From: Alphaproteobacteria bacterium
GTDB lineage: Bacteria > Pseudomonadota > Alphaproteobacteria > RF32 > CAG-239
Reading direction: 5' to 3'
DNA length: 64,000 nt
Assembly: GCA_045613125.1 (NCBI GenBank)
Contig: JAZLAM010000022.1
Location: forward strand, 77,813 to 141,812
Below are positions 1 through 64,000 of this stretch, one piece after another. The notes beneath the pieces were generated by a model. That model had not been told where the DNA came from. It did not search any database and saw only the letters and a program-made list of their open reading frames with translations. A program made the position numbers and the translations under genes. How positions within the stretch are numbered: position 1 is the stretch's first letter; each line of letters begins with the position of its first letter.

Positions 1-381
1 AAGTTTCCTTTCAATTTCTGCTGCCAAACCAAAAGCAAAAGCCAAAACTTTGCTTTGTATATCATTACCCAAGCGATAATTTTCTTTTATAGTCCAGACT
101 TGGCACTCTTTATTAAGACACGTTTCTAAAATATGCATCACTTCAAGCAGAGAACGCCCTAGACGAGATATTTCACATGAAATTAAAATATCGCCACTTG
201 TTAATTCATCTAATAATTTTCCCAATTTTCTCATGCGCAACGATTTTCGAGATGAAATTTTTTCTTCCACCCATTTATTAATTTTCAACTTATTAAGTTT
301 AGCAAAACGTTCCAACTCATATTTTTGATGCTCTAATGTTTGTTTTGAAGAACTTACACGAATATAACCAATTACAGACAT
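1..381 (-). CDS. Serine recombinase (resolvase/invertase family), N-terminal catalytic domain; C-terminal HTH part runs off the window
   Basis: Reverse-strand translation from ATG at 379-381: MSVIGYIRVSSSKQTLEHQKYELERFAKLN...GDILISCEISRLGRSLLEVMHILETC. The YIRVSS.(K)Q catalytic-serine motif and RLGRS are typical of resolvase/invertase. An RBS-like AAAGGAT lies upstream. Not in the ORF track because it is truncated by the window edge. Confidence 0.7.
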   Translation of the reverse strand, partial: MSVIGYIRVSSSKQTLEHQKYELERFAKLNKLKINKWVEEKISSRKSLRMRKLGKLLDELTSGDILISCEISRLGRSLLEVMHILETCLNKECQVWTIKENYRLGNDIQSKVLAFAFGLAAEIERKL

Positions 382-484
382 TTTTTATCCTTTCTAATTT
401 TTTTAATTTAAACAGTGAAAATTGTTTATCAAATGCAAGTGTTAAAAATAGCGTTCAAAAAAGTAGAAAATTTTCAAAAATATG

Positions 485-511
485 AAATAAAATATTGACA
501 ATATTTTATTT
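485..511. promoter_or_regulatory. 27-bp perfect palindrome (AAATAAAATATTG a CAATATTTTATTT) centred on a TTGACA -35-like hexamer, in the divergent region between the recombinase and the operon
   Basis: Read directly: two 13-bp arms around a single central A. TTGACA at 495-500, then a 17-nt spacer and TAACAT at 518-523. Candidate operator or recombinase binding site. Confidence 0.35.
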
Positions 512-529
512 ATGAAATAACATACAGAT

Positions 530-644
530 GTTCGGGTGCTTGAGGGCAATAGGCACGAACAAACAGACTTGGCCAGTCATCGGTAGTAAAAAGAAGGGAT
601 AGTCCCTTTTTGATGAGTTGGCCTTTCGAAAGAGAGGTTTTTTT
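530..644 (+). promoter_or_regulatory. GC-enriched, structured 5' leader upstream of the six-gene operon (possible riboswitch or attenuator)
   Basis: About 115 nt, noticeably GC-richer than its surroundings. Nested complementarity ggccagtcatc...gatgagttggcc encloses agggatagtccct followed by a U-run. The RBS AGAGAGG at 631-637 lies 7 nt before the ATG at 645. Confidence 0.3.
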
Positions 645-1175
645 ATGTTTAAATATCAACATGGTTTTTGTATCATTCGCTGTCAGCCTTTTCATATCGG
701 TCATGACAGATTGATTAAGAAAATGATGGAAGAATGTGCATATGGCACTGTTGTAATCGGTTCTGCTCAAGAAAGCGGAACTGAAAAAAATCCGTTACCT
801 TATTTTGTTCGCAAAAAAATGATACAAAATGTTTGGCGAAACAATGAAGCTTATGCACGCTTAAGAATCGTCGGAATAAAAGACATAAATAACATACCTT
901 GGAATATACACGTATTAGAAACTATTAAAAAAGAGCAATCAGATAAACCTAAACCTGACATAATTTATGTTGGCGATGAAAGTGAATATTTATTTTTCAA
1001 AAATGATGTTCCAAATGTTGGTATTTGTTCTCGAACCACACAAAACTTTCCGTTTTTATCAGGAAATATGGTTCGTGATATGATTGCTTTAAAAGATATA
1101 AGATATAAAGAATTTGTTCATCCGGAAAATATCGAGCTTATTGAAAAAAGCTTTTATGAGGATGAAAAAAACTAG
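645..1175 (+). CDS. NadM-type (archaeal-like) NMN/nucleotide adenylyltransferase-like cytidylyltransferase-fold protein
   Basis: MFKYQHGFCIIRCQPFHIGHDRLIKKMM matches the (R/G)FQPFH.GH nucleotide-binding signature of NadM-type NMNATs. ATG at 645 has a good RBS; the track start at 618 is a TTG extension. Confidence 0.55.
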   Translation: MFKYQHGFCIIRCQPFHIGHDRLIKKMMEECAYGTVVIGSAQESGTEKNPLPYFVRKKMIQNVWRNNEAYARLRIVGIKDINNIPWNIHVLETIKKEQSDKPKPDIIYVGDESEYLFFKNDVPNVGICSRTTQNFPFLSGNMVRDMIALKDIRYKEFVHPENIELIEKSFYEDEKN

Positions 1176-1268
1176 AAGAAACAATGGTGTTTCTTACCAT
1201 GATTTGGGTCTTGTAGGGACAGTCGAGACAAATCATAATTTAACAACCTACTGTCGAGGAGAAAAAAT

Positions 1269-2462
1269 ATGAATAAAATTAATCAAAACATTCGTTATGT
1301 TGGCACATCTGCTTTTGGCATCAGAATGCCAATTATTCTTGAAGGTGATGACATTAGCAACATCATATCAAACACATTAATTGAAGCAACAAAAACATCG
1401 TATCAACCACTTATCATAAATAATGGTGATATTATCGGCATTACGGAATCTTTCTTAGCGCGCGCACAAGGAAACTATATCACTTTAGATGATATAGCTA
1501 AAGATGTAGCAAAAAAATTTCCGGAAGGTGACGTTGCCGTTGCTTTTCCAATTCTTTCACGCAACAGATTTGCAAAAATTTTGGAAGGTATAGCAAGAGG
1601 TGTAAAAAGAAAAGTATATGTATGTCTTTCTTATCCTGCCGATGAAGTCGGAAATGCCATAATGGATGAAGATGATTTATTTAATTCGGACATTAATCCT
1701 TATACCGATATAATAACCAAACAAGATTTTCTCAATAAATTTGGGGTTTTTCACCACCCTATTACAGGGTCAGACCATATCAAAATGTATGAAAATATAT
1801 CTGATAACATTGAAGTTGTATTGTTAAACAATCCTAAGGACATCTTAAAATTTACAAAACAAATTATAGTTTCGAGTATTCATATACGTCATCGTCAAAA
1901 ACAAATCTTAATCAAAGAAGGTGCAACGGCCTATACTTTAGATGAAATTTGCAACACTCCGTCACCGACAAGAGGTTGGAGCGAATATGGGGTGTTGGGT
2001 TCTAACTATTCTGATAAAGACAGACTTAAACTATTTCCCAGAAACTCTATGGAATTTTGCCATAATTTACAGCAATTATTAAAAGAAAAAACCGGAAAGC
2101 ATATTGAAGTTATGATATATGGTGACGGTGGTTTTAAGTGTCCTAAAACCAAAATTTGGGAATTTGCCGATCCGGTTGTATCTCCTGGATATACTAAAGG
2201 ATTAGAAGGTATGCCTAATGAAATTAAAATTAAAGCTGTGGCTGATAACAATAAAGATAATCCGGAAGAAGCAATAAAAAAAGCAATAAATGATAAAAAT
2301 AAGGCAAATGGTTTTTATTCTATCGGAACAACTCCAAGACAGATAACTGATTTGTTAGGCTCTCTTTGCGATTTAACAACAGGATCCGGCGAAAAAGGAA
2401 CACCTGTTGTTTACATCAAAGGCTATTTTGATAACTACTTAACCGAAGCTCCTAAAGACTAA
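1269..2462 (+). CDS. Hypothetical enzyme with a possible CofE-like (F420-0:gamma-glutamyl ligase family) fold
   Basis: IRMPIILEGDDISNIISNTLI...NNGDIIGITESFLARAQGNY resembles the CofE N-terminal pattern (GDDLaelI...DGDVvvVt.KivSKAEGR). Weak and from memory only. At 397 aa it is longer than canonical CofE. Confidence 0.3.
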   Translation: MNKINQNIRYVGTSAFGIRMPIILEGDDISNIISNTLIEATKTSYQPLIINNGDIIGITESFLARAQGNYITLDDIAKDVAKKFPEGDVAVAFPILSRNRFAKILEGIARGVKRKVYVCLSYPADEVGNAIMDEDDLFNSDINPYTDIITKQDFLNKFGVFHHPITGSDHIKMYENISDNIEVVLLNNPKDILKFTKQIIVSSIHIRHRQKQILIKEGATAYTLDEICNTPSPTRGWSEYGVLGSNYSDKDRLKLFPRNSMEFCHNLQQLLKEKTGKHIEVMIYGDGGFKCPKTKIWEFADPVVSPGYTKGLEGMPNEIKIKAVADNNKDNPEEAIKKAINDKNKANGFYSIGTTPRQITDLLGSLCDLTTGSGEKGTPVVYIKGYFDNYLTEAPKD

Positions 2463-2473
2463 GGAGACAGAAA

Positions 2474-2992
2474 ATGAGTTTAGATCTTAAAAAGAGATTT
2501 GCAAAAATCTCTTATACCATTCGTCACAAAAAGGCTTTTCTGAAAGTTGAAAAAAAGCTCAGAGGAAAAAACACTTGGAGGGGATATTTGCATGACATCG
2601 ATAAACCTTTTTTATATCTGTCTTTATGGATAAAATTTGAAGACATTCAAAAAATTCATAGAAAACATTGTAAACATCATGTCAGAAATAATCTTACAAA
2701 AACAAAAGATGATCTGATAGATACAATTATAGATTGGGAATGCGCTCACATTACAAAGCCTGATAAACCTCTTAATGCGTATGAAACTTTATTGAAATTT
2801 TACCCTGATAAAAAAGATGAGTTTTTACCGATTATAAGAGAACTTTTACCTGAGCAAATCAAAGAAGCTTGCCTTAAGGAAAAACGCCGAGTTATCACAG
2901 AATATTTACGTTTTCAGTCAAACTCTTTACAGTCTTCGTCACTTCCTAAGGCTTCTCTTATCAAAAGTTATACAACTAATATAGGGAGGTAA
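2474..2992 (+). CDS. Hypothetical protein, candidate HD-domain phosphohydrolase; paralog of the 26411..27310 gene
   Basis: YLHDIDKP resembles the LHDIGK HD motif, with further His/Asp downstream (HRKHCKHH, DTIIDWE). The block DWECAHITKPDKPLNAYETLLKFYP is shared with DWECAAITKPDKPLNAFETALHFYP in the paralog. Confidence 0.35.
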   Translation: MSLDLKKRFAKISYTIRHKKAFLKVEKKLRGKNTWRGYLHDIDKPFLYLSLWIKFEDIQKIHRKHCKHHVRNNLTKTKDDLIDTIIDWECAHITKPDKPLNAYETLLKFYPDKKDEFLPIIRELLPEQIKEACLKEKRRVITEYLRFQSNSLQSSSLPKASLIKSYTTNIGR

Positions 2993-2995
2993 ATT

Positions 2996-3553
2996 ATGAT
3001 AATATCAGAAATAGGAGCAACAGTCTGCGGATTGTTGCAAGGAACTCTTGTGCTTTTTAATAAGCGAAGCAACTGGATTTTCTACATCGCACAAATCATC
3101 TTTTTTCTTATATTTTCATTTACTAACAAGCTTTATGGAGATGTTTTAGGTAACAGTATTTATCTTCTGTTAGGAATAAGCGGATGGATTTTTTGGAAAG
3201 ATGAAAACAAATTCCGTATAAGTATATGTTCATCAAAAGAAAGATTAGTTTATATCTCTGTCATAGTTGCTGGATCAGTAATTCTGTTTTTATTGCTTAA
3301 CAGAACGCAAGATCCCTTACCTTTTATTGACTCCGTTACAACTGCTTCATCTTTTGTGGCAACATATTATATGGTGAAAAAAAAGTTAGACACATGGATA
3401 ATTTGGTTTGTAAACGACATTTGCTATATTGCTCAATACAGTCTTTTGGAAAATCAAGCATACTATCTTATAGGCTTAAACTCTATTTGGACCTTTATGG
3501 CAATTGCTTCATTTTTTAATTGGCTTAAAATCATGAAAGGATACACAAAATGA
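2996..3553 (+). CDS. PnuC-like nicotinamide-riboside/nucleoside transporter family membrane protein
   Basis: About 6 TM helices at 185 aa. NKLYGDVLGNSIYLLLGISGWIFW fits the PnuC W-rich conserved segment (..NIYGWY.W). Translationally coupled to its neighbours. Confidence 0.5.
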   Translation: MIISEIGATVCGLLQGTLVLFNKRSNWIFYIAQIIFFLIFSFTNKLYGDVLGNSIYLLLGISGWIFWKDENKFRISICSSKERLVYISVIVAGSVILFLLLNRTQDPLPFIDSVTTASSFVATYYMVKKKLDTWIIWFVNDICYIAQYSLLENQAYYLIGLNSIWTFMAIASFFNWLKIMKGYTK

Positions 3554-4062
3554 AAAAAATATATTTTGCCGGTAAGTTTAATAAAAAGAAAGCAAAAGAC
3601 ATTTCTTTGGAAGAAGCTTTAATCGATGATTTTCGCTCCAAACTTTTAGGTAGTCCAAAATTACTGACAACTTATCAGGATAATCTTATTATAAATAATA
3701 AGTTTCAATATTTAGGACCGTTTTACTGTGAACAAGCTTCTAACGGAAACTTCACATCAACAGATTGTAATGAAGTGTTAAATGCCGAATATGAGTTTGT
3801 TCAAAAAAGTGACATTTTTGTTGTAGTTTTCGGCGAAAGTTTTTCGGTAGGCTCTGTTGTGGAACTTGGTTGGGCTCTAAACTCGGATAAAAAAATTATA
3901 ATTTTATATCAAGAAGAAAATTCTTGTTACACCATAAAATCAGAATATTGGTTTGCAATTGCCGATGCCATCAAAAAAAGCCCCAATTTAACAATATGTA
4001 AATATAAAAATTATTCTGAAATATCACTCTTAATTCATCAAATTTTAGAAAAGGAAATTTAA
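3550..4062 (+). CDS. Nucleoside 2-deoxyribosyltransferase / Rcl (DNPH1)-like Rossmann-fold N-glycosidase-family protein
   Basis: N-terminal KKIYFAGKF and DIFVVVFGESFSVGSVVELGWALNSDKKIIILY match the NDT/Rcl family, with Glu in the position of the catalytic nucleophile. ATGA overlap with the upstream gene. Confidence 0.55.
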   Translation: MKKIYFAGKFNKKKAKDISLEEALIDDFRSKLLGSPKLLTTYQDNLIINNKFQYLGPFYCEQASNGNFTSTDCNEVLNAEYEFVQKSDIFVVVFGESFSVGSVVELGWALNSDKKIIILYQEENSCYTIKSEYWFAIADAIKKSPNLTICKYKNYSEISLLIHQILEKEI

Positions 4063-4063
4063 C

Positions 4064-4885
4064 ATGAAATACAAAGAATTTGAACTGATTTTATCATCAT
4101 TTAAATGTAATAAAAATTGTCCATATTGTACCGCTAAAATAACAAAGTGGCCACACGTTAATGATAAAATTGACAATCTTGAAGAAAAACTTCAATATTT
4201 AAAAGAAAAAGATATAAGCTTCAGATATTTTATATTTTGCGGTAATGGTGAACCATCTTTGCATAGTTTTGAAACCATAAATAAAATTGTTCAAGCTACT
4301 CGAAATGTAAATATTTTTGATGAAAAACGTTTCCAATCATCAGGAAATATTTTTCTTGAACAAGAAAAATTTAATTTAATTAAAGATGATTTTACCATTG
4401 AGATAACCAGAGTGGATTTTGACAGCCAAAAAGATATGAAAGTTTTAGGATATACCCAAGACTATATTAACTCTCCTTTATTTTCTCAAGCAAATGTACG
4501 TCTAAATTATGTCATGCTGAAAAATAAAAGTTTTGATGAATATTTAGTGGAAATAAAAAAATATATCGACACATATCCAAACATCAAAACCGTAAGCTTA
4601 AAAACCTTAAATTTAAATACACTTAATGGAAAAATTGATAATCCTTATTCTCGGTGGATTCTTGAACATGCCCTAACCAAAGATGATGCAAAAAATGTTA
4701 TAGATTTTATAAGCAATCATGCAAATGTGATTCATCAAGATGATAAATTTTTTGATAGAATTGAATGGAATTATAAGGGTGTACCAATTACATTTTATAT
4801 AAAAAAATTATCTTACGGCATATCTAACATAGTATATTATGGAGGCGAACTTGTAGACTATCATCTGAATAAATTAAAGATTTAG
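4064..4885 (+). CDS. Small radical SAM enzyme (CX3CX2C; viperin/MoaA-like core)
   Basis: CNKNCPYCTAK (Cys15/19/22), FCGNGEPSL (GGEP-type SAM motif) and a downstream SSGN motif. 273 aa. Starts 2 nt after the upstream gene. Confidence 0.7.
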   Translation: MKYKEFELILSSFKCNKNCPYCTAKITKWPHVNDKIDNLEEKLQYLKEKDISFRYFIFCGNGEPSLHSFETINKIVQATRNVNIFDEKRFQSSGNIFLEQEKFNLIKDDFTIEITRVDFDSQKDMKVLGYTQDYINSPLFSQANVRLNYVMLKNKSFDEYLVEIKKYIDTYPNIKTVSLKTLNLNTLNGKIDNPYSRWILEHALTKDDAKNVIDFISNHANVIHQDDKFFDRIEWNYKGVPITFYIKKLSYGISNIVYYGGELVDYHLNKLKI

Positions 4886-4970
4886 TTTGTAAGAGTTTCT
4901 CTTTATTAAAACACTTGATTTTTAGAATTCATTCATTAAAATAAGCGCTATAAACAGGAGAATAAAAATT

Positions 4971-5984
4971 ATGAAAAAAATCACATTTGTTTTGAGCATT
5001 ATGATGTTAACATCAAACATCGGATACGCTCAGTCAACTTTAGACTTAACCGAAGCCGATTTTTTAGCTCAAATAAATCAATCTGATTTAAAAGAAAAGT
5101 TTGAACTGCTTGATATCAATAGTGATAAAGCTGTTTCCATTACCGAAATTCAAGAACTGATTAATGGTTTAGACCTTATGACGGAGTTTGAAGGAAACAC
5201 AAAAGAAGAAACCGTAGAACAAATTATGCAAGTGTATCAAAATTCTGATACCAATCCAGATAATCTTCTTAAAGATGATGAGATAAATTTGTTTGTAAAC
5301 GATGTTAACATCATTTTTGCAAAGCAACAATTTAAAAAAATGGACCGTAACGGTGATGGCGTTTATGACTATAATGATGTTCCTCCTTTGGAAGAAAGCT
5401 TGGAAAAATTAAAAGAAGCGACAAAAAAATTACAAGAAGCATCTGATAATCTTAATGCTATAGATCAAGAAGTTTTTACTAATAATTTCGTCAAAGGGAT
5501 TAGCGGATCTGTTGCAAAAGAAGACTTCTATCAAATGGATAAAAATCATGATGGATGCGTTACCGTAGATGAGTATGCAGATTACAGAGTTTTGGCCCAA
5601 GACCGAATTGATGAATTTGATGATACTGATACGAATATTGTGCTTACAAGAGATAATTTTGTAGGCTTGTACGCTCATGAAAAGAAACAAAATCCAAATT
5701 GTTTAACTATAGAAGAATATATAAAAAATCAAAAGGCAATTTTTGATGATATAGATAACATGGATGATTTTGAAAATGAAGAAGAATTTGCCATAAAAAT
5801 ATATAAAGATATGGATACCAATCAAGATAATAAATTAACTCTTGAAGAGTATGTAAACTATAATATGATAACAAATGAAATGACAAAAGATGAGCATATC
5901 AATATGTTTAATTCTTATGAAGGGGCTTCAAAAGGTTGGCTAACTAAAGAAGAATTTATTGAATCTTTCATGATGGCTGATTAA
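4971..5984 (+). CDS. Secreted protein with four canonical EF-hand Ca2+-binding loops
   Basis: Signal peptide MKKITFVLSIMMLTSNIGYAQ. Loops DINSDKAVSITE, DRNGDGVYDYND, DKNHDGCVTVDE and DTNQDNKLTLEE fit D-x-[DN]-x-D-G-x-x-x-x-x-[ED]. Confidence 0.6.
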   Translation: MKKITFVLSIMMLTSNIGYAQSTLDLTEADFLAQINQSDLKEKFELLDINSDKAVSITEIQELINGLDLMTEFEGNTKEETVEQIMQVYQNSDTNPDNLLKDDEINLFVNDVNIIFAKQQFKKMDRNGDGVYDYNDVPPLEESLEKLKEATKKLQEASDNLNAIDQEVFTNNFVKGISGSVAKEDFYQMDKNHDGCVTVDEYADYRVLAQDRIDEFDDTDTNIVLTRDNFVGLYAHEKKQNPNCLTIEEYIKNQKAIFDDIDNMDDFENEEEFAIKIYKDMDTNQDNKLTLEEYVNYNMITNEMTKDEHINMFNSYEGASKGWLTKEEFIESFMMAD

Positions 5985-6002
5985 ATCTAAAAGGATATAT
6001 AA

Positions 6003-6506
6003 ATGAAACTATATCATTATGCTCCTAAAGAAAATACAGTTAAAAAAGATGGGCTATTATCTATTTCAAAGGTTGATAGAAATTTGAGCCCATATGCTCA
6101 TCGTGCCGGTTCGGAAAATAAAGAAGATATATTAAAATGGATGGATAGCACATTTTACGGACGTTCTAGGGCTATTTCTTGTTTAACCGAGCAGATAAAA
6201 TGGAAAGGTAATGACCCTGTGTTAAAAAAAATCGTTGAGGTCACAGTGTTATTTTCATTTGAACTTAATGATTTAATAAAAGATGGGTTGGTTGAATCTA
6301 TATGGTGTAAAAACGGTTCTGATGCAAATGGTCTAAATGAACACATTTATCAAGTTATGCCTAGAGAGATAGATTTATCACCTCTTACTTGGGAAAAAGT
6401 AGATACCTCGAAAGGTTTGCTTTATGCCGTAGTAAAACATTATATGGTCGTCTTAAAAGAAGGTTATATTCCACCTAAATATATAACGAAAGAAAATAAT
6501 ATATAA
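6003..6506 (+). CDS. Hypothetical protein
   Basis: 167-aa ORF with an RBS-like aaaggat upstream; no recognisable motif. Confidence 0.3.
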   Translation: MKLYHYAPKENTVKKDGLLSISKVDRNLSPYAHRAGSENKEDILKWMDSTFYGRSRAISCLTEQIKWKGNDPVLKKIVEVTVLFSFELNDLIKDGLVESIWCKNGSDANGLNEHIYQVMPREIDLSPLTWEKVDTSKGLLYAVVKHYMVVLKEGYIPPKYITKENNI

Positions 6507-6617
6507 TGCCATATTGAGAGCATTTAAATAATCATTGACAATTGCAAAATTGTAAATACAATATTTATAAATTTGATTATGCAGACATTATTAATAAAAA
6601 AATAAAATAATTTTCAT

Positions 6618-6878
6618 ATGAAGAAACAATATGTAAGAGGTCATAAAGTGTCCTCATCGACTGAAAAAGTCGAAAACATTAATGTTTTTCCTGACGGATG
6701 TATCGAAGTGATAACCGACCAAGGCTCCGGTTTTATATTATCACCTCAAGTGTTAAAAGTTATTCCTCAAAAGGAAGATTTTATCACTTTTTATACCATT
6801 TTGGTAACTAAAGTAGTCGGGATTGAACTAAACGGCAATCTGCTTTATTGGTTGTCTGATGATGAAGTTTTTAGCTAA
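6618..6878 (+). CDS. Hypothetical small protein
   Basis: 86-aa ORF; weak support. Confidence 0.2.
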   Translation: MKKQYVRGHKVSSSTEKVENINVFPDGCIEVITDQGSGFILSPQVLKVIPQKEDFITFYTILVTKVVGIELNGNLLYWLSDDEVFS

Positions 6879-6941
6879 GCTAATAAGTTTTCGCCTTCTG
6901 ATAAAGACAGAAGGCGTTTTTTATATGCTAAAACAGTTAAA

Positions 6942-7448
6942 TTACCAATTAGTATTATCTAAATATTTTAACATATCGCGTATCAAACTCTTTTCATCTA
7001 CTTTAGCAATTTTATGCAATAAAGGATCTATGATACAATACCCCGATGAACAATGTTGCATAATAAAACGCCCCATGGTATCAGTAAATTTAATGTCAAG
7101 ATAGCTTTGTAAAAATGGTCGATGCTCATAATATTTCTCAAGTTCAAATTCTTTCATCAGCATATTAATCAGATCATTCCGACGCTTACTTACCGGACAA
7201 TCAGCACCAAACCAAATCACTTTTTTATGTGAAGTCTCAAATAACTCTTTAAAATATCCTTTATTACTTGTTGCATATATCTCATCAGGAATAGTTATAA
7301 TTTTTTTCGGCATAATATACATAAATGTCAACACGAGCACCAATACAAACACTACAATTTTAAAATTTGTTTTAAAATTTGAAAATTTTTGTTCTATCGG
7401 GGCTTGAGCCCTTCTTTTCTGATTGATTTCTTGTATTGTAGGCATCAA
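6942..7448 (-). CDS. Hypothetical membrane-anchored protein
   Basis: 168 aa with one N-terminal TM (IVVFVLVLVLTFMYI). No recognised domain. Confidence 0.3.
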   Translation of the reverse strand: MMPTIQEINQKRRAQAPIEQKFSNFKTNFKIVVFVLVLVLTFMYIMPKKIITIPDEIYATSNKGYFKELFETSHKKVIWFGADCPVSKRRNDLINMLMKEFELEKYYEHRPFLQSYLDIKFTDTMGRFIMQHCSSGYCIIDPLLHKIAKVDEKSLIRDMLKYLDNTNW

Positions 7449-7599
7449 CTATCTCCTAGAATAATTTATTTAAATATACAAAATAGCACTTTAAAATCAA
7501 GCATTTTTTACCCTATTTTAAACTGATAATCAGCATTTTTAATAATTACCTCCATCGAAAATATTTTATAGTCCCTATTTTTTTTGTAAACAAGAATCG

Positions 7600-7898
7600 C
7601 TAAAAGTCCTTTATTTACAATACATTCAACGATTTTAAACTGCTCGTTTTAAACGTACGTTTAAATCAAGCAGTTTTTTTGATGTTTTTTACATTTTTTT
7701 ATTTCTTCTAACTGTTTGAAAAACAATAAAAGACAATTTTTAAATTTTACAATTTTCTCATTTTTGCACTGATTAATTTAAACGTACGTTTAAATTACAC
7801 TACTGTTGTGTTTGAAAAGCTTGAAACATAAGCCAAAGCGCTTGGCAAATGTGTTGCTTTTTTAACACTTGTAACGTTACATATAAGGAGACTTAATT
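7600..7898 (+). promoter_or_regulatory. Conserved ~290-bp 5' regulatory/leader region (copy A) with two perfect 18-bp palindromes TTTAAACGTACGTTTAAA
   Basis: Palindromes at 7648-7665 and 7777-7794. A CCAAAGCGCTTGG near-palindrome and the RBS AAGGAGA lie before the ATG at 7899. High identity to 44190-44477. Confidence 0.45.
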
Positions 7899-8504
7899 AT
7901 GAAAAAACATATTTTATTAACCACAACGGCAATGTTGTTATCTGCCATAACTCTAAAAGCAAATGCCGATTCAAACAGTGCTCATTTAAATATAGATGCT
8001 TTATTTGTAAAGCCAATGGAGTTGGTTACTGAAAACAACCTTAAATTTGGTATGATTTTAGCCGATGAAGGCGGAAAAACGGTGATTGTGACTCCTAACG
8101 GAGATTTAGGAGAAACATCTACCGCAACTATGATATCTAAAGCATCATATAAAAACAGCTACCAAGGATCTTTTAATGAAGCCCAAATTAGACTAAAAGG
8201 ATTTCTAAATGAAGATTATGATGGTGCTGATTTTTTCGAGCCTAATGAAGAAAATATGAATATGGTATATACAGCAACTTTTGACAACAATGAAGTTGAG
8301 CTAAAAAGCAACACTGAATCTATAACGTGTGGAACAGTTACAGATTTTACTATCAAATATACAGCTGAAGATGATGATGCAATCTTACATGTAGGAGGAA
8401 CCTTAACCACTGCAGATTTGAGAGGCCAAACTAGATCATTAATGTGCCACGGTTCAACCACAGTTACAATAGTTGTAAATGAGGAAACTATGAAAAGTTT
8501 ATAA
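7899..8504 (+). CDS. Secreted/surface protein, paralog A (related to the 44478..45008 gene)
   Basis: Signal peptide MKKHILLTTTAMLLSAITLKANA. Shares KANA, TCGTVT and overall Thr/Ser-rich beta-like composition with paralog B. Same conserved upstream leader. Confidence 0.5.
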   Translation: MKKHILLTTTAMLLSAITLKANADSNSAHLNIDALFVKPMELVTENNLKFGMILADEGGKTVIVTPNGDLGETSTATMISKASYKNSYQGSFNEAQIRLKGFLNEDYDGADFFEPNEENMNMVYTATFDNNEVELKSNTESITCGTVTDFTIKYTAEDDDAILHVGGTLTTADLRGQTRSLMCHGSTTVTIVVNEETMKSL

Positions 8505-8569
8505 TATGTAAACTGATATAACAACCAGATAGATCCCAATTTTAATGGGAAACTATTACAAAAAGAAAC

Positions 8570-8596
8570 CCCCACGTAAAACGTGGGGATTTTTAA
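8570..8596. terminator. Bidirectional rho-independent terminator hairpin (CCCCACGT-AAA-ACGTGGGG) flanked by A/T runs
   Basis: Perfect 8-bp GC-rich stem between convergent genes (7899..8504 plus strand and adk minus strand). Confidence 0.5.
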
Positions 8597-8653
8597 TACG
8601 ACTATATTTTAGCGGACATGAAAATATATCAAGCTAAAATATGTGTTCTTTGC

Positions 8654-9295
8654 TTATTGAAGCAAGATTTCAACAAATTCTGCAGCAAGATCTTTTGCGT
8701 CAACAGATCCGTCAACAACAAGAGCTGCTCTTGATATCCTTGCGATCTGATTCCAAAGAGGTTTTGTGTGAGCATCAAAAGCTGCAAGTCTGTCGTCTAT
8801 AACAGCATCATCTGCTCTTACCACTGAAGGACCGCCACACTTTGGACAAGCACCATCTTTAACACTGTGAGTTGTCTTACAGTGTGCGCACACGCGACGG
8901 TTAGATACACGCTCTTTAATCAGAGCCACATCTGTATCGCGGTGGATTGCGATAATTCTGTAACCCAGCTCTTCTTTAGCCCTGATAATGTCTTGCAATT
9001 GAACCTCTGTGCGAGGATAACCGTCAATAATTTTCAGGCTTTGAGGTTTTTGGAGGGCATTCATCACAAGTTCTGAAACAATCTGATCAGATACAAGACC
9101 GCCTGAATCTAACACTTGTTTGATTTCTTGTCCCAGAGGGGTGCCTGCTGCTTTTTCTGCTCGGAGTAAATCTCCGGTGGAAATGTAAAGAAAGTCAGTA
9201 AAACCTTGCTTTGTCATCTCTTCTGTGATGCACTCACAGACAAATCCTTTGCCGCTACCTGGACGACCAAAAGGAATCAAAATTGTCTTTTCCAT
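8654..9295 (-). CDS. adk: Adenylate kinase with Cys4 zinc-lid
   Basis: P-loop GRPGSGKG; motifs ISTGDLLRAE and IIDGYPRT; lid CAHCKTTHSVKDGACPKCGG; VRADD...RL. Coding GC is visibly higher than the flanks. Confidence 0.85.
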   Translation of the reverse strand: MEKTILIPFGRPGSGKGFVCECITEEMTKQGFTDFLYISTGDLLRAEKAAGTPLGQEIKQVLDSGGLVSDQIVSELVMNALQKPQSLKIIDGYPRTEVQLQDIIRAKEELGYRIIAIHRDTDVALIKERVSNRRVCAHCKTTHSVKDGACPKCGGPSVVRADDAVIDDRLAAFDAHTKPLWNQIARISRAALVVDGSVDAKDLAAEFVEILLQ

Positions 9296-9432
9296 AAAGA
9301 TAAATTTAATTTGATTAATAATTTTAAGTGATATAATAGAATTTATATACCTTTTATATAAAATATTTTTTTAATTTTGTCAATATAAAAAACACCTTAT
9401 TTCTAAGGCGTCGAAAAGTAAAAATAAGAAAA

Positions 9433-11460
9433 TTATGCTGAACCTGTTGTAAATAATTTATAATATTTATAAACTGAACCACCCTCAACGTTCCAACCAA
9501 AATCTTTTCTTAAGGCATTTTGCGTCATCACATTTAACTCTTCACGAAAGTTATAATAACAATTCAGGGCCTTTGATAAAGTATCAGCATATGCATTGGC
9601 ATTGTTTTTTAATTTTTGAGCCACTAAATTTGACCCGTAAACTCTGATTCCTTTAGCAAAAAAGACCTCGGTTCGAAAACCATCTACACCGTTTTTAATT
9701 GTATCAACCAAACCACCGGTAGAAGTTGCAATCGGTAAAGCTCCTTTTGCCATAGCTTCCATTTGAGTTAATCCACAAGGTTCAAAACGCGAAGGCATCA
9801 TATAAAAATCAGCAGCCAGTTGAACGGCATATGCAAACTCATCTCGATAACCTCTGAAAACAAAAATTCTTTTAGCAGCTTTTTTATCAATTTTTTTAAT
9901 CTCTTCTTTTAAATTCTGTAACTTTTTATAAAGTTCCAAATCACCGGCCCCGCCCATTACAAAAATTGGAGCTTCATAGCCTTTATCTACATTGTCTTGA
10001 ATGGTTTGAAGAATGGCTTTTGCGGCAATGTCATAACCTTTTTGTTCAACTAAACGACTTGTTGCACACAAAAAAGGAACTTTATCTGCTTTTTTAATTA
10101 ATGAAGAAATATCTTCAAAATCATGCAAATCGGTAAGAGGTAAAACTTTTTGTTTATAATCAGCATCTGTAGCTAATTTTGATAACAATCTAATGCACTC
10201 TTTTTTATTGTTTAATTTGTTTTTTAAGGAGTTTTCATCAAAAACTTTGAAATTAAAACCATCGAAATATTCATTTATATGATTAATTTTTTTCTCATTA
10301 GGAGAAATAAGATTCTTATCATAACCATTAACGATACCGAAAAATGTACGGTGATCTTTTCTTATTTTTAATACATCTCTAAAATCAAGCCCCAAACCCA
10401 ACTCTGTTGAAACTTCTTCACGATAGTTTTTGGAGACTGTAACCACCCTGTCAGCAAGATGAAAACTTGCTGAGGCCTGATTGTAACAGTCAAATACGAT
10501 AAGAGAATTTGTTGTTCTTTCATTGCTGTTTTTTATAGCTTTTGCATTCTTAAAAATAAGTTTTGTATTATCTTCATACAGAGAATTTAATAACCTTGCC
10601 GTATTCGGATAATCCCATCCTTGATAACCTAAGTGATGTGCAATGTGAATAATCGGAATATTTCTAATTTGTTCAGCAACCGATTCTTCAAGAGTTTTTC
10701 TGTAAGATTCAGCAATTGTAGAATATTTACAAAGTCCGGTTAATGCACCAATATGCCAGTCATTGGCAATTAATATATTTGGCATATTTAACAATCTGAT
10801 TTTATTTTGAGCACAGTCTTTCAACAAAACATACACGGCTTTTGAGAAAAAAGCAAAACGCTCAACTTCATTTACATTGTTTTCATTTTGGACATAACAA
10901 CCATCTTGTGTTGAAGGGTTTTCCGGATGTGGATTGATGGAAAAAAAGTAATCGTTCTTTATAAAAATATAATCTACACCGTTAAAATGTGCTGTATAAA
11001 CTTCGGCTTTATTATTAGAAAGCTCATCTTCAGACTTAAAAAACGGAACATTTATTGATGCGATATGTTTTACATCTACACAAATATTTTGCGAACCTTT
11101 GTACGTTTTGCCGTCAAATACGGAAGATTTTTTACCGGTGTTTCCAGTATACATTGGTGTAACTATTGATATTTTATGATTTTGATTTGCAAATGTTTTA
11201 TTAAAATTATCAGGCAACTCGGAAGCAACCATTCCCAGCCCCCCCCATTTCATAAAAGTGGCGGTTTCGGCAGAAAGCATCCAAGCATCTGTATTTTCAA
11301 TTTGAGGCCACTCATTTTTTCCCAAACACTGGTGTTTAGCCATATGCTGAATATCTACACAATGTTTTTCGTTAGTCTTTTGAAAAACATTATAATTTTT
11401 TTTACGATTAAAATCCGAGGATAAAAAACCTGTCGATAGCGATTTTTTAAGAGTGTCCAT
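9433..11460 (-). CDS. glgA: Glycogen/starch synthase-like GT5 glycosyltransferase (long form, 675 aa)
   Basis: KWGGLGMVASELP (KTGGLGDV-type), PSRFEPCGLTQMEAMAKG and STGGLVDTIKNG are GlgA hallmarks. Confidence 0.7.
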   Translation of the reverse strand: MDTLKKSLSTGFLSSDFNRKKNYNVFQKTNEKHCVDIQHMAKHQCLGKNEWPQIENTDAWMLSAETATFMKWGGLGMVASELPDNFNKTFANQNHKISIVTPMYTGNTGKKSSVFDGKTYKGSQNICVDVKHIASINVPFFKSEDELSNNKAEVYTAHFNGVDYIFIKNDYFFSINPHPENPSTQDGCYVQNENNVNEVERFAFFSKAVYVLLKDCAQNKIRLLNMPNILIANDWHIGALTGLCKYSTIAESYRKTLEESVAEQIRNIPIIHIAHHLGYQGWDYPNTARLLNSLYEDNTKLIFKNAKAIKNSNERTTNSLIVFDCYNQASASFHLADRVVTVSKNYREEVSTELGLGLDFRDVLKIRKDHRTFFGIVNGYDKNLISPNEKKINHINEYFDGFNFKVFDENSLKNKLNNKKECIRLLSKLATDADYKQKVLPLTDLHDFEDISSLIKKADKVPFLCATSRLVEQKGYDIAAKAILQTIQDNVDKGYEAPIFVMGGAGDLELYKKLQNLKEEIKKIDKKAAKRIFVFRGYRDEFAYAVQLAADFYMMPSRFEPCGLTQMEAMAKGALPIATSTGGLVDTIKNGVDGFRTEVFFAKGIRVYGSNLVAQKLKNNANAYADTLSKALNCYYNFREELNVMTQNALRKDFGWNVEGGSVYKYYKLFTTGSA

Positions 11461-11612
11461 TTTTGCTTCCTTAGTATAAATAATATAGCCCAGTATAGCA
11501 CTATATTTGTAAAAGACAATATAAAAAAGAATTTATCTTCTTGACTTGTGAATGTATAATCACTAAGTTTATAATATGTATTAAGCATGCTTCAATATTA
11601 AAGGGGTATTAA

Positions 11613-12149
11613 ATGAAAAAAGAAGACGATTTAAGTGAAAATATAACAGAAAACGAAGAAATAACCGAGCAAGAAACACTTGCTGATGATGTAGTGTTAA
11701 AACTTGCTGAAGAAAATCAAAAATTAAAAGATGAATTTTTAAGAGCTTTAGCAGAAAGTGAAAATGTTAAAAAACGCTGTGCTACAGAAATTGAAAAAAA
11801 TAACAAGTATGCAATTTCAACTTTTGCAAAAAATATATTAAGTGTCGCAGATAATCTAAGGCGAGCATTGAGTGCTGTCGAAAATGCTAAAAGTGAAGAT
11901 TGTGAAGGTTTGCGCAAAGGTGTAGAACTTACCCTTAATGAACTTAATAAAATTTTTGAAAAGTTTGGTGTTATTGAAATGAAAATTATGGATACGGTTT
12001 TTGATCCGAATTTTCATCAGGTGGTGCAAGAAGTTGAAGATAATACAAAACCTAATGGCACCATAATTGCCGAACTGCAAAAGGGTTATATGATAAATGA
12101 CAGAATTTTGCGCGAAGCAATGGTTGTCGTAACAAAGGGCGGAAAATAA
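11613..12149 (+). CDS. grpE: Nucleotide exchange factor GrpE
   Basis: LRALAESENVKKR, ADNLRRAL, and a C-terminal beta domain (...YMINDRILREAMVVV). Confidence 0.85.
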   Translation: MKKEDDLSENITENEEITEQETLADDVVLKLAEENQKLKDEFLRALAESENVKKRCATEIEKNNKYAISTFAKNILSVADNLRRALSAVENAKSEDCEGLRKGVELTLNELNKIFEKFGVIEMKIMDTVFDPNFHQVVQEVEDNTKPNGTIIAELQKGYMINDRILREAMVVVTKGGK

Positions 12150-12233
12150 TCAATTTTTTCAAAAATGCACAAAATTGTGAAGTAAAGTTAAAATATATTT
12201 CACTATTTTAATAATTTGTTTATAATTGCCCCT

Positions 12234-13361
12234 ATGAAAAAATTAAATTCATATATATTCCGTCAAATATGGGTCGGATTTTTCTTGGTTGCGTTTTCGC
12301 TTTTATCGATGCTATGGCTAACGCAATCGTTGAGGTTTATTGAAATGGTAACAAATAAGGGGTTACCATTGCGACTTTTTGTTGAACTTACATCGCTTCT
12401 TATGCCAAGATTGTTTTCTATACTTTCTCCTATTGCTGTTTTTGCATCGGTTATGTTTGTATACAATAGGATGTTGGCTGATAGAGAGCTTATTATTATG
12501 CAGGCAGCCGGTATAAGCCCGTGGAAAAATGCGAGAGCTTCTATCTATGTAGGAATAATTTTATCATTTTTTAGTATATATGTTCAAAATATTGGCATAC
12601 CTGCTGCTGAGAATTCATTTCGTAATTTAGAATGGGAAATAAAAAACAATGTTTCACACCTTATGTTTCGAGAGGGTGAGTTTAATACTATACAGGGCAA
12701 TATGACTGTTTTTATCTCCAATCATGAAGATGATGGTTCTGTTTCGGGAATTTTGGTTCATGATGAAAAAAATCCGGAAAAGAAAGTTACATTATCGGCA
12801 GAAAAAGGCAGAATAGTTTATACTCAAACAGGGCCAAAAATTTTGTTGATAAAGGGCGAGCGTCAGGAAATAAATAAAAATAATGGGCAATTTTCTTCAT
12901 TACAATTTGAACGTTATTCAGTAGATTTTGGAATCATGGGTGGTAAAAAAATAAAACAAGCATCTGTTCGTGAAAAAAATTTATGGCAATTGTTAAATGC
13001 TGATAAAGACACAAATTTAAGCGATGAGGATAAAAGAAAATATATCGTAGAAGGGCATAGAAGATTGATAACTCCTTGGTATAATCTGCTTTTCGCATTG
13101 CTTGCATGTACTGGCTTATTAATTGGTAATTTTAATCGTAGAGGACAAAGTAAAATTATATTTTTAAGCATCTCTTTCATGATTTTGATACAAGGCGGAG
13201 ATTTGATACTAACTAATTTAGCCGGGCGTTCATTACTCTTTTTACCGATGCTCTATATTAATTGTTTGTTTCCTTTGGGAATATGTGTTTATTTATTGCT
13301 GTTTTATAATCCGTTTTTTTGGGTTAGATATGGAAAGAGTAAGGTTTTTGATTATGTTTAG
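12234..13361 (+). CDS. LPS export permease LptF/LptG family (YjgP/YjgQ)
   Basis: MKKLNSYIFRQIWVGFFLVAF... with 6 TM helices and a periplasmic beta-jellyroll segment; adjacent to lptD. Confidence 0.7.
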   Translation: MKKLNSYIFRQIWVGFFLVAFSLLSMLWLTQSLRFIEMVTNKGLPLRLFVELTSLLMPRLFSILSPIAVFASVMFVYNRMLADRELIIMQAAGISPWKNARASIYVGIILSFFSIYVQNIGIPAAENSFRNLEWEIKNNVSHLMFREGEFNTIQGNMTVFISNHEDDGSVSGILVHDEKNPEKKVTLSAEKGRIVYTQTGPKILLIKGERQEINKNNGQFSSLQFERYSVDFGIMGGKKIKQASVREKNLWQLLNADKDTNLSDEDKRKYIVEGHRRLITPWYNLLFALLACTGLLIGNFNRRGQSKIIFLSISFMILIQGGDLILTNLAGRSLLFLPMLYINCLFPLGICVYLLLFYNPFFWVRYGKSKVFDYV

Positions 13362-15624
13362 TTGTTCAAATAAAATATTTTTTTCTGTATTGTTTATGAT
13401 TTTTTTGATTAGTCATGCATATGCAACATATCCTGTTGCCGGAGAGAAATTAAAAAAACAAGAAACAACTCCTTATTTTGAAGTTGAGCCTACGCGTAAT
13501 ATTACAGATATTGTACCTCCTGTAGAAAAAGGTGAGGCAGAACCTGATATTTATTTTGTGGCAGATGAACTTATAAGCAATGACAAAGATAAAATTTTGG
13601 AAGCTAAAGGTGATGTGATTATTCGTCGTTCAAATTTAACATTATACACAGATAGACTTGTATACGAACAAGAAACAGATAATATTATTGCTATCGGCAA
13701 CGTTAGATTAGAAGAACAAGACGGACATGTAGTTTACGCAGATAGGGTAAATTTGGCAAATAAGATGTCCAAAGTTGAAATGAATAAAATTAAGGTTATT
13801 TTAAGTGATGAAACCCAAATTTGGGCTGATCAGTTTAGAAAAAAAGAAAATGACAACAAAATTATGCGCAATGCATTGTATACTCCATGTGATTTTTGTG
13901 AAGATACAGAAAAACCATTATGGCAAATAAGAGCCAGAAAAGTTACCCATGATGCCCAAAGGAAAGATATAAATTATAATGATGCGTTTTTAGATATAAA
14001 AGGTGTACCTGTATTGTATACTCCGTTTTTATCACATCCTGATCCTACTGTTAGACGCCGTTCTGGTTTTTTAACCCCTAATATCGGAAGTAGTAATTAT
14101 TTAGGAGGAACTCTTCAATTAAACTACTTTTGGGATATAAATAATAATTCGGATTTATTACTTTCACCTATACTTACCACAGATAAAGATATAGTATGGG
14201 GGGGAAGATATAGGGGCTATTTTACCAATGGTTATCTTAATTTTGAAGGTACATATCTTAAAGATGATAACGAGCAAAGAGGAGATCATAGAGGAAACCT
14301 GTTTGCTAGGACGAGATATGAAATAAATGATTTTTGGGTAGCTGATGCTGATATAAATTATGCCTCTGATAGTTTATATTTAAAAGAACTTAATTTATCT
14401 GGTGAAGATAATGCTTGGCTAAACTCAAATGTAAAATTTCAACGTTTTGAAAATCGAAATTATGCTTTAGTTGAAGCTCTTTATTATAAACTTATAAGTT
14501 ACGATTTAAGAGAACACAATGTTTCGGAATATGCCAGAATGAAATATAACAAACCATTAGTTATTCCATTTGTAGAATATGAGTTTATGAGTGATATTAA
14601 TAAGATAGGTTCATACTGGAAAAATAACTTTAGTTGGGCTTCTGTATATCATGAAGGAGATAATTCATCCCATAGGTTTACAATGATAAATTCTTGGAAT
14701 CTTCCGTGGATCAGTCCTTTCGGAGAAAGATATAAAATTGTAGCTTCTTTGAAATCTGACGCATATTATGTTGATGGATATTCTGAAGTTGGTACTACAA
14801 AGAATTATTCCGGAGATGTTGTAAGAATTTTTCCTCAACTTGGGATTGAATGGAAGCTTCCATTAGTTAAAGCCACAGAAGATTCCAGACAAATTATTGA
14901 GCCTATTATCGTTGGTGTTTTAGCACCAAATGGTGGAAGTAAAACTGATAAAATCCCTAATGAGGACAGTGAAGATGTAGAACTTGATGATACTAACATT
15001 CTTGACTTGGATCGTTATTCCGGATACGATCGTAATGATAACGGTAGTCGTATAACTTATGGATTAAATTGGAGTTCTTATGGAGAAATGATGGGAAGAA
15101 CTTCTGCGTTTATTGCGCAAACATATCATTTTAACAAAAGCAACAGTTTTGCAAAAAGTATTGAAAATGAAGGATATTTTTCAGATTATGTAGGTAGAAT
15201 TTATGCTGCTCCTTCAGATAACTTAGATTTAAATTATCGTTTTCGTTTAGATAAAGATAGCTACAAATTACAATATAGCGAACTCGGAGCTAAAATGGGG
15301 AACGATTTGTTGAATATGTATATTTCATATATATATTTACAAAAAAATAAAAACGCCACAGAACTTTTCGATAAACGAAGAGAATTGTACACTTCTGTAA
15401 AAGCATCTTTAACAAGAGATTGGTCAGTAAGTGTATATAACAGGCAAGATTTATCCGGTTCCGGAAAATCCTTAGAACATGGTGGAAATTTAATATACGA
15501 AGACGAATGTTTTAAGTTTATAACTACTGTTAAAAAATATAATTCAAATGATCCTAGTTTGGATAATGATTATGAGTTTAATTTTACCTTTTATCTTAAA
15601 ACATTAGGTGGTGTCGGAGCATAA
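13330..15624 (+). CDS. lptD: LPS assembly outer-membrane protein LptD (OstA/Imp)
   Basis: About 765 aa with a signal peptide (MFSCSNKIFFSVLFMIFLISHAYA), an OstA N-terminal domain and a beta-barrel C-terminus. The exact start (13330 or 13354) is uncertain and overlaps the lptF/G stop. Confidence 0.8.
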   Translation: MERVRFLIMFSCSNKIFFSVLFMIFLISHAYATYPVAGEKLKKQETTPYFEVEPTRNITDIVPPVEKGEAEPDIYFVADELISNDKDKILEAKGDVIIRRSNLTLYTDRLVYEQETDNIIAIGNVRLEEQDGHVVYADRVNLANKMSKVEMNKIKVILSDETQIWADQFRKKENDNKIMRNALYTPCDFCEDTEKPLWQIRARKVTHDAQRKDINYNDAFLDIKGVPVLYTPFLSHPDPTVRRRSGFLTPNIGSSNYLGGTLQLNYFWDINNNSDLLLSPILTTDKDIVWGGRYRGYFTNGYLNFEGTYLKDDNEQRGDHRGNLFARTRYEINDFWVADADINYASDSLYLKELNLSGEDNAWLNSNVKFQRFENRNYALVEALYYKLISYDLREHNVSEYARMKYNKPLVIPFVEYEFMSDINKIGSYWKNNFSWASVYHEGDNSSHRFTMINSWNLPWISPFGERYKIVASLKSDAYYVDGYSEVGTTKNYSGDVVRIFPQLGIEWKLPLVKATEDSRQIIEPIIVGVLAPNGGSKTDKIPNEDSEDVELDDTNILDLDRYSGYDRNDNGSRITYGLNWSSYGEMMGRTSAFIAQTYHFNKSNSFAKSIENEGYFSDYVGRIYAAPSDNLDLNYRFRLDKDSYKLQYSELGAKMGNDLLNMYISYIYLQKNKNATELFDKRRELYTSVKASLTRDWSVSVYNRQDLSGSGKSLEHGGNLIYEDECFKFITTVKKYNSNDPSLDNDYEFNFTFYLKTLGGVGA

Positions 15625-15627
15625 ATT

Positions 15628-16818
15628 ATGGGAGAATATAAAATGTTAGGTTTTTTCAGTTTTTTAATAACTGTTTTAATATATACTTCTTCTTTTGCAC
15701 AAAGTTTTGATGCAAATATGGTAGATGCTATGGCTAGAAATTCAAAATCTGATTCTATTATGTTTCGTCATAAAAATCCTGCAGAACAGATGCAAAGAAG
15801 AGCTTATGAAGAGGAAATGAGTCGTCGTGCTGAATATGAAGAACAAATGCAAAGAAGAGCATATGAAGAAGAGATGCGCCGTCGTGCCGAATATGAAGAG
15901 CAGATGAGACAAGAAGAAATGCGCCGTAGGGAAGAAGCTTTAAAACCTGTAAATTTGTTTGGAAATAGTGTGAAAATTTTTGCAGAAGTTAATGGAGAAA
16001 TTATTACAAGCAGTGATATGCAAGACAGAATTAATGCTTTTGTAGTTACCACTCAAATACCTGTCAATGACCAAACAAAAAATATGATTATAGAAAAAGT
16101 TTTACAATCGGCCATCGATGAAAAACTAAAATTACAAGAAGCTCAGAATAATTCTATTAAAATTTCACCGGAAGAACTTAATGCAGGTATGGTTAACTTT
16201 GCCAAATCAAACAACATATCTGTTGATCAGCTGAGACAAGTGTTAAAAAAAGCTCAAGTAAACGAAGATGTGTTTCGCTCGCAAATGAAAGCTGAAATGG
16301 TTTGGTCTCGTTTGGTTCAGAAAAAAGCTGCTCAAAATGCCATCATATCCCGAAATGAAATTAAATCAGCTATGGAAACAATGGAAAAAGATATACAAAA
16401 ACATAAATTTTTAGTTTCAGAAATTGTAATTTCAAAAGATAAAGCGAACGGGATTGAGCATTTAGTTGACAACTTACGCAATGATCCTAGGTTTGAGTTG
16501 TATGCTATGCAGTTTTCTGAAGGTTTAAGTGCTAAAAACGGTGGTCACATTGGTTGGGTAAATAAAGGTCAACTAACTGAACAACTTGATAAAGCTCTTC
16601 TTAATATGAAAGAAGGGGAAATATCTGATCCGATATTGTTAGGAAAAAATTACTATATATTAAAGCTGGAAAAGGTTTATATTCCGGGATCTGATAAAGC
16701 ACCTGTTGTAGATGAGGCTCAAGTACGTAAGATGCTTGAAAACAAAAAAATTGAAGAAATTGCGGAAAAATATATTCGCGATTTAAGAAATAAGGCTATT
16801 ATAAATCGTAAGGCATAA
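15628..16818 (+). CDS. surA: Periplasmic chaperone/PPIase SurA with an internal charged tandem repeat
   Basis: Signal peptide. Parvulin motif GGHIGWVNKGQL plus a SurA N-domain. Contains the 19-aa repeat QMQRRAYEEEMSRRAEYEE x2.3. Confidence 0.8.
   Translation: MGEYKMLGFFSFLITVLIYTSSFAQSFDANMVDAMARNSKSDSIMFRHKNPAEQMQRRAYEEEMSRRAEYEEQMQRRAYEEEMRRRAEYEEQMRQEEMRRREEALKPVNLFGNSVKIFAEVNGEIITSSDMQDRINAFVVTTQIPVNDQTKNMIIEKVLQSAIDEKLKLQEAQNNSIKISPEELNAGMVNFAKSNNISVDQLRQVLKKAQVNEDVFRSQMKAEMVWSRLVQKKAAQNAIISRNEIKSAMETMEKDIQKHKFLVSEIVISKDKANGIEHLVDNLRNDPRFELYAMQFSEGLSAKNGGHIGWVNKGQLTEQLDKALLNMKEGEISDPILLGKNYYILKLEKVYIPGSDKAPVVDEAQVRKMLENKKIEEIAEKYIRDLRNKAIINRKA
15787..15936 (+). repeat. 57-bp in-frame tandem repeat (about 2.6 copies) inside surA
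   Basis: cagatgcaaagaagagcttatgaagaggaaatgagtcgtcgtgctgaatatgaagaa is repeated with a few substitutions, followed by a partial third unit. Confidence 0.6.
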
Positions 16819-16819
16819 T

Positions 16820-17650
16820 ATGGACTTTAAATTATCACTTAAGAATACGATTGAAAAATATGGCCTTATGGCAAAAAAATCATTAGGTCAGAATTTTTTG
16901 TTAAACCAAAATATTCCCGATAAAATTATCAGATGTTCTCTTGAAAAACAAAATTTAAAAGATTTTCAAGATAGTATTGTTTATGAAATTGGTCCCGGTC
17001 CGGGTGGCCTGACAAGAGCCATAATAAGCAACAACCCTAAAAAACTTACGGTTGTTGAAATGGATAATCGTTGTATACAAATTATGGAAGACTTAAAAGA
17101 AGAAACAAATGCAAACATGGATATAATAAATGCTGATGCCTTAAAAACAGATTTTTCAATTCTTGAGGGTCAAAATAAGCAGATAATCAGCAATTTACCT
17201 TATAATATATCAGTTCCCTTGCTTATCGGTTGGCTTAAAAAAATGCAACATTATCAGGGGTTGACTTTAATGTTTCAAAAAGAAGTTGCAGAGCGTATTT
17301 TATCTCCTATAAAAACTAAAAACTATGGCAGAATTTCTGTTTTGGCTCAATTATGCGCAAAAGTTGAAAAATTGTTTGATATTAGTCCTGAATGTTTTGT
17401 ACCTGCACCAAAAATTTGGTCAACTGTTTTATTGTTTCAACCCTCAGATGATATCAAAGATGCGCAAATTATGGAAAAAGTTGAACTTCTAACCGAAAAA
17501 GCATTCGGACAACGTCGTAAGATGATCAGACAGAGCTTAAAATCTATTGCAAATATTGATAAGGCATGTGAAGTTGCCGGAGTTAATATGACAATGAGAG
17601 CGGAAGAAATCAGCCCTGAGCAATATTACAAAATTGCAGAAAATATATAA
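16820..17650 (+). CDS. rsmA: 16S rRNA (adenine1518/1519-N6)-dimethyltransferase RsmA/KsgA
   Basis: KSLGQNFLLNQNIPDKII, EIGPGPGGLT, and conserved surA-ksgA synteny. Confidence 0.85.
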   Translation: MDFKLSLKNTIEKYGLMAKKSLGQNFLLNQNIPDKIIRCSLEKQNLKDFQDSIVYEIGPGPGGLTRAIISNNPKKLTVVEMDNRCIQIMEDLKEETNANMDIINADALKTDFSILEGQNKQIISNLPYNISVPLLIGWLKKMQHYQGLTLMFQKEVAERILSPIKTKNYGRISVLAQLCAKVEKLFDISPECFVPAPKIWSTVLLFQPSDDIKDAQIMEKVELLTEKAFGQRRKMIRQSLKSIANIDKACEVAGVNMTMRAEEISPEQYYKIAENI

Positions 17651-17656
17651 AAAAAA

Positions 17657-18478
17657 CTATAAACTCAAACTCTTAAGTAAAGCTATTTCTTCTTTCCAAC
17701 CGTTTAATTCATTAGGTGTTTCTAAAATAAAAGGCAAATGTTTTAATTTTGGATGATTGATAACATTTACAATTGCCTCAAGACCAATTGTTCCTTTACC
17801 GATTTGTTCATGCCTGTCTTTACGAGAGTTAAACGGCATTTTGCTGTCGTTAAGATGAATTGCTTTTAATTTGTTTAAGCCGATAATATTGTCAAATTGT
17901 TCTAAAACATTATCAAGCTTATTAACGATATCATAGCCGGCAGAATATATATGACATGTATCTAAACAAACACCAACTTTTTCTTTTAGGTGAACATTTT
18001 CCATAATTTGTTGAAGCTCTTCAAAAGTAGAACCTACTTCACTTCCTTTACCTGACATAGTTTCAAGTAAAATAGTGGTTGTTTGCATTGGTGTTATAAT
18101 TTTATTTAATAATGCAGATATTTTTTCAATGCCGATTTGAACACCTTGACCAACATGGCTACCCGGATGAAAATTGTAATAATTGTGAGGGATTAGTTCC
18201 ATACGTTTTAAATCATCAACAAAAACTAATTCGGCAAATTCGGCAGTATTGGGGTTATCTGAACAAGGGTTAAGAGTGTAAGGAGCGTGTGCTACAATTT
18301 TTTTATCAGGATAGATTTTCAAAAATTCTTTTATATCTTCCAAATCTAAATCTTTTGCTTTAGAGCCTTGCGGATTGCGTGTGAAAAACTGAAACGTATC
18401 AGCATCAATGGAAATGGCATTTTTTGCCATAGATACAAAACCTTTGGAAGAAGAAAGATGACAACCTAATTTAAGCAT
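17657..18478 (-). CDS. nfo: Endonuclease IV (AP endonuclease family 2)
   Basis: MLKLGCHLS...; motifs HAPYTLN, VCLDTCH and HLNDSK...RHEQIGKG. Confidence 0.85.
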
Positions 18479-18606
18479 AAAAACTCCTTTCTGATATTAT
18501 ATTAACAGTATAATGACATAAAATAAAACATCTATATTTTTTTGCGTTTTATTAAAAAAAGACTTGTTTTAAAAAAATATTGATGTATAAGCAATGAATA
18601 GTATAT

Positions 18607-18683
18607 CGGATTGTAGTTCAGCCTGGTAGAACGCTTCGTTCGGGTCGAAGAGGTCGCTAGTTCGAATCTAGTCAATCCGACCA
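18607..18683 (+). tRNA. tRNA-Pro (anticodon CGG)
   Basis: CGGATTG acceptor stem, anticodon loop TTCGGGT, T-arm GGTCGCTAGTTCGAATCTAGTC, encoded CCA. Confidence 0.8.
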
Positions 18684-18690
18684 AATAAAA

Positions 18691-18716
18691 CCACCCTTCA
18701 GGGTGGTTTTTTGTTT
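18691..18716 (+). terminator. Rho-independent terminator after tRNA-Pro (CCACCCTTCAGGGTGG + T-run)
   Basis: Perfect 6-bp stem, 4-nt loop, TTTTTTG. Confidence 0.6.
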
Positions 18717-18773
18717 ACTTAATTGATTTTTATTGTTAAAGTATAAATCGTTTTATCATCAAGCGAGTTTCAA

Positions 18774-20627
18774 GTGACTAAAAAATTTCTATCAGAAAAT
18801 ACAGAATTAATGAAAGAATGGGATTGGGAAGCAAATGAAGGCTTAAATCCCAATGAAATTACATGTGGTAGTCATAAAAAAGTTTGGTGGAAATGCTCAA
18901 AATGTGGATATAAGTGGTGTCAAGCTGTTGTTGATATTTCTAGAAATAAAATAGAATCATGTTGTCCTGCTTGCACTAATAGGGTTTTAATAAAAGGAAA
19001 AAATGATTTAGCGACGATGTATCCTGAAATTGCTAAAGAATGGGATTTTTATAAAAATAAGGACTTAACTCCAAATAATGTAACATTCAAATATTGTAAA
19101 AAAGTTTGGTGGCTATGCCCTAAAGGACATAGATATGAACAACGTATTGACAATAGAACCCTAAGACACACTAGTTGTCCGTACTGTTCAAATACGTGGG
19201 TTTTGAAAGGTTTTAATGATTTAGCTACAATAAATCCTAATTTAGCTAAAGAATGGCATCCATCTAAGAATGGATGTTTAACTCCTTATGATGTTACAGC
19301 AAATAGCACCAAAAAGGTTTGGTGGTTATGTCCTGTCGGGCACGAATATATAAGAAGCGTACATCAAAGACATGCTGCTTATACTAATTGTCCCACCTGT
19401 GATTCTCGTAAACGTACATCTTTTCCTGAACAAGCTGTCTATTTTTATCTTAAAAAGCTTTATCCTGATGCCATTTCAAGATATAAGATAAATGAAACAT
19501 CAAGTATGGAGCTAGATATATATATTCCTTCTATACAATTTGCGGTTGAATACGATGGAGCATCATGGCATAAAACAGAAGACTGCCATAACCGTGAGAT
19601 AAAAAAATATCAATTTTGTAAAAAATACGGAATAACATTAATAAGAATAAAAGAACAAAATGGTATATATTGGGATGATGTCTGTGATAACATTTATTAT
19701 ATAAAACCAGTAAAACGTAATGATTTATTTGAATTAGAAAAAATTATCAATTATGTTTTAAATTCAATATGTTCATCTATTGATGATTTGCTAGAAGCGA
19801 CTAGAAGCAATATTAACCCTTTGGATTATTCTAAAAGCATACAGCATATTCCATTACCAAAGCCTTTTAAACTTTTTCGCCATAAAATAGATGTAAACAT
19901 AGAAAGAGATAAAAATGAAATTCAAGGATATGTGTTCAAAATTGAAAACTCTTTGGCAGATTTACGACCTGATGTAGCAAAAAAATGGAATTATGATAAA
20001 AATGGAAATTTAACACCTGAAATGTTTAGTGTTGGCTCAGAAGAAATAGTATGGTGGAAATGTCCCAAATGTGGGCATGAATGGAAAATTTCTATAAACA
20101 GCATGACAGGAAAGAAAAGAGGAAATGGATGTGCTATATGTGCAAAAATAGAAAGAGCACAGAAAAGCGTTATAACAAAAATTAAAAATGGAAATTCTTT
20201 AGCTGAGAAAAACCCACAAAAAGCAGAATTGTGGCATCCATCTAAAAATGGAAATTTAACTCCTTATGATGTTACAGCATGTAGTTCTAAACAAATTTGG
20301 TGGTTATGTAAAAAATGTGGATACGAGTGGCAAATGAGCCCTCATAATAGAAAGAAAGGACAAGGTTGTCCCCATTGTGCTGGTAAAGTTCCTTTAGTAG
20401 GTGTTGACGACCTAGCATCAACACATCCAAAATTAACCAACGAATGGAATTATGACAAAAATATCAATATTGCACCTCAAAATGTTAAAGCAGGAAGTGA
20501 TAGAATTGTTTGGTGGAAATGTTCAAAATGTGGCTTTGAGTGGCAAGCTGTTGTTAGATTTAGAGTAAAAGGCTTAGGTAAATGTCCTCATTGTTCTAAA
20601 AAACAATTGGATTTAGGCCTAGAATAA
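18774..20627 (+). CDS. Zinc-ribbon-repeat protein: 3x treble-clef zinc-ribbon (PF14311/DUF4379-like) + DUF559/Vsr-like endonuclease-fold domain + 3x zinc-ribbon
   Basis: Six repeats of W.(W/P/H).SKNG.LTP.(D/N)VT..S.K.VWW.C.KCG(Y/H)EW....R....GCP.C. The central block FAVEYDGASWHKTEDCHNREIKKYQFCKKYGITLIRIKE resembles the DUF559/very-short-patch-repair restriction-endonuclease-like fold. GTG start. Confidence 0.6.
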   Translation: MTKKFLSENTELMKEWDWEANEGLNPNEITCGSHKKVWWKCSKCGYKWCQAVVDISRNKIESCCPACTNRVLIKGKNDLATMYPEIAKEWDFYKNKDLTPNNVTFKYCKKVWWLCPKGHRYEQRIDNRTLRHTSCPYCSNTWVLKGFNDLATINPNLAKEWHPSKNGCLTPYDVTANSTKKVWWLCPVGHEYIRSVHQRHAAYTNCPTCDSRKRTSFPEQAVYFYLKKLYPDAISRYKINETSSMELDIYIPSIQFAVEYDGASWHKTEDCHNREIKKYQFCKKYGITLIRIKEQNGIYWDDVCDNIYYIKPVKRNDLFELEKIINYVLNSICSSIDDLLEATRSNINPLDYSKSIQHIPLPKPFKLFRHKIDVNIERDKNEIQGYVFKIENSLADLRPDVAKKWNYDKNGNLTPEMFSVGSEEIVWWKCPKCGHEWKISINSMTGKKRGNGCAICAKIERAQKSVITKIKNGNSLAEKNPQKAELWHPSKNGNLTPYDVTACSSKQIWWLCKKCGYEWQMSPHNRKKGQGCPHCAGKVPLVGVDDLASTHPKLTNEWNYDKNINIAPQNVKAGSDRIVWWKCSKCGFEWQAVVRFRVKGLGKCPHCSKKQLDLGLE

Positions 20628-20634
20628 CAGGCTA

Positions 20635-20784
20635 CTATTCTTTAGGTTTATCATCTTCCTTTTGTTTGCAGGGATGATTTTTCTCCATCCGCTTTTCAAT
20701 AATCTCTCCGCTTTCGAGCATTTCTAAATAATTTAATAAATCAGGCAAGATAATTTTAATTAATTTTTCTGTTTCTTTTGACAT
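20635..20784 (-). CDS. Small hypothetical protein (49 aa) inside the tRNA-Pro islet
   Basis: Encodes MSKETEKLIKIILPDLLNYLEMLESGEIIEKRMEKNHPCKQKEDDKPKE with a strong RBS (AAAGGAGA). Convergent with the zinc-ribbon gene. Confidence 0.25.
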   Translation of the reverse strand: MSKETEKLIKIILPDLLNYLEMLESGEIIEKRMEKNHPCKQKEDDKPKE

Positions 20785-21032
20785 TGTATCTCCTTTTTTA
20801 ATAATCAGACTTATACCAATGCTTGGAAAAATAAAAAAGTCAAGTTATAACCTAGTGGTCAGTGTATTTCATTGAAAAACAACAAAAATTTTTTTTACAA
20901 AACAAGTGGGCAGTAAATTTAGTCAACCCCATCAGTATGGATGAGAAAGTTCGACCACACATTCATAACACTTTGAAAAAGAATAAAAAATTTATATTGT
21001 TTAAAATACGGTATTTTTTTATAATTTAGGGG

Positions 21033-21048
21033 TAGTTAATCCGACCAA
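21033..21048 (+). repeat. Direct repeat of the tRNA-Pro 3' end (TAGTtAATCCGACCAA; attR-like), followed by a terminator-like hairpin
   Basis: 15 of 16 positions identical to 18669-18684. Followed by GCCACCTGTATGGTGG plus a T-run, mimicking the tRNA's own terminator. Confidence 0.5.
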
Positions 21049-21383
21049 CACAAGAAAGCCACCTGTATGGTGGTTTTTTTGTGTTGAATGCATTTGCATT
21101 AGGTTCGAACTAGCGAGAAAGCTAGTTTGCACTTCAAGCGAAAGGCACACGGGGTGTACCGGTCGGCAAAGCCGATGAGCGCCGAGCATGTAGCGAAGCG
21201 AAATAATCTGCTTAATCCGGACTAAATTTTACAAAACGCCAAAATCACATTCTTTTATTATCAATTTATTGTTATAATTGCATAATTTATAAAAATCTTT
21301 TTCTACTGATTTTTAGATAATTTCCCTCAAATTATTTGACTTTTACTTAAAAAAGTTATATTCAAAAATACAAGGAGTGTAAT

Positions 21384-21890
21384 ATGAAATTAAAGAAAAT
21401 TAGCACTGAAAAAGATGTGGAAATTGTTAGAAGTTTTTTCTATGATATATTTTGGGAAGAAGTTGATTACGATTTAATCCATTTCAAAGATTCAATAACC
21501 AAAAATCATAATTTTCAGCGTCTGGAATATTATTTAGGGTATGAAAACAATAATGTTGTTGGCATATCTGGTATATACGCAAATAATGCAAATGAATGTT
21601 GGTTAGGGTGGTTTGGTATAATACCGGAATATCGTCGCAAAGGCTATGCCTCAGCAATGATTAACTTGCAGTTAGAAATGATGAAAAATTACGGATACAA
21701 GCTATGTCGTCTTTATACTAATGAAGTTATCAATAAGGTTGCTGTGCAGTTGTATACAAAAATAGGATTTCAAAAAGATTCTGATTATGAAAATCATATA
21801 ATAACAATGTTTAAACCACTGAATGATGATACATATATTTCAAAGTGGCAAGGGATACCCTTAGGTTTTGTTCCGGAAGTGCCGATATAG
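21384..21890 (+). CDS. GNAT family N-acetyltransferase
   Basis: Motif A region RRKGYASAMINLQLEMM...LCRLYTN...AVQLYTKIGFQ. Confidence 0.7.
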   Translation: MKLKKISTEKDVEIVRSFFYDIFWEEVDYDLIHFKDSITKNHNFQRLEYYLGYENNNVVGISGIYANNANECWLGWFGIIPEYRRKGYASAMINLQLEMMKNYGYKLCRLYTNEVINKVAVQLYTKIGFQKDSDYENHIITMFKPLNDDTYISKWQGIPLGFVPEVPI

Positions 21891-22009
21891 TTCACAGATT
21901 ACAAGATGCCACTGTTCGACAAGTAATATCAGGCAGACGGAAGCACGCCGGTGTCTTAAGGCAGATGTAACGAGACTATAATGAAAATATAGGGAAAAGA
22001 AAATAAATA

Positions 22010-22125
22010 ATATTAACATGTAACTATCTGTTGCTGATATGAGTTCTAATGTTCAACATATACAAAAAGTAATTAAAGGAAGAAAAAAACATTAGAAATT
22101 GATATATATGGTCAGAATATTTTGT
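22010..22125 (+). pseudogene. Truncated duplicate of the 5' end of the 23786..24130 gene (ELSVADMS..NV.HIQKVIKGRKK)
   Basis: About 115 bp at roughly 90% identity to 23801-23915. The reading frame is broken by a 1-nt difference in the A-run (aaaaaaacattag vs aaaaaaaccattag). Confidence 0.45.
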
Positions 22126-22218
22126 AGTTTAGTTTTCAATGAAATTTTTTAAATGCTTAAATAATTTTTTTACTTTCCAAAGATTATGATTTTTTTAGCC
22201 GACATAAAGGAAAAAAAG

Positions 22219-22995
22219 ATGAGAAAATTCGGATTTAAATTTTTCAGTACTAATTTTCAACAAGCACCAGAAACTATCGTAGAGTGTGCAGAGATTGCGT
22301 CATCAAAAGAAGATATTTTTATGGAATTTACGGCTGTTGCGGTTACAACAGATGAAGAATTCAAGAAAATAAAAGCAGCCATAGGTAATATTGAAGTTCG
22401 TATCCATGCTTCATATGACGGATTTGATGCCTCAAATAGTGAATTATTTCAACAAAATAACAAAATTTTAGCGTCCGCACAAAAAGCTGCTGATATATTT
22501 GATGCCAAAACCATTGTTGTTCATGCCGGCTATGGGCATAGCAAAAAACATTTAGAAGAAGCTGCCAGACAATTTAAATTGTTTAACGATGAACGTATTG
22601 TAGTAGAAAATTTGCCGTATTATGATAATAACGGCGATGAAATGCTTGGCAATATGGCTGATGAAATTGCTTATATAAGAAATGAGAGTAAATGCGGTTT
22701 TTGTTTTGATTTTTCGCATGCCATATGTTCGGCGATTGCTCAGAAGTTGGATGTTGATAAATACTTACAAAGCTTATTTTTATTGAAGCCAACAGTTTAT
22801 CACATGTGTGATGGCAACATACCTGAAATGAAAGATTTACATTTGCATTTTGGTGAAGGAAATTATCCGCTTAAACATTATTTAAATGATTATACGGATG
22901 AAAATGCTTATATAACAATGGAAACAGGAAACGGTTTCGAACAGAGTAATGATTTAAGGTTAAAAGATTATAACTATTTGAAAGCAATGTTGTAA
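22219..22995 (+). CDS. Xylose-isomerase-like TIM-barrel protein (sugar-phosphate isomerase/epimerase, AP_endonuc_2 fold)
   Basis: IVVHAGY, VVENLPY, CFDFSHA, HLHFGEG. ATG at 22219 has an AAGGAAA RBS. Confidence 0.55.
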   Translation: MRKFGFKFFSTNFQQAPETIVECAEIASSKEDIFMEFTAVAVTTDEEFKKIKAAIGNIEVRIHASYDGFDASNSELFQQNNKILASAQKAADIFDAKTIVVHAGYGHSKKHLEEAARQFKLFNDERIVVENLPYYDNNGDEMLGNMADEIAYIRNESKCGFCFDFSHAICSAIAQKLDVDKYLQSLFLLKPTVYHMCDGNIPEMKDLHLHFGEGNYPLKHYLNDYTDENAYITMETGNGFEQSNDLRLKDYNYLKAML

Positions 22996-23134
22996 ATTTA
23001 AGCCTTTATAATATTTTGTATACCAGATAGCATAAATTTTGTTTTTTATATAAAATGTCGTTTTAAAAACGACCAATTTGATAAAAATAAATAGTAAAAC
23101 TTTTTTGTAATATTTTTTTATAAAGGAATGAGAT

Positions 23135-23728
23135 ATGAAAAAAAGTTTATTATTGGCAAGTGTTGCCTTTTCTATATTTACTACAAATGTTAATGCTATA
23201 GAACTAAAACTTTATATCGGTTTTGATTATGTATATTCTAATGCTTCAACAAATGATGTGGTGGTCCAAGATGTTTTGGTTGGAAAAGATTTATATGAAA
23301 ATAACTTTCATTCTTTAGGTATCAATATTGGTACTTCTATAAATGATTATTTTGACATTGAAGCTTTTTACCAAAAATCAGCGGATGCTGAAGGGGATGT
23401 TGTAGCTTTAGTTGATGGCTCAAACGTATATACCGATAAAATAAAAACAAGTTTCTATGCTTATGGTGTTGATGCTATCGGACATTTGCCGTTAAGTGAA
23501 AAATTTACTGCGATTGGTTCTGTCGGTCTAGGTCAATATGAATTTGAAATGAACGGATTTGGAGTAACAGCAAATGAAAATGGTTTAGGTGTTCGTTTAG
23601 GAATTGGTGTACAATACAAGATTAATGAACATTTTGCTCTTCGAACGATAGCGCGTCAAACTCTGCTGGATATGGATTCTGTTGATAATATGACAGATTT
23701 TTCGGTTGGTTTTAGATATAGTTTTTAA
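23135..23728 (+). CDS. Outer-membrane beta-barrel protein (OmpA-N/OmpW-like small porin family)
   Basis: Signal peptide MKKSLLLASVAFSIFTTNVNA; alternating amphipathic strands; C-terminal ...FSVGFRYSF ending in Phe. Confidence 0.6.
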   Translation: MKKSLLLASVAFSIFTTNVNAIELKLYIGFDYVYSNASTNDVVVQDVLVGKDLYENNFHSLGINIGTSINDYFDIEAFYQKSADAEGDVVALVDGSNVYTDKIKTSFYAYGVDAIGHLPLSEKFTAIGSVGLGQYEFEMNGFGVTANENGLGVRLGIGVQYKINEHFALRTIARQTLLDMDSVDNMTDFSVGFRYSF

Positions 23729-23785
23729 TAACATTAAAATGCGAAGCTATAATGAAAAATTGTAGCTTCGCTATAGGAAAAGAAA

Positions 23786-24130
23786 ATGACTAATATTAAA
23801 ATGGAACTATCTGTTGCTGATATGAGTGCAAATGTTCATCATATACAAAAGGTAATTAAAGGAAGAAAAAAACCATTAGAAATTGAGATATATGGTCAGA
23901 AAGTTTTGTTTGTTTATGATAATATTGAAATGCCTATATCTATAAAAGATATTAATACAAGTAATAATATAATACTTGCCAAGTATGTATTAATCAATCC
24001 ATTATCGCTATTTAGCTTAATTACAAAATATAAAAAGTATGATTTTTTTAAAATATCATTTGAAGATATAGGTTTAAGGATAATGATAGATAATACTGTT
24101 TTTAGCTTTTGTGCTAAAAAAGTTATGTAA
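23786..24130 (+). CDS. Hypothetical protein (its 5' part is duplicated at 22010-22125)
   Basis: 114-aa ORF; no motif recognised. Confidence 0.35.
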   Translation: MTNIKMELSVADMSANVHHIQKVIKGRKKPLEIEIYGQKVLFVYDNIEMPISIKDINTSNNIILAKYVLINPLSLFSLITKYKKYDFFKISFEDIGLRIMIDNTVFSFCAKKVM

Positions 24131-24237
24131 AATGTATTGATATAAAAACAATCATACGTTAGCATGTTCAGATAATGTTTAAACAGACCTGTTAGTTATT
24201 CAGATAATAAATATGAGTAGGTGTTAAAGGGTTTTAG

Positions 24238-24777
24238 ATGATTAATTTAATTAGTTTTTTTAATAAATGCAAAGATGAGAAAAATGACAATATATCTATA
24301 TTGCACGATTTAGTATCCGAAGCAAAAGTGTATGTGAAAAAGAATTTTTGCCCTTGGAAAGATGATGATTATCCCGAGGTAACAGAATTTTATCAAATAT
24401 CGTACGATGGTATTTTAGAAGATGAAGATTTAGAGCCAAGCTTTTCACAAATGCTTTTTAAGTTTATAAAACAACAAGGAATATCTGAAACAGATTGTTA
24501 TAAAAATGCAAATATTGATAGAAAATTATTTTCGAAAATAAGAAGCGATGATGAGTATCAGCCTAAAAAAACAACAGTTTTTGCATTTATTATCGGTTTA
24601 AAATTAAATTTAGATGAAGCAAAAAAATTATTGGAGTGTGCCGGATATTCTTTATCCCACAGTAAAAAACAAGACATAATAATAGAATATGCAATCAAAA
24701 AACAAATTTATGATATAAACATGGTTAATGAAATTTTATATACTTTAGAATGTCAAACTTTAGGTAGTAAAGAGTAA
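24238..24777 (+). CDS. Putative helix-turn-helix (XRE-like) regulatory protein
   Basis: FSQMLFKFIKQQGISETDCYKNANIDRKLFSKIRSDD...TVFAFIIGLKLNLDEAKKLL resembles a Cro/C1-type HTH. Confidence 0.4.
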   Translation: MINLISFFNKCKDEKNDNISILHDLVSEAKVYVKKNFCPWKDDDYPEVTEFYQISYDGILEDEDLEPSFSQMLFKFIKQQGISETDCYKNANIDRKLFSKIRSDDEYQPKKTTVFAFIIGLKLNLDEAKKLLECAGYSLSHSKKQDIIIEYAIKKQIYDINMVNEILYTLECQTLGSKE

Positions 24778-24808
24778 AATTTTCCAATAAGAATAATGTA
24801 TTATAAAA

Positions 24809-24833
24809 ATCCCCCTCATATTAATGAGAGGGA
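24809..24833. terminator. Bidirectional terminator hairpin ATCCCCCTCAT-ATTA-ATGAGAGGGAT + T-run
   Basis: Lies between the convergent HTH gene and thrS. A related hairpin occurs at 26382-26404. Confidence 0.45.
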
Positions 24834-24841
24834 TTTTTGTT

Positions 24842-26119
24842 TTATAAATCTAAGCTTCTGTTTCTTATTTTTTCAGACACTCGTTCCATAAAATCGGCAA
24901 GAGAAACATTGTTTATTTGCTTAGAGTTTCTTAATCGAACGGAGATATTGTTATTTTCCACTTCTTTATCGCCTACAATAACAATATATGGAATTTTTTT
25001 CTTAACAGCATCTCTAATTTGATAAGAAATCGTATTACCGGAAATATCAGCTTCTGCACGTATATCATTTTCTGACAATTGCTGTTGAATCTGAAGAGCT
25101 ACACTTTGGTGCCTGTCAGATATTGGCAAAATTTTAACCTGAACAGGTGATAACCAAACCGGTAATTTACCTTCGCATTGTTCCAGATAAACACCTATAA
25201 AGCGTTCGATAGAACCTAAAATTGCACGATGTAACATAATCGGCACATGCTTTTGTCCGTCTTCACCGATGTAGAACATTCCCCACTTTTCCGGTAAATT
25301 TAAATCAAGTTGTATCGTCATACATTGCCATTCTTTACCGTTTTTATCGATTGCTTTAACATCTATGGCCGGTCCGTAAAATTTTGCACCGCCGATATCT
25401 ATGTCATATGGAATGTTTTTATCTTTTAACACTTGTTCGACTGATTGTTCTGCCATCTGCCAAATTGGTTCATTATCAATATATTTATCTTTTTTGCTTT
25501 GCAAATCTCTGATAGAAAAATAAACTTTGAATTTATCATAACCAAAAACTTTATTGATGGCAAAACCGAAATCAAACACTTTTGAAAGTTCTTCCATAAA
25601 TTGATCTTGGCGACAGATGATATGTGCATCATCTTGCGTAATTGATCGAACACGTAACAATCCTTGCAAACCGCCGGATGCTTCATAACGATAAACATTT
25701 CCCAATTCGCAATATTTAATCGGCAACTCTTTATACGAGTGTATAGAAGAATTATAAATTGCCACATGAAAAGGACAGCTCATCGGTTTCACATAATAAG
25801 CGCCCTGCTCTTCTTTGTCTTTTAACGACATATCCATTAGCGGATACATACAATCGGCAAAATGTTCCAAATGGCCGGATTTTTCCCATAACTGTTTTAA
25901 TCCCACAACTGGAGAATATACATATTTATATCCGGCTTTTTGATGTTCTTTTTTCCAAAAAGATTCAATTTCGTTTCGTATAATTGCACCATTCGGATGC
26001 CATAAAGCCAGTCCGGAACCTATATAATCGTTGAAAGAAAATAAATCTAATTCTTTACCGATACGACGATGGTCGCATTCGGACACACTTTGTTTTTCAT
26101 CTATATTAATGTTATTCAT
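24842..26119 (-). CDS. thrS: Threonyl-tRNA synthetase-like, catalytic core + anticodon-binding domain only (lacks N-terminal TGS/editing domains)
   Basis: HRRIGKELDLF, LWEKSGHLEHF, KPMSCPFHVAIY, RVRSITQDDAHIIC (class II motifs of ThrRS). 425 aa versus about 640 for canonical bacterial ThrRS. AT-rich non-coding sequence lies upstream. Confidence 0.75.
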   Translation of the reverse strand: MNNINIDEKQSVSECDHRRIGKELDLFSFNDYIGSGLALWHPNGAIIRNEIESFWKKEHQKAGYKYVYSPVVGLKQLWEKSGHLEHFADCMYPLMDMSLKDKEEQGAYYVKPMSCPFHVAIYNSSIHSYKELPIKYCELGNVYRYEASGGLQGLLRVRSITQDDAHIICRQDQFMEELSKVFDFGFAINKVFGYDKFKVYFSIRDLQSKKDKYIDNEPIWQMAEQSVEQVLKDKNIPYDIDIGGAKFYGPAIDVKAIDKNGKEWQCMTIQLDLNLPEKWGMFYIGEDGQKHVPIMLHRAILGSIERFIGVYLEQCEGKLPVWLSPVQVKILPISDRHQSVALQIQQQLSENDIRAEADISGNTISYQIRDAVKKKIPYIVIVGDKEVENNNISVRLRNSKQINNVSLADFMERVSEKIRNRSLDL

Positions 26120-26410
26120 CTTTTTAACCTTTACTAAAATTGCTAAACTTTAAATATTAAATTGCTTGTACGGATATGAAATCCGGAAAATAAGAAATAT
26201 CACCGCTGTTTAAGCGGTGGTGGTGGTTGTGGTCAAGGTTAAAAACATACAAAAAGACGCAGAACTTTCATTCAAGTTCTGTTGAAAAGATTGTAAAAAA
26301 ATGTCTCTTTCGTTTAACATGGGTTCATACTTAACATAATTTTGAACTTTTGTCAATTTATTTTTATAAAAACAATAATTGTCCCCTCATATCATTGAGA
26401 GGGAGTTTCT

Positions 26411-27310
26411 TTATTTACAATAAATTGAGGCTTTAACTCCACTAAAATCAGTGATAGCACCTGATATTCCCGAATGGGTAAAATGAGTATATTTATTCAT
26501 ATCAGAATAAACATTCTCAACCACGTTATTTACCTTTGCATAGTCAATCTCAAATTTTGTTTTTTTGCTATGCCATAATAAAATTAGCATAAAAATTTCC
26601 GCAGAAGTAAATTGAGTAATTTTTCTTACTTGTGCATACTCTTTTTCTAGCTCCCTAGCCCACTCATGGCTATAAGAAATTTTGCTCATTTGCTTTAATA
26701 TATCAACTGTTTGAGCAAAAATTTCTTCATTTTTTTCATCATTTTTTGCCAACTGATGCCAATGATGCAGCCATACATTTGATTTTATAGAATCGGAATT
26801 AAAAACCAAACACAACGGAATTACATATTTCAAATGTTCAGGATAAAAATGTAATGCCGTCTCAAAAGCATTGAGAGGCTTATCAGGTTTAGTAATCGCC
26901 GCACATTCCCAGTCAATGTATATATCCACTAAGTGAACAATTGAAGTAAACTTACCTGACTCAATATGATATGGGTTGTTTCTTTGATGAATGATTTGTA
27001 TTTCATCTTCTTTTAACCATGGACACATATACATCCAAGGTTTGTCCCAATCGTGAAGAAAACCACGTAAAGAATATCCGCCGGTAAAATGATACTCACA
27101 AGCCAAAAATGCTAACTTGTGTTCCAATGTATAACAAACAGAAGGTAAACGCCAGTTTTTTCTCGCGTTCCATTTATTACTTTCTTTGTTTAAGAATTTA
27201 CGTAACTTACTGTCTAACAGTTGATACGCTCTATTCACTTTTGTTATCATCTTCAGTATCAGGTTTTGCCAAATCTTGTGCAACTTTTGGATTACGTAAA
27301 AGTTTTTCAA
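26411..27310 (-). CDS. Hypothetical protein, candidate HD-domain phosphohydrolase; long paralog of the 2474..2992 gene
   Basis: FLHDWDKPWMYM and IDWECAAITKPDKPLNAFETALHFYPEH match the operon paralog. The 5' end overlaps the rbfA stop, so the true start is probably internal. Confidence 0.4.
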   Translation of the reverse strand: MKNFYVIQKLHKIWQNLILKMITKVNRAYQLLDSKLRKFLNKESNKWNARKNWRLPSVCYTLEHKLAFLACEYHFTGGYSLRGFLHDWDKPWMYMCPWLKEDEIQIIHQRNNPYHIESGKFTSIVHLVDIYIDWECAAITKPDKPLNAFETALHFYPEHLKYVIPLCLVFNSDSIKSNVWLHHWHQLAKNDEKNEEIFAQTVDILKQMSKISYSHEWARELEKEYAQVRKITQFTSAEIFMLILLWHSKKTKFEIDYAKVNNVVENVYSDMNKYTHFTHSGISGAITDFSGVKASIYCK

Positions 27311-27638
27311 TCCGATCTACTTCGGTAAATGTATCATCAACTCTAAAGTTAATGTCCGGAGTATATCTGAGTTGAAGTTTTGCTCCAATTTGTTTTTTGA
27401 AAATCCAAGCTTCTTCATTTAACATTTCAAGAACTAAACCTAAGTTTTTGCCATTTAATGTCATAATATAAGCTGTGGCATATTTCAAGTCGGGAGAAAC
27501 TCTGACTTCCGTAACCGTGATTAAAGCATCTCTTACTTCTTTGCTTCTTAAATCGCCACGTTCAATAACAGATGTGATGATTTTCTTTATTTCTTGTCCG
27601 ACACGTAATTGTCGTTGAGAAGGTTCTTTTACCGCCAT
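27231..27638 (-). CDS. rbfA: Ribosome-binding factor A
   Basis: RQLRVGQEIKKIITSVIERGDLRS...TVTEVRVSPDLKYATAYI; downstream of infB as usual. Confidence 0.85.
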   Translation of the reverse strand: MAVKEPSQRQLRVGQEIKKIITSVIERGDLRSKEVRDALITVTEVRVSPDLKYATAYIMTLNGKNLGLVLEMLNEEAWIFKKQIGAKLQLRYTPDINFRVDDTFTEVDRIEKLLRNPKVAQDLAKPDTEDDNKSE

Positions 27639-27649
27639 CTGTTTTCTCC

Positions 27650-30157
27650 TTACAATTTTGCAGCAATTGTTTCAAGTTCATAACACTCGATAAAATCGCC
27701 GACTTGAATATCATTATAGTTTTCAAAACTCATACCGCATTCATAACCTTCACGTACTTCTTTCACATCTTCTTTAAATCTCTTAAGTTGTGCAAGTGAG
27801 CCGTCATGAATGACCACATTATCGCGAAGTAAGCGAACTTTGGCACCACGTTTAACAATACCTTCCGTTACCATACAGCCACCGACTTTACCGACACCTG
27901 TAATGTTGAATACGTTACGAATTTCAGCATATCCTAAGAGTTTTTCTCTTATTTCAGGTGAAAGCAAGCCCTCTAAACCTTTCTTAACATCATCGGCAAC
28001 ATCATAAATGATTGAATAATAACGGATATCAATACCGTCACGACGTGCCATATCTCGAGCTTGAGGAATTGCACGAACATTAAACCCGATAATAAAGGCA
28101 TTTGATGCTTTCGCAAGTGTTACATCTGATTCTGAAATTGGTCCGACTGCAGAGTGTAAAACTTGAACGGAAACTTCATCATTAGAAAGTTTATTGATTG
28201 TTCCTTCAATTGCTTCAATAGAACCTTGAACATCAGCTTTGATGATAACAGCCAAGTGTTTAGATTCGCCTGATTTAATTTTATCAAGCATTTGTTCCAT
28301 AGCAGATTTTGCGCTTTTAACTAACTTAGCATCACGTTCTTTTCTGATACGATAGTTGGTAACTTCTTTAGCCTGAGTTTCATCTTTTACGGCAACAAAG
28401 TTATCACCTGCAGATGGAGTTCCTTGCAAACCTAAAACCTCAACCGGTGTTGCAGGACCAGCTTCAAGTAGCTTTTTACCATGTTCATTAAACATAGCTC
28501 TAACGTGTCCCCATTCTTTACCTGCAATGAATACTTCGCCAACTTTTAAAGTTCCGGTTTGAACCAAAATTGTAGCAACACTACCACGTCCTTTTTCCAT
28601 TTTGGCTTCAATAACCGTTCCTTCAGCTTTACGATTTGGGTTTGCTTTTAAATCTAAAATTTCAGCCTGCAATAAAATTGCTTCCAATAAACCATCAATG
28701 TTGATACGTTTTTTCGCTGAAACTTCAGCACATAAACATTCTCCACCCATTTCTTCAACAGCGATACCATGTTGTAAAAGCTCTGTTTTAACACGCATCG
28801 GATCAGCTGCCGGTAAGTCAATTTTATTAATAGCAACCACAATCGGAACTTCAGCTGCTTGCGCATGTCTGATAGCTTCAACCGTTTGTGGCATAATACC
28901 ATCATTGGCGGCAACAACCAATACTACAATATCGGTAACTTTTGCACCACGAGCACGCATTTCTGAAAACGCTTCGTGACCAGGTGTATCAATAAATGTA
29001 ATTTTTTGACCATTTTGAACCTCAATTTGGTAAGCACCGATATGTTGAGTGATACCACCGGCTTCTTTTGATACCACATTTGTCTCTCTTAAAGCATCCA
29101 ATAAAGATGTTTTACCATGATCAACGTGTCCCATAACTGTTACGACAGGTGCTCTTGGCAATAAATCATCGACACTGTCTTCAGGACCTGTTAAACCTTC
29201 CTCAACATCGCTATCTGCAACACGTTTGAATTTGTGTCCCATCTCTTCAACTACAATTTGTGCCGTATCAGCATCAATTGGTTGGTTTATGGTTGCCATA
29301 ACGCCTAAAGCCATCAACTTTTTGATAACTTCGGCACTTTTTTCTGCCATACGGTTTGCCAGCTCTTGAACTGTAATCACTTCAGGGATAATAACCTCTT
29401 TGATAATTTTTTCTTGCGAAGCAACTTGAACAACAGGTTTGGGTTGCTTTTTCTTAAATCTGCGACGAGGTGCTCCATAGCCATAGTCATCATCATCGTC
29501 ATCATTATTCATATAAGCGTTAAGGCTTACTTTGTTGTTACGACGAGGAGATTCAAAACTACGCTTTTGAATCTTTTTACGCTCTTGTTCAAATGTTTCG
29601 GCTTTGCTTAATGGCTTTGATGAAGAATTTAAATATTTTTTATCTTTTTTATAACCGTCATCATCGTCATCATCGTCATAATCGCGAGATTTTTTATTGC
29701 GATTGTACCCCTTATCTTCATCGGAAGACTTGTGTGCATTCTGAACCTTAGCTTCTTCTTTTATTTTTCTTTCTTTTTCTTCCTGTTCTTCTTTTAAACG
29801 AAGTTGCTCTTGCTCAAGTCGAGCTTTTTCTTCTTGCTCTTTTTGTTCTTGCAAGCGTTTTTCTTCCATTTCTTCACGTTGTTTTTTTCTGACGGCATCT
29901 TTTTCTTCTTGCTCTTTTTGACGTTTAGCTTCATGCTCTTTTGCTTCGGCAATTAAACGAAGTTTTTGAGCTGTTGCTTCATCAATTTCAACCTTCGGAG
30001 TTTGAATTTCTCCGTTTGCAGGAATTGTGCGTTTTTTACGCACTTCAACCTGAACCATTTTTTTACCATCAGTTGATCCGATTTTTGCCGGATTTTTCAG
30101 CGTTAAAGTTGACTTTGCGGATAATGTTAATTTACCTTTTGCATTATCATCTGTCAT
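27650..30157 (-). CDS. infB: Translation initiation factor IF-2
   Basis: G-domain [29 protein letters not shown]; K/E-rich N-terminal region with an acidic DDDDDDD tract. ATG at 30157 has a GGAG RBS; the track's 30184 start is TTG. Confidence 0.9.
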
Positions 30158-30176
30158 ATGTCTTTTTCTCCATATC

Positions 30177-30743
30177 TTAATCAAGAAAAGTTTGATATCT
30201 TTTCAAATTTTCATAAACTATTTTGGCTATGTCGCTTTTTAAAATTGCAACATGCACCGTGTTAACCTTATCAAGCGCAATATCTAAATCTTCGACATTG
30301 TATATTTTAACAATTTCTAAGTTTTTAGCTACTGAGCGGATTTTTTCGGAGCCGTCTTGACCAGCATCTGTTGCTTCAACCAAAAAGGCTACTTTGTTTT
30401 TTAAAATGCTTTCCTTCACTTTTTCAAAACCGGTCACAAGTGCACCTGCCTTGCGTGCCAGATTTATAAATTCCAAACCTCTCTTATATAACAATTGTTC
30501 TACCATCTCTAAAAAATTGTCTTCAATTTTTAAATGGAGATGAATAGATTTTATAAATAAATTTTTATCTAATGCAGTTTTTAAAGCTTTTTTGGAAATA
30601 GAGACATACAGACCGCGACCGTCAAATTTTTTGTTAAAATCCGGCACCAAACGACTATCGGGTGTTTTAACAAACCTCAACAGTTCATCTTTGGGTTTTA
30701 TAACCCCGGTTGCTATACATTTTCTGTTTGTCTCTTTTTCCAT
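30177..30743 (-). CDS. YlxR (DUF448)-like RNA-binding protein fused to an L7Ae-like domain
   Basis: [19 protein letters not shown]...DGRGLYV (YlxR signature) with an L7Ae-like C-terminus; conserved position between nusA and infB. Confidence 0.6.
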
Positions 30744-30754
30744 AACTTTATCTC

Positions 30755-32287
30755 TTATTGTTCATCAGCAAACCAGTGTTCACGAGCAGCCATAATAACA
30801 CGATTTGCTTCAACTTGAGTAACTGCATTTTCGCCTAAGATTTCAATTAATTCATCAGCAGCTAAATCAGCTAAATCATCTAGCGTTTTAATGTTGTTTT
30901 CAGCCAATTTAATAATCATATCCTGATCTAAACCATCAATTGTTTTTAAATCTTCATCGATACCTAAATCTTTACTTTTCTTAGCAAAGTCTTTGTTGCG
31001 TTTTTCAACAAATTCTTTAGCACGACGTTGTAATTCGGTTGCAACATCTTCATCAAAGCCTTCAATTTCAGCAAGTTCTTTTAAGTTTACAAAAGCAACT
31101 TCATCGATAGTTGAAAAACCTTCGGCAATAAGAAGATGAGCTATCATATCATCAACATCCAAAGCCTCCATAAAGCGCTCTAAACGAACTTTATTTTCAT
31201 TGGCTCTGCGTTCTTGCTCTTGTTCTTCTGTTAAAACATCAATATCAGCACCTAAAAGTTGAGATGCAAGTTTAACATTTTGACCACGTCTGCCAATTGC
31301 AATCGAAAATTGTTCTTGTGGCACAACAGCTTCCATACGTGAATTCTCTTCATCAATAACCACTTTTGTAACTTCTGCTGGAGCAAGAGCAGCTACCAAA
31401 TATTGAGCTTTATCTTCAGAATATGGAACAATATCTATTTTTTCACCTTGCAATTCGGTTACAATTGCTTGAACTCTAATACCGCGTAAACCGACACAAG
31501 CACCAACAGGATCAACCGTTACATCATTGGCTTTAACTGCAATTTTTGCTTTTGATCCCGGATCACGAGCAACGCCCATAATTTGAACTATCCCATCATA
31601 AATTTCCGGAACTTCAGATGTGAAAAGTTTTGCCATAAATTCAGGACATGTTCTTGATAAGAAAATTTGCGGACCTCTATTTTCACGACGAACATCTAAT
31701 ACATATGCACGAACTCTATCACCGTTTTTGAATTTTTCTCTCGGAATCATCTCATCACGACGCAAAACAGCCTCAGTTTTACCAATGTCTAATACAATAT
31801 TGCCAAACTCTGAACGTTTCACTGTTCCGTTAACAATGGTACCGATTTTTTCTTTATACTCTTCATATTGACGATTACGTTCTGCATCACGAACTTTTTG
31901 AACAATAACCTGTTTTGCAGTTTGTGCAGCAATACGACCAAAATCAATCGGAGGTAAAGGATCTATAATAAACTCACCTATTTCGATACCTTTATCATAG
32001 CATTTAGCATCTTTTAAACGCAATTGTGCAGCTTCATTTTCCACTTCTGCATCATCTGCTACAACTTCACGATAACGCGCTAAGCTGATTGCACCTGTTT
32101 TGCGATCAATATTCGCTCTGATATCGTGTTCAAAACCATAACGAGAGCGTCCTGCTTTTTGAATAGCTATTTCCATTGCAACAAAAACATCTTCTTTATC
32201 AATGTTCTTTTCACGAGCAACAGTATCTGCTACCAATACAATTTCCGGTCTGGGCATATTTTCAAGATTTTCCATTTTATTCCTCAT
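30755..32287 (-). CDS. nusA: Transcription termination/antitermination factor NusA
   Basis: S1 and KH domains (GDRVRAYVLDV..., IGRRGQNVKLASQLLG) and C-terminal acidic repeats. Confidence 0.9.
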   Translation of the reverse strand: MRNKMENLENMPRPEIVLVADTVAREKNIDKEDVFVAMEIAIQKAGRSRYGFEHDIRANIDRKTGAISLARYREVVADDAEVENEAAQLRLKDAKCYDKGIEIGEFIIDPLPPIDFGRIAAQTAKQVIVQKVRDAERNRQYEEYKEKIGTIVNGTVKRSEFGNIVLDIGKTEAVLRRDEMIPREKFKNGDRVRAYVLDVRRENRGPQIFLSRTCPEFMAKLFTSEVPEIYDGIVQIMGVARDPGSKAKIAVKANDVTVDPVGACVGLRGIRVQAIVTELQGEKIDIVPYSEDKAQYLVAALAPAEVTKVVIDEENSRMEAVVPQEQFSIAIGRRGQNVKLASQLLGADIDVLTEEQEQERRANENKVRLERFMEALDVDDMIAHLLIAEGFSTIDEVAFVNLKELAEIEGFDEDVATELQRRAKEFVEKRNKDFAKKSKDLGIDEDLKTIDGLDQDMIIKLAENNIKTLDDLADLAADELIEILGENAVTQVEANRVIMAAREHWFADEQ

Positions 32288-32298
32288 TTAATAAAAAA

Positions 32299-32802
32299 TT
32301 AAAGTTCAATAGCTTCGTGTTCAGATTGATATTTTTCCCAAAGCTCATCTGTTATCACAATTTTAGCTTTTGAGATATTATCAAACGCAATCACATATTC
32401 TTTACCGTCCATATCAACACGGACTTCATTATTTTCATTAAGGCCTAAATTTATGCCTTTAATTCTTTTACGTTTTTCAACTTCATTTATTGTTTCAACT
32501 TTTATAACATAATCTTTGAAACGAACAAAGTGTTCCGGCTTTGTCAGAGGTCTGTCAAGACCTGGAGAACTTACTTCTAGTGAATATTTATCTTTTATCG
32601 GATCTTTCTCATCTAATGTAGCTGACAGCGCTCTACTTACCTTAGCACAATCTTCTACATTTATTTCACGAGAGTAATCCTTAACATCAATCATCACCTG
32701 TAATGTAGGATTTACTTGTCCTATGGTTAATATCCGAATGGTTTCATATCCTAAAGCTTCAATAACCGGTTCTAACATATCTTGTAAACTGTGTTTTTGC
32801 AT
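32299..32802 (-). CDS. rimP: Ribosome maturation factor RimP
   Basis: LEVSSPGLDRPL motif. Start taken at the internal ATG (MQKHSL...); the 44-aa hydrophobic extension in the track ORF is unlikely to be real. Confidence 0.8.
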   Translation of the reverse strand: MQKHSLQDMLEPVIEALGYETIRILTIGQVNPTLQVMIDVKDYSREINVEDCAKVSRALSATLDEKDPIKDKYSLEVSSPGLDRPLTKPEHFVRFKDYVIKVETINEVEKRKRIKGINLGLNENNEVRVDMDGKEYVIAFDNISKAKIVITDELWEKYQSEHEAIEL

Positions 32803-32914
32803 TTTTTCTTCTTTTCTAAAAAAAGAAGCGGGGTTGTTACCCCACTTCCAAATTAATACTATTATGAAAGATAATACGTATATACCATAAAAAAAACAAA
32901 AAGCAAGATTTTTT

Positions 32915-33628
32915 TTATAGTTTTTTATAAGCATGTCCTATACCTATTACACAATTCGAAGCATCTTTGCAAACACTACATGCTTTATCTATATTGTTCA
33001 TTGTTGTATCTTTCAAATAAAAGGCCAGAGTTTTGCCAGCTTCAATTTCTCCCAAATGCCTTGAGAACTGCTGTAATGTATTATTTTCCATTCTACGATT
33101 AATACTTATAAATGATATATCTTTATACTTTTCTTTTGCAATAGTATAAAGATTACGACAAATATCCACTGCAAATTTTTTATCATTAATATAAAGACCT
33201 ATAAATAAGCCCATATTATCATCTACAGTGCGATGGTTTTCAACAGAAATAAACGTATCAAAAACATCATAAATATAAGTTTGATCGTGAGGCTTCATCA
33301 TATCATTTGGCACAGCTTTTAGCTTTCTTAATATGGGTAATAATTGATACTCAGAATATGTCGATAAATTCATATTTGATGTATAATTTAAAGTAAGATA
33401 ATCTAAAACTGCTGCAATTTGTGTGGTTTGCTTACTAATTTTATATTTTAACATAGCTTTTGTATAAGCTGTAACCGAAGTTATAGTTAATACACCAAAA
33501 ATAAATAAAGCTATAAGCAATTCCACCATAACTCTTCTGGTTTCCGGACGAGCAAGATCTGGTTTGTTACCATTATTTTTTTTCTTTCGTGGAAATAAGT
33601 GCATAAAAACCTCCAACACATACGACAT
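32915..33628 (-). CDS. Hypothetical membrane-anchored protein (pseudopilin-like N-terminal hydrophobic segment?)
   Basis: RRVMVELLIALFIFGVLTITSV TM, then a soluble domain with a C-terminal Cys cluster (CSVCKDASNC). Confidence 0.3.
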   Translation of the reverse strand: MSYVLEVFMHLFPRKKKNNGNKPDLARPETRRVMVELLIALFIFGVLTITSVTAYTKAMLKYKISKQTTQIAAVLDYLTLNYTSNMNLSTYSEYQLLPILRKLKAVPNDMMKPHDQTYIYDVFDTFISVENHRTVDDNMGLFIGLYINDKKFAVDICRNLYTIAKEKYKDISFISINRRMENNTLQQFSRHLGEIEAGKTLAFYLKDTTMNNIDKACSVCKDASNCVIGIGHAYKKL

Positions 33629-33705
33629 TTAGACATTTTAAGTTGTTTTTTTTTTTTTGCAAGTCAAATTAAAATTTATATACACATCTTACAATTTTTG
33701 TAAAT

Positions 33706-33736
33706 AAAGAAAACGGCTCTGAAAGAGCCGTTTTTT
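33706..33736. terminator. Bidirectional terminator AACGGCTCTGAAAGAGCCGTT + T-run
   Basis: Perfect 9-bp stem downstream of adhE (minus strand). Confidence 0.5.
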
Positions 33737-33757
33737 AATTGATTTTATAACTAACAA

Positions 33758-36373
33758 TTACATGTTAAAGTTATAATCACCTTCATACGCATACCAATAA
33801 AGTTTTTCAATTTCTTCGATTAAAGGATAGCGTGGGTTTGATCCGGTGCACTGGTCGTCAAATGCAAGAGTCGGAAGTTCTTCCATAGCTTTTGCAAAGT
33901 CTTCTTTGGAAACACCCCATTCCTTGATTGATGCCGGAATGTTAACCGCTTTCTTAAGGTCCTCAACAGCCTTAATTAAGTTATCAACTTTTTCATCGTC
34001 TGTTTTACCTTTTATACCAAGTCCTTCGGCAAATGCAGCATAGGCAGCTTTTGCATTCGGATAACGATATTGTGGGAATACAGCTTGTTTTGCTGGGCAA
34101 TCGGTTGCATTGTAACGAATTACTTGAGAAATAAGTAAAGCGTTTGCAACACCGTGCGGGATATGGAACGCTGCACCTAATTTGTGAGCCATAGAGTGGC
34201 ATACACCCAAGAAAGCGTTAGCAAATGCCATACCGGCAATTGTTGCCGCATGGTGCATTCTTTGACGAGCGTTTGCGTTAGATGTGCTATAAGACTGAGG
34301 TAAGTATTTCATAACCAAATTAGCAGATTCTAATGACAAGCCTCTTGTATATTCAGTAGCCATTGAAGAAACGTAAGATTCAATAGCGTGTGTAAATACA
34401 TCAATACCCGATGCTGCGCACAAACCTTTAGGCATTGTTAAAACCAAATCAGCATCTACAATTGCCATTGAAGGCGTTAATACATAGTCTGCAATGGCGT
34501 ATTTAATTCCGGTTGAATCATCTGTGATAATAGAAAACGGTGTAACTTCAGAACCGGTACCCGATGTTGTCGGAATTGCAACAAGCTCTGCTTTATTTCC
34601 AAGTGAAGGGAACTCAAAAATACGTTTTCTGATATCCATAAAGCGCATTGCCAAATCTTCAAATTTGAGTTCCGGATGTTCATACATAATCCACAAAATT
34701 TTAGAAGCATCTATTGGGGAACCACCACCTAAAGCAATAATCACGTCAGGTTGGAAAGTGTCAATCATAGATTTTGCTTTGTTAATTGTTGTTAAGTCAG
34801 GATCAGGTCTAACATCAGAGAAAATTTGATATTGAATACCAAGAGGCGCTAAAATATCAGTAATTTTTGCTGTGTAACCCAAATCAAACAAAGGTTTATC
34901 TGTGATAATAAAAGCTCTTTTTTTGCCAGCTAATTCTTTTAACGCAAGTCCTAAACAACCTGGCTTGAAATAAATTTTCGGTGGAACCTTAAACCACAAC
35001 ATATTTTCTTCTCTTTTTGCAACAGATTTAATATTCATAAGATGTTTTACTCCTACATTTTCACTAACAGAGTTTCCGCCCCAAGAACCACAACCTAAAG
35101 TCAATGATGGCTCAAGTCTAAAGTTATACACATCACCGATTGCACCTTGTGATGCAGGACAGTTGATTAATACACGACCTGTATGTAACAAATGGCCATA
35201 ATGTTTAACACGTTCGTCATTGTTTTGATCCGTGTATAATACTGAAGTATGTCCGTTACCACCAAAAGTGACCAAATCTTTAGCTAGTTTTGCTGCAGAT
35301 TCATAATTGTCAGCTTTATACATTGCTAAAACAGGTGATAACTTCTCAGCTGAAAAAGGTTCTTCCACACCTACTTTTGAGGCCTCAGCAATCAAAACTT
35401 TTGTTTCAGGAGCAACTTTTATATCTGCCATAGCTGCAATAGTTGCCGCTTTCTGACCAACAATTGCAGCATTTAATTTGCCGTCAATCATAATTACTTT
35501 CCCGAGTTTTTCTTTTTCGGAAGCGCTCAAAATGTAGGCACCACGTTTTAAGAATTCTGCTTTAACGGTATCGTAAATTTCTTTAACTGCAATTACGGAT
35601 TGTTCAGAAGCGCAAATCATACCACTATCAAAAGTTTTTGACATTAAAATTGAGCTAACAGCCATTTGAATATCTGCTGTTTCATCAATAACGGCAGGAG
35701 TATTACCGGCACCAACGCCTAAAGCAGGTTTTCCGGAAGAGTATGCTGATTTAACCATACCCGGACCACCGGTAGCTAAAATAATATCAACATTGTTATG
35801 CTGCATCAACTTTTGTGTTCTTAAAATACTCGGCTCATCAATCCAACCGATAATATTGTCAGGAGCTCCAGCAAGTACAGCTTCTTCAAGCATAATGCGA
35901 GCTGCTTCAACAGTACATTTTTTAGCTCTCGGGTGTGGTGAAAAGATAATACCGTTTCTTGTTTTTAATGCAATCAATGTCTTAAAAATTGCAGTAGATG
36001 TTGGGTTTGTTGTCGGAATAACTCCGGCTATAACACCTATTGGTTCTGCCATTTTTATCATTCCGTTATCTTTATCTTCTTCTAATATACCACAAGTTTT
36101 TGTATTTTTAAATTTATTATAGATATATTCAGAAGCAAAATGGTTTTTAATTACTTTATCTTCAACAACGCCCATGCCAGTTTCTTCAACTGCCATTTTA
36201 GCAAGAGGGATTCTTAAAGAACTCATTTTCAAAGCAACACGACGGAAAATATAATCCACTTGTTCTTGTGAATATTCAGCAAATTTTTTCTGTGCCGCAC
36301 TTACTTTTGCGACAAGATCATCTATGTATTGTTGTTCAGCTACATCATCAATATTTACATCGGTTTGAGCCAT
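33758..36373 (-). CDS. adhE: Bifunctional acetaldehyde-CoA/alcohol dehydrogenase AdhE
   Basis: 871 aa. N-terminal ALDH domain (catalytic Cys region GMICASEQS) and C-terminal Fe-ADH domain (GGGSPIDASK). Confidence 0.9.
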   Translation of the reverse strand: MAQTDVNIDDVAEQQYIDDLVAKVSAAQKKFAEYSQEQVDYIFRRVALKMSSLRIPLAKMAVEETGMGVVEDKVIKNHFASEYIYNKFKNTKTCGILEEDKDNGMIKMAEPIGVIAGVIPTTNPTSTAIFKTLIALKTRNGIIFSPHPRAKKCTVEAARIMLEEAVLAGAPDNIIGWIDEPSILRTQKLMQHNNVDIILATGGPGMVKSAYSSGKPALGVGAGNTPAVIDETADIQMAVSSILMSKTFDSGMICASEQSVIAVKEIYDTVKAEFLKRGAYILSASEKEKLGKVIMIDGKLNAAIVGQKAATIAAMADIKVAPETKVLIAEASKVGVEEPFSAEKLSPVLAMYKADNYESAAKLAKDLVTFGGNGHTSVLYTDQNNDERVKHYGHLLHTGRVLINCPASQGAIGDVYNFRLEPSLTLGCGSWGGNSVSENVGVKHLMNIKSVAKREENMLWFKVPPKIYFKPGCLGLALKELAGKKRAFIITDKPLFDLGYTAKITDILAPLGIQYQIFSDVRPDPDLTTINKAKSMIDTFQPDVIIALGGGSPIDASKILWIMYEHPELKFEDLAMRFMDIRKRIFEFPSLGNKAELVAIPTTSGTGSEVTPFSIITDDSTGIKYAIADYVLTPSMAIVDADLVLTMPKGLCAASGIDVFTHAIESYVSSMATEYTRGLSLESANLVMKYLPQSYSTSNANARQRMHHAATIAGMAFANAFLGVCHSMAHKLGAAFHIPHGVANALLISQVIRYNATDCPAKQAVFPQYRYPNAKAAYAAFAEGLGIKGKTDDEKVDNLIKAVEDLKKAVNIPASIKEWGVSKEDFAKAMEELPTLAFDDQCTGSNPRYPLIEEIEKLYWYAYEGDYNFNM

Positions 36374-36533
36374 AATTGTTTTTCTCCATAAAATAGTTTT
36401 TTTCGCGTGTATAATGACAGATAAAATTAATTTCTCAACCTATTTTATAGTCTAATCCAATCAACAATTATTACTAAATTGTTGTAATTGTTTTTAATAC
36501 ACAATATAACAAATTGTATTGATTTTAAGTATT

Positions 36534-39500
36534 TTATTTACGTTTTGTAATAGTTCCTTTTGAAACAATTTCAGCACCTGTTGATATTTTTAAGAAAGAT
36601 TCTGTTTTTTCCGTATTCTCAACAGTCTTATTTTTGTTTTGCGGAGACAATGGTTTGGTAATTATTCCACTTGTAGCCATTTTAGATTTGTATGCAACAG
36701 TATTATCTATTGCTTTTATAATTGGTTTTTGTTCAATTTGTTCCTCTATTTTGCTTTCTTTATTTTGTAGCAAAACAGATTCTTTTTTTGAATCTTCAGA
36801 TACGTGCAATACACCTGTTTTTTCTGTTTCAGAACTTAAATGTTCTTTTTTATAGGTAGTATTTTTGACATCTTCATTATTTTGTTGCGCAGCATCTTCT
36901 GTAATAAATGGTTTTCTAACAGATTGTTTTACTGTCTTTTCCGGTTGCTTTGACATATCTGTTTGAACATCATTAACTTTAATTAACAAAGGAGGTTCCG
37001 ATAATAGCGATGTTGTATTTTTCTCTGATACATTTACATCTTCTTTTACCTTTAGTTCATTATCAGTTTTTTGCCCTTCTTCAACAATCATAATTTTTGA
37101 TTTGATTTTTGAACTTTCTTCAATTACGGCAGATTTATCCGGTAACACACTTTTATCATCGGCTAAAGGTTCTCCTTCTTGTACAGCCTTAAGAGCCAAC
37201 TGTTTTTTCAGCGCTTCATCTTCTTCTAACCTTACTATATTTTTTGCATATTCAAACAAATTTTCCACTGAGGAATTAAGATTAATTATTTCTGAATTTG
37301 TTTTTTCTAAAATTTCTTTTATCATCTGATAATCAAGCTCTATTTCCTTAATTTTATTAGAATTATTAATCTCATTTATAAGACCTAGAGCTTTATTATG
37401 CAGATTTGCAATACTACGTAGAGATGTTTCTATCTTATTTTTATAATCTGTTGCTTGCGGTTCATTATCTAAAATTATTAAAGACTTTATCTCTATCAGA
37501 CGCTTAACATATACATCTAAAGTATCTTGATAGCTGATACCCTTTTTCAATGAATTGACATAAATATTGTTAATATTATCGTACATACCATTAGAAATAT
37601 TTTTAAGATCGGCAATATAGTTTTCATCTAATTCTCTATCTAAATCCGCCAATTGTGTATCAAAGATTTCAGTATTTGTATTTGTAACATCTATATCTCC
37701 TTCATCAAACTCTTGTTTAGCGCGTTGTTGTAATTCTTCTAACTGAAATTTCATATCTTGTGCAACAATATTTATACTCTTGTAGTTTGCTCTACTTATA
37801 GCATTACTACTTGTTTGAGAATATTTTTTAAATCGTGGAAAAATTTCCGTATCTATCAACTCTAGCAACTCTGAAACTTTTTCTTGCGCCACAGACATTC
37901 TTTTTTGCAAATCTTTCTGACGATTTTTTTCCGCAATTTCTTTTTCTATACGAACCTTTTCCCAATAACTGTCATATTTATTTTTTAAAGCTAAACTATT
38001 AATAACAACATTAGGATTATTTAGACTACCGGTCCATTGATATTCTATCGGAACAATTTTATCTTTCAGTTGATTAAATGTTAAAGTAAAATCAGAATTT
38101 ATGGTCCAATCAGATAAATTAACCATTCCAGAAGCTATTATTTTTGCTTGTTCGGTTTCTAATAAACTATTAACTATTGAAATATTACCATCTGTGATAT
38201 CAAAATCCGTTACTATCCTATAAAATAAACTTTCTCCGTTTTGCAAATTTGTTCTGAGCATATCATATAAATTATCTGAATGCGTACGATGTCTGACATC
38301 TTCTTCAATAGCCAATAAATTCCATCCTTTAAATTTTGTATCGGTAAAATCCATAGAAACAGAAGCGTTTAACCCTTTTATAAAGTTCATAGCAGATGAT
38401 ACGGGAGCTTCAAATTTTATATTAGAATTAACCTTACCTGATAAAAATTCATATCTCTTTCCACCTATTTTTGATACATCATAATCCTGAATTTCAAAAT
38501 TACCTTTAATTTTTGCGGCAGAATTAACATCAAGAGATACATTTGCCTTTATTGGAGCATCTTTAATTTGGGCTGTTATATTATCAATAGTAATCAAGCC
38601 TTTCTTAATTTCAATACCTGCAGAAACATTTTCGAAATCTTTATTTTTTATACTAAATATATCAGCACTGAATTTTCCCGCTAAATCAAATTTTTTATAA
38701 ATATCATAATTTATAGGTATTGTATCAAAAACCGGTTGTTCTAAAAAGTTCAATGAATTATCCACAGTCTTTGTCTTTTTAACTGATTTCACAGCTGAAT
38801 TTTCTGGATTATAAATAAAACGATCAAATTCAAATTTGTTTGCATGCATAGTCGCATTTATTTGTGGATAGCCATCATTTATCACAGATATATCACCTTT
38901 AAAATTATTTGATCCGACAAATGCGTCAATATCTTTTGCACTCCAATTTTGAGAATTGCCTTCTATATTGCCTTTAAATGTGAAAATATTAGCCGTGATA
39001 TATTGAGGTCTGTAGTTAAAACCGATACGATTTATAAAATCAACAAAATCCGCAGAACGAAACTCTAAACTTCCTTTATAATTTAGTTGATTGTTTTCGT
39101 TATACAAACGTCCGGAATACACCGAACTTAATTTATCTGATGTAGTAACAGCTTTAATATTTATGCCATTTATATCACCTGTTACAATACCCTTTGCATT
39201 AAGATTATCAGTTTCTCTTATAAATTGTAAAAAAGGCATATCTAATGGAACTTTTTTCAAAAAATTTGTCATTTTTGAAGTTTTGAAATTATACTTAACA
39301 TCTTTAAAATGTGGGATATCTGACATCTCTAAAATATCTCCGGACATATTAAATAAAGCATCGTTAATATTTTCAATATTCAGTTTTTCAATTTTTACAA
39401 CATCGTTATCTGATATAAAACTTAATGTGTTTTTTTCAAAACTTGAGTTATTATATATACCTAATCCAAGCTTGATATGTGCAGCTATGTCATAATCATT

Positions 39501-41156
39501 CAAAAATGATAATTTATTCAAAATAAGTTTTATTTTCTCATTTATCGGTAAAGCTTTCTCTTCCTCTGTAAAAGATGGTATATAGTTATCAAAATTTATA
39601 TTATCAATTTCTAAATTCAAGAATATACTTTTACGAGCATCTCTTACAAGACCTATACTGCCAAACATATTAGTTTTATCTACCGTAAAGCTAAAAGGTG
39701 TAATGTTTATTTTATTCAAATTACCGGACACAGCCAAATTAACAGAAGCGTTATGATAAGTAGATTGAGCATAAATTTGAGGTTTAATATTAATAAGTTC
39801 CAAAAATTTTAAAAAATCCTGACTCATTGCTTTAATGTTAAAATTGTAAGTCAATAGCTGTTCATTTTCAAAAACATCTCCATTAACACTCATATCCGTA
39901 TCTCCTGATAATAAACCGGAAAGTTTTTTAACAGTTAAGATATTATCAATAAAATCAACACTTAAATCAAAATTTCGTATAGGTTGACCATTAAAATTAG
40001 CCTTCACAGCCTTGATATCAGCAATCATATCAAAATCTGAGTATAGAGTATAAGGTTTTTGGTTGTTATCAAATTTTTTAATTTGTTCTTTTATTATTCC
40101 GATTATAGGCATTAAATCCAAATCTGTCATTTCAAAAGAAGCTTCTACTTTTCTTCTTTCTTCATTGGGATTCGGTTTTAACGGAATAATAATGTTTCCG
40201 GCTCCCGTCGTATTATCACCATATTTAATCACAAAATTAGATAAATCTATTTGTTGTTCATTTGTGATAAGCTCAATAGAACAAGCCAACGGATAATTAA
40301 ATTCCTCCGGTAAAATAAGTTGATTAGTCAATTCATTTATAAAATTTGAAAGTTTTTTTGATTCTAAAACAAAATTTCCTTTAATTTCCTTATTACTCGA
40401 CAACATTGATCCATCAAAACGTGCATAACTTTCAGTTGTAGGATGTGTGAGAACTAAATTTAAGGAAGTTGCAAAATTTTCCGATAATGTTCCCAAATTT
40501 AATGCAAAACCCGCCGGATTATTATCTTTTACAAAATTACCGTCAATGCGATACGGACCAAATAAACTTTCTGCCGTAATCTCAGCATTAAGTTCTTGCA
40601 AATTAACATCAATATTAAGTCCTTTGTTTAAAATATGAACAACAGAATCTTTCAACAAAACACTATTCAACGACACTTCAACCGTATCTAACTTATTTTT
40701 CTGAAAATCTGTTATCTCTGAATACCAATTTAATTTACCATTTTGTAAAAACTCAATCATGATATCAGATTTAATTAAAGACATATTGTTTATAACAAAG
40801 TTGCCCTGTATCAACGGAATAAGCGATAAATATGTAACCATCTCTTGAATAGATGCCAGTGGCTGATTAGTATTTTCACCGGTTTTATTATAAACTTTAA
40901 TATCCTTTGCTGATAAGTAAGGAACTGGAAAAAATGAAAGTGATACAGGCCCTTCAAATACAATTTTTTTACCGGAGATTTCTTCAAATTGCTTGGCAAT
41001 TTTGTTTTTATGCAGATTCCAGTCAATTGTCGAAACGTAAACCGACAATCCGCCAAAGGTAAGGACAACCAGAATAACCAAAATCAAGAATATTTTTTTG
41101 AACACTTTTAAAATCTCCTGTAATAAACGCCAAAAAATCTTTGCTAAATATAACAA
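36534..41156 (-). CDS. Giant AsmA/TamB-like inner-membrane-anchored outer-membrane biogenesis protein (1540 aa) with a long charged/coiled C-terminal extension
   Basis: N-terminal TM followed by the AsmA signature ...KIVFEGPVSLSFFPVPYLSAKDIKVYN; predicted beta-rich repeats; C-terminal K/E-rich low-complexity region. Confidence 0.55.
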   Translation of the reverse strand: MLYLAKIFWRLLQEILKVFKKIFLILVILVVLTFGGLSVYVSTIDWNLHKNKIAKQFEEISGKKIVFEGPVSLSFFPVPYLSAKDIKVYNKTGENTNQPLASIQEMVTYLSLIPLIQGNFVINNMSLIKSDIMIEFLQNGKLNWYSEITDFQKNKLDTVEVSLNSVLLKDSVVHILNKGLNIDVNLQELNAEITAESLFGPYRIDGNFVKDNNPAGFALNLGTLSENFATSLNLVLTHPTTESYARFDGSMLSSNKEIKGNFVLESKKLSNFINELTNQLILPEEFNYPLACSIELITNEQQIDLSNFVIKYGDNTTGAGNIIIPLKPNPNEERRKVEASFEMTDLDLMPIIGIIKEQIKKFDNNQKPYTLYSDFDMIADIKAVKANFNGQPIRNFDLSVDFIDNILTVKKLSGLLSGDTDMSVNGDVFENEQLLTYNFNIKAMSQDFLKFLELINIKPQIYAQSTYHNASVNLAVSGNLNKINITPFSFTVDKTNMFGSIGLVRDARKSIFLNLEIDNINFDNYIPSFTEEEKALPINEKIKLILNKLSFLNDYDIAAHIKLGLGIYNNSSFEKNTLSFISDNDVVKIEKLNIENINDALFNMSGDILEMSDIPHFKDVKYNFKTSKMTNFLKKVPLDMPFLQFIRETDNLNAKGIVTGDINGINIKAVTTSDKLSSVYSGRLYNENNQLNYKGSLEFRSADFVDFINRIGFNYRPQYITANIFTFKGNIEGNSQNWSAKDIDAFVGSNNFKGDISVINDGYPQINATMHANKFEFDRFIYNPENSAVKSVKKTKTVDNSLNFLEQPVFDTIPINYDIYKKFDLAGKFSADIFSIKNKDFENVSAGIEIKKGLITIDNITAQIKDAPIKANVSLDVNSAAKIKGNFEIQDYDVSKIGGKRYEFLSGKVNSNIKFEAPVSSAMNFIKGLNASVSMDFTDTKFKGWNLLAIEEDVRHRTHSDNLYDMLRTNLQNGESLFYRIVTDFDITDGNISIVNSLLETEQAKIIASGMVNLSDWTINSDFTLTFNQLKDKIVPIEYQWTGSLNNPNVVINSLALKNKYDSYWEKVRIEKEIAEKNRQKDLQKRMSVAQEKVSELLELIDTEIFPRFKKYSQTSSNAISRANYKSINIVAQDMKFQLEELQQRAKQEFDEGDIDVTNTNTEIFDTQLADLDRELDENYIADLKNISNGMYDNINNIYVNSLKKGISYQDTLDVYVKRLIEIKSLIILDNEPQATDYKNKIETSLRSIANLHNKALGLINEINNSNKIKEIELDYQMIKEILEKTNSEIINLNSSVENLFEYAKNIVRLEEDEALKKQLALKAVQEGEPLADDKSVLPDKSAVIEESSKIKSKIMIVEEGQKTDNELKVKEDVNVSEKNTTSLLSEPPLLIKVNDVQTDMSKQPEKTVKQSVRKPFITEDAAQQNNEDVKNTTYKKEHLSSETEKTGVLHVSEDSKKESVLLQNKESKIEEQIEQKPIIKAIDNTVAYKSKMATSGIITKPLSPQNKNKTVENTEKTESFLKISTGAEIVSKGTITKRK

Positions 41157-41211
41157 TACTGTATAGTATTATTAATATAAATCAACTAATTTTTGATTAA
41201 GGAGATAAAAA

Positions 41212-41613
41212 ATGTCAAAATTAGTTTCACTTTTTGAATTGGCATTAAAAGCCAGAGACAATGCTTATGCTCCATATTCGGGGTTTAAAGTAGGTGCAGC
41301 AATACTTTCATCAACTCTTAACACATATTTGGGGTGCAATGTGGAAAATGTTTCATATCCTTGCGGGACATGTGCTGAAGCCGGTGCTGTATCGGCAATG
41401 AATGTAAACGGAGACAAGCTGATAAAAGATATTGTTATCGTAGCCGATTCTCAAAATCTGATAACGCCATGTGGAGCATGTTTACAAAAAATATTTGAAT
41501 TTTCGGATAATAACACCAATATTCACTTAGCTGATTTAAGCGGAATTAAAAAAAGCTATAAGATATCTGAGCTTTTACCTTCAGCTTTTGATGAAAAGGA
41601 ATTAAAAAAATGA
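41212..41613 (+). CDS. cdd: Cytidine deaminase (homotetrameric type)
   Basis: Zinc motifs CGTCAE and PCGACLQ. Confidence 0.85.
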   Translation: MSKLVSLFELALKARDNAYAPYSGFKVGAAILSSTLNTYLGCNVENVSYPCGTCAEAGAVSAMNVNGDKLIKDIVIVADSQNLITPCGACLQKIFEFSDNNTNIHLADLSGIKKSYKISELLPSAFDEKELKK

Positions 41614-42410
41614 TTGATACATACGTACAAAACTTAAAAAAAGAACTGGGCAACAAAAAGCCTGACACACTGCTTATTTTAGGTTCAGGTCTTGGTTCTC
41701 TTGCCGATGAAATTAAAAACAAAGTTATTATTGAATATGAAAAAGTAGGTTTCCCTAAAAGTTCGGTTTCAGGACACGCCGGTCAATTAGTTGTCGGCAC
41801 ATTAGGTAAAACCGAGGTCATTTGTATGCAAGGTCGTTTTCATCTTTACGAAGGACATCATCCTGAGCTTATAAAAAATGTGATGTGTGCATTTAAGGCT
41901 ATCGGGGTTAAAAAGTTGATTGTTACAAATGCAGCCGGTTCATTAAATGCAGATATGCCGGCCGGCAGTTTAATGCTTATATCCGATCATATCAATTTTA
42001 GCGGTAAAAATCCGCTTTTAGGTGCAAATGACGAAAAATATGGCCCACGTTTTGTAGATTTGAGCAACGCTTATGATGTAGATTTGCGCAATAAAATTAA
42101 AAAAATTGCCGAACAATCAGATTTAAAACTATATGAAGGTGTATACCTTATGGTTTTGGGACCAAACTTTGAAACAGCAGCCGAAATTAGGGCTTTTAAG
42201 ACATTAGGCGCTGATGCTGTTGGTATGTCAACTGTTCCGGAGGTTCTATCTGCTATTTATACCGGCATGAAAGTTTTGGGCGTTTCGGTTATAACAAATT
42301 TAGGAACCGGATTAAAAACTTCCGTACAAAGCCATACAGAAACATTGGAACAAGCGCAAAAAGCAACTAAAAAATTGGCAAAATTGTTAAAAGAATATAT
42401 GGAGAAATAA
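41610..42410 (+). CDS. Purine nucleoside phosphorylase (trimeric PNP/XapA/PunA type)
   Basis: LILGSGLGSLADEI, SGHAGQLVVGTLGKTEVICMQGRFHLYEGH, GMSTVPE. Confidence 0.85.
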   Translation: MIDTYVQNLKKELGNKKPDTLLILGSGLGSLADEIKNKVIIEYEKVGFPKSSVSGHAGQLVVGTLGKTEVICMQGRFHLYEGHHPELIKNVMCAFKAIGVKKLIVTNAAGSLNADMPAGSLMLISDHINFSGKNPLLGANDEKYGPRFVDLSNAYDVDLRNKIKKIAEQSDLKLYEGVYLMVLGPNFETAAEIRAFKTLGADAVGMSTVPEVLSAIYTGMKVLGVSVITNLGTGLKTSVQSHTETLEQAQKATKKLAKLLKEYMEK

Positions 42411-42411
42411 G

Positions 42412-43716
42412 ATGTTTCCTCAAGAAATTATCCGCAAAAAAAGAGATGGTAAAACCTTAAGTTCCGAAGAAATAAGTTTCTTCGTAAAAGGTATAACGGA
42501 CGGTTCAATTGCAGATAGCCAAACAGCAGCTTTGACAATGGCAATTTTCCTAAACGGTTTTGATAAAAAAGAAACTGTTGATTTAACATTGTCTATGCGA
42601 GATTCCGGCGATGTCTTAAAATGGGATTTAAACGGTCCGGTTATTGATAAACATTCCAGCGGTGGTGTAGGAGATAAGGTTAGCCTGATGTTAGCTCCAA
42701 TTTTAGCATCGTGTGGCGGTTTTGTTCCGATGATTTCGGGTCGAGGCTTGGGACACACCGGCGGAACGCTTGACAAGTTTGACTCCATACAAGGCTATAA
42801 CACATTACCGACAAACGAATTGTTTGTTAAAACAGTTGAAGATGTGGGATGTGCCATAATCGGGCAAACCGGAAATTTGGCTCCGGCAGATAAAAAAATT
42901 TATGCAATCAGAGATGTATGCGCCACAGTCGAATCCATTAATTTAATCACAGCTTCAATTTTATCTAAAAAATTGGCCGCCGGATTAGACTATTTGGTTA
43001 TGGACCTAAAATGCGGTAACGGTGCTTTTATGGATAATGTAAATGATGCATTGGTTCTTGCTCGTTCTATTGTAGATGTTGCAAACGGTGCAGGAACAAA
43101 AACAACCGCACTTATCACTAATATGAGCGAGGTTTTAGGCTATACGGTTGGTAATGCTTTAGAGGTTAAAGAAGCCGTTGATTATTTGAAAAATCAAAAT
43201 ATCAATAAGCGTTTAGATCTTGTCACAAAAGAACTATGTGCCGAACTTTTGGTTTCTTGCGGTTTATATAAAAACAAAGATGATGCTTTGGCAAAAGTTT
43301 GCAAAGTTTTAGCAAACGGTGAAGCTCTCGAAAAATTTGCTAAAATGGTTTCTATGCTTGGTGGTCCGGCAGATTTCACAGAAAATCCTGAAGCATATAT
43401 GCCAAAAGCACAAATTATCAGACCTGTGTTTGCTGATAAGAAAGGATATATTTCTGCTATGCAAACAAGAGATATCGGTATGTTAATCGTAGGTTTAAAA
43501 GGCGGACGTGTTCATCCTGATCAAAAGCTTGATTACGCAACCGGATTTAGCAGTTTTTGCCAAGTTGGAGATTATATTGATGAAAAAACTCCGCTTGCTT
43601 ATATCCATGCACAAAGCGAGGAAGAGTATCAAAAAACAGCTGACGAACTTAAAAAACTTGTCCAAATTGAAGACGAATATAAGCTTTCTCCGGTGATTAT
43701 TGATACGGTTAAATAA
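42412..43716 (+). CDS. deoA: Thymidine/pyrimidine-nucleoside phosphorylase
   Basis: IRKKRDGKTLS.EEI..FV.G...G...D.Q..A..MAI, SGRGLGHTGGTLDK, and a C-terminal domain. Confidence 0.8.
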   Translation: MFPQEIIRKKRDGKTLSSEEISFFVKGITDGSIADSQTAALTMAIFLNGFDKKETVDLTLSMRDSGDVLKWDLNGPVIDKHSSGGVGDKVSLMLAPILASCGGFVPMISGRGLGHTGGTLDKFDSIQGYNTLPTNELFVKTVEDVGCAIIGQTGNLAPADKKIYAIRDVCATVESINLITASILSKKLAAGLDYLVMDLKCGNGAFMDNVNDALVLARSIVDVANGAGTKTTALITNMSEVLGYTVGNALEVKEAVDYLKNQNINKRLDLVTKELCAELLVSCGLYKNKDDALAKVCKVLANGEALEKFAKMVSMLGGPADFTENPEAYMPKAQIIRPVFADKKGYISAMQTRDIGMLIVGLKGGRVHPDQKLDYATGFSSFCQVGDYIDEKTPLAYIHAQSEEEYQKTADELKKLVQIEDEYKLSPVIIDTVK

Positions 43717-43801
43717 GTTATATTAAAAAAGGACCATATGTCTGTTTTAACAAAGTGTTTTTTGAATTAGTTAAATCACTTTTACTGTCATCAACCCAGT
43801 T

Positions 43802-43859
43802 AAAAAATAATATTGTCACCGCTCCGAGCAAAAAAAATAATATTGTCACCGCTCCGAGC
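43802..43859. repeat. Tandem duplication of a 29-30-bp unit (AAAAAATAATATTGTCACCGCTCCGAGC)
   Basis: Two adjacent near-identical units read directly. Confidence 0.55.
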
Positions 43860-44016
43860 GGAGCGAGGTCAAGCGGTCTTCAAATTAATAAAAAAAACTC
43901 ATCGGGAGCGATGTAAAATAATTTTTAAAAGTGGAAGATGCCTTGACGATTCCTTGCGGAATCGAGGCATGACGGTATTATATTTTCGTTTCGGAGGCAT
44001 GACGTAAAAAACACTG

Positions 44017-44113
44017 TCATCGCTCGATTGCGATAAGCAATCGTTCAGCGGTCTTCAAATTAGTTAATCGGAAGGTCCCTTGACGTTTCTTGGCAGAAAC
44101 GAGGGAAGATAGG
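44017..44113. repeat. GC-rich structured repeat (MITE/RPE-like), copy 1; copy 2 at 45160-45256
   Basis: About 97 bp at roughly 95% identity between copies. Contains palindrome CGATTGCGATAAGCAATCG and hairpin TCCCTTGACGTTTCT...AGAAACGAGGGAAGA. Extra partial units (GGAAGATGCCTTGAC...GGAGGCATGAC) occur around 43930-44000 and 45110-45145. Confidence 0.55.
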
Positions 44114-44189
44114 TTTGTGTTTTTTTGCATTTTTATGGCATAAAATTGGGATTTTTTTCAGCAAATGAGAATCGGTGAAAACCATTTAT

Positions 44190-44477
44190 TTACAATGGTT
44201 TGAAGAATTTCAAACTGTTCATTTTAAACGTACGTTTAAATCAAGCAGTTTTTTTGATGTTTTTTTCGAACTTCTATTTCTTCTAAATCTTTGAAAAACA
44301 ATAAAATGCAAATTTTAAATTTTGCAAATTTCTCCTTTTTACACTGCGTCAAAAAAACGTACGTTTAAATTACACTACTTATGTGCTGAAAAAACTTGGA
44401 AATCTGCACCAAAGCGCTTGGTGTGGTTGTTCGTTTTTTTAGCCTATGTAACGTTATATAAATAGGAGATTTTTATT
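44190..44477 (+). promoter_or_regulatory. Conserved ~290-bp 5' regulatory/leader region (copy B), highly similar to 7600-7898
   Basis: TTTAAACGTACGTTTAAA at 44223-44240, half-site AAACGTACGTTTAAA at 44355-44369, CCAAAGCGCTTGG, and RBS AGGAGA before the ATG at 44478. Confidence 0.45.
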
Positions 44478-45008
44478 ATGAAAAAAACTTTATTACTTGC
44501 CACAACCGCAATCGTTTCTGCTTTCGCTTTTAATGTAAAAGCTAACGCCCCAACAGTTGAAATTCAAGCTAAAGCTAAGGTAGTATCACCAAGTGTGTTA
44601 GAATCTATACAAGAATTAGATTTTGGCACAGTTGCATATCATTCTGGAGCTCGTTACACTGTTTCTAAGGATGGGACAGCTGAAGCAAGCGGTGATTATG
44701 CACAAATGTTTGGAACTCCTTCTGTCGGAAAAATCAAATTGAGAACAGCCCTCAGAGGTGCTAGTGAGCATTATTCTTTGTTACTACCTCAGGAAATGGA
44801 ACTAAAATTTGGTCAAAACACTTGTGGAACAGTGTCCGCTTTTTCACAGGCAACACCAACTTTTGTAAACATAGTTGACGGTGTAACTGATTACGAAATA
44901 GCATTTGGTGGCACCTTTACTATGTCTGATACACTTGAAGCGAGCATTCATCATGATGGAGCAGTTTGCTCAGGTTCTGCGACAGCTACTTTAGTGTATA
45001 CAGAATAA
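44478..45008 (+). CDS. Secreted/surface protein, paralog B (related to the 7899..8504 gene)
   Basis: Signal peptide MKKTLLLATTAIVSAFAFNVKANA; shared TCGTVS and KANA motifs. Confidence 0.5.
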   Translation: MKKTLLLATTAIVSAFAFNVKANAPTVEIQAKAKVVSPSVLESIQELDFGTVAYHSGARYTVSKDGTAEASGDYAQMFGTPSVGKIKLRTALRGASEHYSLLLPQEMELKFGQNTCGTVSAFSQATPTFVNIVDGVTDYEIAFGGTFTMSDTLEASIHHDGAVCSGSATATLVYTE

Positions 45009-45159
45009 TACACAAATGTATGTTTTTTCATTTCGGGGTGTGGAGTTTTTGCTCTGCACCTCGATGTGGTTATAATATAGAGTGAATAAAAATTATACTT
45101 TGTTTTATTCGGAAGATGCCTTGACCTCACTTCATTCGGAGGCATGACTGTCTACAAAG

Positions 45160-45256
45160 TCATCGCTCGATTGCGATAAGCAATCGTCCAGCGATCTTCA
45201 AATTAGTTAATCGGAAGGTCCCTTGACGTTTCTTGGCAGAAACGAGGGAAGACAGG
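45160..45256. repeat. GC-rich structured repeat (MITE/RPE-like), copy 2
   Basis: See the feature at 44017-44113. Confidence 0.55.
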
Positions 45257-45437
45257 GGGAATTTTTCTTAACGTTTTGGAGGCATGACTTTTTTTATTTT
45301 TTGCAGTTCGGAATCATAACATGGTTTATCTAAACAAGGTATAATTTTTTATAGTTTCAGACAGATTAAAATAAGAACTAAACCTTAATTTTAAGCATTA
45401 TAAAAACTTAAAATTATGAACAACAGGAGAAAAACTT

Positions 45438-46436
45438 ATGCCACAAGTTAGCGTAATTATCCCGACGTATAATGTGGAAAAATATATAGACATCTGCTTA
45501 GGCGCCCTACTCATCCAAAGTTTTAACGACTTTGAGGTTTTGTGCATAGACGATTGTTCCACCGACAACACAGTGCAAATCATCAAGCAATATGCAAAAC
45601 TTGATGAACGTGTAAAAATCATTCCGAACACCATCAAAGGCGGTCCTGATGTGTTGCGTGGTATCGGTATACAAAATGCTCAAAGTCCATATTGTGTTTT
45701 TGTTGATGCTGATGACTTTTTCTCTCCGTTTATGCTCGAAAAATATGTTAAAAACATTGAAGATAATGATAGCGATTTTATGTGTGGCGCAAGTTTGAGT
45801 TATAGCGATAAAACTCATGACACAACCGAGCATACAATGTTACCGCAAGAAACTTTTTTACATTATGTCAGAGATAACACTTTTAATGCATCTTCCACAC
45901 CAGACTTTTTTCCGTTTATGATGAACACCGAATTTTGGGGTAAAATTTTCAAAACCGAATTTATCAAAGAATTTACCTTTACACCAAATTCTGTGATACA
46001 AGACATTTCTTTTTGTTTTAAGTGTTTTTTCAAAGCTAAAAAAATTTCTTACCTTCTAGAACCTCTTTATGTTTATAACTATCGGCGTGAGGGTTCGCTC
46101 ACTGCCAGTTTTAATGAAAAATGGCTCGGAATTTTTTCTTCACTCGATGAAATTAAACAAACAATTCTAAACGCCGGTATGTTTGAAAAATATAAAAACA
46201 CTTATATCAATTTCAAATTATCTCGCATTTGGTTTTATCTTTTAGGTGCAAAAGCAAATTGCCAACAGGCTTTTTTTGAACACACTCAAAAAACTTTTGC
46301 AGAAGAAAACTTTTCTGATTATGACTTTAATATTTTACGCAAAAATAAGTTTTATTTTCCGACACTCGATTTATTAAACTCAAATTTTGAAGAATTTCAC
46401 GCTTGTTATGTTGACGGAGGCGATGATGATAAATAA
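45438..46436 (+). CDS. Family 2 glycosyltransferase
   Basis: VSVIIPTYNVEKYIDICLGALLIQSFNDFEVLCIDDCSTDNT; DAD motif (VFVDADDFF). Confidence 0.7.
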   Translation: MPQVSVIIPTYNVEKYIDICLGALLIQSFNDFEVLCIDDCSTDNTVQIIKQYAKLDERVKIIPNTIKGGPDVLRGIGIQNAQSPYCVFVDADDFFSPFMLEKYVKNIEDNDSDFMCGASLSYSDKTHDTTEHTMLPQETFLHYVRDNTFNASSTPDFFPFMMNTEFWGKIFKTEFIKEFTFTPNSVIQDISFCFKCFFKAKKISYLLEPLYVYNYRREGSLTASFNEKWLGIFSSLDEIKQTILNAGMFEKYKNTYINFKLSRIWFYLLGAKANCQQAFFEHTQKTFAEENFSDYDFNILRKNKFYFPTLDLLNSNFEEFHACYVDGGDDDK

Positions 46437-47400
46437 ATATGAACCAAAAATTTCGGTTATTGTGCCGGTTTATAATGTGGCTAAATATTTGCCTCAATGC
46501 TTGGACTCTTTAATTTTGCAGACATATCATAATTTGGAGATTATTTGCGTTAATGACGGCTCAAAAGATAATTCTCTCGAAATTTTAGAAGCTTATGCCC
46601 TAAAAGATAACCGGATAAAAATTGTCAATCAAGAAAACAAAGGCTTAAGTGCCACACGCAATCGTGGAGTTGAAGAAGCAACCGGAGAATGGATTTCTTT
46701 TATTGATTCTGACGATTGGGTATCGCTTTCGCTTTATCAAAAGTTTGTTGATGATATAAAAAACTGCAACCAAACAATTGATATGTATATGTTTAACGGC
46801 TTCCACTTTGGAGCAATTGAGGGAAAACAATTTAACTGTGTGATGCAGTTTTGGGATATGCGCTATTGGAACAATTTTCAAAGAACACCTCCTGTTTTTT
46901 CTTTTAGCGATTGTATCAATCCGTTTAAAGGAATTATTGCTTCTTATTTGAAAATATATCGTGCCGATTGGTATAAAGAAAATAATTTCAAATTTGCCGA
47001 AGGTATCATTTTTGAAGATATATTGTTTAATATCCAAACCGGTCTTAAAGCTAAAAACTTATATCTTAATAATGACTGGTTATACTATTATCGTGAAAAT
47101 ATGTTTTCTATCTTGCGCACATTACATCGCAATGTGTTTGATATCTTCAAAATTTTGGAGTTGGTTAAACAAGAATTTTTGCAAAACGGTCTTTATGAGC
47201 AAAAAAAATATTTGCTCTTTGCCGAACAATATTTCCAATTGTCCGAAAAACTGAAAAGTTGCCCACCTGAGCTTAAAAAAGAATTTGTGCTAAAAGCCAG
47301 AGATATGCTAAATGAAACCGTGGCTGATTTAGATGAAAAGGTTTATCGAACATTTGCTGATATACAAAGATTTGACTATCTGATGAATCTGACTGTATAA
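46423..47400 (+). CDS. Family 2 glycosyltransferase (second, tandem)
   Basis: ISVIVPVYNVAKYLPQCLDSLILQTYHNLEIICVNDGSKDNS; DSDD. Start taken at MMINKYEPK, giving a 14-bp overlap with the upstream gene. Confidence 0.7.
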   Translation: MMINKYEPKISVIVPVYNVAKYLPQCLDSLILQTYHNLEIICVNDGSKDNSLEILEAYALKDNRIKIVNQENKGLSATRNRGVEEATGEWISFIDSDDWVSLSLYQKFVDDIKNCNQTIDMYMFNGFHFGAIEGKQFNCVMQFWDMRYWNNFQRTPPVFSFSDCINPFKGIIASYLKIYRADWYKENNFKFAEGIIFEDILFNIQTGLKAKNLYLNNDWLYYYRENMFSILRTLHRNVFDIFKILELVKQEFLQNGLYEQKKYLLFAEQYFQLSEKLKSCPPELKKEFVLKARDMLNETVADLDEKVYRTFADIQRFDYLMNLTV

Positions 47401-47428
47401 TAATGACAAGAGGTATATAACAAAACCA

Positions 47429-47456
47429 ATGCCGGAATTTATAACTCCGGCATTAG
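47429..47456. terminator. Bidirectional terminator AATGCCGGAATTTATAACTCCGGCATT + T-run
   Basis: 9-bp stem between the convergent GT2 and aminotransferase genes. Confidence 0.5.
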
Positions 47457-47475
47457 TTTTATTAAATTTTACGGT

Positions 47476-48645
47476 TTAACAAAATTCTTTTAAGCGTTTG
47501 ACAGCTTCTTTTATGTTTTCTTCCGAACAAGCATAGCTTAGCCTGATATAATCAGGTGCGCCGAAAGATGCACACGGAATTACGGCCAAAAGTTTTTCTT
47601 CCAAAATCTTTTTAGCAAATTCATCAGATGTCATGCCTGTTTTTGAAATGTTACACATTACATAAAATGCACCCTTAGGCTCTACGATTGTCAAATTGTT
47701 TACATCTTTTAACAATTCGCAAATCAGTTTTTTGCGTTTGGCAAAAGCTTCAACCATCATATCAACTTGTTCGTCGGCTTTTCCTTGTAAAGCAACGACA
47801 CCTGCATATTGCACAAAAGATGTTGCATTACTGGTGGAATGGCTTTGCAAAGCACTTATACGTTTGGTAAGCCAAAGTGGAGCTGTTAAATAGCCCAAAC
47901 GCCAACCTGTCATGGCATATGCTTTAGAAAAACCGTTGACCGTGATGGTAAGCTCTGCAATTTTATCATTAAGACTTGCAATACTGATATGTTTATCTTC
48001 AGGATTATATATCAGCTTTTCATAAATTTCATCCGATAAAACCATAATGTTGTTTTTAACCGCAACATCTGCAATCATCTCCAAAGTGTTGCGAGAATAT
48101 ACCGCACCGGTCGGATTGTTTGGAGAATTACAAATAATCAGCTTTGTTTTAGATGTTATGGCTTTTTCCAAATCGGCTCTGACAGGTTCAAAGTTGTTTT
48201 CGGCTGCAGTGTTTACAACAACAACTTTTGCTCCGCTTGCGCTTATCATCTCAGGATAAGAAAGCCAATATGGAGCAAACAAAACGACCTCATCGTCTTT
48301 TCCGCACAAAGCCGCAATTGCTTGAAACAAAGCAAACTTGGCTCCGGTTGAAATTACAATGTTTGCAACATCTGTTTTTATACCGTTACCGGCAAACTTT
48401 TTTACAATTTCTTTTTTTAATTCAGGCAAACCTGACGCTGCCAAATAGCGAACTTTACCGTCATTAATTGCCTTAATACATTCTTCTTTTATGGCTTTAG
48501 GTGTATCAAAATCAGGCTCACCTGCTGTCATGGAACAAATATCTGCACCACTTGCTTTTAGTTCTTTAGCTTTAGCCGAAATAGCAAGTGTCGCAGAAGG
48601 TTGCATTGCTCCCAACGGACTAAAATTTTCTTGTAAATTTTGCAT
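47476..48645 (-). CDS. aspC: Aspartate/aromatic aminotransferase (class I PLP-dependent)
   Basis: SFSKAYAMTGWRLGY (PLP-lysine motif), NPTG, and overall AAT layout. Confidence 0.8.
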   Translation of the reverse strand: MQNLQENFSPLGAMQPSATLAISAKAKELKASGADICSMTAGEPDFDTPKAIKEECIKAINDGKVRYLAASGLPELKKEIVKKFAGNGIKTDVANIVISTGAKFALFQAIAALCGKDDEVVLFAPYWLSYPEMISASGAKVVVVNTAAENNFEPVRADLEKAITSKTKLIICNSPNNPTGAVYSRNTLEMIADVAVKNNIMVLSDEIYEKLIYNPEDKHISIASLNDKIAELTITVNGFSKAYAMTGWRLGYLTAPLWLTKRISALQSHSTSNATSFVQYAGVVALQGKADEQVDMMVEAFAKRKKLICELLKDVNNLTIVEPKGAFYVMCNISKTGMTSDEFAKKILEEKLLAVIPCASFGAPDYIRLSYACSEENIKEAVKRLKEFC

Positions 48646-49476
48646 TTAGTTTACTCCTTGGGCGTCAACTTTATATGGTCTGCTGGTTGCAGCTTCTGCT
48701 TTAGCATCAGGTAAAGCCACGCTCAAAACAGAACCTTTATTTTTAAGCAAAGCTTCCGATATTACACATACGCTTGTACCTATACCATAATTTGTGCGTC
48801 CTTTTCCGGAGATGATGGTCATACCATATTTTTTTACAACTTCAGCAATTTCTTCTTTATCGGCAGGTGTAAACGGAATGTTTTTTGATGCACAATAATC
48901 TTCAATGGATAAACCTGAGATTTTTACACTATCCCAATCTACAACTTGCGAATCGCCATGTTCTCCGATAACAAACCCTTTGATGTTGGCAACCGGTTCA
49001 TTAAACCTATCTGCCAAAACACTTATAAGTCTTGATGTATCTAGTGCACAACCGCTACCATAAATTCCTTTTACCGGAGCTGTTATCATTTTTGCCAGTT
49101 CATTGGTCAAAACATCAACCGGATTAGAAACCACTAAAACAAAAGCTTTGGTATCTGTCTGATTTATCTGCTCAGCAATTGATTCCATAATTTTTATATT
49201 TTTATTTAATAAATCAAGTCTGCTTTCGCCCACTTTACGGCCCAAACCTGCCGTGATAACAATCAAATCGCTATCTTTACAATCGGCATAAGTGCCGGAT
49301 TTAAGTCGTGTTTTACTAAGTCCTTCAAAACCTTGATTTATATCGGCAACTTCTGCAGCAACTAAATCTGCATTGATATCTATCAAAGCTATTTCATCAG
49401 CCACTTCTTTTAGCATCAATGCATATGCACTGGTCGAACCGACAAAACCGGCCCCGATAATCGAAATCTTACTCAT
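48646..49476 (-). CDS. L-lactate/malate dehydrogenase family protein (shortish, 276 aa)
   Basis: IIGAGFVGSTSAYAL, IGEHGDSQV, NPVDVLT. About 25-30 aa shorter at the C-terminus than typical LDH-like MDH; the stop abuts the aspC start. Confidence 0.7.
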   Translation of the reverse strand: MSKISIIGAGFVGSTSAYALMLKEVADEIALIDINADLVAAEVADINQGFEGLSKTRLKSGTYADCKDSDLIVITAGLGRKVGESRLDLLNKNIKIMESIAEQINQTDTKAFVLVVSNPVDVLTNELAKMITAPVKGIYGSGCALDTSRLISVLADRFNEPVANIKGFVIGEHGDSQVVDWDSVKISGLSIEDYCASKNIPFTPADKEEIAEVVKKYGMTIISGKGRTNYGIGTSVCVISEALLKNKGSVLSVALPDAKAEAATSRPYKVDAQGVN

Positions 49477-49491
49477 ACAAAACTCCTCAAA

Positions 49492-50289
49492 CTAATCTGA
49501 TGTCATAACTTTACGACGACCTTTTAATGACTCATCAATAAATTCAACTTGTTCCATAACCATAGCATTATCTTTGAATTTTTCATGAGCTTGAGCCAAA
49601 CGAGTTTCAAAATTGTCTGTTTTACCTTTAAATAAGAACATAAATGCTCTGGTGATAGACTTAACAACGCCTTCTTCAAAACCGCTTCTTTTCAAACCGA
49701 TAACATTTAAACCACGTAGTTTACCTCTATCGCTTGCTACAATACCAAACGGAATAACATCACGGTCAACCGCAGTCATACCTCCTATCATAGCTTTGCG
49801 ACCAATACGGCAAAACTGGTGAACTGCGCTGTTTCCACCAATAATAGCACCATCGCCAACACGAACGTGTCCGCCAATTACGGCATTATTGGTCATAATA
49901 ACATTGTTACCTACAATACAGTCATGCGCAACGTGAGAGTTTACCATAAACATACAATCATCACCTACAACTGTTGTAAACTGTTCCTTAGGGGTACCGG
50001 CATGCATGGTAACATTTTCTCTAATGATATTATTTTTACCAATGATAAGTTTTGCTTCCTCTTTAAATTCATTTCCATGATCTTGAGGTCCTGAACCCAA
50101 ACAAGCTCCGGGGAAAACTATTGTTCCTTCACCGATTGTTGTATCTCCCATAACATTTACACGAGCCAACAGCTTAACATTTTCGCCGATTTTTGCACGA
50201 GAACTAACCCAGCAAAAAGGTCCTATTTCAGCAGTTTGAGCAATTTGAGCGCCGTCTTCTACAACAGCAGATGGATGAATTTTAGCCAT
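49492..50289 (-). CDS. lpxA: UDP-N-acetylglucosamine O-acyltransferase LpxA (hexapeptide repeat)
   Basis: MAKIHPSAVVEDGAQI..., left-handed beta-helix hexapeptide repeats, GLNVIGLKRSGF, about 262 aa. Confidence 0.75.
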   Translation of the reverse strand: MAKIHPSAVVEDGAQIAQTAEIGPFCWVSSRAKIGENVKLLARVNVMGDTTIGEGTIVFPGACLGSGPQDHGNEFKEEAKLIIGKNNIIRENVTMHAGTPKEQFTTVVGDDCMFMVNSHVAHDCIVGNNVIMTNNAVIGGHVRVGDGAIIGGNSAVHQFCRIGRKAMIGGMTAVDRDVIPFGIVASDRGKLRGLNVIGLKRSGFEEGVVKSITRAFMFLFKGKTDNFETRLAQAHEKFKDNAMVMEQVEFIDESLKGRRKVMTSD

Positions 50290-50478
50290 ATGTTTATCCT
50301 TTTTATAAAAAATTATTCCAAATTATGGCGTCATTTTACTTAATGCTTTTTTTAATGTCCAAACACGATAAATTACGAATTATTACATTATAAAGCATAT
50401 GCAACCAACTATTTGTAAATAAACATAAAACTACCGCAAAAAACAAAAAAAAGCCGGAGAATAAACTCCGGTTAACTT

Positions 50479-50564
50479 TGGTAGGGGTGATGAGACTTGA
50501 ACTCATACTCGCTGAGCGAACAAGATTTTGAGTCTAGCGCGTCTACCAATTCCGCCACACCCCC
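50479..50564 (-). tRNA. tRNA-Leu (anticodon CAA), type II with long variable arm
   Basis: Reverse complement reads GGGGGTGTGGCGGAATTGGTAGACGCGCTAGACTCAAAATCTAG..GAGTTCAAGTCTCATCACCCCTACCA, with CCA encoded. Confidence 0.8.
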
Positions 50565-50701
50565 ATCTGATTGTTAAGGGATACATATACCATTTATTTT
50601 ATACAGTCAACACTTTTTTACGTTTTTTTATATTTTTTATGTTTCTTTTTTATAAGAAATGGTGTATAATCTTGCCAGTTTGTTAAAATCGGGAGCCAAG
50701 A

Positions 50702-52228
50702 TTGAGTAACTTAGAACAAAAAGCTGCTGTTTTATATAATGAAAAAAAATATCCTGAAGCTTTGGATATTTATCTGTCATTGCACCAAAAAAATCCTAAA
50801 ACCGAAAAATATTCAATTTTTTGCGGAAGTTGTTTTGATGCTTTAGGAGAATCGGAAAAAGCAATATCATATTACAAAAAAGCGACAAAACTCAATCCAA
50901 TATCTGAAACATCTCTTATTGCCCTTGCTAATATATACTATAACAAATCAGATTATGAAAATGCAGAAAAATTTGCAAAGAGATTATTAAGAAAAAATCC
51001 AAACAATACATCAGCGTTGTTATGCTTGGGAAACATTGCATATTGTAAATATGATTTCGAAACAGCTTTACACTATTATGAAACGGTTTATAAAAGCAAT
51101 CATGCCAGCTACATTGCTATAATCAATATGGCAAATACATATTTTGATTTAGGACGTCATGTTAAAGCTGTTGATTTTGCAAAAAAAGCCCTTAAACTCT
51201 ATCCGTCAAGCGTTGATGCTTATATAATTCTCGGTAATGCGTTTATAGAACTTGAAAAACACGAAAAAGCCGAAAAAAGTTTGTTAAGAGCTCTTGAGTT
51301 TAAAGATGATAATCCCTGGATATATAATGCATTAAGCCGTTTATATCAAAAAATGGAGAAATGGGAATCTGCTCTTGCAACCGGTTGGAACGCCGTTATT
51401 TGTAATGAAGACACGCATCAAGATCAACATATAAATTTTGGCTATTTATTATATGAATGTGTAGATGAAAAAGGAAAAGAACTTGCTGAAGAATATGCCC
51501 AAAAATGGCTCAGTAAATTTCCAAAAGAAAAAATGGTTTATTATATGGCAACGGCTATTCTAAATGATAAATCAATTAAAAAAGCAGATACTGACTATAT
51601 TAAAAACATATTTGATGCTTTTGCCGGAGATTTTGACTCCACGTTATCCGGACTGGAATATCAGGTTCCTGAACATATTGCTAAATGTATAAAAGAAAAT
51701 TATCACAAACCTTTTTACAAACCCATAAGATATCTTGATTTAGGCTGTGGAACCGGTTTATGTGGCAAAGCCGTAAAATCTGTAATAGGATGGAGCCATG
51801 TTACCGGTGTTGATTTATCGGAAAATATGTTGTTGCAGGCAAAACACAAATATGTGTATGATCGCCTCGTAATAGATGAAATTGTTAATTTCTTGAAAAC
51901 AGAAGATAAAAAATACCACTTAATTACAGCCGGAGATGTGTTTACGTATTTTGGCGACATACAAAATCTTATAAGAGAAATATCACAATCATTGGTTGAT
52001 AATGGGCAGATTGTATTTACTATATCCGATAATACTATTAATTCTGATGACTATTATCTGACACCATCCGGACGTTTTGTTCACAACAGTGATTATGTAT
52101 TAAAAGTTTTGAAAAAATCCGGATTAAATAAACTCAGTATTGAGCATAAAGCCTTAAGAAACGAAGGAGATAGAGTGATATATGGGTATATTATTGCAGC
52201 AGAAAAACTTATTACCATAAAAAACTAA
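50702..52228 (+). CDS. TPR-repeat protein fused to a class I SAM-dependent methyltransferase domain
   Basis: N-terminal TPRs (AAVLYNEKKYPEALDIY..., AIINMANTYFDLGRHVKAV). C-terminal motif I YLDLGCGTGLCG and motif II/III. Apparent TTG start. Confidence 0.6.
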   Translation: MSNLEQKAAVLYNEKKYPEALDIYLSLHQKNPKTEKYSIFCGSCFDALGESEKAISYYKKATKLNPISETSLIALANIYYNKSDYENAEKFAKRLLRKNPNNTSALLCLGNIAYCKYDFETALHYYETVYKSNHASYIAIINMANTYFDLGRHVKAVDFAKKALKLYPSSVDAYIILGNAFIELEKHEKAEKSLLRALEFKDDNPWIYNALSRLYQKMEKWESALATGWNAVICNEDTHQDQHINFGYLLYECVDEKGKELAEEYAQKWLSKFPKEKMVYYMATAILNDKSIKKADTDYIKNIFDAFAGDFDSTLSGLEYQVPEHIAKCIKENYHKPFYKPIRYLDLGCGTGLCGKAVKSVIGWSHVTGVDLSENMLLQAKHKYVYDRLVIDEIVNFLKTEDKKYHLITAGDVFTYFGDIQNLIREISQSLVDNGQIVFTISDNTINSDDYYLTPSGRFVHNSDYVLKVLKKSGLNKLSIEHKALRNEGDRVIYGYIIAAEKLITIKN

Positions 52229-52238
52229 TCATAAAAAA

Positions 52239-52257
52239 ATCTCCCTCAAAGGGAGAT
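52239..52257. terminator. Bidirectional terminator ATCTCCCTC-AAA-GGGAGAT + T-run
   Basis: Between the convergent TPR-MTase and DUF192 genes. Confidence 0.5.
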
Positions 52258-52278
52258 TTTGTTATATTTATACATCGG

Positions 52279-52728
52279 CTATTTTTGGATTAGCTCATGC
52301 TTAACTAAATCGCCAACCATAATACCGTTCTTTTTAACCTCACCTGCATTTATTTCAACAACTGCTGATAATAGCTCATCTGTCTGAGGTTTTATTAAAC
52401 GAGTAGATAAAGGTTCAGCATTTTCATAAATCCATACAATTTTACCATCTTGATTTACAAATAACATATCCAAAGCGATATATGTATCTTTCATCCACAT
52501 AGAAATACCTTTGGTTCCATTAAGATTAAAAATCATCCCAGAATCAGCTCTCAACTCTTTACGATCCATCAAACCTTGAGACATCTCTTCTTCTGTAACC
52601 GCACTTTCAACTTTGTAGACAACAGGTCCTTTATCTGTTTCTACAATCAATTCAGATAGATCTTTATCTTTTGGTCCACAACCAACTAAAAGAAGTATTA
52701 CCATACATATTTTCAATAACTTTAACAT
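52279..52728 (-). CDS. DUF192 (COG1430)-family lipoprotein
   Basis: Lipobox LLLVGC|G; DMLFVNQDGKIVWIYENAEPLS matches the DUF192 conserved core. Confidence 0.5.
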   Translation of the reverse strand: MLKLLKICMVILLLVGCGPKDKDLSELIVETDKGPVVYKVESAVTEEEMSQGLMDRKELRADSGMIFNLNGTKGISMWMKDTYIALDMLFVNQDGKIVWIYENAEPLSTRLIKPQTDELLSAVVEINAGEVKKNGIMVGDLVKHELIQK

Positions 52729-52892
52729 ATTCGCTATCTCCTTAATTAATTACAGTGTAGATTTTAATGCTTTTTTCTAAATTTTGCAATATAAATATTG
52801 AGTTGATGAATAAAGTTTTATACTTGTCACTATGATTTTAAAGTTGTAGTCTTTCTTTTGTGTAACTTATAAATTGAAAAATAGTATAATGA

Positions 52893-54656
52893 ATGGCTAA
52901 TTATAAAAATAAAAAATCATTAAACGGAAATTTGTGGGATGTTTTATCAGCAGATGAAAGATTATCCCAAGCTCTGATGCAACAAAAAAATCTTCCTTAT
53001 ATTGTTGCAAATATACTTACTGTCAGAGGCGTAAATACAGAAAATGCTGATCTGTTTCTGAACCCCAAATTACAAACTTTATTACCTAATCCATCATGCT
53101 TAAAAGATATGGATAAAGCTGCAAAACGTATAGCAGAAGCCATCGTAAAGAAAGAAAAAATAGGTATAATTGGTGATTATGACGTAGATGGAGCAACTTC
53201 AAGTGCAGTAATGTGTAAATTCTTAAATTTTTTCGGACTTACGCCTAATGTACGTATTCCGGACAGAGAAGAAGGTTATGGCCCTTGTGAAAGTATGTTT
53301 ATTGATTTTGATAATAATGGCATAAAGTTAGTTATAACTACCGACTGTGGCACCAGTGCCTTTGAAGTGCTAGATAAAGCAGCATATGACGGTTTTGATA
53401 TAGTGGTTTTAGACCATCATGAAGCAGAAATTAAACTACCTAAAGTTTTTGCTGTGGTGAATCCCAAAAGATTAGATGAAAACAATGATTATCCTTATTT
53501 AAAATATCTGGCAGCTGTTGGGGTTGTTTTCATGACGATAGTCGCTGTTAATCGTGAACTTAAAAATATGGGGTACTATACAACTAATAAAGCTCCAGAT
53601 CTATTAAGTTTTCTCGATTTGGTTGCCTTAGGAACAGTTTGCGATGTTGTCCCCCTTTTAGGTCTTAACAGAGCTTATGTAAAGCAAGGACTTAAAATTA
53701 TATCTTTACGACAAAACTTAGGTATAAGAGCTTTAAGCGATATTGCTCAAATAGGAGAAACCTTAAGTGCATACCATTTAGGTTTTGTTTTAGGTCCAAG
53801 AATTAATGCAGGAGGTAGGGTTGGTGACCCATCAATAGGAAATAAACTGCTTTGCACCACAAATGAAATTGAAGCTAAGAATCTGGCTGAGAAATTAAAT
53901 AATTTCAACATTGAAAGAAAAGAAATAGAATCGTACGTTTTACTGCAGGCTATTGAAGTTTTAGAAGGTACAGCTCAAGAATATCCGATGGCTTTTGTTT
54001 ATGGCTCAGACTGGCATCAAGGTGTTATAGGTATTGTTGCAGGAAAACTTAAAGAACGATATAATGTCCCTGCTTTTGTTATGTCTGTTGAACAAGATGA
54101 AGTTAAAGGATCAGCACGTTCAATTGCCGGAATTGATTTAGGAGCATTGATTATCGCGGCAAAGGAAAAAGGCCTTTTAACCAAAGGCGGCGGACACACT
54201 ATGGCTGCCGGATTTTCTTTAAATGAAGATAAAATAGATGAATTTAAAAAATTTGTCGGAGAATATATAAAATCTAAATTAGGTGAAGAAAAAATAACTC
54301 CGATAATAAGCATAGATGGAACAGTTTCATTATCCGGAGCTAATGAAAAACTTGCTGAAGCGATTGAACTGCTTGAACCTTTCGGCGCTTCAAATCCGGA
54401 ACCTAAAATCATAATTGAAAACGTTTACTTTGCCAATCAATCTATTATAGGAAGTGGTCATGTAAGATGTTTCTTAACTGATGAGTTCGGTCAAAAATTA
54501 AAATCAATTGCTTTTAGAGCGGCAGACACTCAAGTCGGAAAAGAAATTTTGGCTTCGAGAGGTGAACGCTTTGATGTAGCGGGAACTTTAAGAAAAGATA
54601 CCTGGCAAGGTAGAACATCCTTACAATTTATCATCGAAGATATCATGAGGGTATAA
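52893..54656 (+). CDS. recJ: Single-stranded-DNA-specific exonuclease RecJ
   Basis: DHH motifs (GDYDVDGATS, VVLDHHE), a DHHA1 domain (GGGHTMAAG) and a C-terminal OB domain. Confidence 0.85.
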   Translation: MANYKNKKSLNGNLWDVLSADERLSQALMQQKNLPYIVANILTVRGVNTENADLFLNPKLQTLLPNPSCLKDMDKAAKRIAEAIVKKEKIGIIGDYDVDGATSSAVMCKFLNFFGLTPNVRIPDREEGYGPCESMFIDFDNNGIKLVITTDCGTSAFEVLDKAAYDGFDIVVLDHHEAEIKLPKVFAVVNPKRLDENNDYPYLKYLAAVGVVFMTIVAVNRELKNMGYYTTNKAPDLLSFLDLVALGTVCDVVPLLGLNRAYVKQGLKIISLRQNLGIRALSDIAQIGETLSAYHLGFVLGPRINAGGRVGDPSIGNKLLCTTNEIEAKNLAEKLNNFNIERKEIESYVLLQAIEVLEGTAQEYPMAFVYGSDWHQGVIGIVAGKLKERYNVPAFVMSVEQDEVKGSARSIAGIDLGALIIAAKEKGLLTKGGGHTMAAGFSLNEDKIDEFKKFVGEYIKSKLGEEKITPIISIDGTVSLSGANEKLAEAIELLEPFGASNPEPKIIIENVYFANQSIIGSGHVRCFLTDEFGQKLKSIAFRAADTQVGKEILASRGERFDVAGTLRKDTWQGRTSLQFIIEDIMRV

Positions 54657-54659
54657 TAA

Positions 54660-55347
54660 ATGGAAAATAAGAAGAAGCACCATAATACAAAAACTCTTAA
54701 AAAGCAAAGTTTATCATCTCGAGTATTAAGCAAACTAAAAGCTTATTTATTCACGGGCATATTAGTTACAGCTCCAGTCACCATTACTTTTTATATGGCA
54801 TATAAGCTGATTTTATTTATTGATACATCAATTGGTTCTTTGCTTGCGCCAAGTATTAAACCTAAAACTATATTTTCCGTTTAACATTCCCGGTATCGGA
54901 CTAATTGTTTTAATTGGATCTCTTATTTTAATCGGAATGTTTACTACAGGATATTTTGGGCGTTTTTTTATTCGTTTAGGTGAACTGATTGTTTCAAAAA
55001 TGCCGTTTATATCCAGTATATATTCATTGTTAAAACAAGTTTTTGAAACTTTCTTTTCTGATAAAAAGCAATCTTTTAATCAGGTAGTATTACTGGAATA
55101 TCCTCGTAAAAATTTATGGGTTTTGGGTTTTGTAAGTGCCAAAACCCAAGGAGAAACAGCTAAAAAATTTACAGAGTCTATGCTAAACGTGTTTGTTCCG
55201 ACCACTCCAAATCCGACATCAGGATTTTTGCTCTTTGTACCTGAAAAAGATGTTATAAAGATGGATATGACAGTTGAAGAAGGATTAAAATTTGTCGTTT
55301 CTTGTGGTATAGTTACACCTGATATGGTAAATAATAAGAAGAAATAA
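54660..55347 (+). pseudogene. DUF502-family membrane protein gene interrupted by a +1 frameshift (two ORFs, 54660-54884 and 54820-55347)
   Basis: ORF1 (TGILVTAPVTITFYMAYKL...) and ORF2 (FNIPGIGLIVLIGSLILIGMF...RFFIRLGELIVSKMPFISSIYSLLKQV...VVLLEYPRKN) together match DUF502 end-to-end. The frames switch near a T-run at about 54870-54890. Confidence 0.5.
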
Positions 55348-55494
55348 ACTCTATCCTCTTATTGGTGCACCAAAGTTGACGAATTGTTGAACTCTATTGT
55401 TATAAATACCACCGCAATTAATGAAAAATATTAACTTGCGGAGATTACAACAAAAAACAGCTCAGATCTGAAATCTGAACTGTTTTCGTGTAGT

Positions 55495-55893
55495 TTAGTT
55501 ATTCTTTCTAACTATCTCAAACCATCGTTTTACAATGTGTCGTCTATAGTCCAAAAGATTGGGATATGAAACCTCAAAAGAATCTTTTAAAAGACCAATG
55601 TAGGCAAAAAGTATTTGTTTTACACCCCTAGGACAACTTGGTGAGTTATAATACTCTTCATAAAAAACGATAGCGTTTGCGTATCCACATGCATATAACA
55701 ATAGGGTATCTTTGCTATTATCAGGATATGGAGATTTAACTCTTGTGTTAATCAAGTTATAAACTTTGTCTTTCTTTATGACGTTATTTATATACTCAAT
55801 ATCCTCTTCAGTAACTCTAATCTTAAAATAGGTTACCATATTTGCAAATGGAGGACCTAACCTATGCCACGTTTCTTTATCTAAAAAATCCAT
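55495..55893 (-). CDS. Hypothetical protein
   Basis: 132-aa ORF; no motif recognised. Confidence 0.3.
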   Translation of the reverse strand: MDFLDKETWHRLGPPFANMVTYFKIRVTEEDIEYINNVIKKDKVYNLINTRVKSPYPDNSKDTLLLYACGYANAIVFYEEYYNSPSCPRGVKQILFAYIGLLKDSFEVSYPNLLDYRRHIVKRWFEIVRKNN

Positions 55894-56002
55894 AATTATA
55901 AAATTTAAAAGTTAAACATACTAATTAATTTTGTGCCTCTACCATTACCACAGTTTTCAATTTTTTGCAATAAAAAAATCCCCGCATTTGCGGGGATGAG
56001 AA

Positions 56003-56018
56003 ACTTGGTGCTCTGAAA
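56003..56018 (-). repeat. 16-bp duplicate of the tRNA-Leu(CAG) 3' end (TTGGTGCTCTGAAAAG) with its own terminator hairpin
   Basis: Identical to 56181-56196. Adjacent hairpin CCCCGCATTTGCGGGG with an A/T run. Confidence 0.5.
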
Positions 56019-56181
56019 AGAAACGCTAAGTAAAAAAGCAAGCAACCTTGCTTTTTTATCTGCAAGTTCTTTGTAACATCTTAATGAGCAAGGGAGTTTT
56101 AACGACCACAGCGAATTTAGATGCCTAAGCCATAGTCCTTTTAGGTTACAAAAAAAAATCTCCCCGAAGGGAGTTTTTTAT

Positions 56182-56268
56182 TGGTGCTCTGAAAAGGACT
56201 TGAACCTTCACGAGAATTCTCTCACAAGTACCTGAAACTTGCGCGTCTACCAATTCCGCCACCAGAGC
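56182..56268 (-). tRNA. tRNA-Leu (anticodon CAG), type II
   Basis: Reverse complement reads GCTCTGGTGGCGGAATTGGTAGACGCGCAAGTTTCAGGTACTTG...GGTTCAAGTCCTTTTCAGAGCACCA. Followed on its strand by terminator CTCCCTTCGGGGAG plus a T-run. Confidence 0.8.
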
Positions 56269-56321
56269 ACTAAAACACCTGTTTAAATAGGCGTTTTTTT
56301 AATTGCTGTCAATCAATTTTT

Positions 56322-57131
56322 TTAAAAAATTCCATTAGAGTACAAAATTAGCACGCCACCCAAAATCACCCTATAAATCACAAATGGTAAAAAGGTAAAT
56401 TTTTGAAGCCACTTCATCATAGCAAAAATAACCATCATAGAAAAAATAAACGAAAATCCTATTGCATCAATTACATTTCCAATTTCTGTTATATTTGAAC
56501 TTTTATACAATCTGTACAATTCTAAAGCACCTGCAGCAGCAATTGTAGGAATAGAAAGCAACATTGAAAATTTTGCGGCATCGCTTCGGTTTACGCCTAA
56601 AAACCTTGCCATCGTTATAGTAACTCCTGATCGGCTTGTTCCCGGTATTAAAGCCAAACATTGCGCCAAACCGATAAATAAAGCGTCTTTAAAACTTATA
56701 TCTGATGTATTTTTAGAGCTTTGTCCTTTTTTATCTGCCACATATAAAATTAGTCCGTAAATCAATATTGTCCAACCTATTATTTTAGGATTTCTAAAAT
56801 ATTCCATCCCAAAATTTCTCAAACAAAAACCCATAATCAATGCGGGTATAGATGCCAAAACTATTTGATATGCAAGACGATTTCCCTGATTTGAAAAATC
56901 AGGGAAAAAACATTTAGATACCACCCCTTTGATTATCTCTATAATATCTTTATAAAAATATATAATTACCGCAACAATTGATCCTATATGCAGAGCAATA
57001 TCAACTGCCAAACCTTGATCTTCAAAAGGTGTAAATTCGGCAAACAATATCAAATGTCCGGAAGAGCTAATCGGTAAAAATTCGGTAATACCTTGAACAA
57101 TAGACAACCAAACAGTTTGCAATATAGACAT
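56322..57131 (-). CDS. uppP: Undecaprenyl-diphosphate phosphatase
   Basis: GITEFLPISSSGHL; PGTSRSG; 8 TM helices. Confidence 0.85.
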   Translation of the reverse strand: MSILQTVWLSIVQGITEFLPISSSGHLILFAEFTPFEDQGLAVDIALHIGSIVAVIIYFYKDIIEIIKGVVSKCFFPDFSNQGNRLAYQIVLASIPALIMGFCLRNFGMEYFRNPKIIGWTILIYGLILYVADKKGQSSKNTSDISFKDALFIGLAQCLALIPGTSRSGVTITMARFLGVNRSDAAKFSMLLSIPTIAAAGALELYRLYKSSNITEIGNVIDAIGFSFIFSMMVIFAMMKWLQKFTFLPFVIYRVILGGVLILYSNGIF

Positions 57132-57134
57132 TAT

Positions 57135-57980
57135 TTAATCCTTAGCTATGAATACTTTACAATTTTCTTTATTATTTTCTAACAATGAATGAGGTCTAAA
57201 TCTTATATCATTAAGTGTTACCCCCCAGTGTAAATGAGGTCCGGTTGCTCTACCGGTAGCGCCGACAAGTCCTATAACATCGCCTTTTTTAACATTTTGA
57301 TCTTCATTGACTAAAACCTTACTAAGATGCGCATAAATCGTCTTTAAGCCTTGTCCATGATCAATAATTACCATATTTCCGGAATAAAAATAGTTTCCTC
57401 CGGCAAGTAAAACCTTTCCATCTCCTGAAGCTCTTATTTTTGTTCCTTCCGGTGCTGCTATATCCACACCGGTATGAGGACTTTTAGGAACATTATTGAA
57501 TATACGTTGATTACCAAAATATCCGCTTATTCTACCATCAAGCGGTAAGATAAAACCTTTTTTCCAATGTTGCGAATCTGTACCACTCTTATTTAGAGCA
57601 TTTTTCACATCCGTTCTTTCTCTTAAAATTTCACTTTCATCGTTAGCAGAAGGCGTAACCTTATTTTGCGCTACCCCTTTAATACTTTGAACATTCCAAT
57701 TATGTTTTTTTACTTTTACATCATATTGTTTAGATATATTATCATTATAAATAACTTCTAAGACCTTATTTGGGCTTTCATCGCGTGATAGCGCAATTAA
57801 AAATTCGCCTTCATCATTTACATCATACTCTTTACCGGAAAATTTTATTTTTTTAGCACCTTGCGCTATACCATATAAAAGCTCACCTTGTTCCACATTA
57901 CCGCAAAGTTCCACTTCTTTAGCAAACGTTTCGTAGCAAAATAAAAAGCTACAAATCAAACAAATCAAACTGTTCCGCAT
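57135..57980 (-). CDS. M23 family metallopeptidase (secreted)
   Basis: Signal peptide; HTGVDIAAPEGTKI, GNMVIIDHGQGLKTIYAHLS, GATGRATGPHLHWGV. Confidence 0.8.
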   Translation of the reverse strand: MRNSLICLICSFLFCYETFAKEVELCGNVEQGELLYGIAQGAKKIKFSGKEYDVNDEGEFLIALSRDESPNKVLEVIYNDNISKQYDVKVKKHNWNVQSIKGVAQNKVTPSANDESEILRERTDVKNALNKSGTDSQHWKKGFILPLDGRISGYFGNQRIFNNVPKSPHTGVDIAAPEGTKIRASGDGKVLLAGGNYFYSGNMVIIDHGQGLKTIYAHLSKVLVNEDQNVKKGDVIGLVGATGRATGPHLHWGVTLNDIRFRPHSLLENNKENCKVFIAKD

Positions 57981-59259
57981 CTCTATTCTCCACGACCTTT
58001 GTTTTTACTATACCATCAACAAAACGTATGTTTAATTCTCCACTTTTTTTTGCATGTGAAGCATCATAAAGCGTTTTAAAATGCCTATCTGTCACCCAAG
58101 CAAAGCCTCGTTTTAATACGCTATCTATAGAAACACTTTCCATTCTTGAAGACAAAGAACCTAACATTGTTTTTTGTTTCTCAACTATATTATTTATCAA
58201 ATACGGTTTTAATCCGACCAAACCTACGTTTTGCTGTTTTATTCCCATATAATTAGATATTACCATTTTAATCCGCTCGGATATATCATCAAGTTTTTGT
58301 TGATTTTCCAATATAATTTGTTCTAAATTAGGAATTCCTCTCTCTAGACCTTCAATTTTTTGTTCATATTCTTTAAGTAAACGATACATTGCATTTAAGA
58401 TTCTTCCTTGATACGAAGATAAAGCAAACATCAAATCTGATTTAACAGGAACGGCAAATTCGGCCGCACCCGTAGGCGTAGGCGCTCTAACATCTGCAAC
58501 ATAATCAATCAACATAGTATCTGTTTCATGCCCTACTGCAGAAATAATCGGTATCTGGCTGTTATAAACTGCTCTTATGACCACTTCTTCATTGAAAGGC
58601 CATAAATCTTCCAAACTTCCACCTCCTCGAGCCACTATTATAACATCGGGTCTGGGGATATTAATTATCGGAAGCTTATTAAAGCCATCTATAGCTGTTG
58701 CTATTTTATCCGCCGCCCCCTCACCTTGTACTGGTGTAGGCCAAACAATGACATGCGTCGGAAAACGGTCACTCACACGATGGATAATATCTCTAATAAC
58801 TGCCCCTGAAGGACTGGTAACCACACCTATAACTTTCGGCAAAAATGGAATTTTTTGTTTATGTGCTACATCGAACAAACCTTCTTGCAAAAATTTTTGC
58901 TTTCTTTCTTCCAAAAGCTTTAATAAAGCACCTGTTCCTGCAATTTCTAAACGCTCTATTACCAATTGATATGATGACTTTCCGGCAAAAGTAGTTATTT
59001 TTCCGGTTGCAATCACTTCCAAACCATCTTCTATTTTAACATTAAGAGCTGAAGCGACACCCTTCCAGCAAACAGCTGATAATACAGCATTAGCATCTTT
59101 TAGAGATAAATACCAATGTCCGGAATCAGCTTTTTTCGCACCAAAAATTTCACCTCTAACCCTAACCTGATTAAAAGTTGTTTCCACACATTTTTTTATG
59201 GCAAAAGAAATTTCGCTTACACTATATTCTACCAATTGCAACATACTATCCTCTATCAT
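57949..59259 (-). CDS. xseA: Exodeoxyribonuclease VII large subunit
   Basis: OB-fold N-terminus (VRVRGEIFGAKK..GHWYLSLKD) and RGGGSLEDLWPFNEE hallmark. Confidence 0.85.
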   Translation of the reverse strand: MIEDSMLQLVEYSVSEISFAIKKCVETTFNQVRVRGEIFGAKKADSGHWYLSLKDANAVLSAVCWKGVASALNVKIEDGLEVIATGKITTFAGKSSYQLVIERLEIAGTGALLKLLEERKQKFLQEGLFDVAHKQKIPFLPKVIGVVTSPSGAVIRDIIHRVSDRFPTHVIVWPTPVQGEGAADKIATAIDGFNKLPIINIPRPDVIIVARGGGSLEDLWPFNEEVVIRAVYNSQIPIISAVGHETDTMLIDYVADVRAPTPTGAAEFAVPVKSDLMFALSSYQGRILNAMYRLLKEYEQKIEGLERGIPNLEQIILENQQKLDDISERIKMVISNYMGIKQQNVGLVGLKPYLINNIVEKQKTMLGSLSSRMESVSIDSVLKRGFAWVTDRHFKTLYDASHAKKSGELNIRFVDGIVKTKVVENRDAEQFDLFDL

Positions 59260-59383
59260 ACTTTATATTTTAATAGTATATCTAACAGATGCAATAATTA
59301 AAAGTATTTACAAACAAAAAAGATATTGCATTTCACGTTTTAAAAAATTATTATGGAAGAAATTAATTTTATGGGAGATTCTT

Positions 59384-59557
59384 ATGTCTAAAATTCCTTT
59401 AGTAAAACCATTAAGCAAAGTTGCCGTAGGAAGACGCCTAACCGGAATATTTAGTATATTTCAAGCATTAAGCTTTGCCTTAGCGTCTGCTTTTGTATCT
59501 GTTATTTCTAATGCAAAAGACGGGATTACCAATCAAAACGATAAAGGTAGAGAATAG
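59384..59557 (+). CDS. Small hypothetical protein (57 aa)
   Basis: ATG at 59384 with GGAGA RBS. Encodes MSKIPLVKPLSKVAVGRRLTGIFSIFQALSFALASAFVSVISNAKDG... The longer track ORF (59198) overlaps the xseA start. Confidence 0.25.
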   Translation: MSKIPLVKPLSKVAVGRRLTGIFSIFQALSFALASAFVSVISNAKDGITNQNDKGRE

Positions 59558-59565
59558 GATACGTT

Positions 59566-59979
59566 ATGGAAAAGTTTGAGATAATTCCTGCAGAATTTTA
59601 CTTTGATAAAATTGGTGTTATTGTAAAAGTAGAATTAAACGAAGACCATGTTTTTAGAGGTGAACTGGTGTATGATGGTCGCAATCAAATCATATTCAAT
59701 CGTAATGATAAGAAATTTTTTCTTCTTACCCAGATAGCACCTAATATTCGTAAACGTATATTAAAGAGCAAATATGTCACAATTGCAGAATATTTTAACG
59801 ATGAAATTATGCAGGCATATGACATAAGTGTGCGCTTGACAGATGAAATTCCAGGTGAAGATAACTACATGGAAGAAATGCAAAAATATATTGAAAAACT
59901 TAAATCAGATTTAGGTAATGAGAAGTTTAACGAATTAAAAAGACAAGCCATACATTCGTTTGACCAATTAATGCAATAG
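59566..59979 (+). CDS. Hypothetical protein
   Basis: 137-aa ORF 8 nt after the previous stop; no motif recognised. Confidence 0.3.
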   Translation: MEKFEIIPAEFYFDKIGVIVKVELNEDHVFRGELVYDGRNQIIFNRNDKKFFLLTQIAPNIRKRILKSKYVTIAEYFNDEIMQAYDISVRLTDEIPGEDNYMEEMQKYIEKLKSDLGNEKFNELKRQAIHSFDQLMQ

Positions 59980-59991
59980 AAAGTAAAATTA

Positions 59992-60171
59992 ATGATGGAA
60001 TATTTGAAAAGAAAACTTTGCAAAATTAAATCTTCTGACTTTGATAAAATCAGATTTCCACGATACTATGAGGAAAACGGTTCTTTAATCAAAGAATATG
60101 AAAATGGTGAAATGTGGGAAGTTGCTTTAGATGAAAGCCATCATGAAGTTTTATTAAAGAGGTTAAAATGA
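59992..60171 (+). CDS. Small protein (59 aa), candidate antitoxin; overlaps the downstream kinase start by ATGA
   Basis: Encodes MMEYLKRKLCKIKSSDFDKIRFPRYYEENGSLIKEYENGEMWEVALDESHHEVLLKRLK. The 4-nt stop/start overlap is typical of TA pairs. Confidence 0.3.
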   Translation: MMEYLKRKLCKIKSSDFDKIRFPRYYEENGSLIKEYENGEMWEVALDESHHEVLLKRLK

Positions 60172-60866
60172 GCAAACAAAGTTGGATGGTTATAATTGCA
60201 GGTCCTAATGGTGCCGGTAAATCTACTTTTTATCACCAGATCTTAAAAAGTGATCCTTTATTTAAAAATGCCCCTTTTGTTAATTTGGATAATTATGCTA
60301 AAGAAATGGTTACCCAAAAGGGGGGAACTACTGAGGATTATTTTATTCAGGCCGGCCGTAAAGTTCGGCAAAATATTGATAACTATTTCAAAAAAAAGAA
60401 AAGCTTTATTTATGAAACTACAGCATCTGGCATTACCCATCTTAAAACAATGGAAAATGCTCGTAATAGAGGCTACAAGGTAGCAACAATTTTTATCGGA
60501 CTTTCAAAGGTAGAACTATCTCATCTTCGTGTACAGCAGAGGGTGAATGAAGGTGGTCACAACGTATCATCAGAAGATATCGAACGCCGTTTTCCAAAAG
60601 TAATTAAAAATTTCCCCGATATGTTAGCTCGTAGCGACATTGCTGCAGTTTTTGACAACTCTGGTAAAGATCCCTACAAACTCATATTTTTGATGGATAA
60701 GTATCATTTTCGTGTGTTCTATTCATATCCTCGTTGGGTTAAGGAAGCAACCAAGGGAAGAAACACCAATAAAAACTTTATTTTTGTTAATGCAAATGAT
60801 ATTAAAGGGAACAAAAAAGATTTCTTTACTAAAATTGCCAAGCGACTATTTTTAAATACAAAATAA
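60168..60866 (+). CDS. Zeta-toxin-like P-loop kinase (COG4185/AAA_33-type)
   Basis: Walker A IIAGPNGAGKST; FIYETTASG; RVQQRVNEGGHNVSSEDIERRFPK matches the zeta/PezT-family RV.QRV..GGH.VPE..I.RRY signature. Confidence 0.55.
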   Translation: MSKQSWMVIIAGPNGAGKSTFYHQILKSDPLFKNAPFVNLDNYAKEMVTQKGGTTEDYFIQAGRKVRQNIDNYFKKKKSFIYETTASGITHLKTMENARNRGYKVATIFIGLSKVELSHLRVQQRVNEGGHNVSSEDIERRFPKVIKNFPDMLARSDIAAVFDNSGKDPYKLIFLMDKYHFRVFYSYPRWVKEATKGRNTNKNFIFVNANDIKGNKKDFFTKIAKRLFLNTK

Positions 60867-60884
60867 AAATTAAATTACCTGATT

Positions 60885-62669
60885 TTAATTTTTATTATTT
60901 TCCTGCATCAACATATCTCTTTCAGCTTTTAAATTAAGATAGTTTTGATAATCGGTATCATCAGCCATATTTTTTTCAAGCTTAATTTTATATTCATTGA
61001 TATCTCTGTTCAATTCTTTTATTTGGACTGCTATCATTAAACAATCTATTTGGCGCTTGATATCATTAATACGCGGATTTTGAGATTTTAACATCCCTAT
61101 TTCCCACAAAGAATCAATCTTATCTTCAAAACCGAATAACTTTAACTGTCTCAACAATTCTGTAGATAAAATTTCCGGATTTTCATGAAAAATATCAATT
61201 ACACGTTGCATCATATCGTACAAATTAAATTTTGAGATATCAAACATTAAAATTTTTTCTTCAAAATCTCCTATCAATTCAGGAAATTGTATCATACTTG
61301 CTAAAATAAAACGAATATCAATATCAGCCAATACCGGTTTAATGGTATTAGACTTTCTCTTATAAATATTTTGTTTTACAGCATATGTTTTTAACGCACC
61401 TTTTCCGAAAGTTTCATATATCCGTTTTTTCATCTCCTGCACATAATAGCTTCTAACTTTTTCATCACCTATTTTCGACACTTCTTCCATTAGCGTTTTT
61501 TCTATTAGTGCTTTTTGCTCTGGGGTAGATGATGGCTTATCTTTAATATTTTTATCCCATAAAAGTTGCATCAGTGGAGTAGTATGTTGCATCAATGATA
61601 AAAATTCATCCTTACCTTTGAGTTTTAGGAATTCATCCGGATCAAGCTTCTCAGGTAAAAACATAAATTTTAAAGAATGACCGGCTTTTAATATGGGCAA
61701 AGCTCTTTCAACTGAACGTAGCGCAGCCTTCTGACCTGCATTATCGCCATCAAAACAAAGAATCGGTTCTGGCACAATTTTCCATGCTAGCTTAATTTGT
61801 TCTTCAGTTAAAGCTGTTCCCATAGGAGCAGCGGCATAACCAAAACCAAATTTATCCAGTGCTATAACATCCATATAACCTTCACATATAAGAAAATTTC
61901 TTGCCTTATATCCTTCATCTTTAGCATAATTGATATTATAAAGAGCTCTTCTTTTATTAAAAATAGGTGTTTCAGGAGAATTTAAATATTTAGGTTGCCC
62001 ATCACCCATAATACGGCCACCAAAGGCCACCACTCTAGACTTACTATCAAGTATCGGAATAATAACTCGGTCTCTAAAAAAATCATGAGCCAATCGATTT
62101 TGGGTGTCAGGAGTGACTATCAATCCTAATTCAGACATATCATGTTCACTTACACCTTTGGCAGCAAGATATGCTTTAAGACCATTATTGTTAGGGGCAT
62201 AACCTAAACGAAATTTTTTAATCAATTCGTCATCTATTCCGCGTCCATAAAAATATTCTAAACCATGAGCACCAACCGGCATATACAAATTTTTTTCATA
62301 ATATGCCGTTGCCAGTTCCATAATATCATACAACGACTGTTGCTTTTCTTGTTCTGCTGTTTTTTCTTTTGAAAACTTAGGCATAGGTAAACCAGCTTTT
62401 CGGGATAATTTTTCTAAAGCATCTATAAACGGAAGATTATTTGCCTCCATTTCAAACTTGACGATATCACCGTGAGCTCCACACCCGAAACAATGATAAA
62501 AACCTTTAACCTCATTTACAGTAAAAGATGGTGTTTTTTCGTTATGGAAGGGACAAAGTCCTAAATATTCACGACCTTTGCGGGTAAGCTTTACCTTTTC
62601 AGACACAACATCTGCAATAGAAACCTTATCCCTTAACTCTTCTATAAATTTTTGTAAATTATTTTCCAT
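60885..62669 (-). CDS. dnaG: DNA primase
   Basis: Zinc finger CPFHNEKTPSFTVNEVKGFYHCFGCGAHGD, TOPRIM domain (ICEGYMDVIAL, FDGDNAGQKAA) and a C-terminal helicase-interaction region. Confidence 0.9.
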   Translation of the reverse strand: MENNLQKFIEELRDKVSIADVVSEKVKLTRKGREYLGLCPFHNEKTPSFTVNEVKGFYHCFGCGAHGDIVKFEMEANNLPFIDALEKLSRKAGLPMPKFSKEKTAEQEKQQSLYDIMELATAYYEKNLYMPVGAHGLEYFYGRGIDDELIKKFRLGYAPNNNGLKAYLAAKGVSEHDMSELGLIVTPDTQNRLAHDFFRDRVIIPILDSKSRVVAFGGRIMGDGQPKYLNSPETPIFNKRRALYNINYAKDEGYKARNFLICEGYMDVIALDKFGFGYAAAPMGTALTEEQIKLAWKIVPEPILCFDGDNAGQKAALRSVERALPILKAGHSLKFMFLPEKLDPDEFLKLKGKDEFLSLMQHTTPLMQLLWDKNIKDKPSSTPEQKALIEKTLMEEVSKIGDEKVRSYYVQEMKKRIYETFGKGALKTYAVKQNIYKRKSNTIKPVLADIDIRFILASMIQFPELIGDFEEKILMFDISKFNLYDMMQRVIDIFHENPEILSTELLRQLKLFGFEDKIDSLWEIGMLKSQNPRINDIKRQIDCLMIAVQIKELNRDINEYKIKLEKNMADDTDYQNYLNLKAERDMLMQENNKN

Positions 62670-62685
62670 AACACCAACACTATGT

Positions 62686-63138
62686 CTAAGACAACAAAGA
62701 TTTGATTATACCTGAAGCTTTACCAAAATCCATCTGTCCGGCATATTCGTTTTTTAACGCTGCCATAACTTTCCCCATATCTTTTATAGATTGAGCGCCA
62801 ATATTAGCAATTACAGATTGTATAACCTTGTTTACTTCATCATCGCTTAGTTGTTTTGGCAAAAAGCGTTCAATAACCTCAATTTCTGCTTTTTCTTTTT
62901 CTGCTAACTCCGGTCTGTTTCCCTCTATATAAATTTTAACAGATTCATTTCTTTGTTTAATCATTGTTTGCATCATTGCTAAAAGTTCTATGTCTTCAGC
63001 TTTTTCTTTTCCTTTTCCTCTTGCTTCCACATCTTTTTCTTTTAAGCCCGCAATAATTAAACGAACAGCACCAACAACAGCCATATTTTTTTCTTTCATT
63101 GCTTCTTTTAAGGCATTTTGCAAATCTTCTCTTAACAT
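62686..63138 (-). CDS. GatB/YqeY domain protein
   Basis: MLREDLQNALKEAMKEKN...VRLIIAGLKEKDV...KQLSDDEV. ATG at 63138 has an AAGGAGA RBS; the track's longer N-terminus is unlikely. Confidence 0.7.
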   Translation of the reverse strand: MLREDLQNALKEAMKEKNMAVVGAVRLIIAGLKEKDVEARGKGKEKAEDIELLAMMQTMIKQRNESVKIYIEGNRPELAEKEKAEIEVIERFLPKQLSDDEVNKVIQSVIANIGAQSIKDMGKVMAALKNEYAGQMDFGKASGIIKSLLS

Positions 63139-63148
63139 AAATTTCTCC

Positions 63149-63862
63149 TTATCTCTTTTGATTATTAGTATCTTTAAAAGTAACATAAACTGATTTTGCA
63201 TATGGAGTAGGATTGGTTACGACAACCTTAAACAGTACTTGATAGCCGGCTTCCAAACGAGGTAGCGATAATTGTTCTTCCATATTCAACAATAAATTTC
63301 CCTCTTTATCCAAAATCTCAATTTTAACTGGGGGAAGTTCAACAACATATTTGCTCAAATTAACAACTGTTCCACTAATTTCAATCTGTGAAATATTGTG
63401 TTCTGTATATTCTTTAGTCGTTATATTTTTTAGTTCTAAATGCATTCCGTAATGAATACTTGGTATATTTATTTTAGAATAGAAGTTTTCCGCTTGAGGG
63501 AATAAACGCACTATATCGTAACGAAAAGCATAAAGTAGTATTATAGTTGCTAACATAGAGAGTATAATTGCTATAATACTTGCTACATTACTTTTTTTAT
63601 AAGTTCCTCTCTTTCTTACCTTTTCAACCACACTCAAAGCATGATTCTTTTCGTCAACAAATAAATCATTGGTCTCTTTAGAAAGATGCTGAAACATTTT
63701 CTGTATATTTTTGGGAGTTGTATTTATTTTTTTAAGAGCATCTTCCGGATATCCCACCCATATTTCAGAACATTCACAACAACGCATTTTCAACCCTGCA
63801 TCTGAAATTAAATCATCGGGTAAATCATAAACTGAACGACATTTCGGGCACTTTATTAACAT
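63149..63862 (-). CDS. MJ0042-type zinc-ribbon membrane protein (DUF3426-like)
   Basis: N-terminal MLIKCPKCRSVYDLPDD...RCCECSEIW double CxxC, a central TM and a C-terminal beta-rich domain. Confidence 0.5.
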   Translation of the reverse strand: MLIKCPKCRSVYDLPDDLISDAGLKMRCCECSEIWVGYPEDALKKINTTPKNIQKMFQHLSKETNDLFVDEKNHALSVVEKVRKRGTYKKSNVASIIAIILSMLATIILLYAFRYDIVRLFPQAENFYSKINIPSIHYGMHLELKNITTKEYTEHNISQIEISGTVVNLSKYVVELPPVKIEILDKEGNLLLNMEEQLSLPRLEAGYQVLFKVVVTNPTPYAKSVYVTFKDTNNQKR

Positions 63863-64000
63863 ATTTCCTCTAGCTAAAAATCATCTTACATGCTTACTTA
63901 TTGTGTATTATGCACAAAAAAGCTTAAAATCCAAGAAAAAAGTGTTTTATTAAACATATAATTGTTATATCCTACACGCAATGTGGTAAATTTAGCCTAG

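Follow-up and report, generated by a model that had tools for sequence, protein, structure and literature searches.

The analyzed window, a stretch of DNA 64,000 nucleotides in length, contains a thrS gene for a naturally shortened threonyl-tRNA synthetase (ThrRS) which, on balance, we regard as functional, as probably the sole ThrRS of a reduced-genome gut alphaproteobacterium of the Candidatus Enterousia/Rs-D84 group, and as wired for threonine limitation. A broader reading is held more tentatively, as one that we rate slightly less likely than not. According to it, a whole order of gut bacteria relies on a single, proofreading-free and nearly threonine-free ThrRS, a leaderless ORF with threonine codons directly unmasks the thrS ribosome-binding site, and ACC codons in the sensor are strictly partitioned from ACG codons in the enzyme. 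If this broader reading were true, the theories of selective charging and cognate bias would be embodied in a synthetase, and the loss of the N-terminal domains would be part of the adaptation to imported threonine.

Domain composition and conservation of the enzyme

The ORF encodes a genuine ThrRS, as confirmed by the TIGR00418 profile and class II features, except that the N1 (TGS) and N2 (editing) domains are missing. The preliminary description had proposed a ThrRS cut to the catalytic and anticodon-binding domains, and the three motifs it quoted (HRRIGKELDLF, KPMSCPFHV, and RVRSITQDDAHIIC) are all present in the ORF. Pfam analysis identified a tRNA-synt_2b domain at residues 102–314 (PF00587, E = 4e-38) and an HGTP_anticodon domain at residues 327–416 (PF03129, E = 9e-23), and neither TGS nor tRNA_SAD was detected in the window ThrRS, as the preliminary description had expected of such a check. 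The thrS equivalog model of NCBIfam (TIGR00418) matched with 507.2 bits (the cutoff is 383.65) over profile positions 165–564 of 565, with positions 1–164 unmatched. The proposed reduction is confirmed by these searches and by sequence comparison with solved ThrRS structures, to which the homology is unambiguous; residues 16–423 aligned to residues 2–396 of the E. coli delta-N ThrRS constructs 1evk/1evl. Residues 239–640 of S. aureus ThrRS likewise aligned with the window protein end to end. The zinc ligands C334/H385/H511 are invariant in 26/26 sequences, as are R363, D383, Y462, Q381/Q479/Q484, T482, and R520, among which R363 and R520 are the motif 2 and motif 3 arginines. Judging from the intact active site and a dN/dS of ∼0.05, the short ThrRS would be expected to charge tRNA-Thr. 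Since the N-terminal domains are absent, it has no editing activity in cis, as had been anticipated, and would presumably mischarge tRNA-Thr with serine at some rate.

The short gene, always with an identical N-terminus, was found in 26 species-level gut and rumen alphaproteobacterial MAGs (Ca. Enterousia/Rs-D84), i.e. in all the species representatives that were recovered, and in 2 metagenome contigs. The median dN/dS is 0.048, with dS saturated. An in-frame TAA is located 30 nt 5′ of the thrS ATG, and equivalent stops are present in all 26 relatives. The N-terminal domains from 88 full-length relatives were used as tblastn queries. Neither the window nor any of the 26 related loci (L001–L026) yielded an N-terminal remnant, and as a positive control the same queries recovered a contiguous N-terminus in 8/9 outgroup loci. 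A match to these domains at L023:17917–18291 proved to be the editing domain of AlaRS and not a thrS remnant. The ORF upstream of thrS (26411–27310), which might have been a partner or a divergent version of the editing domain, has no Pfam match and is absent from every related locus. The tblastn result and the in-frame TAA agree with the earlier observation that no adjacent in-frame ORF carries the N-terminal domains.

Assembly or frameshift error, decay into a pseudogene, and a role of the gene as an antibiotic self-resistance ThrRS have nothing in their favor except the unusual length and are effectively refuted. A sequencing or assembly frameshift is ruled out because 26 independent MAGs share the start codon and have in-frame stops upstream of it, and because the truncated form recurs in these MAGs and in 2 contigs and is strongly constrained by purifying selection; the low dN/dS and complete set of catalytic residues argue against decay. 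The antibiotic-resistance duplicate that had been suggested is contradicted by L489 (the borrelidin position), which is conserved in 26/26 sequences; moreover, the gene is distributed clade-wide, not patchily, and resides in a housekeeping context.

The accessory-looking neighborhood of the preliminary description is unsupported because the window is an ordinary piece of housekeeping chromosome in which synteny around thrS is simply fluid. The putative ‘HTH gene’ (24238–24777) and ‘HD-like paralog’ (26411–27310) have no Pfam support, and a conserved operon context was rejected, as synteny around thrS is not kept even at 97% identity. The similar flanking hairpins are real, with two copies in the window where 0 are expected by chance.

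An alternative view treats the short gene as an additional ‘emergency’ ThrRS that is induced by starvation, with a full-length editing thrS elsewhere and perhaps with editing in trans. A copy of this kind would need inducible regulation and threonine avoidance, both of which are seen here, and in one free-living member of the Bacillaceae an independent N-less, threonine-poor ThrRS is located behind tandem T-boxes (locus L032), presumably as an extra copy. We nevertheless consider this explanation rather improbable. The short gene is present in 26/26 species representatives under the purifying selection described above, and no other ThrRS, TGS domain, or ThrRS-type editing domain was found in the ∼0.56 Mb of clade DNA examined. 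Its leader is the same as that of the full-length thrS genes of related Alphaproteobacteria, which suggests that the short thrS is their ortholog. Duplicate synthetases are unusual in very small genomes. The Rs-D84 genomes range from 0.67 to 1.6 Mb, are mostly <1 Mb with ∼800–1,200 genes, and are missing amino-acid biosynthesis (PMC12306168). Genome size and the leader inherited from full-length relatives together argue for a single copy. As for editing in trans, no free-standing editing-domain gene (ThrRS-ed, AlaX, YbaK/ProX, or DTD) is found among the window ORFs, and a tblastn search confined to editing domains of the ThrRS/AlaRS type in the 26 loci gave a single match, in AlaRS. Database matches that were considered as a free-standing editing domain derived from the ancestor turned out to come from unrelated organisms, whose thrS genes are partial, split, or frameshifted there.

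The leader ORF and RNA structures upstream of thrS

The region upstream of the gene had been described as AT-rich, non-coding DNA with no in-frame continuation. The thrS frame indeed does not continue, but the region contains a conserved promoter, a leader ORF, and structured RNA (Table 1).

Table 1. Positions of thrS and of the associated sequence and RNA elements in the window
Feature	Position	Strand	Details
thrS	24842..26119	(-)	425-aa ThrRS; ATG start; core and anticodon-binding domain only
Terminator hairpin after thrS	24812..24832	(-)	CCCTCTCAttaaTATGAGGGG; twin of the copy at 26383-26403
Twin hairpin	26383..26403	(-)	CCCTCTCAatgaTATGAGGGG; follows the orphan ORF that precedes thrS, immediately 5′ to the promoter
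Sigma70-type promoter	26328..26356	(-)	-35 TTGACA (26356-26351), 17-nt spacer, extended -10 TGtTAAGTA (hexamer 26333-26328)
Leader ORF	26210..26320	(-)	36 codons and stop, MLNERDIFLQSFQQNLNESSASFCMFLTLTTTTTTA*; open frame, indels in multiples of 3
Thr-codon run	26216..26239	(-)	ACC UUG ACC ACA ACC ACC ACC ACC
H1 hairpin	26260..26281	(-)	CAGAACUU-gaauga-AAGUUCUG, then U-rich stretch; inside leader ORF; compensatory changes in 5/8 pairs
Anti-SD strand	26232..26249	(-)	UAUGUUUUUAACCUUGAC; overlaps first Thr codons of the run
H2 hairpin	26201..26219	(-)	CACCGCU-uaaac-AGCGGUG; GC-rich, terminator-like; L037 and L040 share the design
U-rich tract after H2	26186..26200	(-)	AUAUUUCUUAUUUUC
H3 hairpin	26171..26185	(-)	CGGAU-uucau-AUCCG; compensatory changes in 4/5 pairs
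thrS Shine-Dalgarno (SD) region	26120..26134	(-)	GUAAAGGUUAAAAAG; pairs with anti-SD strand

In the window, only 7 nt separate the end of the −10 box from the leader ATG, and the implied transcript is leaderless or nearly so. The promoter scan did not call this −10 box, which is weak; the consensus of the relatives is TGnTATAAT, with L040 and L041 matching at 11/12 positions, and the T..TA of the −10 box and the leader ATG are invariant in the alignment. Leader ORFs of 30–38 codons, beginning with the invariant ATG 5–9 nt past the −10 box, are present in 29/29 short genes. The leader frame is open in 26/26 sequences tested, and each of the other frames in 0/26 (statistics over these 26–29 sequences ignore shared ancestry). 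Indels are confined to multiples of 3 within the ORF, whereas the length of the spacer downstream varies freely, and the ORF always ends within a hairpin loop, in either TAA or TAG. Identity in the leader is 67%, compared to 46% at the fourfold sites of thrS. The leader of the window ends in ...TLTTTTTTA*, and in the family the last 9 codons contain on average 4.9 threonine codons (2–7), versus 0.04 in the preceding 25–27 codons. Ending as it does in a run of cognate codons, this short and apparently translatable ORF shows one of the features expected of a leader-peptide attenuator. The leader has no codon-position periodicity, and since two helices also constrain the ACC triplets, pairing requirements may account for part of the threonine run.

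The occurrence of the element is specific. A covariance model run over 666 kb found it only upstream of thrS, including 3 copies that were not used for training, and a leader with the threonine run and the stop within a hairpin precedes thrS in 4/6 of the nearest full-length relatives and 0/14 distant thrS loci. Leader-ORF designs at other genes were limited to chance-like cases, such as the one upstream of a CorA-like gene in L010, and the AlaRS in L023 has a normal alanine content and is without a leader.

A very unlikely explanation is that the upstream element is not translated at all and acts as a structured RNA to which tRNA or a protein binds (ThrRS itself, for example, as in the autoregulation known from E. 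coli), with the ACC repeats serving for pairing and not for decoding. It draws on the lack of codon-position periodicity in the leader and on the location of the ACC triplets inside helices. For the LEU element, moreover, the authors cite earlier experiments in which mutations of leucine codons were reported to have no regulatory effect, and favor a protein factor (PMC1262725). The position of the start codon relative to the −10 box, the opening of just one of the three frames, the indel lengths in multiples of 3, and the stop codon retained in the loop all argue against an untranslated RNA. No T-box, Thr_leader, or other Rfam family matched the upstream region, and the T-box model RF00230 gave no match at the gathering threshold or at E values up to 10, while it detected the T-boxes of L032. 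Mimicry of the tRNA anticodon, as in the E. coli thrS operator, is not apparent either, as no upstream loop carries a threonine anticodon or resembles the tRNA-Thr anticodon loop. Repression by E. coli ThrRS needs the N-terminal domain, which the short enzyme does not have.

RNA structure was evaluated with projected structures, per-sequence folds, an anchored alignment, and the covariance model; RNAalifold returned no structure for the MAFFT alignment. The H1 hairpin may act as a pause hairpin for RNA polymerase. In the minimum free energy (MFE) fold of the window, a stem formed by the anti-SD strand and the SD region encloses H2 and H3 (z = −3.6), and the structure projected onto the relatives keeps 78.7% of its pairs, compared to 39–45% when slid. 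Within the anti-SD:SD stem, 8–15 of the 16 positions are paired in 29/29 sequences, and the in-register alignment contains double changes in 9/16 pairs, with a covariation score that was reached by 5/500 shuffles. Explicit compensation is exemplified by GAUCUUU:AAAGAUC in L038 and UUUGACCUUU:AAAGGUCAAA in L039. Slid registers of the same alignment still pair 49–52% of the cells, and the cognate duplexes are barely better than the non-cognate ones (−11.6 versus −10.5 kcal/mol) because the SD is conserved. The stem is part of the MFE structure in 13/27 sequences only. The support that covariation lends the predicted stem is moderate. A run of cognate codons that appears to pair with the downstream SD corresponds to the base stem of LEU-like elements. 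Full-length relatives with a leader show no obvious anti-SD stem, so the SD-pairing layer is not ancestral.

The H2 hairpin is built directly on the end of the leader ORF. The last threonine codon and the alanine codon make up its 5′ arm, and the stop codon UAA is placed at the 5′ edge of the loop, with its first base closing the stem. A terminator-like call for H2 was obtained in the window and in L037 and L040, and none in L041; in the short family the U-rich tract is interrupted and offset from the stem. No classical 2:3 antiterminator was found in the folds or alignments, and the threonine codons directly abut the terminator-like hairpin. A ribosome stalled at the first threonine codons would leave H2 uncovered, which makes the transcriptional logic ambiguous.

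These features bear on the alternative that the leader is a transcription attenuator only, in which a ribosome stalled on the last threonine codons occludes the 5′ arm of H2 and the SD complementarity is incidental in an AT-rich sequence. We consider it unlikely, although it deserves serious attention. The threonine run, the hairpin with the stop in its loop, and the U-rich tract are the sole part that is common to the full-length relatives, and the terminator-like call for H2, the absence of the anti-SD stem from roughly half of the MFE folds, and the residual pairing in slid registers are all compatible with this alternative. Against it stand compensatory changes by which the anti-SD strand stays complementary to an SD whose core has been altered (L038, L017/18, L020/21, and L019/L039), and it fits poorly with the interrupted, offset U-rich tract and the lack of an antiterminator.

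Threonine depletion and the proposed mechanism

The near absence of threonine from the enzyme is, together with the threonine-codon leader, the most unusual feature of the locus, and neither had been noted in the preliminary description. The window ThrRS contains 3 threonines in 425 residues (T161, T268, and T363), all encoded by ACG. This corresponds to 0.7%, compared to 4.8% in 55 window ORFs (Poisson P ∼2e-6) and 4.2% (range 2.5–6.1) in 88 full-length relatives, and positions that are universally threonine in the relatives are replaced in the short enzyme. The codons are partitioned between enzyme and leader. In thrS, ACG, the rarest threonine codon of the clade, accounts for 75/79 threonine codons (versus 14.5% in the clade background), while 108/129 threonine codons in the leaders are ACC. 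ACG is presumably read by an isoacceptor other than the one for ACC; no tRNA-Thr gene, and hence no tRNA-Thr(CGU), was seen in the DNA examined. The E. coli thrL leader contains eight ACC codons; sensor codons of this kind are sensitive to starvation, whereas isoacceptors that serve infrequent codons remain charged when the amino acid is limiting, so that such codons can still be translated (PMC1183508). According to the cognate-bias hypothesis, enzymes induced by starvation avoid the amino acid that is in short supply (PMC4209129). With only three threonines, encoded by ACG, synthesis of ThrRS would barely depend on the pool whose shortage induces the gene.

In the mechanism that we propose, the ancestral thrS would already have lacked the TGS domain and possessed a leader with threonine codons. 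The editing domain would then have been deleted as well, with aminoacylation kept and hydrolysis of Ser-tRNA-Thr in cis lost. Transcription would start at or beside the AUG of the leader ORF, which ends in a run of mostly ACC threonine codons, the first of which would pair with the thrS SD and start region and the last of which would form the 5′ arm of H2. When charged tRNA-Thr is scarce, a ribosome would dwell on these codons, leaving the thrS SD unpaired and probably preventing the terminator-like H2 hairpin from folding, and ThrRS output would rise. With adequate charging, it would instead terminate and leave, and the structures would re-form. That stalled ribosomes provide the signal, which way the regulation runs, and how much its translational and transcriptional outputs each contribute are inferred from the arrangement of these elements.

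If correct, this scheme would make the clade a natural bacterial system for studying tolerance to serine-for-threonine mischarging without editing in cis. It would also allow the selective-charging theory to be tested cleanly at the level of sequence, since the sensor and the enzyme use different codons for one amino acid, and would offer an evolutionary series of domain losses in an essential enzyme, from a full-length form with a leader to a truncated, threonine-purged form to which an SD-sequestering stem has been added. An auxotrophic, partner-dependent gut bacterium would thus have retained fine control of one synthetase, which hints that its niche repeatedly limits the supply of threonine.

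Comparison with known systems

An editing-less ThrRS, leader-peptide control, and avoidance of the cognate amino acid each have a precedent. A literature search found no description of the combination of the three features or of leader-peptide control of thrS. The closest structural counterpart of the enzyme is the engineered E. coli delta-N ThrRS (residues 242–642; 1EVK/1EVL), which has the same two domains. In work from 2000, Dock-Bregeon et al. are said to have found that this protein aminoacylates tRNA-Thr and also makes Ser-tRNA-Thr. It is a laboratory truncation with a normal threonine content (4.0% in this region), whereas the window enzyme is natural, clade-wide, and purged of threonine. 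Yeast mitochondrial ThrRS MST1 (3UGQ) was also matched in the PDB (E = 4e-70); however, MST1 is organellar and eukaryotic, edits within the aminoacylation site, and has no known leader ORF or threonine purge. Partner-dependent bacteria with reduced genomes, such as Mycoplasma, are described as losing synthetase quality control (work of Li 2011 and Melnikov 2018; PMC10057733, PMC7373986). The lifestyle of Rs-D84 fits this pattern of lost or degenerate editing in host-restricted bacteria, and ThrRS cases are not detailed in PMC10057733 and PMC7373986.

With respect to regulation, E. coli thrL, pheM-pheST, and the predicted trpS/leuS attenuators of Streptomyces likewise begin with a short ORF that has a cognate codon run, placed there before a terminator hairpin and here before the terminator-like H2. 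pheST is under leader-peptide control, and the thrS leader differs from the classical attenuators in that it has no 2:3 antiterminator, has its stop codon in the loop of the terminator-like hairpin, and is apparently part of a leaderless transcript. Leader-peptide control of synthetase genes has a precedent (PMC1262725), and the use of ACC is shared with thrL (PMC1183508). The actinobacterial LEU element of leuA is similar in having an upstream ORF whose cognate run pairs with the downstream SD, as well as a base stem around inner helices. It differs in amino acid, gene, and phylum and contains an inner pseudoknot, and its authors doubt that ribosome stalling is the signal (PMC1262725).

The ThrRS of Rossellomorea aquimaris (L032), presumably an accessory copy, is also N-less (400 aa), contains 1.0% threonine versus 5.9%, and lies behind two T-boxes. 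It shares with the window thrS the truncation, the low threonine content, and an upstream sensor of tRNA-Thr charging. However, this sensor is a tandem T-box and not a leader ORF, the two enzymes are 41% identical, its threonine codons are ACA and ACT, and its host has a large genome and is free-living. The N-less, threonine-poor ThrRSs of Rossellomorea and of the clade are unrelated and represent convergence. This independent version with T-boxes in a member of the Bacillaceae suggests that a small, threonine-poor, starvation-induced ThrRS may be a recurring design. In these two papers, cognate bias (PMC4209129) and selective charging (PMC1183508) concern biosynthetic enzymes and leaders of E. 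coli and not a synthetase; compared to those cases, the short thrS combines extreme depletion of threonine with strict use of ACG.

Domain composition and threonine content of the short ThrRS

The ORF at 24842–26119 (−) encodes a ThrRS of 425 aa, and both this length and the three motifs quoted in the preliminary description were confirmed. The only Pfam domains in the protein are the class II core (tRNA-synt_2b, residues 102–314) and the HGTP anticodon-binding domain (327–416); TGS and tRNA_SAD are not among the matches, in agreement with the proposed absence of the TGS and editing domains. The NCBIfam thrS equivalog TIGR00418 is matched with 507 bits (cutoff 384), only over profile positions 165–564. 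Among solved structures, residues 239–640 of S. aureus ThrRS align with the protein (E = 4.5e-105), and the engineered E. coli delta-N constructs (1EVK/1EVL) align from end to end. The frame is closed by a stop codon 30 nt ahead of the thrS ATG, and tblastn searches that used N-terminal domains from 88 full-length relatives as queries detected no N-terminal remnant, either in the window or at 26 related loci with a short thrS (in positive controls, a contiguous N-terminus was recovered in 8 of 9 outgroup loci). The truncation of thrS is real, and the claim that no in-frame continuation or adjacent N-terminal ORF exists was borne out. The upstream DNA, which had been regarded as AT-rich and non-coding, instead contains a conserved Thr-codon leader with an ORF.

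The Zn ligands C334/H385/H511 and residues R363, E365, R375, Q381, D383, Y462, Q479, T482, Q484 and R520 (E. coli numbering) do not vary among the 26 short enzymes. The K465A substitution is also found in full-length relatives and is thus a lineage trait, and L489, a borrelidin-resistance position, is unaltered. The dN/dS values of short thrS genes have a median of 0.048 and a maximum of 0.11, with dS close to saturation (1.2–3). Judged from its sequence, the short ThrRS appears to be a working synthetase and not a pseudogene, and it would be incapable of editing in cis.

The window ThrRS contains 3 Thr in 425 residues (0.7%), compared with a mean of 4.8% in the 55 other window ORFs (Poisson P ~2e-6), and the number of Thr per enzyme across the short family is 1–6. 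In the equivalent region, the Thr content is 2.5–6.1% (mean 4.2%) in the 88 full-length relatives and 4.0% in E. coli. Four positions that are Thr in 88/88 relatives are replaced in the short ThrRS (T69S, T267M, T299A and T310V), and its sole invariant Thr is T268 (E. coli T482). ACG accounts for 75 of the 79 Thr codons of short thrS genes, including T268 in 26/26 genes; in the clade background, its share of Thr codons is 14.5% (only 1–3% at the short-thrS loci L017 and L018). The leaders use ACC (108 codons), ACA (17), ACG (2) and ACT (2). The E. coli thrL contains eight ACC codons, and under limitation the isoacceptors for rarely used codons remain charged (PMC1183508); theory also holds that an enzyme required when an amino acid runs short should contain little of it (PMC4209129). 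Both the Thr purge and the ACC/ACG usage match this published theory. No tRNA-Thr genes, tRNA-Thr(CGU) included, were found within the clade DNA examined, and other C-first isoacceptors do occur in these genomes. The only other strongly Thr-poor window ORF (1 Thr in 171 aa) encodes a YqeY-like protein next to dnaG (62686–63201, −), from a family related to the tRNA-binding C-terminal domain of GatB; its Thr scarcity could reflect chance (about 0.14 such ORFs are expected among 55) or the same starvation logic.

The Thr-codon leader and its ancestry

A leader is present upstream of every short thrS, although the upstream neighbors differ. In the window, its small ORF ends with MFLTLTTTTTTA and a stop codon, directly followed by a GC hairpin. 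The -10 consensus of the relatives, TGnTATAAT, lies 6–7 nt ahead of the leader ATG.

Features of the thrS leader in the window (H1–H3, hairpins in 5′ to 3′ order; anti-SD, strand complementary to the thrS SD)
Feature	Position	Strand	Remark
Promoter -35 box TTGACA	26356–26351	−	extended -10 box ends 7 nt before leader ATG
Leader ORF	26320–26210	−	
H1 hairpin	26281–26260	−	within leader ORF
Anti-SD strand	26249–26232	−	
Thr run	26239–26216	−	
H2 hairpin	26219–26201	−	stop codon in loop
U-rich tract	26200–26186	−	
H3 hairpin	26185–26171	−	
SD strand	26134–26120	−	

The start codon, frame, indels, stop codon and Thr positions all provide evidence that the leader ORF is probably translated. The ATG is invariant in the alignment, and the frame is open in 26/26 sequences, compared with none for the other two frames (means of 3.1 and 1.9 stops). 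In these 26, the ORF comprises 34, 35 or 36 codons with indels of 3 nt, and the spacer to the thrS ATG (77–117 nt) has no phase preference. The stop codon, TAA or TAG, is kept in the hairpin loop, except at locus L022, in which it is TGA and shifted by three codons. The mean number of Thr is 4.9 within the last nine codons versus 0.04 within the preceding 25–27. Codon-position periodicity is absent from the leader peptide, as is usual for regulatory leader ORFs, which indicates a strong constraint at the RNA level.

Mean identity is 67% in the leader versus 46% at fourfold-degenerate thrS sites. In the minimum free energy (MFE) fold of the window leader (z-score -3.6, with 0 of 200 shuffles as stable), the anti-SD strand pairs with the SD and start region in a stem that encloses H2 and H3. 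In the raw alignment, 78.7% of cells are paired versus 39–45% for slid registers, and compensatory changes affect 5/8 pairs of H1 and 4/5 pairs of H3. When the anti-SD:SD stem is anchored uniformly, with the first in-frame ACC opposite GGU of the SD, 8–15 of its 16 positions are paired in 29/29 sequences, and double changes occur at 9/16 pairs (pair 8:29 is AU in 14 sequences, GC in 5 and GU in 2). The covariation score was matched by only 5 of 500 shuffles. Compensation is clearest in two divergent metagenome-contig copies, with the SD core AAAGAUC facing leader GAUCUUU in L038 and UUUGACCUUU against AAAGGUCAAA in L039. The stem is present in only 13 of 27 MFE folds, and cognate duplexes are just slightly better than non-cognate ones. 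No Rfam family, including the T-box and known leader families, matched the leader. A covariance model trained on 26 leaders found matches solely upstream of thrS within 666 kb of sequence and recovered three untrained copies at 60–160 bits (the next best match had 29 bits). Elsewhere in about 0.5 Mb of clade DNA, a Thr-run mini-ORF occurs just once (L010:3418–3483, ending in ITTNTTTTAFNR), upstream of a CorA-like transporter gene (YGMN motif); it has no hairpin context like that of the thrS leader and was judged a chance occurrence.

The closest full-length relative, P0028 (598 aa, 62% identical, editing domain present), was reached through a weak covariance-model match. Upstream of its thrS stands MRNFIEIQINTTTGLTTTTTA, whose stop codon sits within a UACCGC/GCGGUA hairpin followed by a U-rich tail. 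Together with P0028, 4 of the 6 nearest full-length relatives have such a Thr-run, stop-in-hairpin leader, compared with none of 14 more distant thrS loci. Two of the other three leader-bearing relatives have near-consensus promoters (11/12 matches) ending 6–7 nt ahead of the leader ATG. Thr content is normal in the leader-bearing full-length enzymes, their Thr codons are mixed, and no anti-SD stem was seen at their loci. One of their contigs encodes an Obg GTPase with a single named match, a protein of an alphaproteobacterial MAG, at 71% identity. These comparisons point to an order in which gut Alphaproteobacteria first had a thrS that lacked TGS and carried a leader of the Thr-run, stop-in-hairpin type, the editing domain was lost after the leader was already present, and the Thr purge and SD-sequestering stem were gained last. 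The leader would predate the truncation, and the short gene would, in this order, be the ortholog of a housekeeping thrS.

Distribution, genomic setting and copy status

When each GTDB species was scanned through one genome, the short thrS was identified in 26 species representatives (72–97% identity), all of them uncultured gut or rumen MAGs named Alphaproteobacteria bacterium, uncultured proteobacterium or Candidatus Enterousia; JGI metagenome contigs contain two further, more divergent copies (66%). Every short copy has a common start, MNN...EKQSxSExDHRRIGKELDLF, with stop codons just 5′. Enterousia belongs to GTDB order Rs-D84, whose analysed genomes measure 0.67–1.6 Mb (mostly <1 Mb) and are without amino-acid biosynthesis; dependence on partner cells has been proposed (PMC12306168). 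The window genome probably belongs to this order, as its ThrRS is 83% identical to that of named Enterousia MAGs.

It is improbable that the short thrS is an emergency copy and not the sole ThrRS gene of its genome. The genome size of Rs-D84 favors a sole copy (PMC12306168), the gene is present in all 26 representatives recovered, and its leader is orthologous with that of full-length thrS. Moreover, a further ThrRS, TGS or ThrRS-type editing domain is absent from about 0.56 Mb of clade DNA, and the protein database yielded no free-standing protein derived from the ancestral editing domain. However, in the free-living Bacillaceae species Rossellomorea aquimaris, an independent N-less ThrRS is presumably an accessory enzyme. 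This 400-aa protein (L032:9467–11194, contig NZ_LQXM01000029.1) contains 4 Thr (1.0%, versus 5.9% in neighboring ORFs), and two tandem T-box leaders (96 and 101 bits) with ACC within the specifier regions lie upstream of its gene; it exemplifies convergence on a small ThrRS that is poor in Thr and has a starvation sensor. Candidate free-standing editing domains on large contigs proved to be split or frameshifted thrS of unrelated organisms. Three unrelated contigs (L044:6001–7721, L046:2241–4053 and L047:2369–4138) have an editing ORF of 180–241 aa and a catalytic ORF of 325–369 aa within thrS-infC-rpmI-rplT-pheST operons; at least the L044 split looks like long-read frameshift noise because neighboring genes are split too, and some splits might be genuine, given their recurrence at similar positions. 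A short AlaRS (L023:16297–18375, 692 aa) apparently lacks the C-terminal C-Ala domain, and it has normal Ala content (7.9%) and keeps the HxxxH and CxxxH editing motifs, so editing loss is not general among the synthetases of the clade.

The neighborhood had been described as accessory-looking; however, the window is ordinary chromosome, with rimP-nusA-ylxR-infB-rbfA, grpE, adk, ksgA, lptD/F/G, surA, lpxA, recJ, dnaG, xseA, uppP, ldh and adhE. Synteny around thrS is fluid, even with the 97% identical L001. Relative to L001:9558–9760, a ~21-kb segment (about 26400–47475) separates the leader from an aminotransferase gene (47476–48645) and contains an orphan ORF, rbfA-infB-ylxR-nusA-rimP, adhE, an AsmA-like gene and nucleoside-salvage genes. 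It is a recent rearrangement with one junction at a twin hairpin. The orphan ORF (26411–27310, −; 299 aa) overlaps the rbfA stop codon, in a position often taken by truB, and has no Pfam match and no homolog in the 26 related loci. The similar flanking hairpins reported earlier are two near-identical 21-nt palindromes, CCCTCTCA-N4-TATGAGGGG (24812–24832 and 26383–26403, both −), on both sides of the promoter–leader–thrS unit; exactly two copies occur in the window (0 expected by chance) and none at the other loci examined, and the L001 terminator after thrS differs.

A partial serine-recombinase (resolvase) gene lies at the window edge (1–381, −), and resolvases 73–82% identical to it adjoin leader-controlled full-length thrS (L040:3164–3796 and L041:3174–3749), with GNAT acetyltransferases recurrent nearby; the genomes may share a mobile element or may simply be related. 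In a 617-aa protein (18774–20627, +), a weak restriction-endonuclease-like region (MTES_1575/DUF2726) is surrounded by six treble-clef zinc-finger repeats of the DUF4379 type; its gene adjoins tRNA-Pro(CGG) and is missing at the corresponding place in L001. Two paralogous DUF4402 proteins (7899–8504 and 44478–45008, +) contain 12.9% and 11.4% Thr, and ~190 nt upstream of their genes are 9-codon Phe-rich mini-ORFs (7682–7711 and 44257–44286, +; MFFTFFYFF and MFFSNFYFF), which may stem from duplication of an upstream element or from the AT-rich composition.

Proposed regulation and comparison with known systems

The leader ORF quite likely senses Thr-tRNA-Thr through ribosome dwell time on the Thr codons. 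For the short family, the evidence best supports an output in which the thrS SD is unmasked. A ribosome with its A site at the first Thr codons would cover the entire anti-SD strand. In the ancestral core, a Thr run is followed by Ala and then by a stop codon that lies within a terminator-like hairpin. This core suggests an output at the level of transcription, in which the 5′ arm of the terminator would be directly occluded; ribosome release at the stop codon would then lead to prompt termination. The kinetic logic of this layer is uncertain, since an antiterminator is lacking and H2 would not be covered by a ribosome that stalls on the earliest of the Thr codons. From the Thr-poor, ACG-coded ThrRS we infer that regulation acts by induction in shortage.

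SD unmasking is akin to translational attenuation of the cat-86/ermC type. The architecture of this output resembles that of the LEU element (PMC1262725). Yeast mitochondria provide a known example of editing-less ThrRS (PMC4267643), the delta-N construct of E. coli is another, and editing loss is an established pattern in host-restricted bacteria (PMC10057733, PMC7373986); taken alone, the truncation is precedented in kind. Full-text searches of the open-access literature found neither leader-ORF control of thrS nor a purge of the cognate amino acid from a synthetase. The novelty of the short thrS, compared with these systems, rests on the way its features combine, on the codon partition and on an evolutionary series that can be traced.

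Follow-up and report, generated by a model that had tools for sequence, protein, structure and literature searches.

Tagged hairpin repeats around a DUF4402 gene of an uncultured alphaproteobacterium: a probable long-stem variant of the Ssn-related CGTC REPs

The 64,000-nucleotide stretch of alphaproteobacterial DNA analyzed here (the window) carries a gene for a secreted DUF4402 protein, which has a paralog at 7899-8483 and orthologs with 84% protein identity in two related contigs, L210 and L211. GC-rich repeats lie on either side of the gene, and the features of the locus are listed below.

43786-43793, plus strand: orphan tag TGTCATCA, at which the match of strain L001 to the window ends
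43802-43859, plus strand: tandem duplication (TRF: period 30, 1.9 copies, 100% identical)
43845-43881, plus strand: unit U1, short-inner-stem subfamily, GTCACCGCTCCGAGCGGAGCGAGGTCAAGCGGTCTTC (covariance model 32.3 bits, E = 1.5e-09)
43900-43913, minus strand: probable remnant, 3' part of a unit with a mutated tag, CATCGGGAGCGATG (read by eye)
43934-43973, minus strand: unit U4, plus-strand reading GAAGATGCCTTGACGATTCCTTGCGGAATCGAGGCATGAC (covariance model 63.7 bits, E = 1.3e-21)
43994-44003, minus strand: half unit (tag and outer-stem arm), GAGGCATGAC on the plus strand (head-motif match; repeat family D4)
44016-44110, no strand assigned: doublet 1, the 97-nt element of the first-pass annotation, made of U2, a linker and U6 (covariance model 43.2 and 40.7 bits)
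44016-44056, plus strand: U2, first unit of doublet 1
44071-44110, minus strand: U6, second unit of doublet 1, tag mutated to ATC
44114-44477: leader region of the DUF4402 gene
44478-45008, plus strand: the bracketed gene, encoding a 176-aa secreted DUF4402 protein (Pfam PF14352, E = 1.4e-08)
45112-45148, minus strand: unit U5, short-inner-stem subfamily (covariance model 35.8 bits, E = 6.5e-11)
45159-45253, no strand assigned: doublet 2, made of U3, a linker and U7 (covariance model 52.8 and 47.1 bits)
45159-45199, plus strand: U3, first unit of doublet 2
45214-45253, minus strand: U7, second unit of doublet 2, GTC tag intact
45279-45288, minus strand: half unit, GAGGCATGAC on the plus strand and then a T-run (head-motif match; repeat family D4)
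45307-45320: half unit, more degenerate

The first-pass annotation of this DNA had described a ~97-bp GC-rich element on both sides of the secreted-protein gene, and the repeat is real. Two direct copies of 103 nt (44011-44113 and 45154-45256) are 95% identical, and the 94-nt core within them (44016-44109 and 45159-45252) is 97.9% identical. A 40-nt probe taken from the core has no further match in the window, and it matched in 0 of 100 shuffles. The internal palindromes that had been claimed fold as stated, with predicted energies for the 97-nt element of -36.5 kcal/mol as RNA (z = -4.1) and -21.1 kcal/mol as DNA (z = -5.5). The short related pieces GGAAGATGCCTTGAC and GGAGGCATGAC are also present in the window and over-represented; with one mismatch allowed, GGAGGCATGAC has 5 matches compared with 0.2 expected. 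These two pieces are the ends of a ~40-nt unit read on the other strand. The basic element is this unit, and the 97-nt piece is a doublet of it. A head/tail regular expression and a covariance model find seven full units in the window, all within 43845-45253 and with E values from 1e-09 to 1e-21, while the next covariance-model match in the window has E = 0.37. All pieces at the locus are copies or halves of this one unit, and the units have a G+C content of 50-68% against ~33% for the window.

The tandem duplication is perfect, as had been noted, although its period is 30 and not 29, because the copied string of 28 nt is joined to a 2-nt spacer. Each copy takes in the A/T-rich 5' flank and GTC tag along with the 5' half of U1, with the head motif GTCACCGCTC at 43815 and 43845; the duplication is shared with L210 and missing from L211. 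Units nearly identical to U1 are found in other genomes, and U5 is 1 nt away from a variant that occurs four times in other genomes, two of them in the ssn-bearing locus L101. U4 is the closest match to the family consensus (DNA fold -11.5 kcal/mol, z = -5.6). The piece at 43900-43913 resembles unit ends of the form ...GAGCGATGAC and is probably what is left of a unit in minus orientation. In doublet 1 the two units are joined by the linker AAATTAGTTAATCG with the GTC tags outermost, and the whole folds as three hairpins. Doublet 2 is a direct copy of it, 95-98% identical, and the first stem pair is mismatched in both U6 and U7. The locus is best described, with good though not full confidence, as a two-part cluster of one hairpin family, with cluster A upstream and cluster B downstream of the DUF4402 gene. 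Two other identities for the doublet were considered and rejected. The cloverleaf-like fold that recalls a tRNA-like or SRP-like RNA consists of the two units and their paired tails, and ARAGORN returned nothing at the locus. An integron attC site was set aside by eye, there being no R''/R' core sites and no element-wide palindrome.

The units share the frame (A/T-rich)-GTC-AYSSCT-(variable, fully paired inner stem)-TCA bulge-AGSSRT-CT(T/A)C. An unpaired GTC tag is followed by a 6-bp foot (AYSSCT/AGSSRT), a 3-nt TCA bulge, an inner stem that varies and is always paired, and an invariant C. Among 139 distinct units, the GTC tag is found in 138 and the C right after the stem in 139; the base before GTC is T in 75, A in 37, C in 25 and G in 2, and the units of the window carry TGTC or AGTC. 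All 139/139 stems open with A, and T follows in 130/139, paired with ...AT on the 3' side. The tail reads CTTC in 136 of 180 units, then nAWTT, and CTAC in 28 of 180, a share that is underestimated because the collection scan pattern forced CTTC (GAAG on the other strand; CTAC is GTAG). The inner stem is 7-10 bp long and hypervariable, with 11 variants among 21 units in one MAG. The pairing of the stems as a whole is backed by covariation: in alignment A2, all 13 of 13 pairs are 100% paired and 9 have changed on both sides, giving a covariation score of 0.607 versus 0.128 in shuffles. The SS/SS positions of the foot are complementary in 112 of 113 pattern-only matches, compared with 25% by chance and 2/8 in non-alpha chance matches. 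G-T pairs are also present in the stems.

Rather than an element found only here and lacking conserved secondary structure, we observe dispersed copies with covarying stems, and the earlier description of structured, compositionally distinct, dispersed repeats is borne out at hundreds of sites across related genomes. A one-genome-per-species pattern scan returned at least 115 stretches, and ~90% of the matches listed come from ruminant or gut Alphaproteobacteria MAGs. From ~0.8 Mb of related rumen and gut Alphaproteobacteria MAG loci, a structure-defined harvest collected 180 units, with 0 in shuffles and 0 in non-alpha chance loci, and a relaxed unit definition collected 238 copies from the same loci. 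In all, the frame occurs at hundreds of unrelated sites in ~40 related genomes. The units are essentially intergenic and lie mostly at gene 3' ends, between convergent (45), tandem (56) or divergent (12) genes. Singletons (n = 70) are the commonest form; where units are paired, the tags-outward arrangement leads (49), followed by tandem (26) and tags-inward (20), and the tags-outward doublets shown as examples span about 98-130 nt. For the source genome our view is 64 kb, in which the 7 units share a single locus, and the genome may therefore contain few copies. Initial motif searches in the loci of deoA relatives returned no units. Relatives with 86-90% deoA identity have different genes after deoA, and in relatives units are seen near type IVb pilin-like genes.

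Two described families resemble these units. One is the CGTC-tagged REP superfamily (Di Nocera, De Gregorio & Rocco, BMC Genomics 2013, PMC3733652), which includes Neisseria dRS3 and Rickettsia RPE-4 and RPE-6. Its members carry a terminal unpaired CGTC tag, with TGTC and CCTC as variants, on a stem that opens with complementary A-T and then T-A; their hosts are mostly Alphaproteobacteria, and their dimers are mostly tags-outward (HH), between convergent or co-directional genes and with no RAYT association (PMC3733652). The units described here share the xGTC tag, the A-T/T-A stem start, the alphaproteobacterial hosts, the dominance of tags-outward dimers, the convergent or co-directional flanks and the absence of RAYT association. 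CGTC-1 to CGTC-4 have an 8-9-bp stem, a 4-5-nt loop and a short CCA tail (PMC3733652), whereas the units combine the 6-bp foot, the 3-nt bulge and the 7-10-bp inner stem with a CT(T/A)C tail, and their inner stems are far more diverse inside one genome. The likeness to Rickettsia palindromic elements that had been suggested for this locus is apt, though it rests on the literature classing of RPE-4 and RPE-6 as CGTC REPs (PMC3733652). RPEs are frequently inserted in frame in ORFs; the units here are essentially intergenic.

The other family comprises the hairpin sites, SRM or NTS, of the Ssn proteins, GIY-YIG single-strand DNA endonucleases (Chenal et al., Nat Commun 2025, PMC11893778). The GTC and the C that flank the stem are critical for cleavage and binding by SsnA, the palindrome sequence matters to Neisseria SsnA, and RNA is not a substrate (PMC11893778). 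In Neisseria the layout is NTS-ssnA-NTS, and ssn encodes a cd10448-type GIY-YIG protein of ~94 aa (PMC11893778). The units have the same directional hairpin with GTC 5' and C 3' of the stem, fall in the 20-50 nt length range of SRMs, cluster by surface- or membrane-protein genes in host-associated bacteria and, in relatives and not in the window, form the inverted flanks of a ~95-aa single-domain GIY-YIG gene. They differ in being two-tiered, with foot, TCA bulge and inner stem in place of one 8-9-bp palindrome, and in the tail, CT(T/A)C-nAWTT as against CYRG. The published SRM search string, HGTCWYN(0-2)YYVSBRHN(0-5)WNVSBRGN(0-2)RNCYNB (PMC11893778), fits the unit ends, with GTCWY at the 5' end in 177/180 and RNCYNB at the 3' end in 173/180; the full string has 0 matches in the window and 0 in the 180 long units. 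Elsewhere the string does find sites, 58 of them in 312 kb surrounding metagenomic ssn homologs, and it picks up 11 short canonical ones among the alphaproteobacterial MAG loci. The elements therefore represent a long-stem form of the 2013 and 2025 motifs and no new element type, and the family as a whole is in all probability a lineage-specific form of the CGTC/TGTC-tagged REPs, alias the Ssn-related motifs.

A link to an Ssn GIY-YIG nuclease, which was absent from the first-pass annotation, comes from the relatives. Genes for GIY-YIG proteins of 95-97 aa (Pfam PF01541, E ~1e-16) lie between inverted units in L037, L101 and L128, and ssn is likewise flanked by units in L212-L220. In a set of 85 ssn homologs, the gene has tagged hairpins on its flanks, pointing their tags outward and lying a median of 13.5 nt past the stop codon; their density is ~9 times background, and the canonical NTS sequence CGTCATTCCCGCGAAAGCGGGAATCCAG stands beside many of the homologs. 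From their size, the Pfam GIY-YIG match and the canonical NTS flanks of 50-70%-identical homologs, we infer that the proteins of the relatives are cd10448-type Ssn. The catalytic residues align (Y7/Y18/E65 of the L101 protein with Y6/Y17/E64 of Neisseria SsnA), and sequence searches of NCBIfam and PDB with the GIY-YIG protein were uninformative as to family and structure. In L212 and L213 the gene order is DUF4402 (41% aa identity), units, ssn, three units and GT2 (82% aa identity); that is, ssn in these syntenic loci occupies the position of cluster B in the window. By tblastn, there is no ssn in the 64-kb window, and the nuclease may be missing from this organism, in which case its units are possibly relics. 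The cassette in relatives is ordered as a plus-strand unit, CTTCAAATTA, a TTGACA/TATAAT promoter, ssn, TTAATTCGAAG and a minus-strand unit; it is ~0.5 kb long and is 91-98% identical in at least three unrelated genomic contexts. The linker of the window, CTTCAAATTAGTTAATCGGAAG, equals the two junctions of this cassette minus the gene. The 97-nt element shares the cassette ends and lacks the gene, and would therefore be a gene-less miniature of the cassette.

Comparison with close relatives shows rearrangements. Positions 1-9623 of L001, a 98.4%-identical strain, align to 34174-43793 of the window; there, precisely at a unit tag, the two diverge, and L001 enters a doublet unit after a 5-nt gap (best match 45158-45191). 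L210 and L211, which are ~93% identical, carry the same unit blocks in other orders and copy numbers around the same gene, though both are short metagenome contigs with repeats, in which misassembly is possible. The breakpoints of the close-relative rearrangements fall at tags. The earlier proposal that the copies promote rearrangement thus finds support in the L001 breakpoint and in the reshuffled blocks of L210 and L211.

Other explanations fit part of these data. Within the 64-kb window the units are confined to one locus and the 103-nt copies are as similar as expected after a recent duplication, so that a segment copied once around the gene, with no wider identity or function, might seem sufficient. 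A local duplication did occur, yet what was duplicated were members of a dispersed family; the collection scan, with the same frame at hundreds of unrelated sites, the covarying stems and the conserved enzyme partner refute it as a complete explanation, and we give it almost no credence. Less probable still is a classical MITE, descended from an insertion sequence that encodes a transposase and has terminal inverted repeats and target-site duplications; the first-pass annotation had found the repeats reminiscent of MITEs. The doublet ends are inverted, and there is a longer version that has these ends and carries a gene. However, the longest direct repeats at 48 doublet borders are distributed much as in 240 random controls, with no sign of target-site duplication, single units are the commonest form, and the enclosed gene encodes a 95-aa GIY-YIG nuclease and no known transposase. 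REPIN/RAYT systems, reportedly described by Nunvar in 2010 and by Bertels and Rainey in 2011, come closer. Read on the other strand, a unit has G(A/T)AG at its start and then a bulged palindrome, and CTAC is found in 28/180 units although the scan forced CTTC. As with REPINs, ~100-nt inverted doublets are common as the repeated unit, one small nuclease gene stands between the same repeats, the stems show compensatory changes and target-site duplications are absent. A GTAG-type REP mobilized by a RAYT, an IS200/IS605-like tyrosine (HUH/Y1) transposase, is nevertheless very improbable. An invariant GTC marks the opposite end, the stem start is that of the CGTC REPs, which lack RAYT association (PMC3733652), and the gene actually flanked by units encodes a GIY-YIG nuclease. 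The tblastn search for a RAYT homolog found none in ~0.9 Mb of unit-bearing loci plus the window (best E = 0.1, to an unrelated ORF), a weak negative given the approximate E. coli YafM query.

The hairpins might also act in RNA, as 3'-UTR stabilizers, terminators or insulators selected for expression of the deoA, DUF4402 and glycosyltransferase genes. E. coli REPs stabilize upstream mRNA, which offers a precedent; the units lie mostly downstream of genes, their stems include G-T pairs, and the predicted RNA hairpins are stable. On the other hand, both orientations occur at one site, and a terminator role, which had been suggested earlier, fails for want of a T-run after the hairpins. A terminator and promoter scan detected no enrichment, with just two incidental minus-strand terminator-like matches overlapping unit fragments. 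No Rfam family matches; at permissive thresholds for the locus, and across the whole window, only noise was returned (E >= 6.8), plus three tRNAs elsewhere. Finally, the unpaired GTC and C fit the recognition frame of a DNA nuclease, and SsnA is inactive on RNA (PMC11893778). We regard an RNA-level role as an unlikely main explanation that could accompany the main one as a secondary effect.

An Ssn-type GIY-YIG enzyme is the best available explanation of what recognizes these hairpins. Building on the observed family, structure, dispersal, rearrangements and association with ssn in relatives, the syntenic site included, we propose that the hairpin formed in single-stranded DNA would be the binding site of a small Ssn-family nuclease, which, by analogy with Neisseria SsnA, would cut a few nucleotides upstream of the tag. 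The 97-nt element is two units placed tail to tail, and units would build up in intergenic DNA and serve as breakpoints and as homology for local rearrangement, which would account for the direct copies around the gene, the tandem duplication and the strain differences. By the same reasoning, Ssn would cleave in this organism, and the bracketed gene may be affected in its recombination or transformation. Several observations weigh against the proposal: the window has no ssn, the SRM string misses the units, their stem length, loop and tail depart from CGTC-1 to CGTC-4, the inner stem varies although the palindrome sequence matters to Neisseria SsnA (PMC11893778), the U6 tag is mutated and the first stem pair of U6 and U7 is mismatched, and units occupy a single locus in 64 kb. 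A bolder possibility, which we offer tentatively and would not ourselves bet on, is that the doublet is a non-autonomous miniature of an Ssn-encoding mobile cassette, with Ssn as the long-missing enzyme that mobilizes CGTC-type REPs (a pairing like that of RAYT and REPIN, but built on a GIY-YIG protein), and with cargo such as the DUF4402 gene moved, duplicated or deleted by Ssn cuts. The presence of the cassette in at least three contexts, the linker that equals its junctions, the syntenic ssn and the breakpoints at tags are compatible with this possibility.

These results extend the recently described system of Ssn nucleases and hairpin repeats to uncultured rumen and gut Alphaproteobacteria. 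An entire class of long-stem elements escapes the published motif definition, and surveys that use that definition therefore undercount. From the contrast between a variable, paired inner stem and the constant foot, bulge and tags one can predict what the nuclease recognizes in the hairpin; because the inner stem is hypervariable here, recognition would be confined to the foot, bulge and tags, a prediction of use to those who develop Ssn enzymes into tools for single-stranded DNA. Because the cassette occurs in several contexts and gene-less doublets exist as well, it becomes directly testable whether Ssn spreads the CGTC REPs, a question that has stood since 2013. Finally, as in Neisseria, the repeats lie near surface-protein genes, DUF4402 here and type IVb pilin-like in relatives, a hint that such repeats may generally contribute to the dynamics of host-interaction loci.

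The DUF4402 gene, which encodes a secreted 176-aa protein (Pfam PF14352, E = 1.4e-08), has long intergenic stretches on both sides, between the thymidine phosphorylase and glycosyltransferase genes. When both strands are read, a single ~40-nt unit lies behind every repeat piece in these stretches, whole or half, with the formula GTC-AYSSCT-[inner hairpin]-TC(A/C)-AGSSRT-CT(T/A)C.

Units and genes of the DUF4402 locus (window positions)
3' end at 43716: thymidine phosphorylase gene, directly upstream of the locus; its closest matches are proteins labelled "MAG: Alphaproteobacteria bacterium", in line with an uncultured alphaproteobacterial source
43815, 43994, 45279: half units
Starts at 43845, 44016, 45159, plus orientation: full units
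43934-43973, 44071-44110, 45112-45148, 45214-45253, minus orientation: full units
44478-45008: DUF4402 gene
Begins at 45438: glycosyltransferase gene, downstream end of the locus

A covariance model trained on units from other genomes and run unfiltered against the 64-kb window (G+C ~33%) returns exactly these seven full units, with E values of 1e-09 to 1e-21; the next match has E = 0.37. The direct repeat of ~97 nt described in the first-pass annotation is present as 103 nt (44011-44113 and 45154-45256, 95% identical) with a 94-nt core that is 97.9% identical between the copies. The 97-nt element is itself a doublet in which a 14-nt linker joins a plus unit to a minus unit and the GTC tags point outward. 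The structure proposed for it holds, as it folds into three hairpins as DNA or RNA (z about -4 to -5.5). The tandem duplication at 43802-43859 is perfect, as had been stated, but its period is 30 nt (a 28-nt string plus 2 nt) rather than 29; the copied part is the 5' flank, tag and 5' arm of the full unit U1. The short motifs GGAAGATGCCTTGAC and GGAGGCATGAC are likewise present and over-represented. Rfam and tRNA searches of the region matched no family and no tRNA.

A purely local duplication, in which the element would occur only here, is refuted by the dispersal of the unit. Scanning one genome per species with the pattern GTCAYSSCTCN{8,24}GTYMAGSSRYCTTC, which does not demand pairing, gives at least 115 stretches. 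Among the matches listed, ~90% are in ruminant/gut Alphaproteobacteria MAGs, often on many contigs per genome, and nine are apparent chance matches in unrelated bacteria. The SS/SS positions are complementary in 112 of 113 distinct alphaproteobacterial matches, against 25% expected by chance and 2/8 in the chance matches. This is the unbiased test of pairing; when 27 units, which were chosen for pairing, are aligned without gaps, 13/13 pairs are paired in every sequence, nine of them with changes on both sides, and the covariation score is 0.607 (0.128 for shuffles, <=0.12 for slid registers). A structure-based harvest with head and tail unconstrained recovers 180 units in alphaproteobacterial loci and none in non-alphaproteobacterial loci or shuffled sequence (238 units when relaxed). 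Both ends are kept nonetheless: among distinct units GTC is found in 138/139 and a C immediately 3' of the stem in 139/139, followed by T(T/A)C and then nAWTT, while the 15 nt 5' of the units are A/T-rich and nearly devoid of G. Inner stems vary greatly even inside a single genome, with 11 variants among 21 units in one case; the 6-bp foot, bulge and tags are constant. The structure of the unit is under constraint.

The units are essentially intergenic, and the genes on either side are arranged convergently (45 cases) or in tandem (56) far more often than divergently (12). Neighboring units are paired tags-outward in 49 cases, tags-inward in 20 and in tandem in 26, and displayed doublets span ~98-130 nt, near the window's copies. 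A classical MITE, as had been suggested, is the weaker reading, since the doublet borders show target-site duplication no better than random controls.

REPs have been split into GTAG-tagged and CGTC-tagged superfamilies, the latter including Neisseria dRS3 and Rickettsia RPE-4/RPE-6 (Di Nocera et al. 2013, PMC3733652). CGTC REPs often carry TGTC as the tag, begin the stem with A-T/T-A, form mainly tags-outward dimers, occur mostly in Alphaproteobacteria and "apparently lack a dedicated transposase" (PMC3733652). Our units share the tag, stem start, host range, dimer type and genomic placement, but have a longer, bulged stem and another tail. REPINs driven by a RAYT are the weaker explanation as well, since an approximate E. 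coli YafM query found no RAYT in the window or the unit-bearing loci.

A search for ORF families recurring near units yielded GIY-YIG proteins of 95-97 aa (PF01541, E about 1e-16), with a minus-orientation unit 0-25 nt past the stop codon and a second unit upstream of the gene. A metagenome scan with their alignment gives at least 586 homologs. In 85 of these genes, the flanking tagged hairpins point tags outward: the nearest upstream hairpin is plus in 31 and minus in 9, the nearest downstream one minus in 33 and plus in 7, at median distances of 28.5 nt ahead of the start codon and 13.5 nt past the stop codon. Tagged hairpins reach ~2 per kb close to the gene and 0.22 per kb elsewhere. This association is already known from Chenal et al. 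2025 (PMC11893778), who named the family Ssn (cd10448), and the sequence of many of the flanking hairpins, CGTCATTCCCGCGAAAGCGGGAATCCAG, is exactly their NTS-type hairpin. Neisseria SsnA binds the NTS hairpin, which contains dRS3, only when the DNA is single-stranded, and cleaves it a few nucleotides to the 5' side; cutting depends critically on the three nucleotides ahead of the palindrome, and binding on the C behind it (PMC11893778). The invariant GTC and C of our units occupy these same positions, and the catalytic residues align with a one-residue offset (Y7/Y18/E65 in the protein of locus L101, Y6/Y17/E64 in SsnA). No long unit, and no site in the window, matches the published degenerate search string, although the long units fit it at both ends; the units are therefore a long-stem variant that such surveys would overlook. 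In some genomes (L025, L028, L038, L048, L088, L096, L125 of MAG CALYAY01, and L041), long-stem units occur together with short canonical SRM hairpins such as TGTCATCCTCGGGTTTAACCCGAGGATCCAG, so two unit classes may share one host.

The 64-kb window contains no ssn gene. In the related loci L212/L213, where the first glycosyltransferase has 82% identity to that of the window and the DUF4402 protein before it 41%, the DUF4402 gene is followed by units, ssn, three more units and two GT2 genes, so that ssn occupies the intergenic site equivalent to the window's downstream cluster (45112-45288). A second ssn variant, P0138, resides in a cassette of unit(+), CTTCAAATTA, a TTGACA/TATAAT promoter, ssn, TTAATTCGAAG and unit(-). 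These ~490-545 nt, at 91-98% identity, are the sole shared part of L215, L216 and L217, whose flanks are unrelated. The linker of the window's doublet, CTTCAAATTAGTTAATCGGAAG, is identical to the cassette's two junctions without the gene. NTS-ssnA-NTS has been shown to resemble an insertion sequence (PMC11893778). Upstream of ssn in L213 (9780-9940) are six tandem half-unit copies, ...AGCAACATTCCTCGGAGGGATGAC, with a period of ~33-35 nt; the array is similar to the half units and the tandem duplication seen in the window, and points to slippage or to repeated abortive copying at the ends of units.

The proposal that the repeats could mediate rearrangement is supported, with some caution since the contigs are short and metagenomic, by three independent relatives that depart from the window in unit-block order. 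L001 aligns to the window at 98.4% identity for 9.6 kb, as far as 43793, where an orphan TGTCATC tag ends; beyond a gap of 5 nt its sequence runs into a doublet unit slightly closer to copy 2 than copy 1, and there the contig ends. At a minimum L001 is missing 43794-44015, and it may lack the entire DUF4402 segment. L211 (~93% identical) has the DUF4402 gene, one cluster fusing the window's upstream and downstream clusters, and the same glycosyltransferase, and L210 has a 229-nt cluster block in tandem duplicate and a different 3' neighbor. The L001 and L210 junctions coincide with the TGTCATC tag. Past the L210 doublet, a fragment (1403-1459) matches the signal-peptide region of the other DUF4402 paralog in the window (7910-7966) at 82% identity and may be a truncated paralog beside the cluster. 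The DUF4402 leader, which recurs at 7637-7705 upstream of that paralog (7899-8483), contains an inverted repeat on TTTAAACGTACGTTTAAA (44223-44249 and 44343-44369; arms 81% complementary, 93 nt apart). L210 and L211 both start within this leader, which looks like a fold-back assembly artefact at the inverted repeat.

Other observations concern the surrounding genes. In L212/L213 (12641-18036), the gene for a 323-aa DUF4402 protein precedes those for a PapD_N-like chaperone and a CarboxypepD_reg protein of ~1200 aa, which points to DUF4402 proteins as subunits of a surface fibre of the chaperone-usher type. Of 106 unit-bearing loci, 15 contain type IVb pilin-like genes (Bundlin/PilS matches), among them L064, L067, L069, L086, L094, L100, L112 and L113 of MAG JAFUSA01, and L022, L042, L080, L103, L106 and L120. 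In five JAFUSA01 loci (L067, L069, L094, L100, L112) the pilin homology starts exactly 21 nt past the end of a unit, always in the same relative orientation, and at about the position of the L042b N-terminal methylation motif; the layout is reminiscent of the repeat-flanked pilin cassettes of Neisseria. L047 (CAJOPF010000097.1), a 3.7-kb contig labelled Candidatus Gastranaerophilales (a cyanobacteria-related bin), has a pilin-like gene and two long-stem units, as is usual for the alphaproteobacterial clade, and is probably mis-binned. In the window, the cumulative GC skew peaks near 25 kb (about 24000-25500), and gene orientation flips there from mostly plus to mostly minus strand, convergently, as might be expected of a replication terminus region.

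The finding is genuine and goes beyond a local duplication: at this locus, CGTC-REP/Ssn-related hairpin repeats, in a long-stem variant specific to the lineage, form a mosaic cluster. RNA terminators or stabilisers are a weaker reading too, as a terminator/promoter scan of the window counts against terminators; the units may act in this way as a side effect. Most close Ssn homologs lie on contigs of no more than 0.5-1.5 kb, which would fit assemblies that break at the flanking repeats, and binned MAGs may thus systematically lack ssn genes. NTS sites gather around membrane and host-interaction genes (PMC11893778), and the bracketing of a surface-protein gene by the units is much like the arrangement of the Neisseria NTS sites. 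Most likely, an Ssn-type nuclease, whose cleavage in the window's organism we infer, would recognise the folded single strand of the unit, and the units would double as recombination breakpoints.

Follow-up and report, generated by a model that had tools for sequence, protein, structure and literature searches.

The locus described here lies within the window (the whole 64,000-nt stretch of DNA that was analysed) and encodes a Zeta_toxin-family P-loop kinase of 232 aa preceded by a small protein of 59 aa. We consider it probable that the two genes constitute a non-canonical zeta-type toxin–antitoxin (TA) cassette, in which the small partner is the candidate antitoxin. The type II TA reading is based on the following observations: (i) the small gene is placed upstream, appears to be translationally coupled to the kinase gene, is strictly co-inherited with it and occurs with it at varying chromosomal sites, (ii) a basic enzyme is combined with an acidic partner domain, and relatives of the pair are found in plasmid stability regions, and (iii) the tested members of the kinase family are toxins. 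We counted against it that the pair has no visible basis for autoregulation, no G+C sign of transfer and no PADLOC model. That the kinase is toxic, that the partner neutralises it by binding it directly, which substrate it uses and whether the pair has any role in addiction or phage defence are matters of inference only.

The two genes are co-oriented, and the ATGA at 60168–60171 is common to both reading frames, serving as the stop of the partner and the start of the kinase (cf. Table 1). This overlap had been pointed out in an earlier, sequence-only reading of the same DNA, and the ORF coordinates bear it out. A Shine-Dalgarno-like GAGG, read from the sequence, is located 5 nt 5′ of the kinase ATG. 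With the small gene first, shared orientation, ATGA overlap and co-inheritance in 13/13 loci, the pair has the gene arrangement of type II TA systems. The best promoter-like match, of the sigma-70 type (TTGACC-18-TAAAAT), precedes the partner gene, and only 2 nt separate its -10 hexamer TAAAAT from the tandem ATG ATG that follows (59984–59997), so that the mRNA, if this promoter is used, would be leaderless or nearly so. The region contains eight such matches against 9.9 expected after shuffling, i.e., not above expectation, and the geometry of this one is not kept in the near relative L096. The second Met is the start in some partner homologues. The kinase gene and dnaG converge, and an A+T-only inverted repeat between their stops is a possible weak bidirectional terminator, one that a terminator scan did not call. 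The G+C content of the block (0.30–0.36) is the same as that of its flanks, so no compositional island or G+C sign of recent transfer was seen. A search for flanking repeats or target-site duplications found just short A+T-rich repeats at chance level, and an RNA antitoxin or other noncoding RNA was rejected for want of any Rfam match across the region.

Table 1. Features of the kinase locus and its flanks (window coordinates)
Feature	Coordinates	Strand	Remarks
xseA	57949..59259	-	flanks the block on one side
119-aa ORF, conserved part (57 aa)	59384..59557	+	5′ of the 137-aa ORF
137-aa ORF	59566..59979	+	5′ of the partner gene
Sigma-70-like promoter match	59960..59989	+	10/12 match; weak evidence
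Partner gene, candidate antitoxin, 59 aa	59992..60171	+	ORF; possible alternative start at the second ATG, 59995
Putative translational-coupling junction	60159..60171	+	GAGG 60159–60162, kinase ATG 60168–60170, partner TGA 60169–60171
Zeta_toxin-family P-loop kinase gene, candidate toxin, 232 aa	60168..60866	+	
A+T-only inverted repeat	60862..60896	.	13-nt arms, 9-nt loop; lies where the kinase and dnaG stops converge
dnaG	60885..62669	-	flanks the block on the other side; convergent with the kinase gene

The kinase matched the Pfam family Zeta_toxin (PF06414) over residues 4–152 with 47.1 bits (threshold 22.3; E 2.5e-12), its homologues also carry precomputed PF06414 matches, and AAA_33 was its second Pfam match (35 bits). 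Membership in Zeta_toxin is already indicated in public annotation. Comparison with NCBIfam, PADLOC and PHROGs yielded P-loop-level matches and nothing more specific; a known defence system was therefore rejected, as PADLOC models match the kinase no further than the P-loop and none corresponds to the pair. Sequence searches against the PDB were weak, and with a 26-sequence profile the best full-length hits were Pnkp1 (E 2.4e-4) and PezT (E 0.055). The AF2 model of the kinase, for which 26 homologues were used, is a confident one (pLDDT 84.6, pTM 0.80). When compared with the PDB using Foldseek, the model retrieved PezT (2p5t) first and AvrRxo1 (4z8t; TM 0.67) next, followed by a putative kinase (2rhm) and zeta (3q8x and 1gvn). 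The sequence-only reading had named a grouping with housekeeping kinases as part of its refutation; gluconate and shikimate kinases score 8–11 against the model, PezT and AvrRxo1 lead the list, and the kinase thus does not group in this way. Judged from the model, the fold is closest to those of zeta, PezT and AvrRxo1 and appears to be that of a zeta-type phosphotransferase.

Residue conservation was taken from the 26 kinase homologues, which are 33–83% identical. Invariant or nearly so are the Walker A motif (G12–T20), D41, G63, Y82-E83-T84-T85, R121, R125, G129-G130-H131 and D163-N164-S165. The Walker A sequence G12-P-N-G-A-G-K18-S19-T20 is invariant among the 26 and fits GxxGxGK[ST]; both this GPNGAGKST (residues 12–20) and RVQQRVNEGGHNVSSEDIERRF (residues 121–142) are present in the protein as originally quoted. 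In a phmmer alignment, D41 pairs with PezT D66, the second Asp of IIDGD, and zeta D67/PezT D66 is the catalytic Asp that deprotonates the substrate hydroxyl (PMC6362051). R125 pairs with the PezT lid Arg in ‘TLIRYE’, an equivalence that is provisional because the alignment is weak (E 0.11); lid Arg residues act in catalysis and in contact with the antitoxin (zeta R158; Rv0366c R116) (PMC6362051). With the catalytic residues seemingly intact, the protein is probably an active zeta-family phosphotransferase. The UNAG-binding motif GTXR is absent, however: PezT has E-G-T-L-R where the kinase has E83-T84-T85-A86-S87, and this ‘ETT’ is conserved throughout the subfamily. Of the proposed ‘zeta/PezT-family UDP-GlcNAc kinase’, the family thus stood (PF06414, 47.1 bits), while the missing motif leaves no ground for the UDP-GlcNAc label. 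The kinase is also very basic, with a pI of 10.0 and a net charge of about +20.

The nature of the substrate is where the kinase might be read differently, namely as a polynucleotide or RNA (tRNA) 5′-OH kinase-like enzyme that takes part in RNA repair or acts as a nucleic-acid toxin, and not on a nucleotide sugar. We regard this as quite improbable, since the Zeta_toxin score exceeds that of AAA_33 (47 versus 35 bits), Foldseek places PezT and AvrRxo1 first, and 176–188 residues of the model align to zeta/AvrRxo1 as compared with 153 to polynucleotide kinase. In T4 Pnk, an Arg is found three residues past the catalytic Asp (D-x-x-R). This motif is absent here, the sequence being D41-N-Y-A-K, with the position variable among the 26 homologues, and the kinase is not accompanied by a gene for a phosphatase, a ligase or Hen1. 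Membership in the Pnk clade (T4 Pnk/Cth Pnkp) was accordingly rejected. A polynucleotide substrate concerns the target of the enzyme and would be compatible with a TA architecture too.

The partner protein had no match in Pfam, NCBIfam, PADLOC, PHROG or the PDB. Its AF2 model (pLDDT 84) consists of a helix (residues 2–10) and four strands (24–28, 31–35, 41–46 and 52–57), a predicted fold with no PDB neighbour. The helix is basic (M-x-EYLKRK), whereas the four-strand domain after it is acidic and carries [FY]P-x-YYEENG-x-LIKE-x-x-G; the signature of the family is M-x-EY-[LF]-KRK, about 12 variable residues, and [FY]-P-x-YYEENG-x-LIKE-x-x-G-x-k-x-x-V-x-LD. The pI of the conserved domain is 4.9 versus 10.0 for the kinase. 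Six homologues were found at 56–98% identity, and a profile run against 1.84 billion cluster representatives gave 29 clusters, nearly all of 58–63 aa. Long proteins matched by the profile (P0146, P0152 and P0153) are LRR, BNR or other repeat proteins, and a MORN/YwqK-like or other repeat-protein origin of the partner was rejected because such matches cover about 20 residues.

Since the small ORF is short, belongs to no database family and comes from an A+T-rich genome, it might be a chance or mis-called frame in front of an orphan zeta homologue. This explanation has next to no chance of being correct, and conservation already rules it out: when the window is compared with L096, a locus of 83% identity, the partner gene has a dN/dS of 0.075 (the kinase 0.089), 22 columns are invariant across seven homologues, the 29 clusters exist, the AF2 model is confident, and the position relative to the kinase is fixed in 13/13 loci. 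Because homologues precede every related kinase and dN/dS is so low, the ORF is not a chance one; on these sequence data the partner gene is a genuine coding gene, and the conservation of the small ORF, on which the sequence-only reading depended, holds.

The partner is not an epsilon or PezA protein, as it has no match to either and its predicted fold of one helix and four strands is neither an epsilon-type helical bundle (PF08998) nor an HTH with a helical domain. The original description as an ‘epsilon/zeta-type pair’ is therefore right for the kinase (PF06414) and wrong for the small gene. Profile searches and the AF2 model revealed no HTH, RHH or AbrB domain in the partner, and no conserved third, omega-like gene was found beside the pair in related loci. 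The autoregulation that is usual in type II systems consequently has no visible basis here. In principle, the basic N-terminal helix of the partner could bind DNA.

We compared the pair in 13 distinct loci (L001, L002, L005, L007, L009, L010, L011, L092–L096 and the fragment L097), whose kinases are 37–83% identical. A partner homologue of 58–75 aa was present directly 5′ of the kinase gene in all of them; the two genes either overlap by 1, 4 or 8 nt or are 2 or 17 nt apart. At nearly every site the pair has other neighbours: nuoL/M and PHP; LptD-SurA-KsgA, with an integrase close by; GyrA and UvrA; radical SAM; Fe-ADH; CarD/META; GcrA; or MipZ. The order found in the window (xseA, 57, 137, 58, kinase, dnaG) is common to the near relative L096 only, and in L012, the nearest different species by xseA (72%), the partner and kinase genes are absent. 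The pair thus occupies differing chromosomal sites across genomes, and these variable sites together with the absence in L012 are as expected of a unit gained and lost independently.

Two of the loci, L001 (5350–5766) and L011 (4359–4772), have proteins of 137–138 aa just 5′ of the pair that are alike each other and unrelated to the 137-aa ORF of the window. The L001 protein shows a sub-threshold match to SMI1_KNR4 (SUKH immunity protein; 19.4 bits versus a threshold of 25.4), and this upstream gene may link the cassette to immunity-gene clusters. In L009 (5726–6568) and L010 (5726–6565), an ORF of 279–280 aa follows the kinase on the same strand after an 8-nt gap; it has faint transglutaminase/peptidase-like matches and could be a third component in that lineage.

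In another alternative, the kinase is not toxic and performs ordinary metabolic or repair phosphorylation, with the 59-aa protein as a subunit for regulation or specificity, namely an activator, adaptor or substrate carrier instead of an inhibitor. The absent substrate motif of true zeta toxins, a partner that has no DNA-binding domain or sign of autoregulation, the purifying selection on the pair in many gut Alphaproteobacteria and a G+C content equal to that of the host would all suit a non-toxic kinase. The variable location of the pair and its plasmid context speak against it, and we hold it to be unlikely.

The context in the window had been described as an insertion between conserved xseA and dnaG genes. 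Both genes do flank the block, but their adjacency is not conserved: within up to 6 kb of sequence upstream of xseA, dnaG was near xseA in none of 80 xseA loci of other species, which ruled out an insertion between conserved neighbours. Two small ORFs before the pair, reported as orphans, are also present, yet they do not belong to the module. The 57-aa ORF is hydrophobic and membrane-like and forms, with the 137-aa ORF (no family match), a conserved pair divergent from xseA. In L096 the two are 81% and 84% identical (dN/dS 0.12 and 0.04), and in L012 they persist beside xseA at 56% and 70% identity without the kinase pair. A four-gene module was therefore rejected, and the two ORFs are taken as separate conserved genes. 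Near xseA, the same L012 locus (1173–3746 and about 4090–4170) has, by eye, a 434-aa ORF resembling a phage terminase large subunit, a 235-aa CI/LexA-like repressor ORF and an apparent tRNA gene, which suggests that a prophage remnant in L012 takes the place of dnaG in the window. In the window, the last 32 nt of xseA (57949–57980) are also the first of the M23-peptidase-like ORF downstream of it (57135–57980), and the order xseA, M23 peptidase, uppP is kept in most close relatives.

Among the systems already tested by experiment, Rv0366c-Rv0367c of Mycobacterium tuberculosis (PezAT-Mtb) provides the closest parallel; the comparison was made through published motif descriptions (PMC6362051). 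Rv0366c is likewise a short Zeta_toxin kinase with a P-loop, a catalytic Asp and no GTXR, and it shares the R-x5-H lid motif (R116/H122; here R125/H131) (PMC6362051). It is bacteriostatic and is rescued by an upstream partner that is neither epsilon nor PezA (PMC6362051). That partner, Rv0367c, differs from ours in having 129 aa with an RHH/ParD-like N terminus and a helical C terminus, as opposed to 59 aa with a helix, a four-strand sheet and no DNA-binding motif. In the classical systems epsilon/zeta (pSM19035) and PezA/PezT (Streptococcus pneumoniae), the kinases are only 10–20% identical to the one described here, which lacks their GTXR; the 59-aa partner has neither the three helices of epsilon nor the HTH of PezA, and an omega regulator is missing. 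AvrRxo1-Arc1 of Xanthomonas gave the best TM-score to the kinase model (0.67; 188–226 aligned columns), and we counted as likenesses the zeta fold of AvrRxo1, an NAD 3′-kinase, its use of a substrate other than UNAG and its association with a small inhibitory protein (the antitoxin/chaperone Arc1). Unlike our kinase, AvrRxo1 is a type III effector and larger, the crystallised part having about 330 residues; identity is 14%, and Arc1 has no sequence relationship to the 59-aa partner. According to a 2023 survey, most PezT/Zeta homologues, including those on most carrier plasmids, have no recognised antitoxin, and the non-canonical systems tested are EzeT, ng_zeta1 and PezT-Mtb only (PMC10532202). 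We found no literature on COG4185, and the listed titles and abstracts of work on Acinetobacter and Zymomonas plasmid TA systems do not describe the partner family.

If the pair acts as a type II system, the kinase would catalyse ATP-dependent phosphotransfer to a target that, with the UNAG-binding motif missing, need not be tied to UDP-GlcNAc; when free, it would phosphorylate an essential metabolite or nucleic acid and thereby arrest growth. The 59-aa partner, produced in step with the kinase, would bind and silence it in the manner of a type II antitoxin; the analogy to epsilon and PezA suggests that it may do so by obstructing the site for the nucleotide or the substrate.

Homologous kinases with up to 38% identity were found by tblastn on 600 plasmids, where they are annotated as ‘zeta toxin family protein’ or ‘AAA family ATPase’. 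Only four phage records gave a match, and these were weak, so a phage origin of the cassette was rejected. In E. coli, Klebsiella and Salmonella, there are conjugative plasmids of 41 kb on which a hypothetical protein of 83 aa overlaps the kinase start between kleE and parA/parB; on Paraburkholderia pBPHYT01 one of 85 aa overlaps the kinase by 4 nt; and on Zymomonas pZM33 one of 78 aa overlaps the kinase and adjoins a DUF1778-GNAT pair. In plasmid pairs such as those of NZ_CP142409.1, NC_010679.1 and pZM33, the kinases are 35–38% identical to ours and have GPNGAGKS/T, ETT and RVxxRVxxGGHxV in common with it, and a small gene on the upstream side again extends over the start of the kinase. The plasmid partners, all annotated as ‘hypothetical protein’ with no Pfam domain, share a core motif, P-x-YY...G-x-[IV]-IKE-Y-P-D-G-R-K..V, and hhalign joined the alphaproteobacterial family (A4) to the plasmid family (A6) with a probability of 95.9% (E 6e-9, 38 columns). 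The C-terminal domain of the partner is thus, on this profile comparison, homologous to the plasmid partners of related kinases. The plasmid pairs differ from ours in that their partners (78–87 aa) have a longer acidic N-terminal region in place of the short basic helix and their kinases (about 195 aa) end without the tail of about 40 residues that ours has at its C terminus.

The cassette is in itself a variation on a well-known theme. Its significance lies in the partner family and the link of that family to the kinase clade across chromosomes and plasmids, which are unnamed in the libraries searched and the literature found. The locus and its relatives point to a specific, conserved partner family for one clade of zeta-like kinases that ranges from chromosomes of uncultured gut and rumen Alphaproteobacteria to conjugative plasmids of Enterobacteria, Burkholderia and Zymomonas. 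Should this be true, many ‘orphan’ zeta-like genes would have the antitoxin that they seemed to lack, a stability determinant of plasmids common in the clinic would be accounted for, and the substrate of zeta kinases without GTXR could be sought with a compact pair. More tentatively, and as a possibility we would not yet rely upon, the 59-aa and approximately 80-aa plasmid partners may represent a new, widespread antitoxin family, a small beta-meander with P-x-YY...G-x-IKE-y-P-D-G-r-k, that neutralises a large ‘orphan’ zeta-like kinase clade in Proteobacteria with a non-UDP-GlcNAc target, possibly NAD-like nucleotides or RNA. Such a target might apply since the kinases are very basic, lack GTXR and are as like polynucleotide kinases as zeta; both the mode of inhibition and the target would then be new to the zeta superfamily.

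The Y-P-D-G-R-K hairpin of the plasmid partners (L098, 2250–2501; L099, 2220–2477) weakly matches the CPAP/Tcp10_C G-box, all matches being sub-threshold. The G-box is a single-layer beta-meander repeat, and the similarity, which is one of motif only, is in keeping with the predicted beta-meander of our 59-aa partner. A plasmid-type partner is present on about 88 plasmids. Another homologue lies on the 2.7-kb plasmid pGOX5 of Gluconobacter oxydans (L100, NC_006676.1) at 919–1164 on the minus strand; no kinase is annotated on pGOX5, the other three annotated genes being RepL and a MazE/MazF pair, and this partner may be an orphan ‘anti-addiction’ copy.
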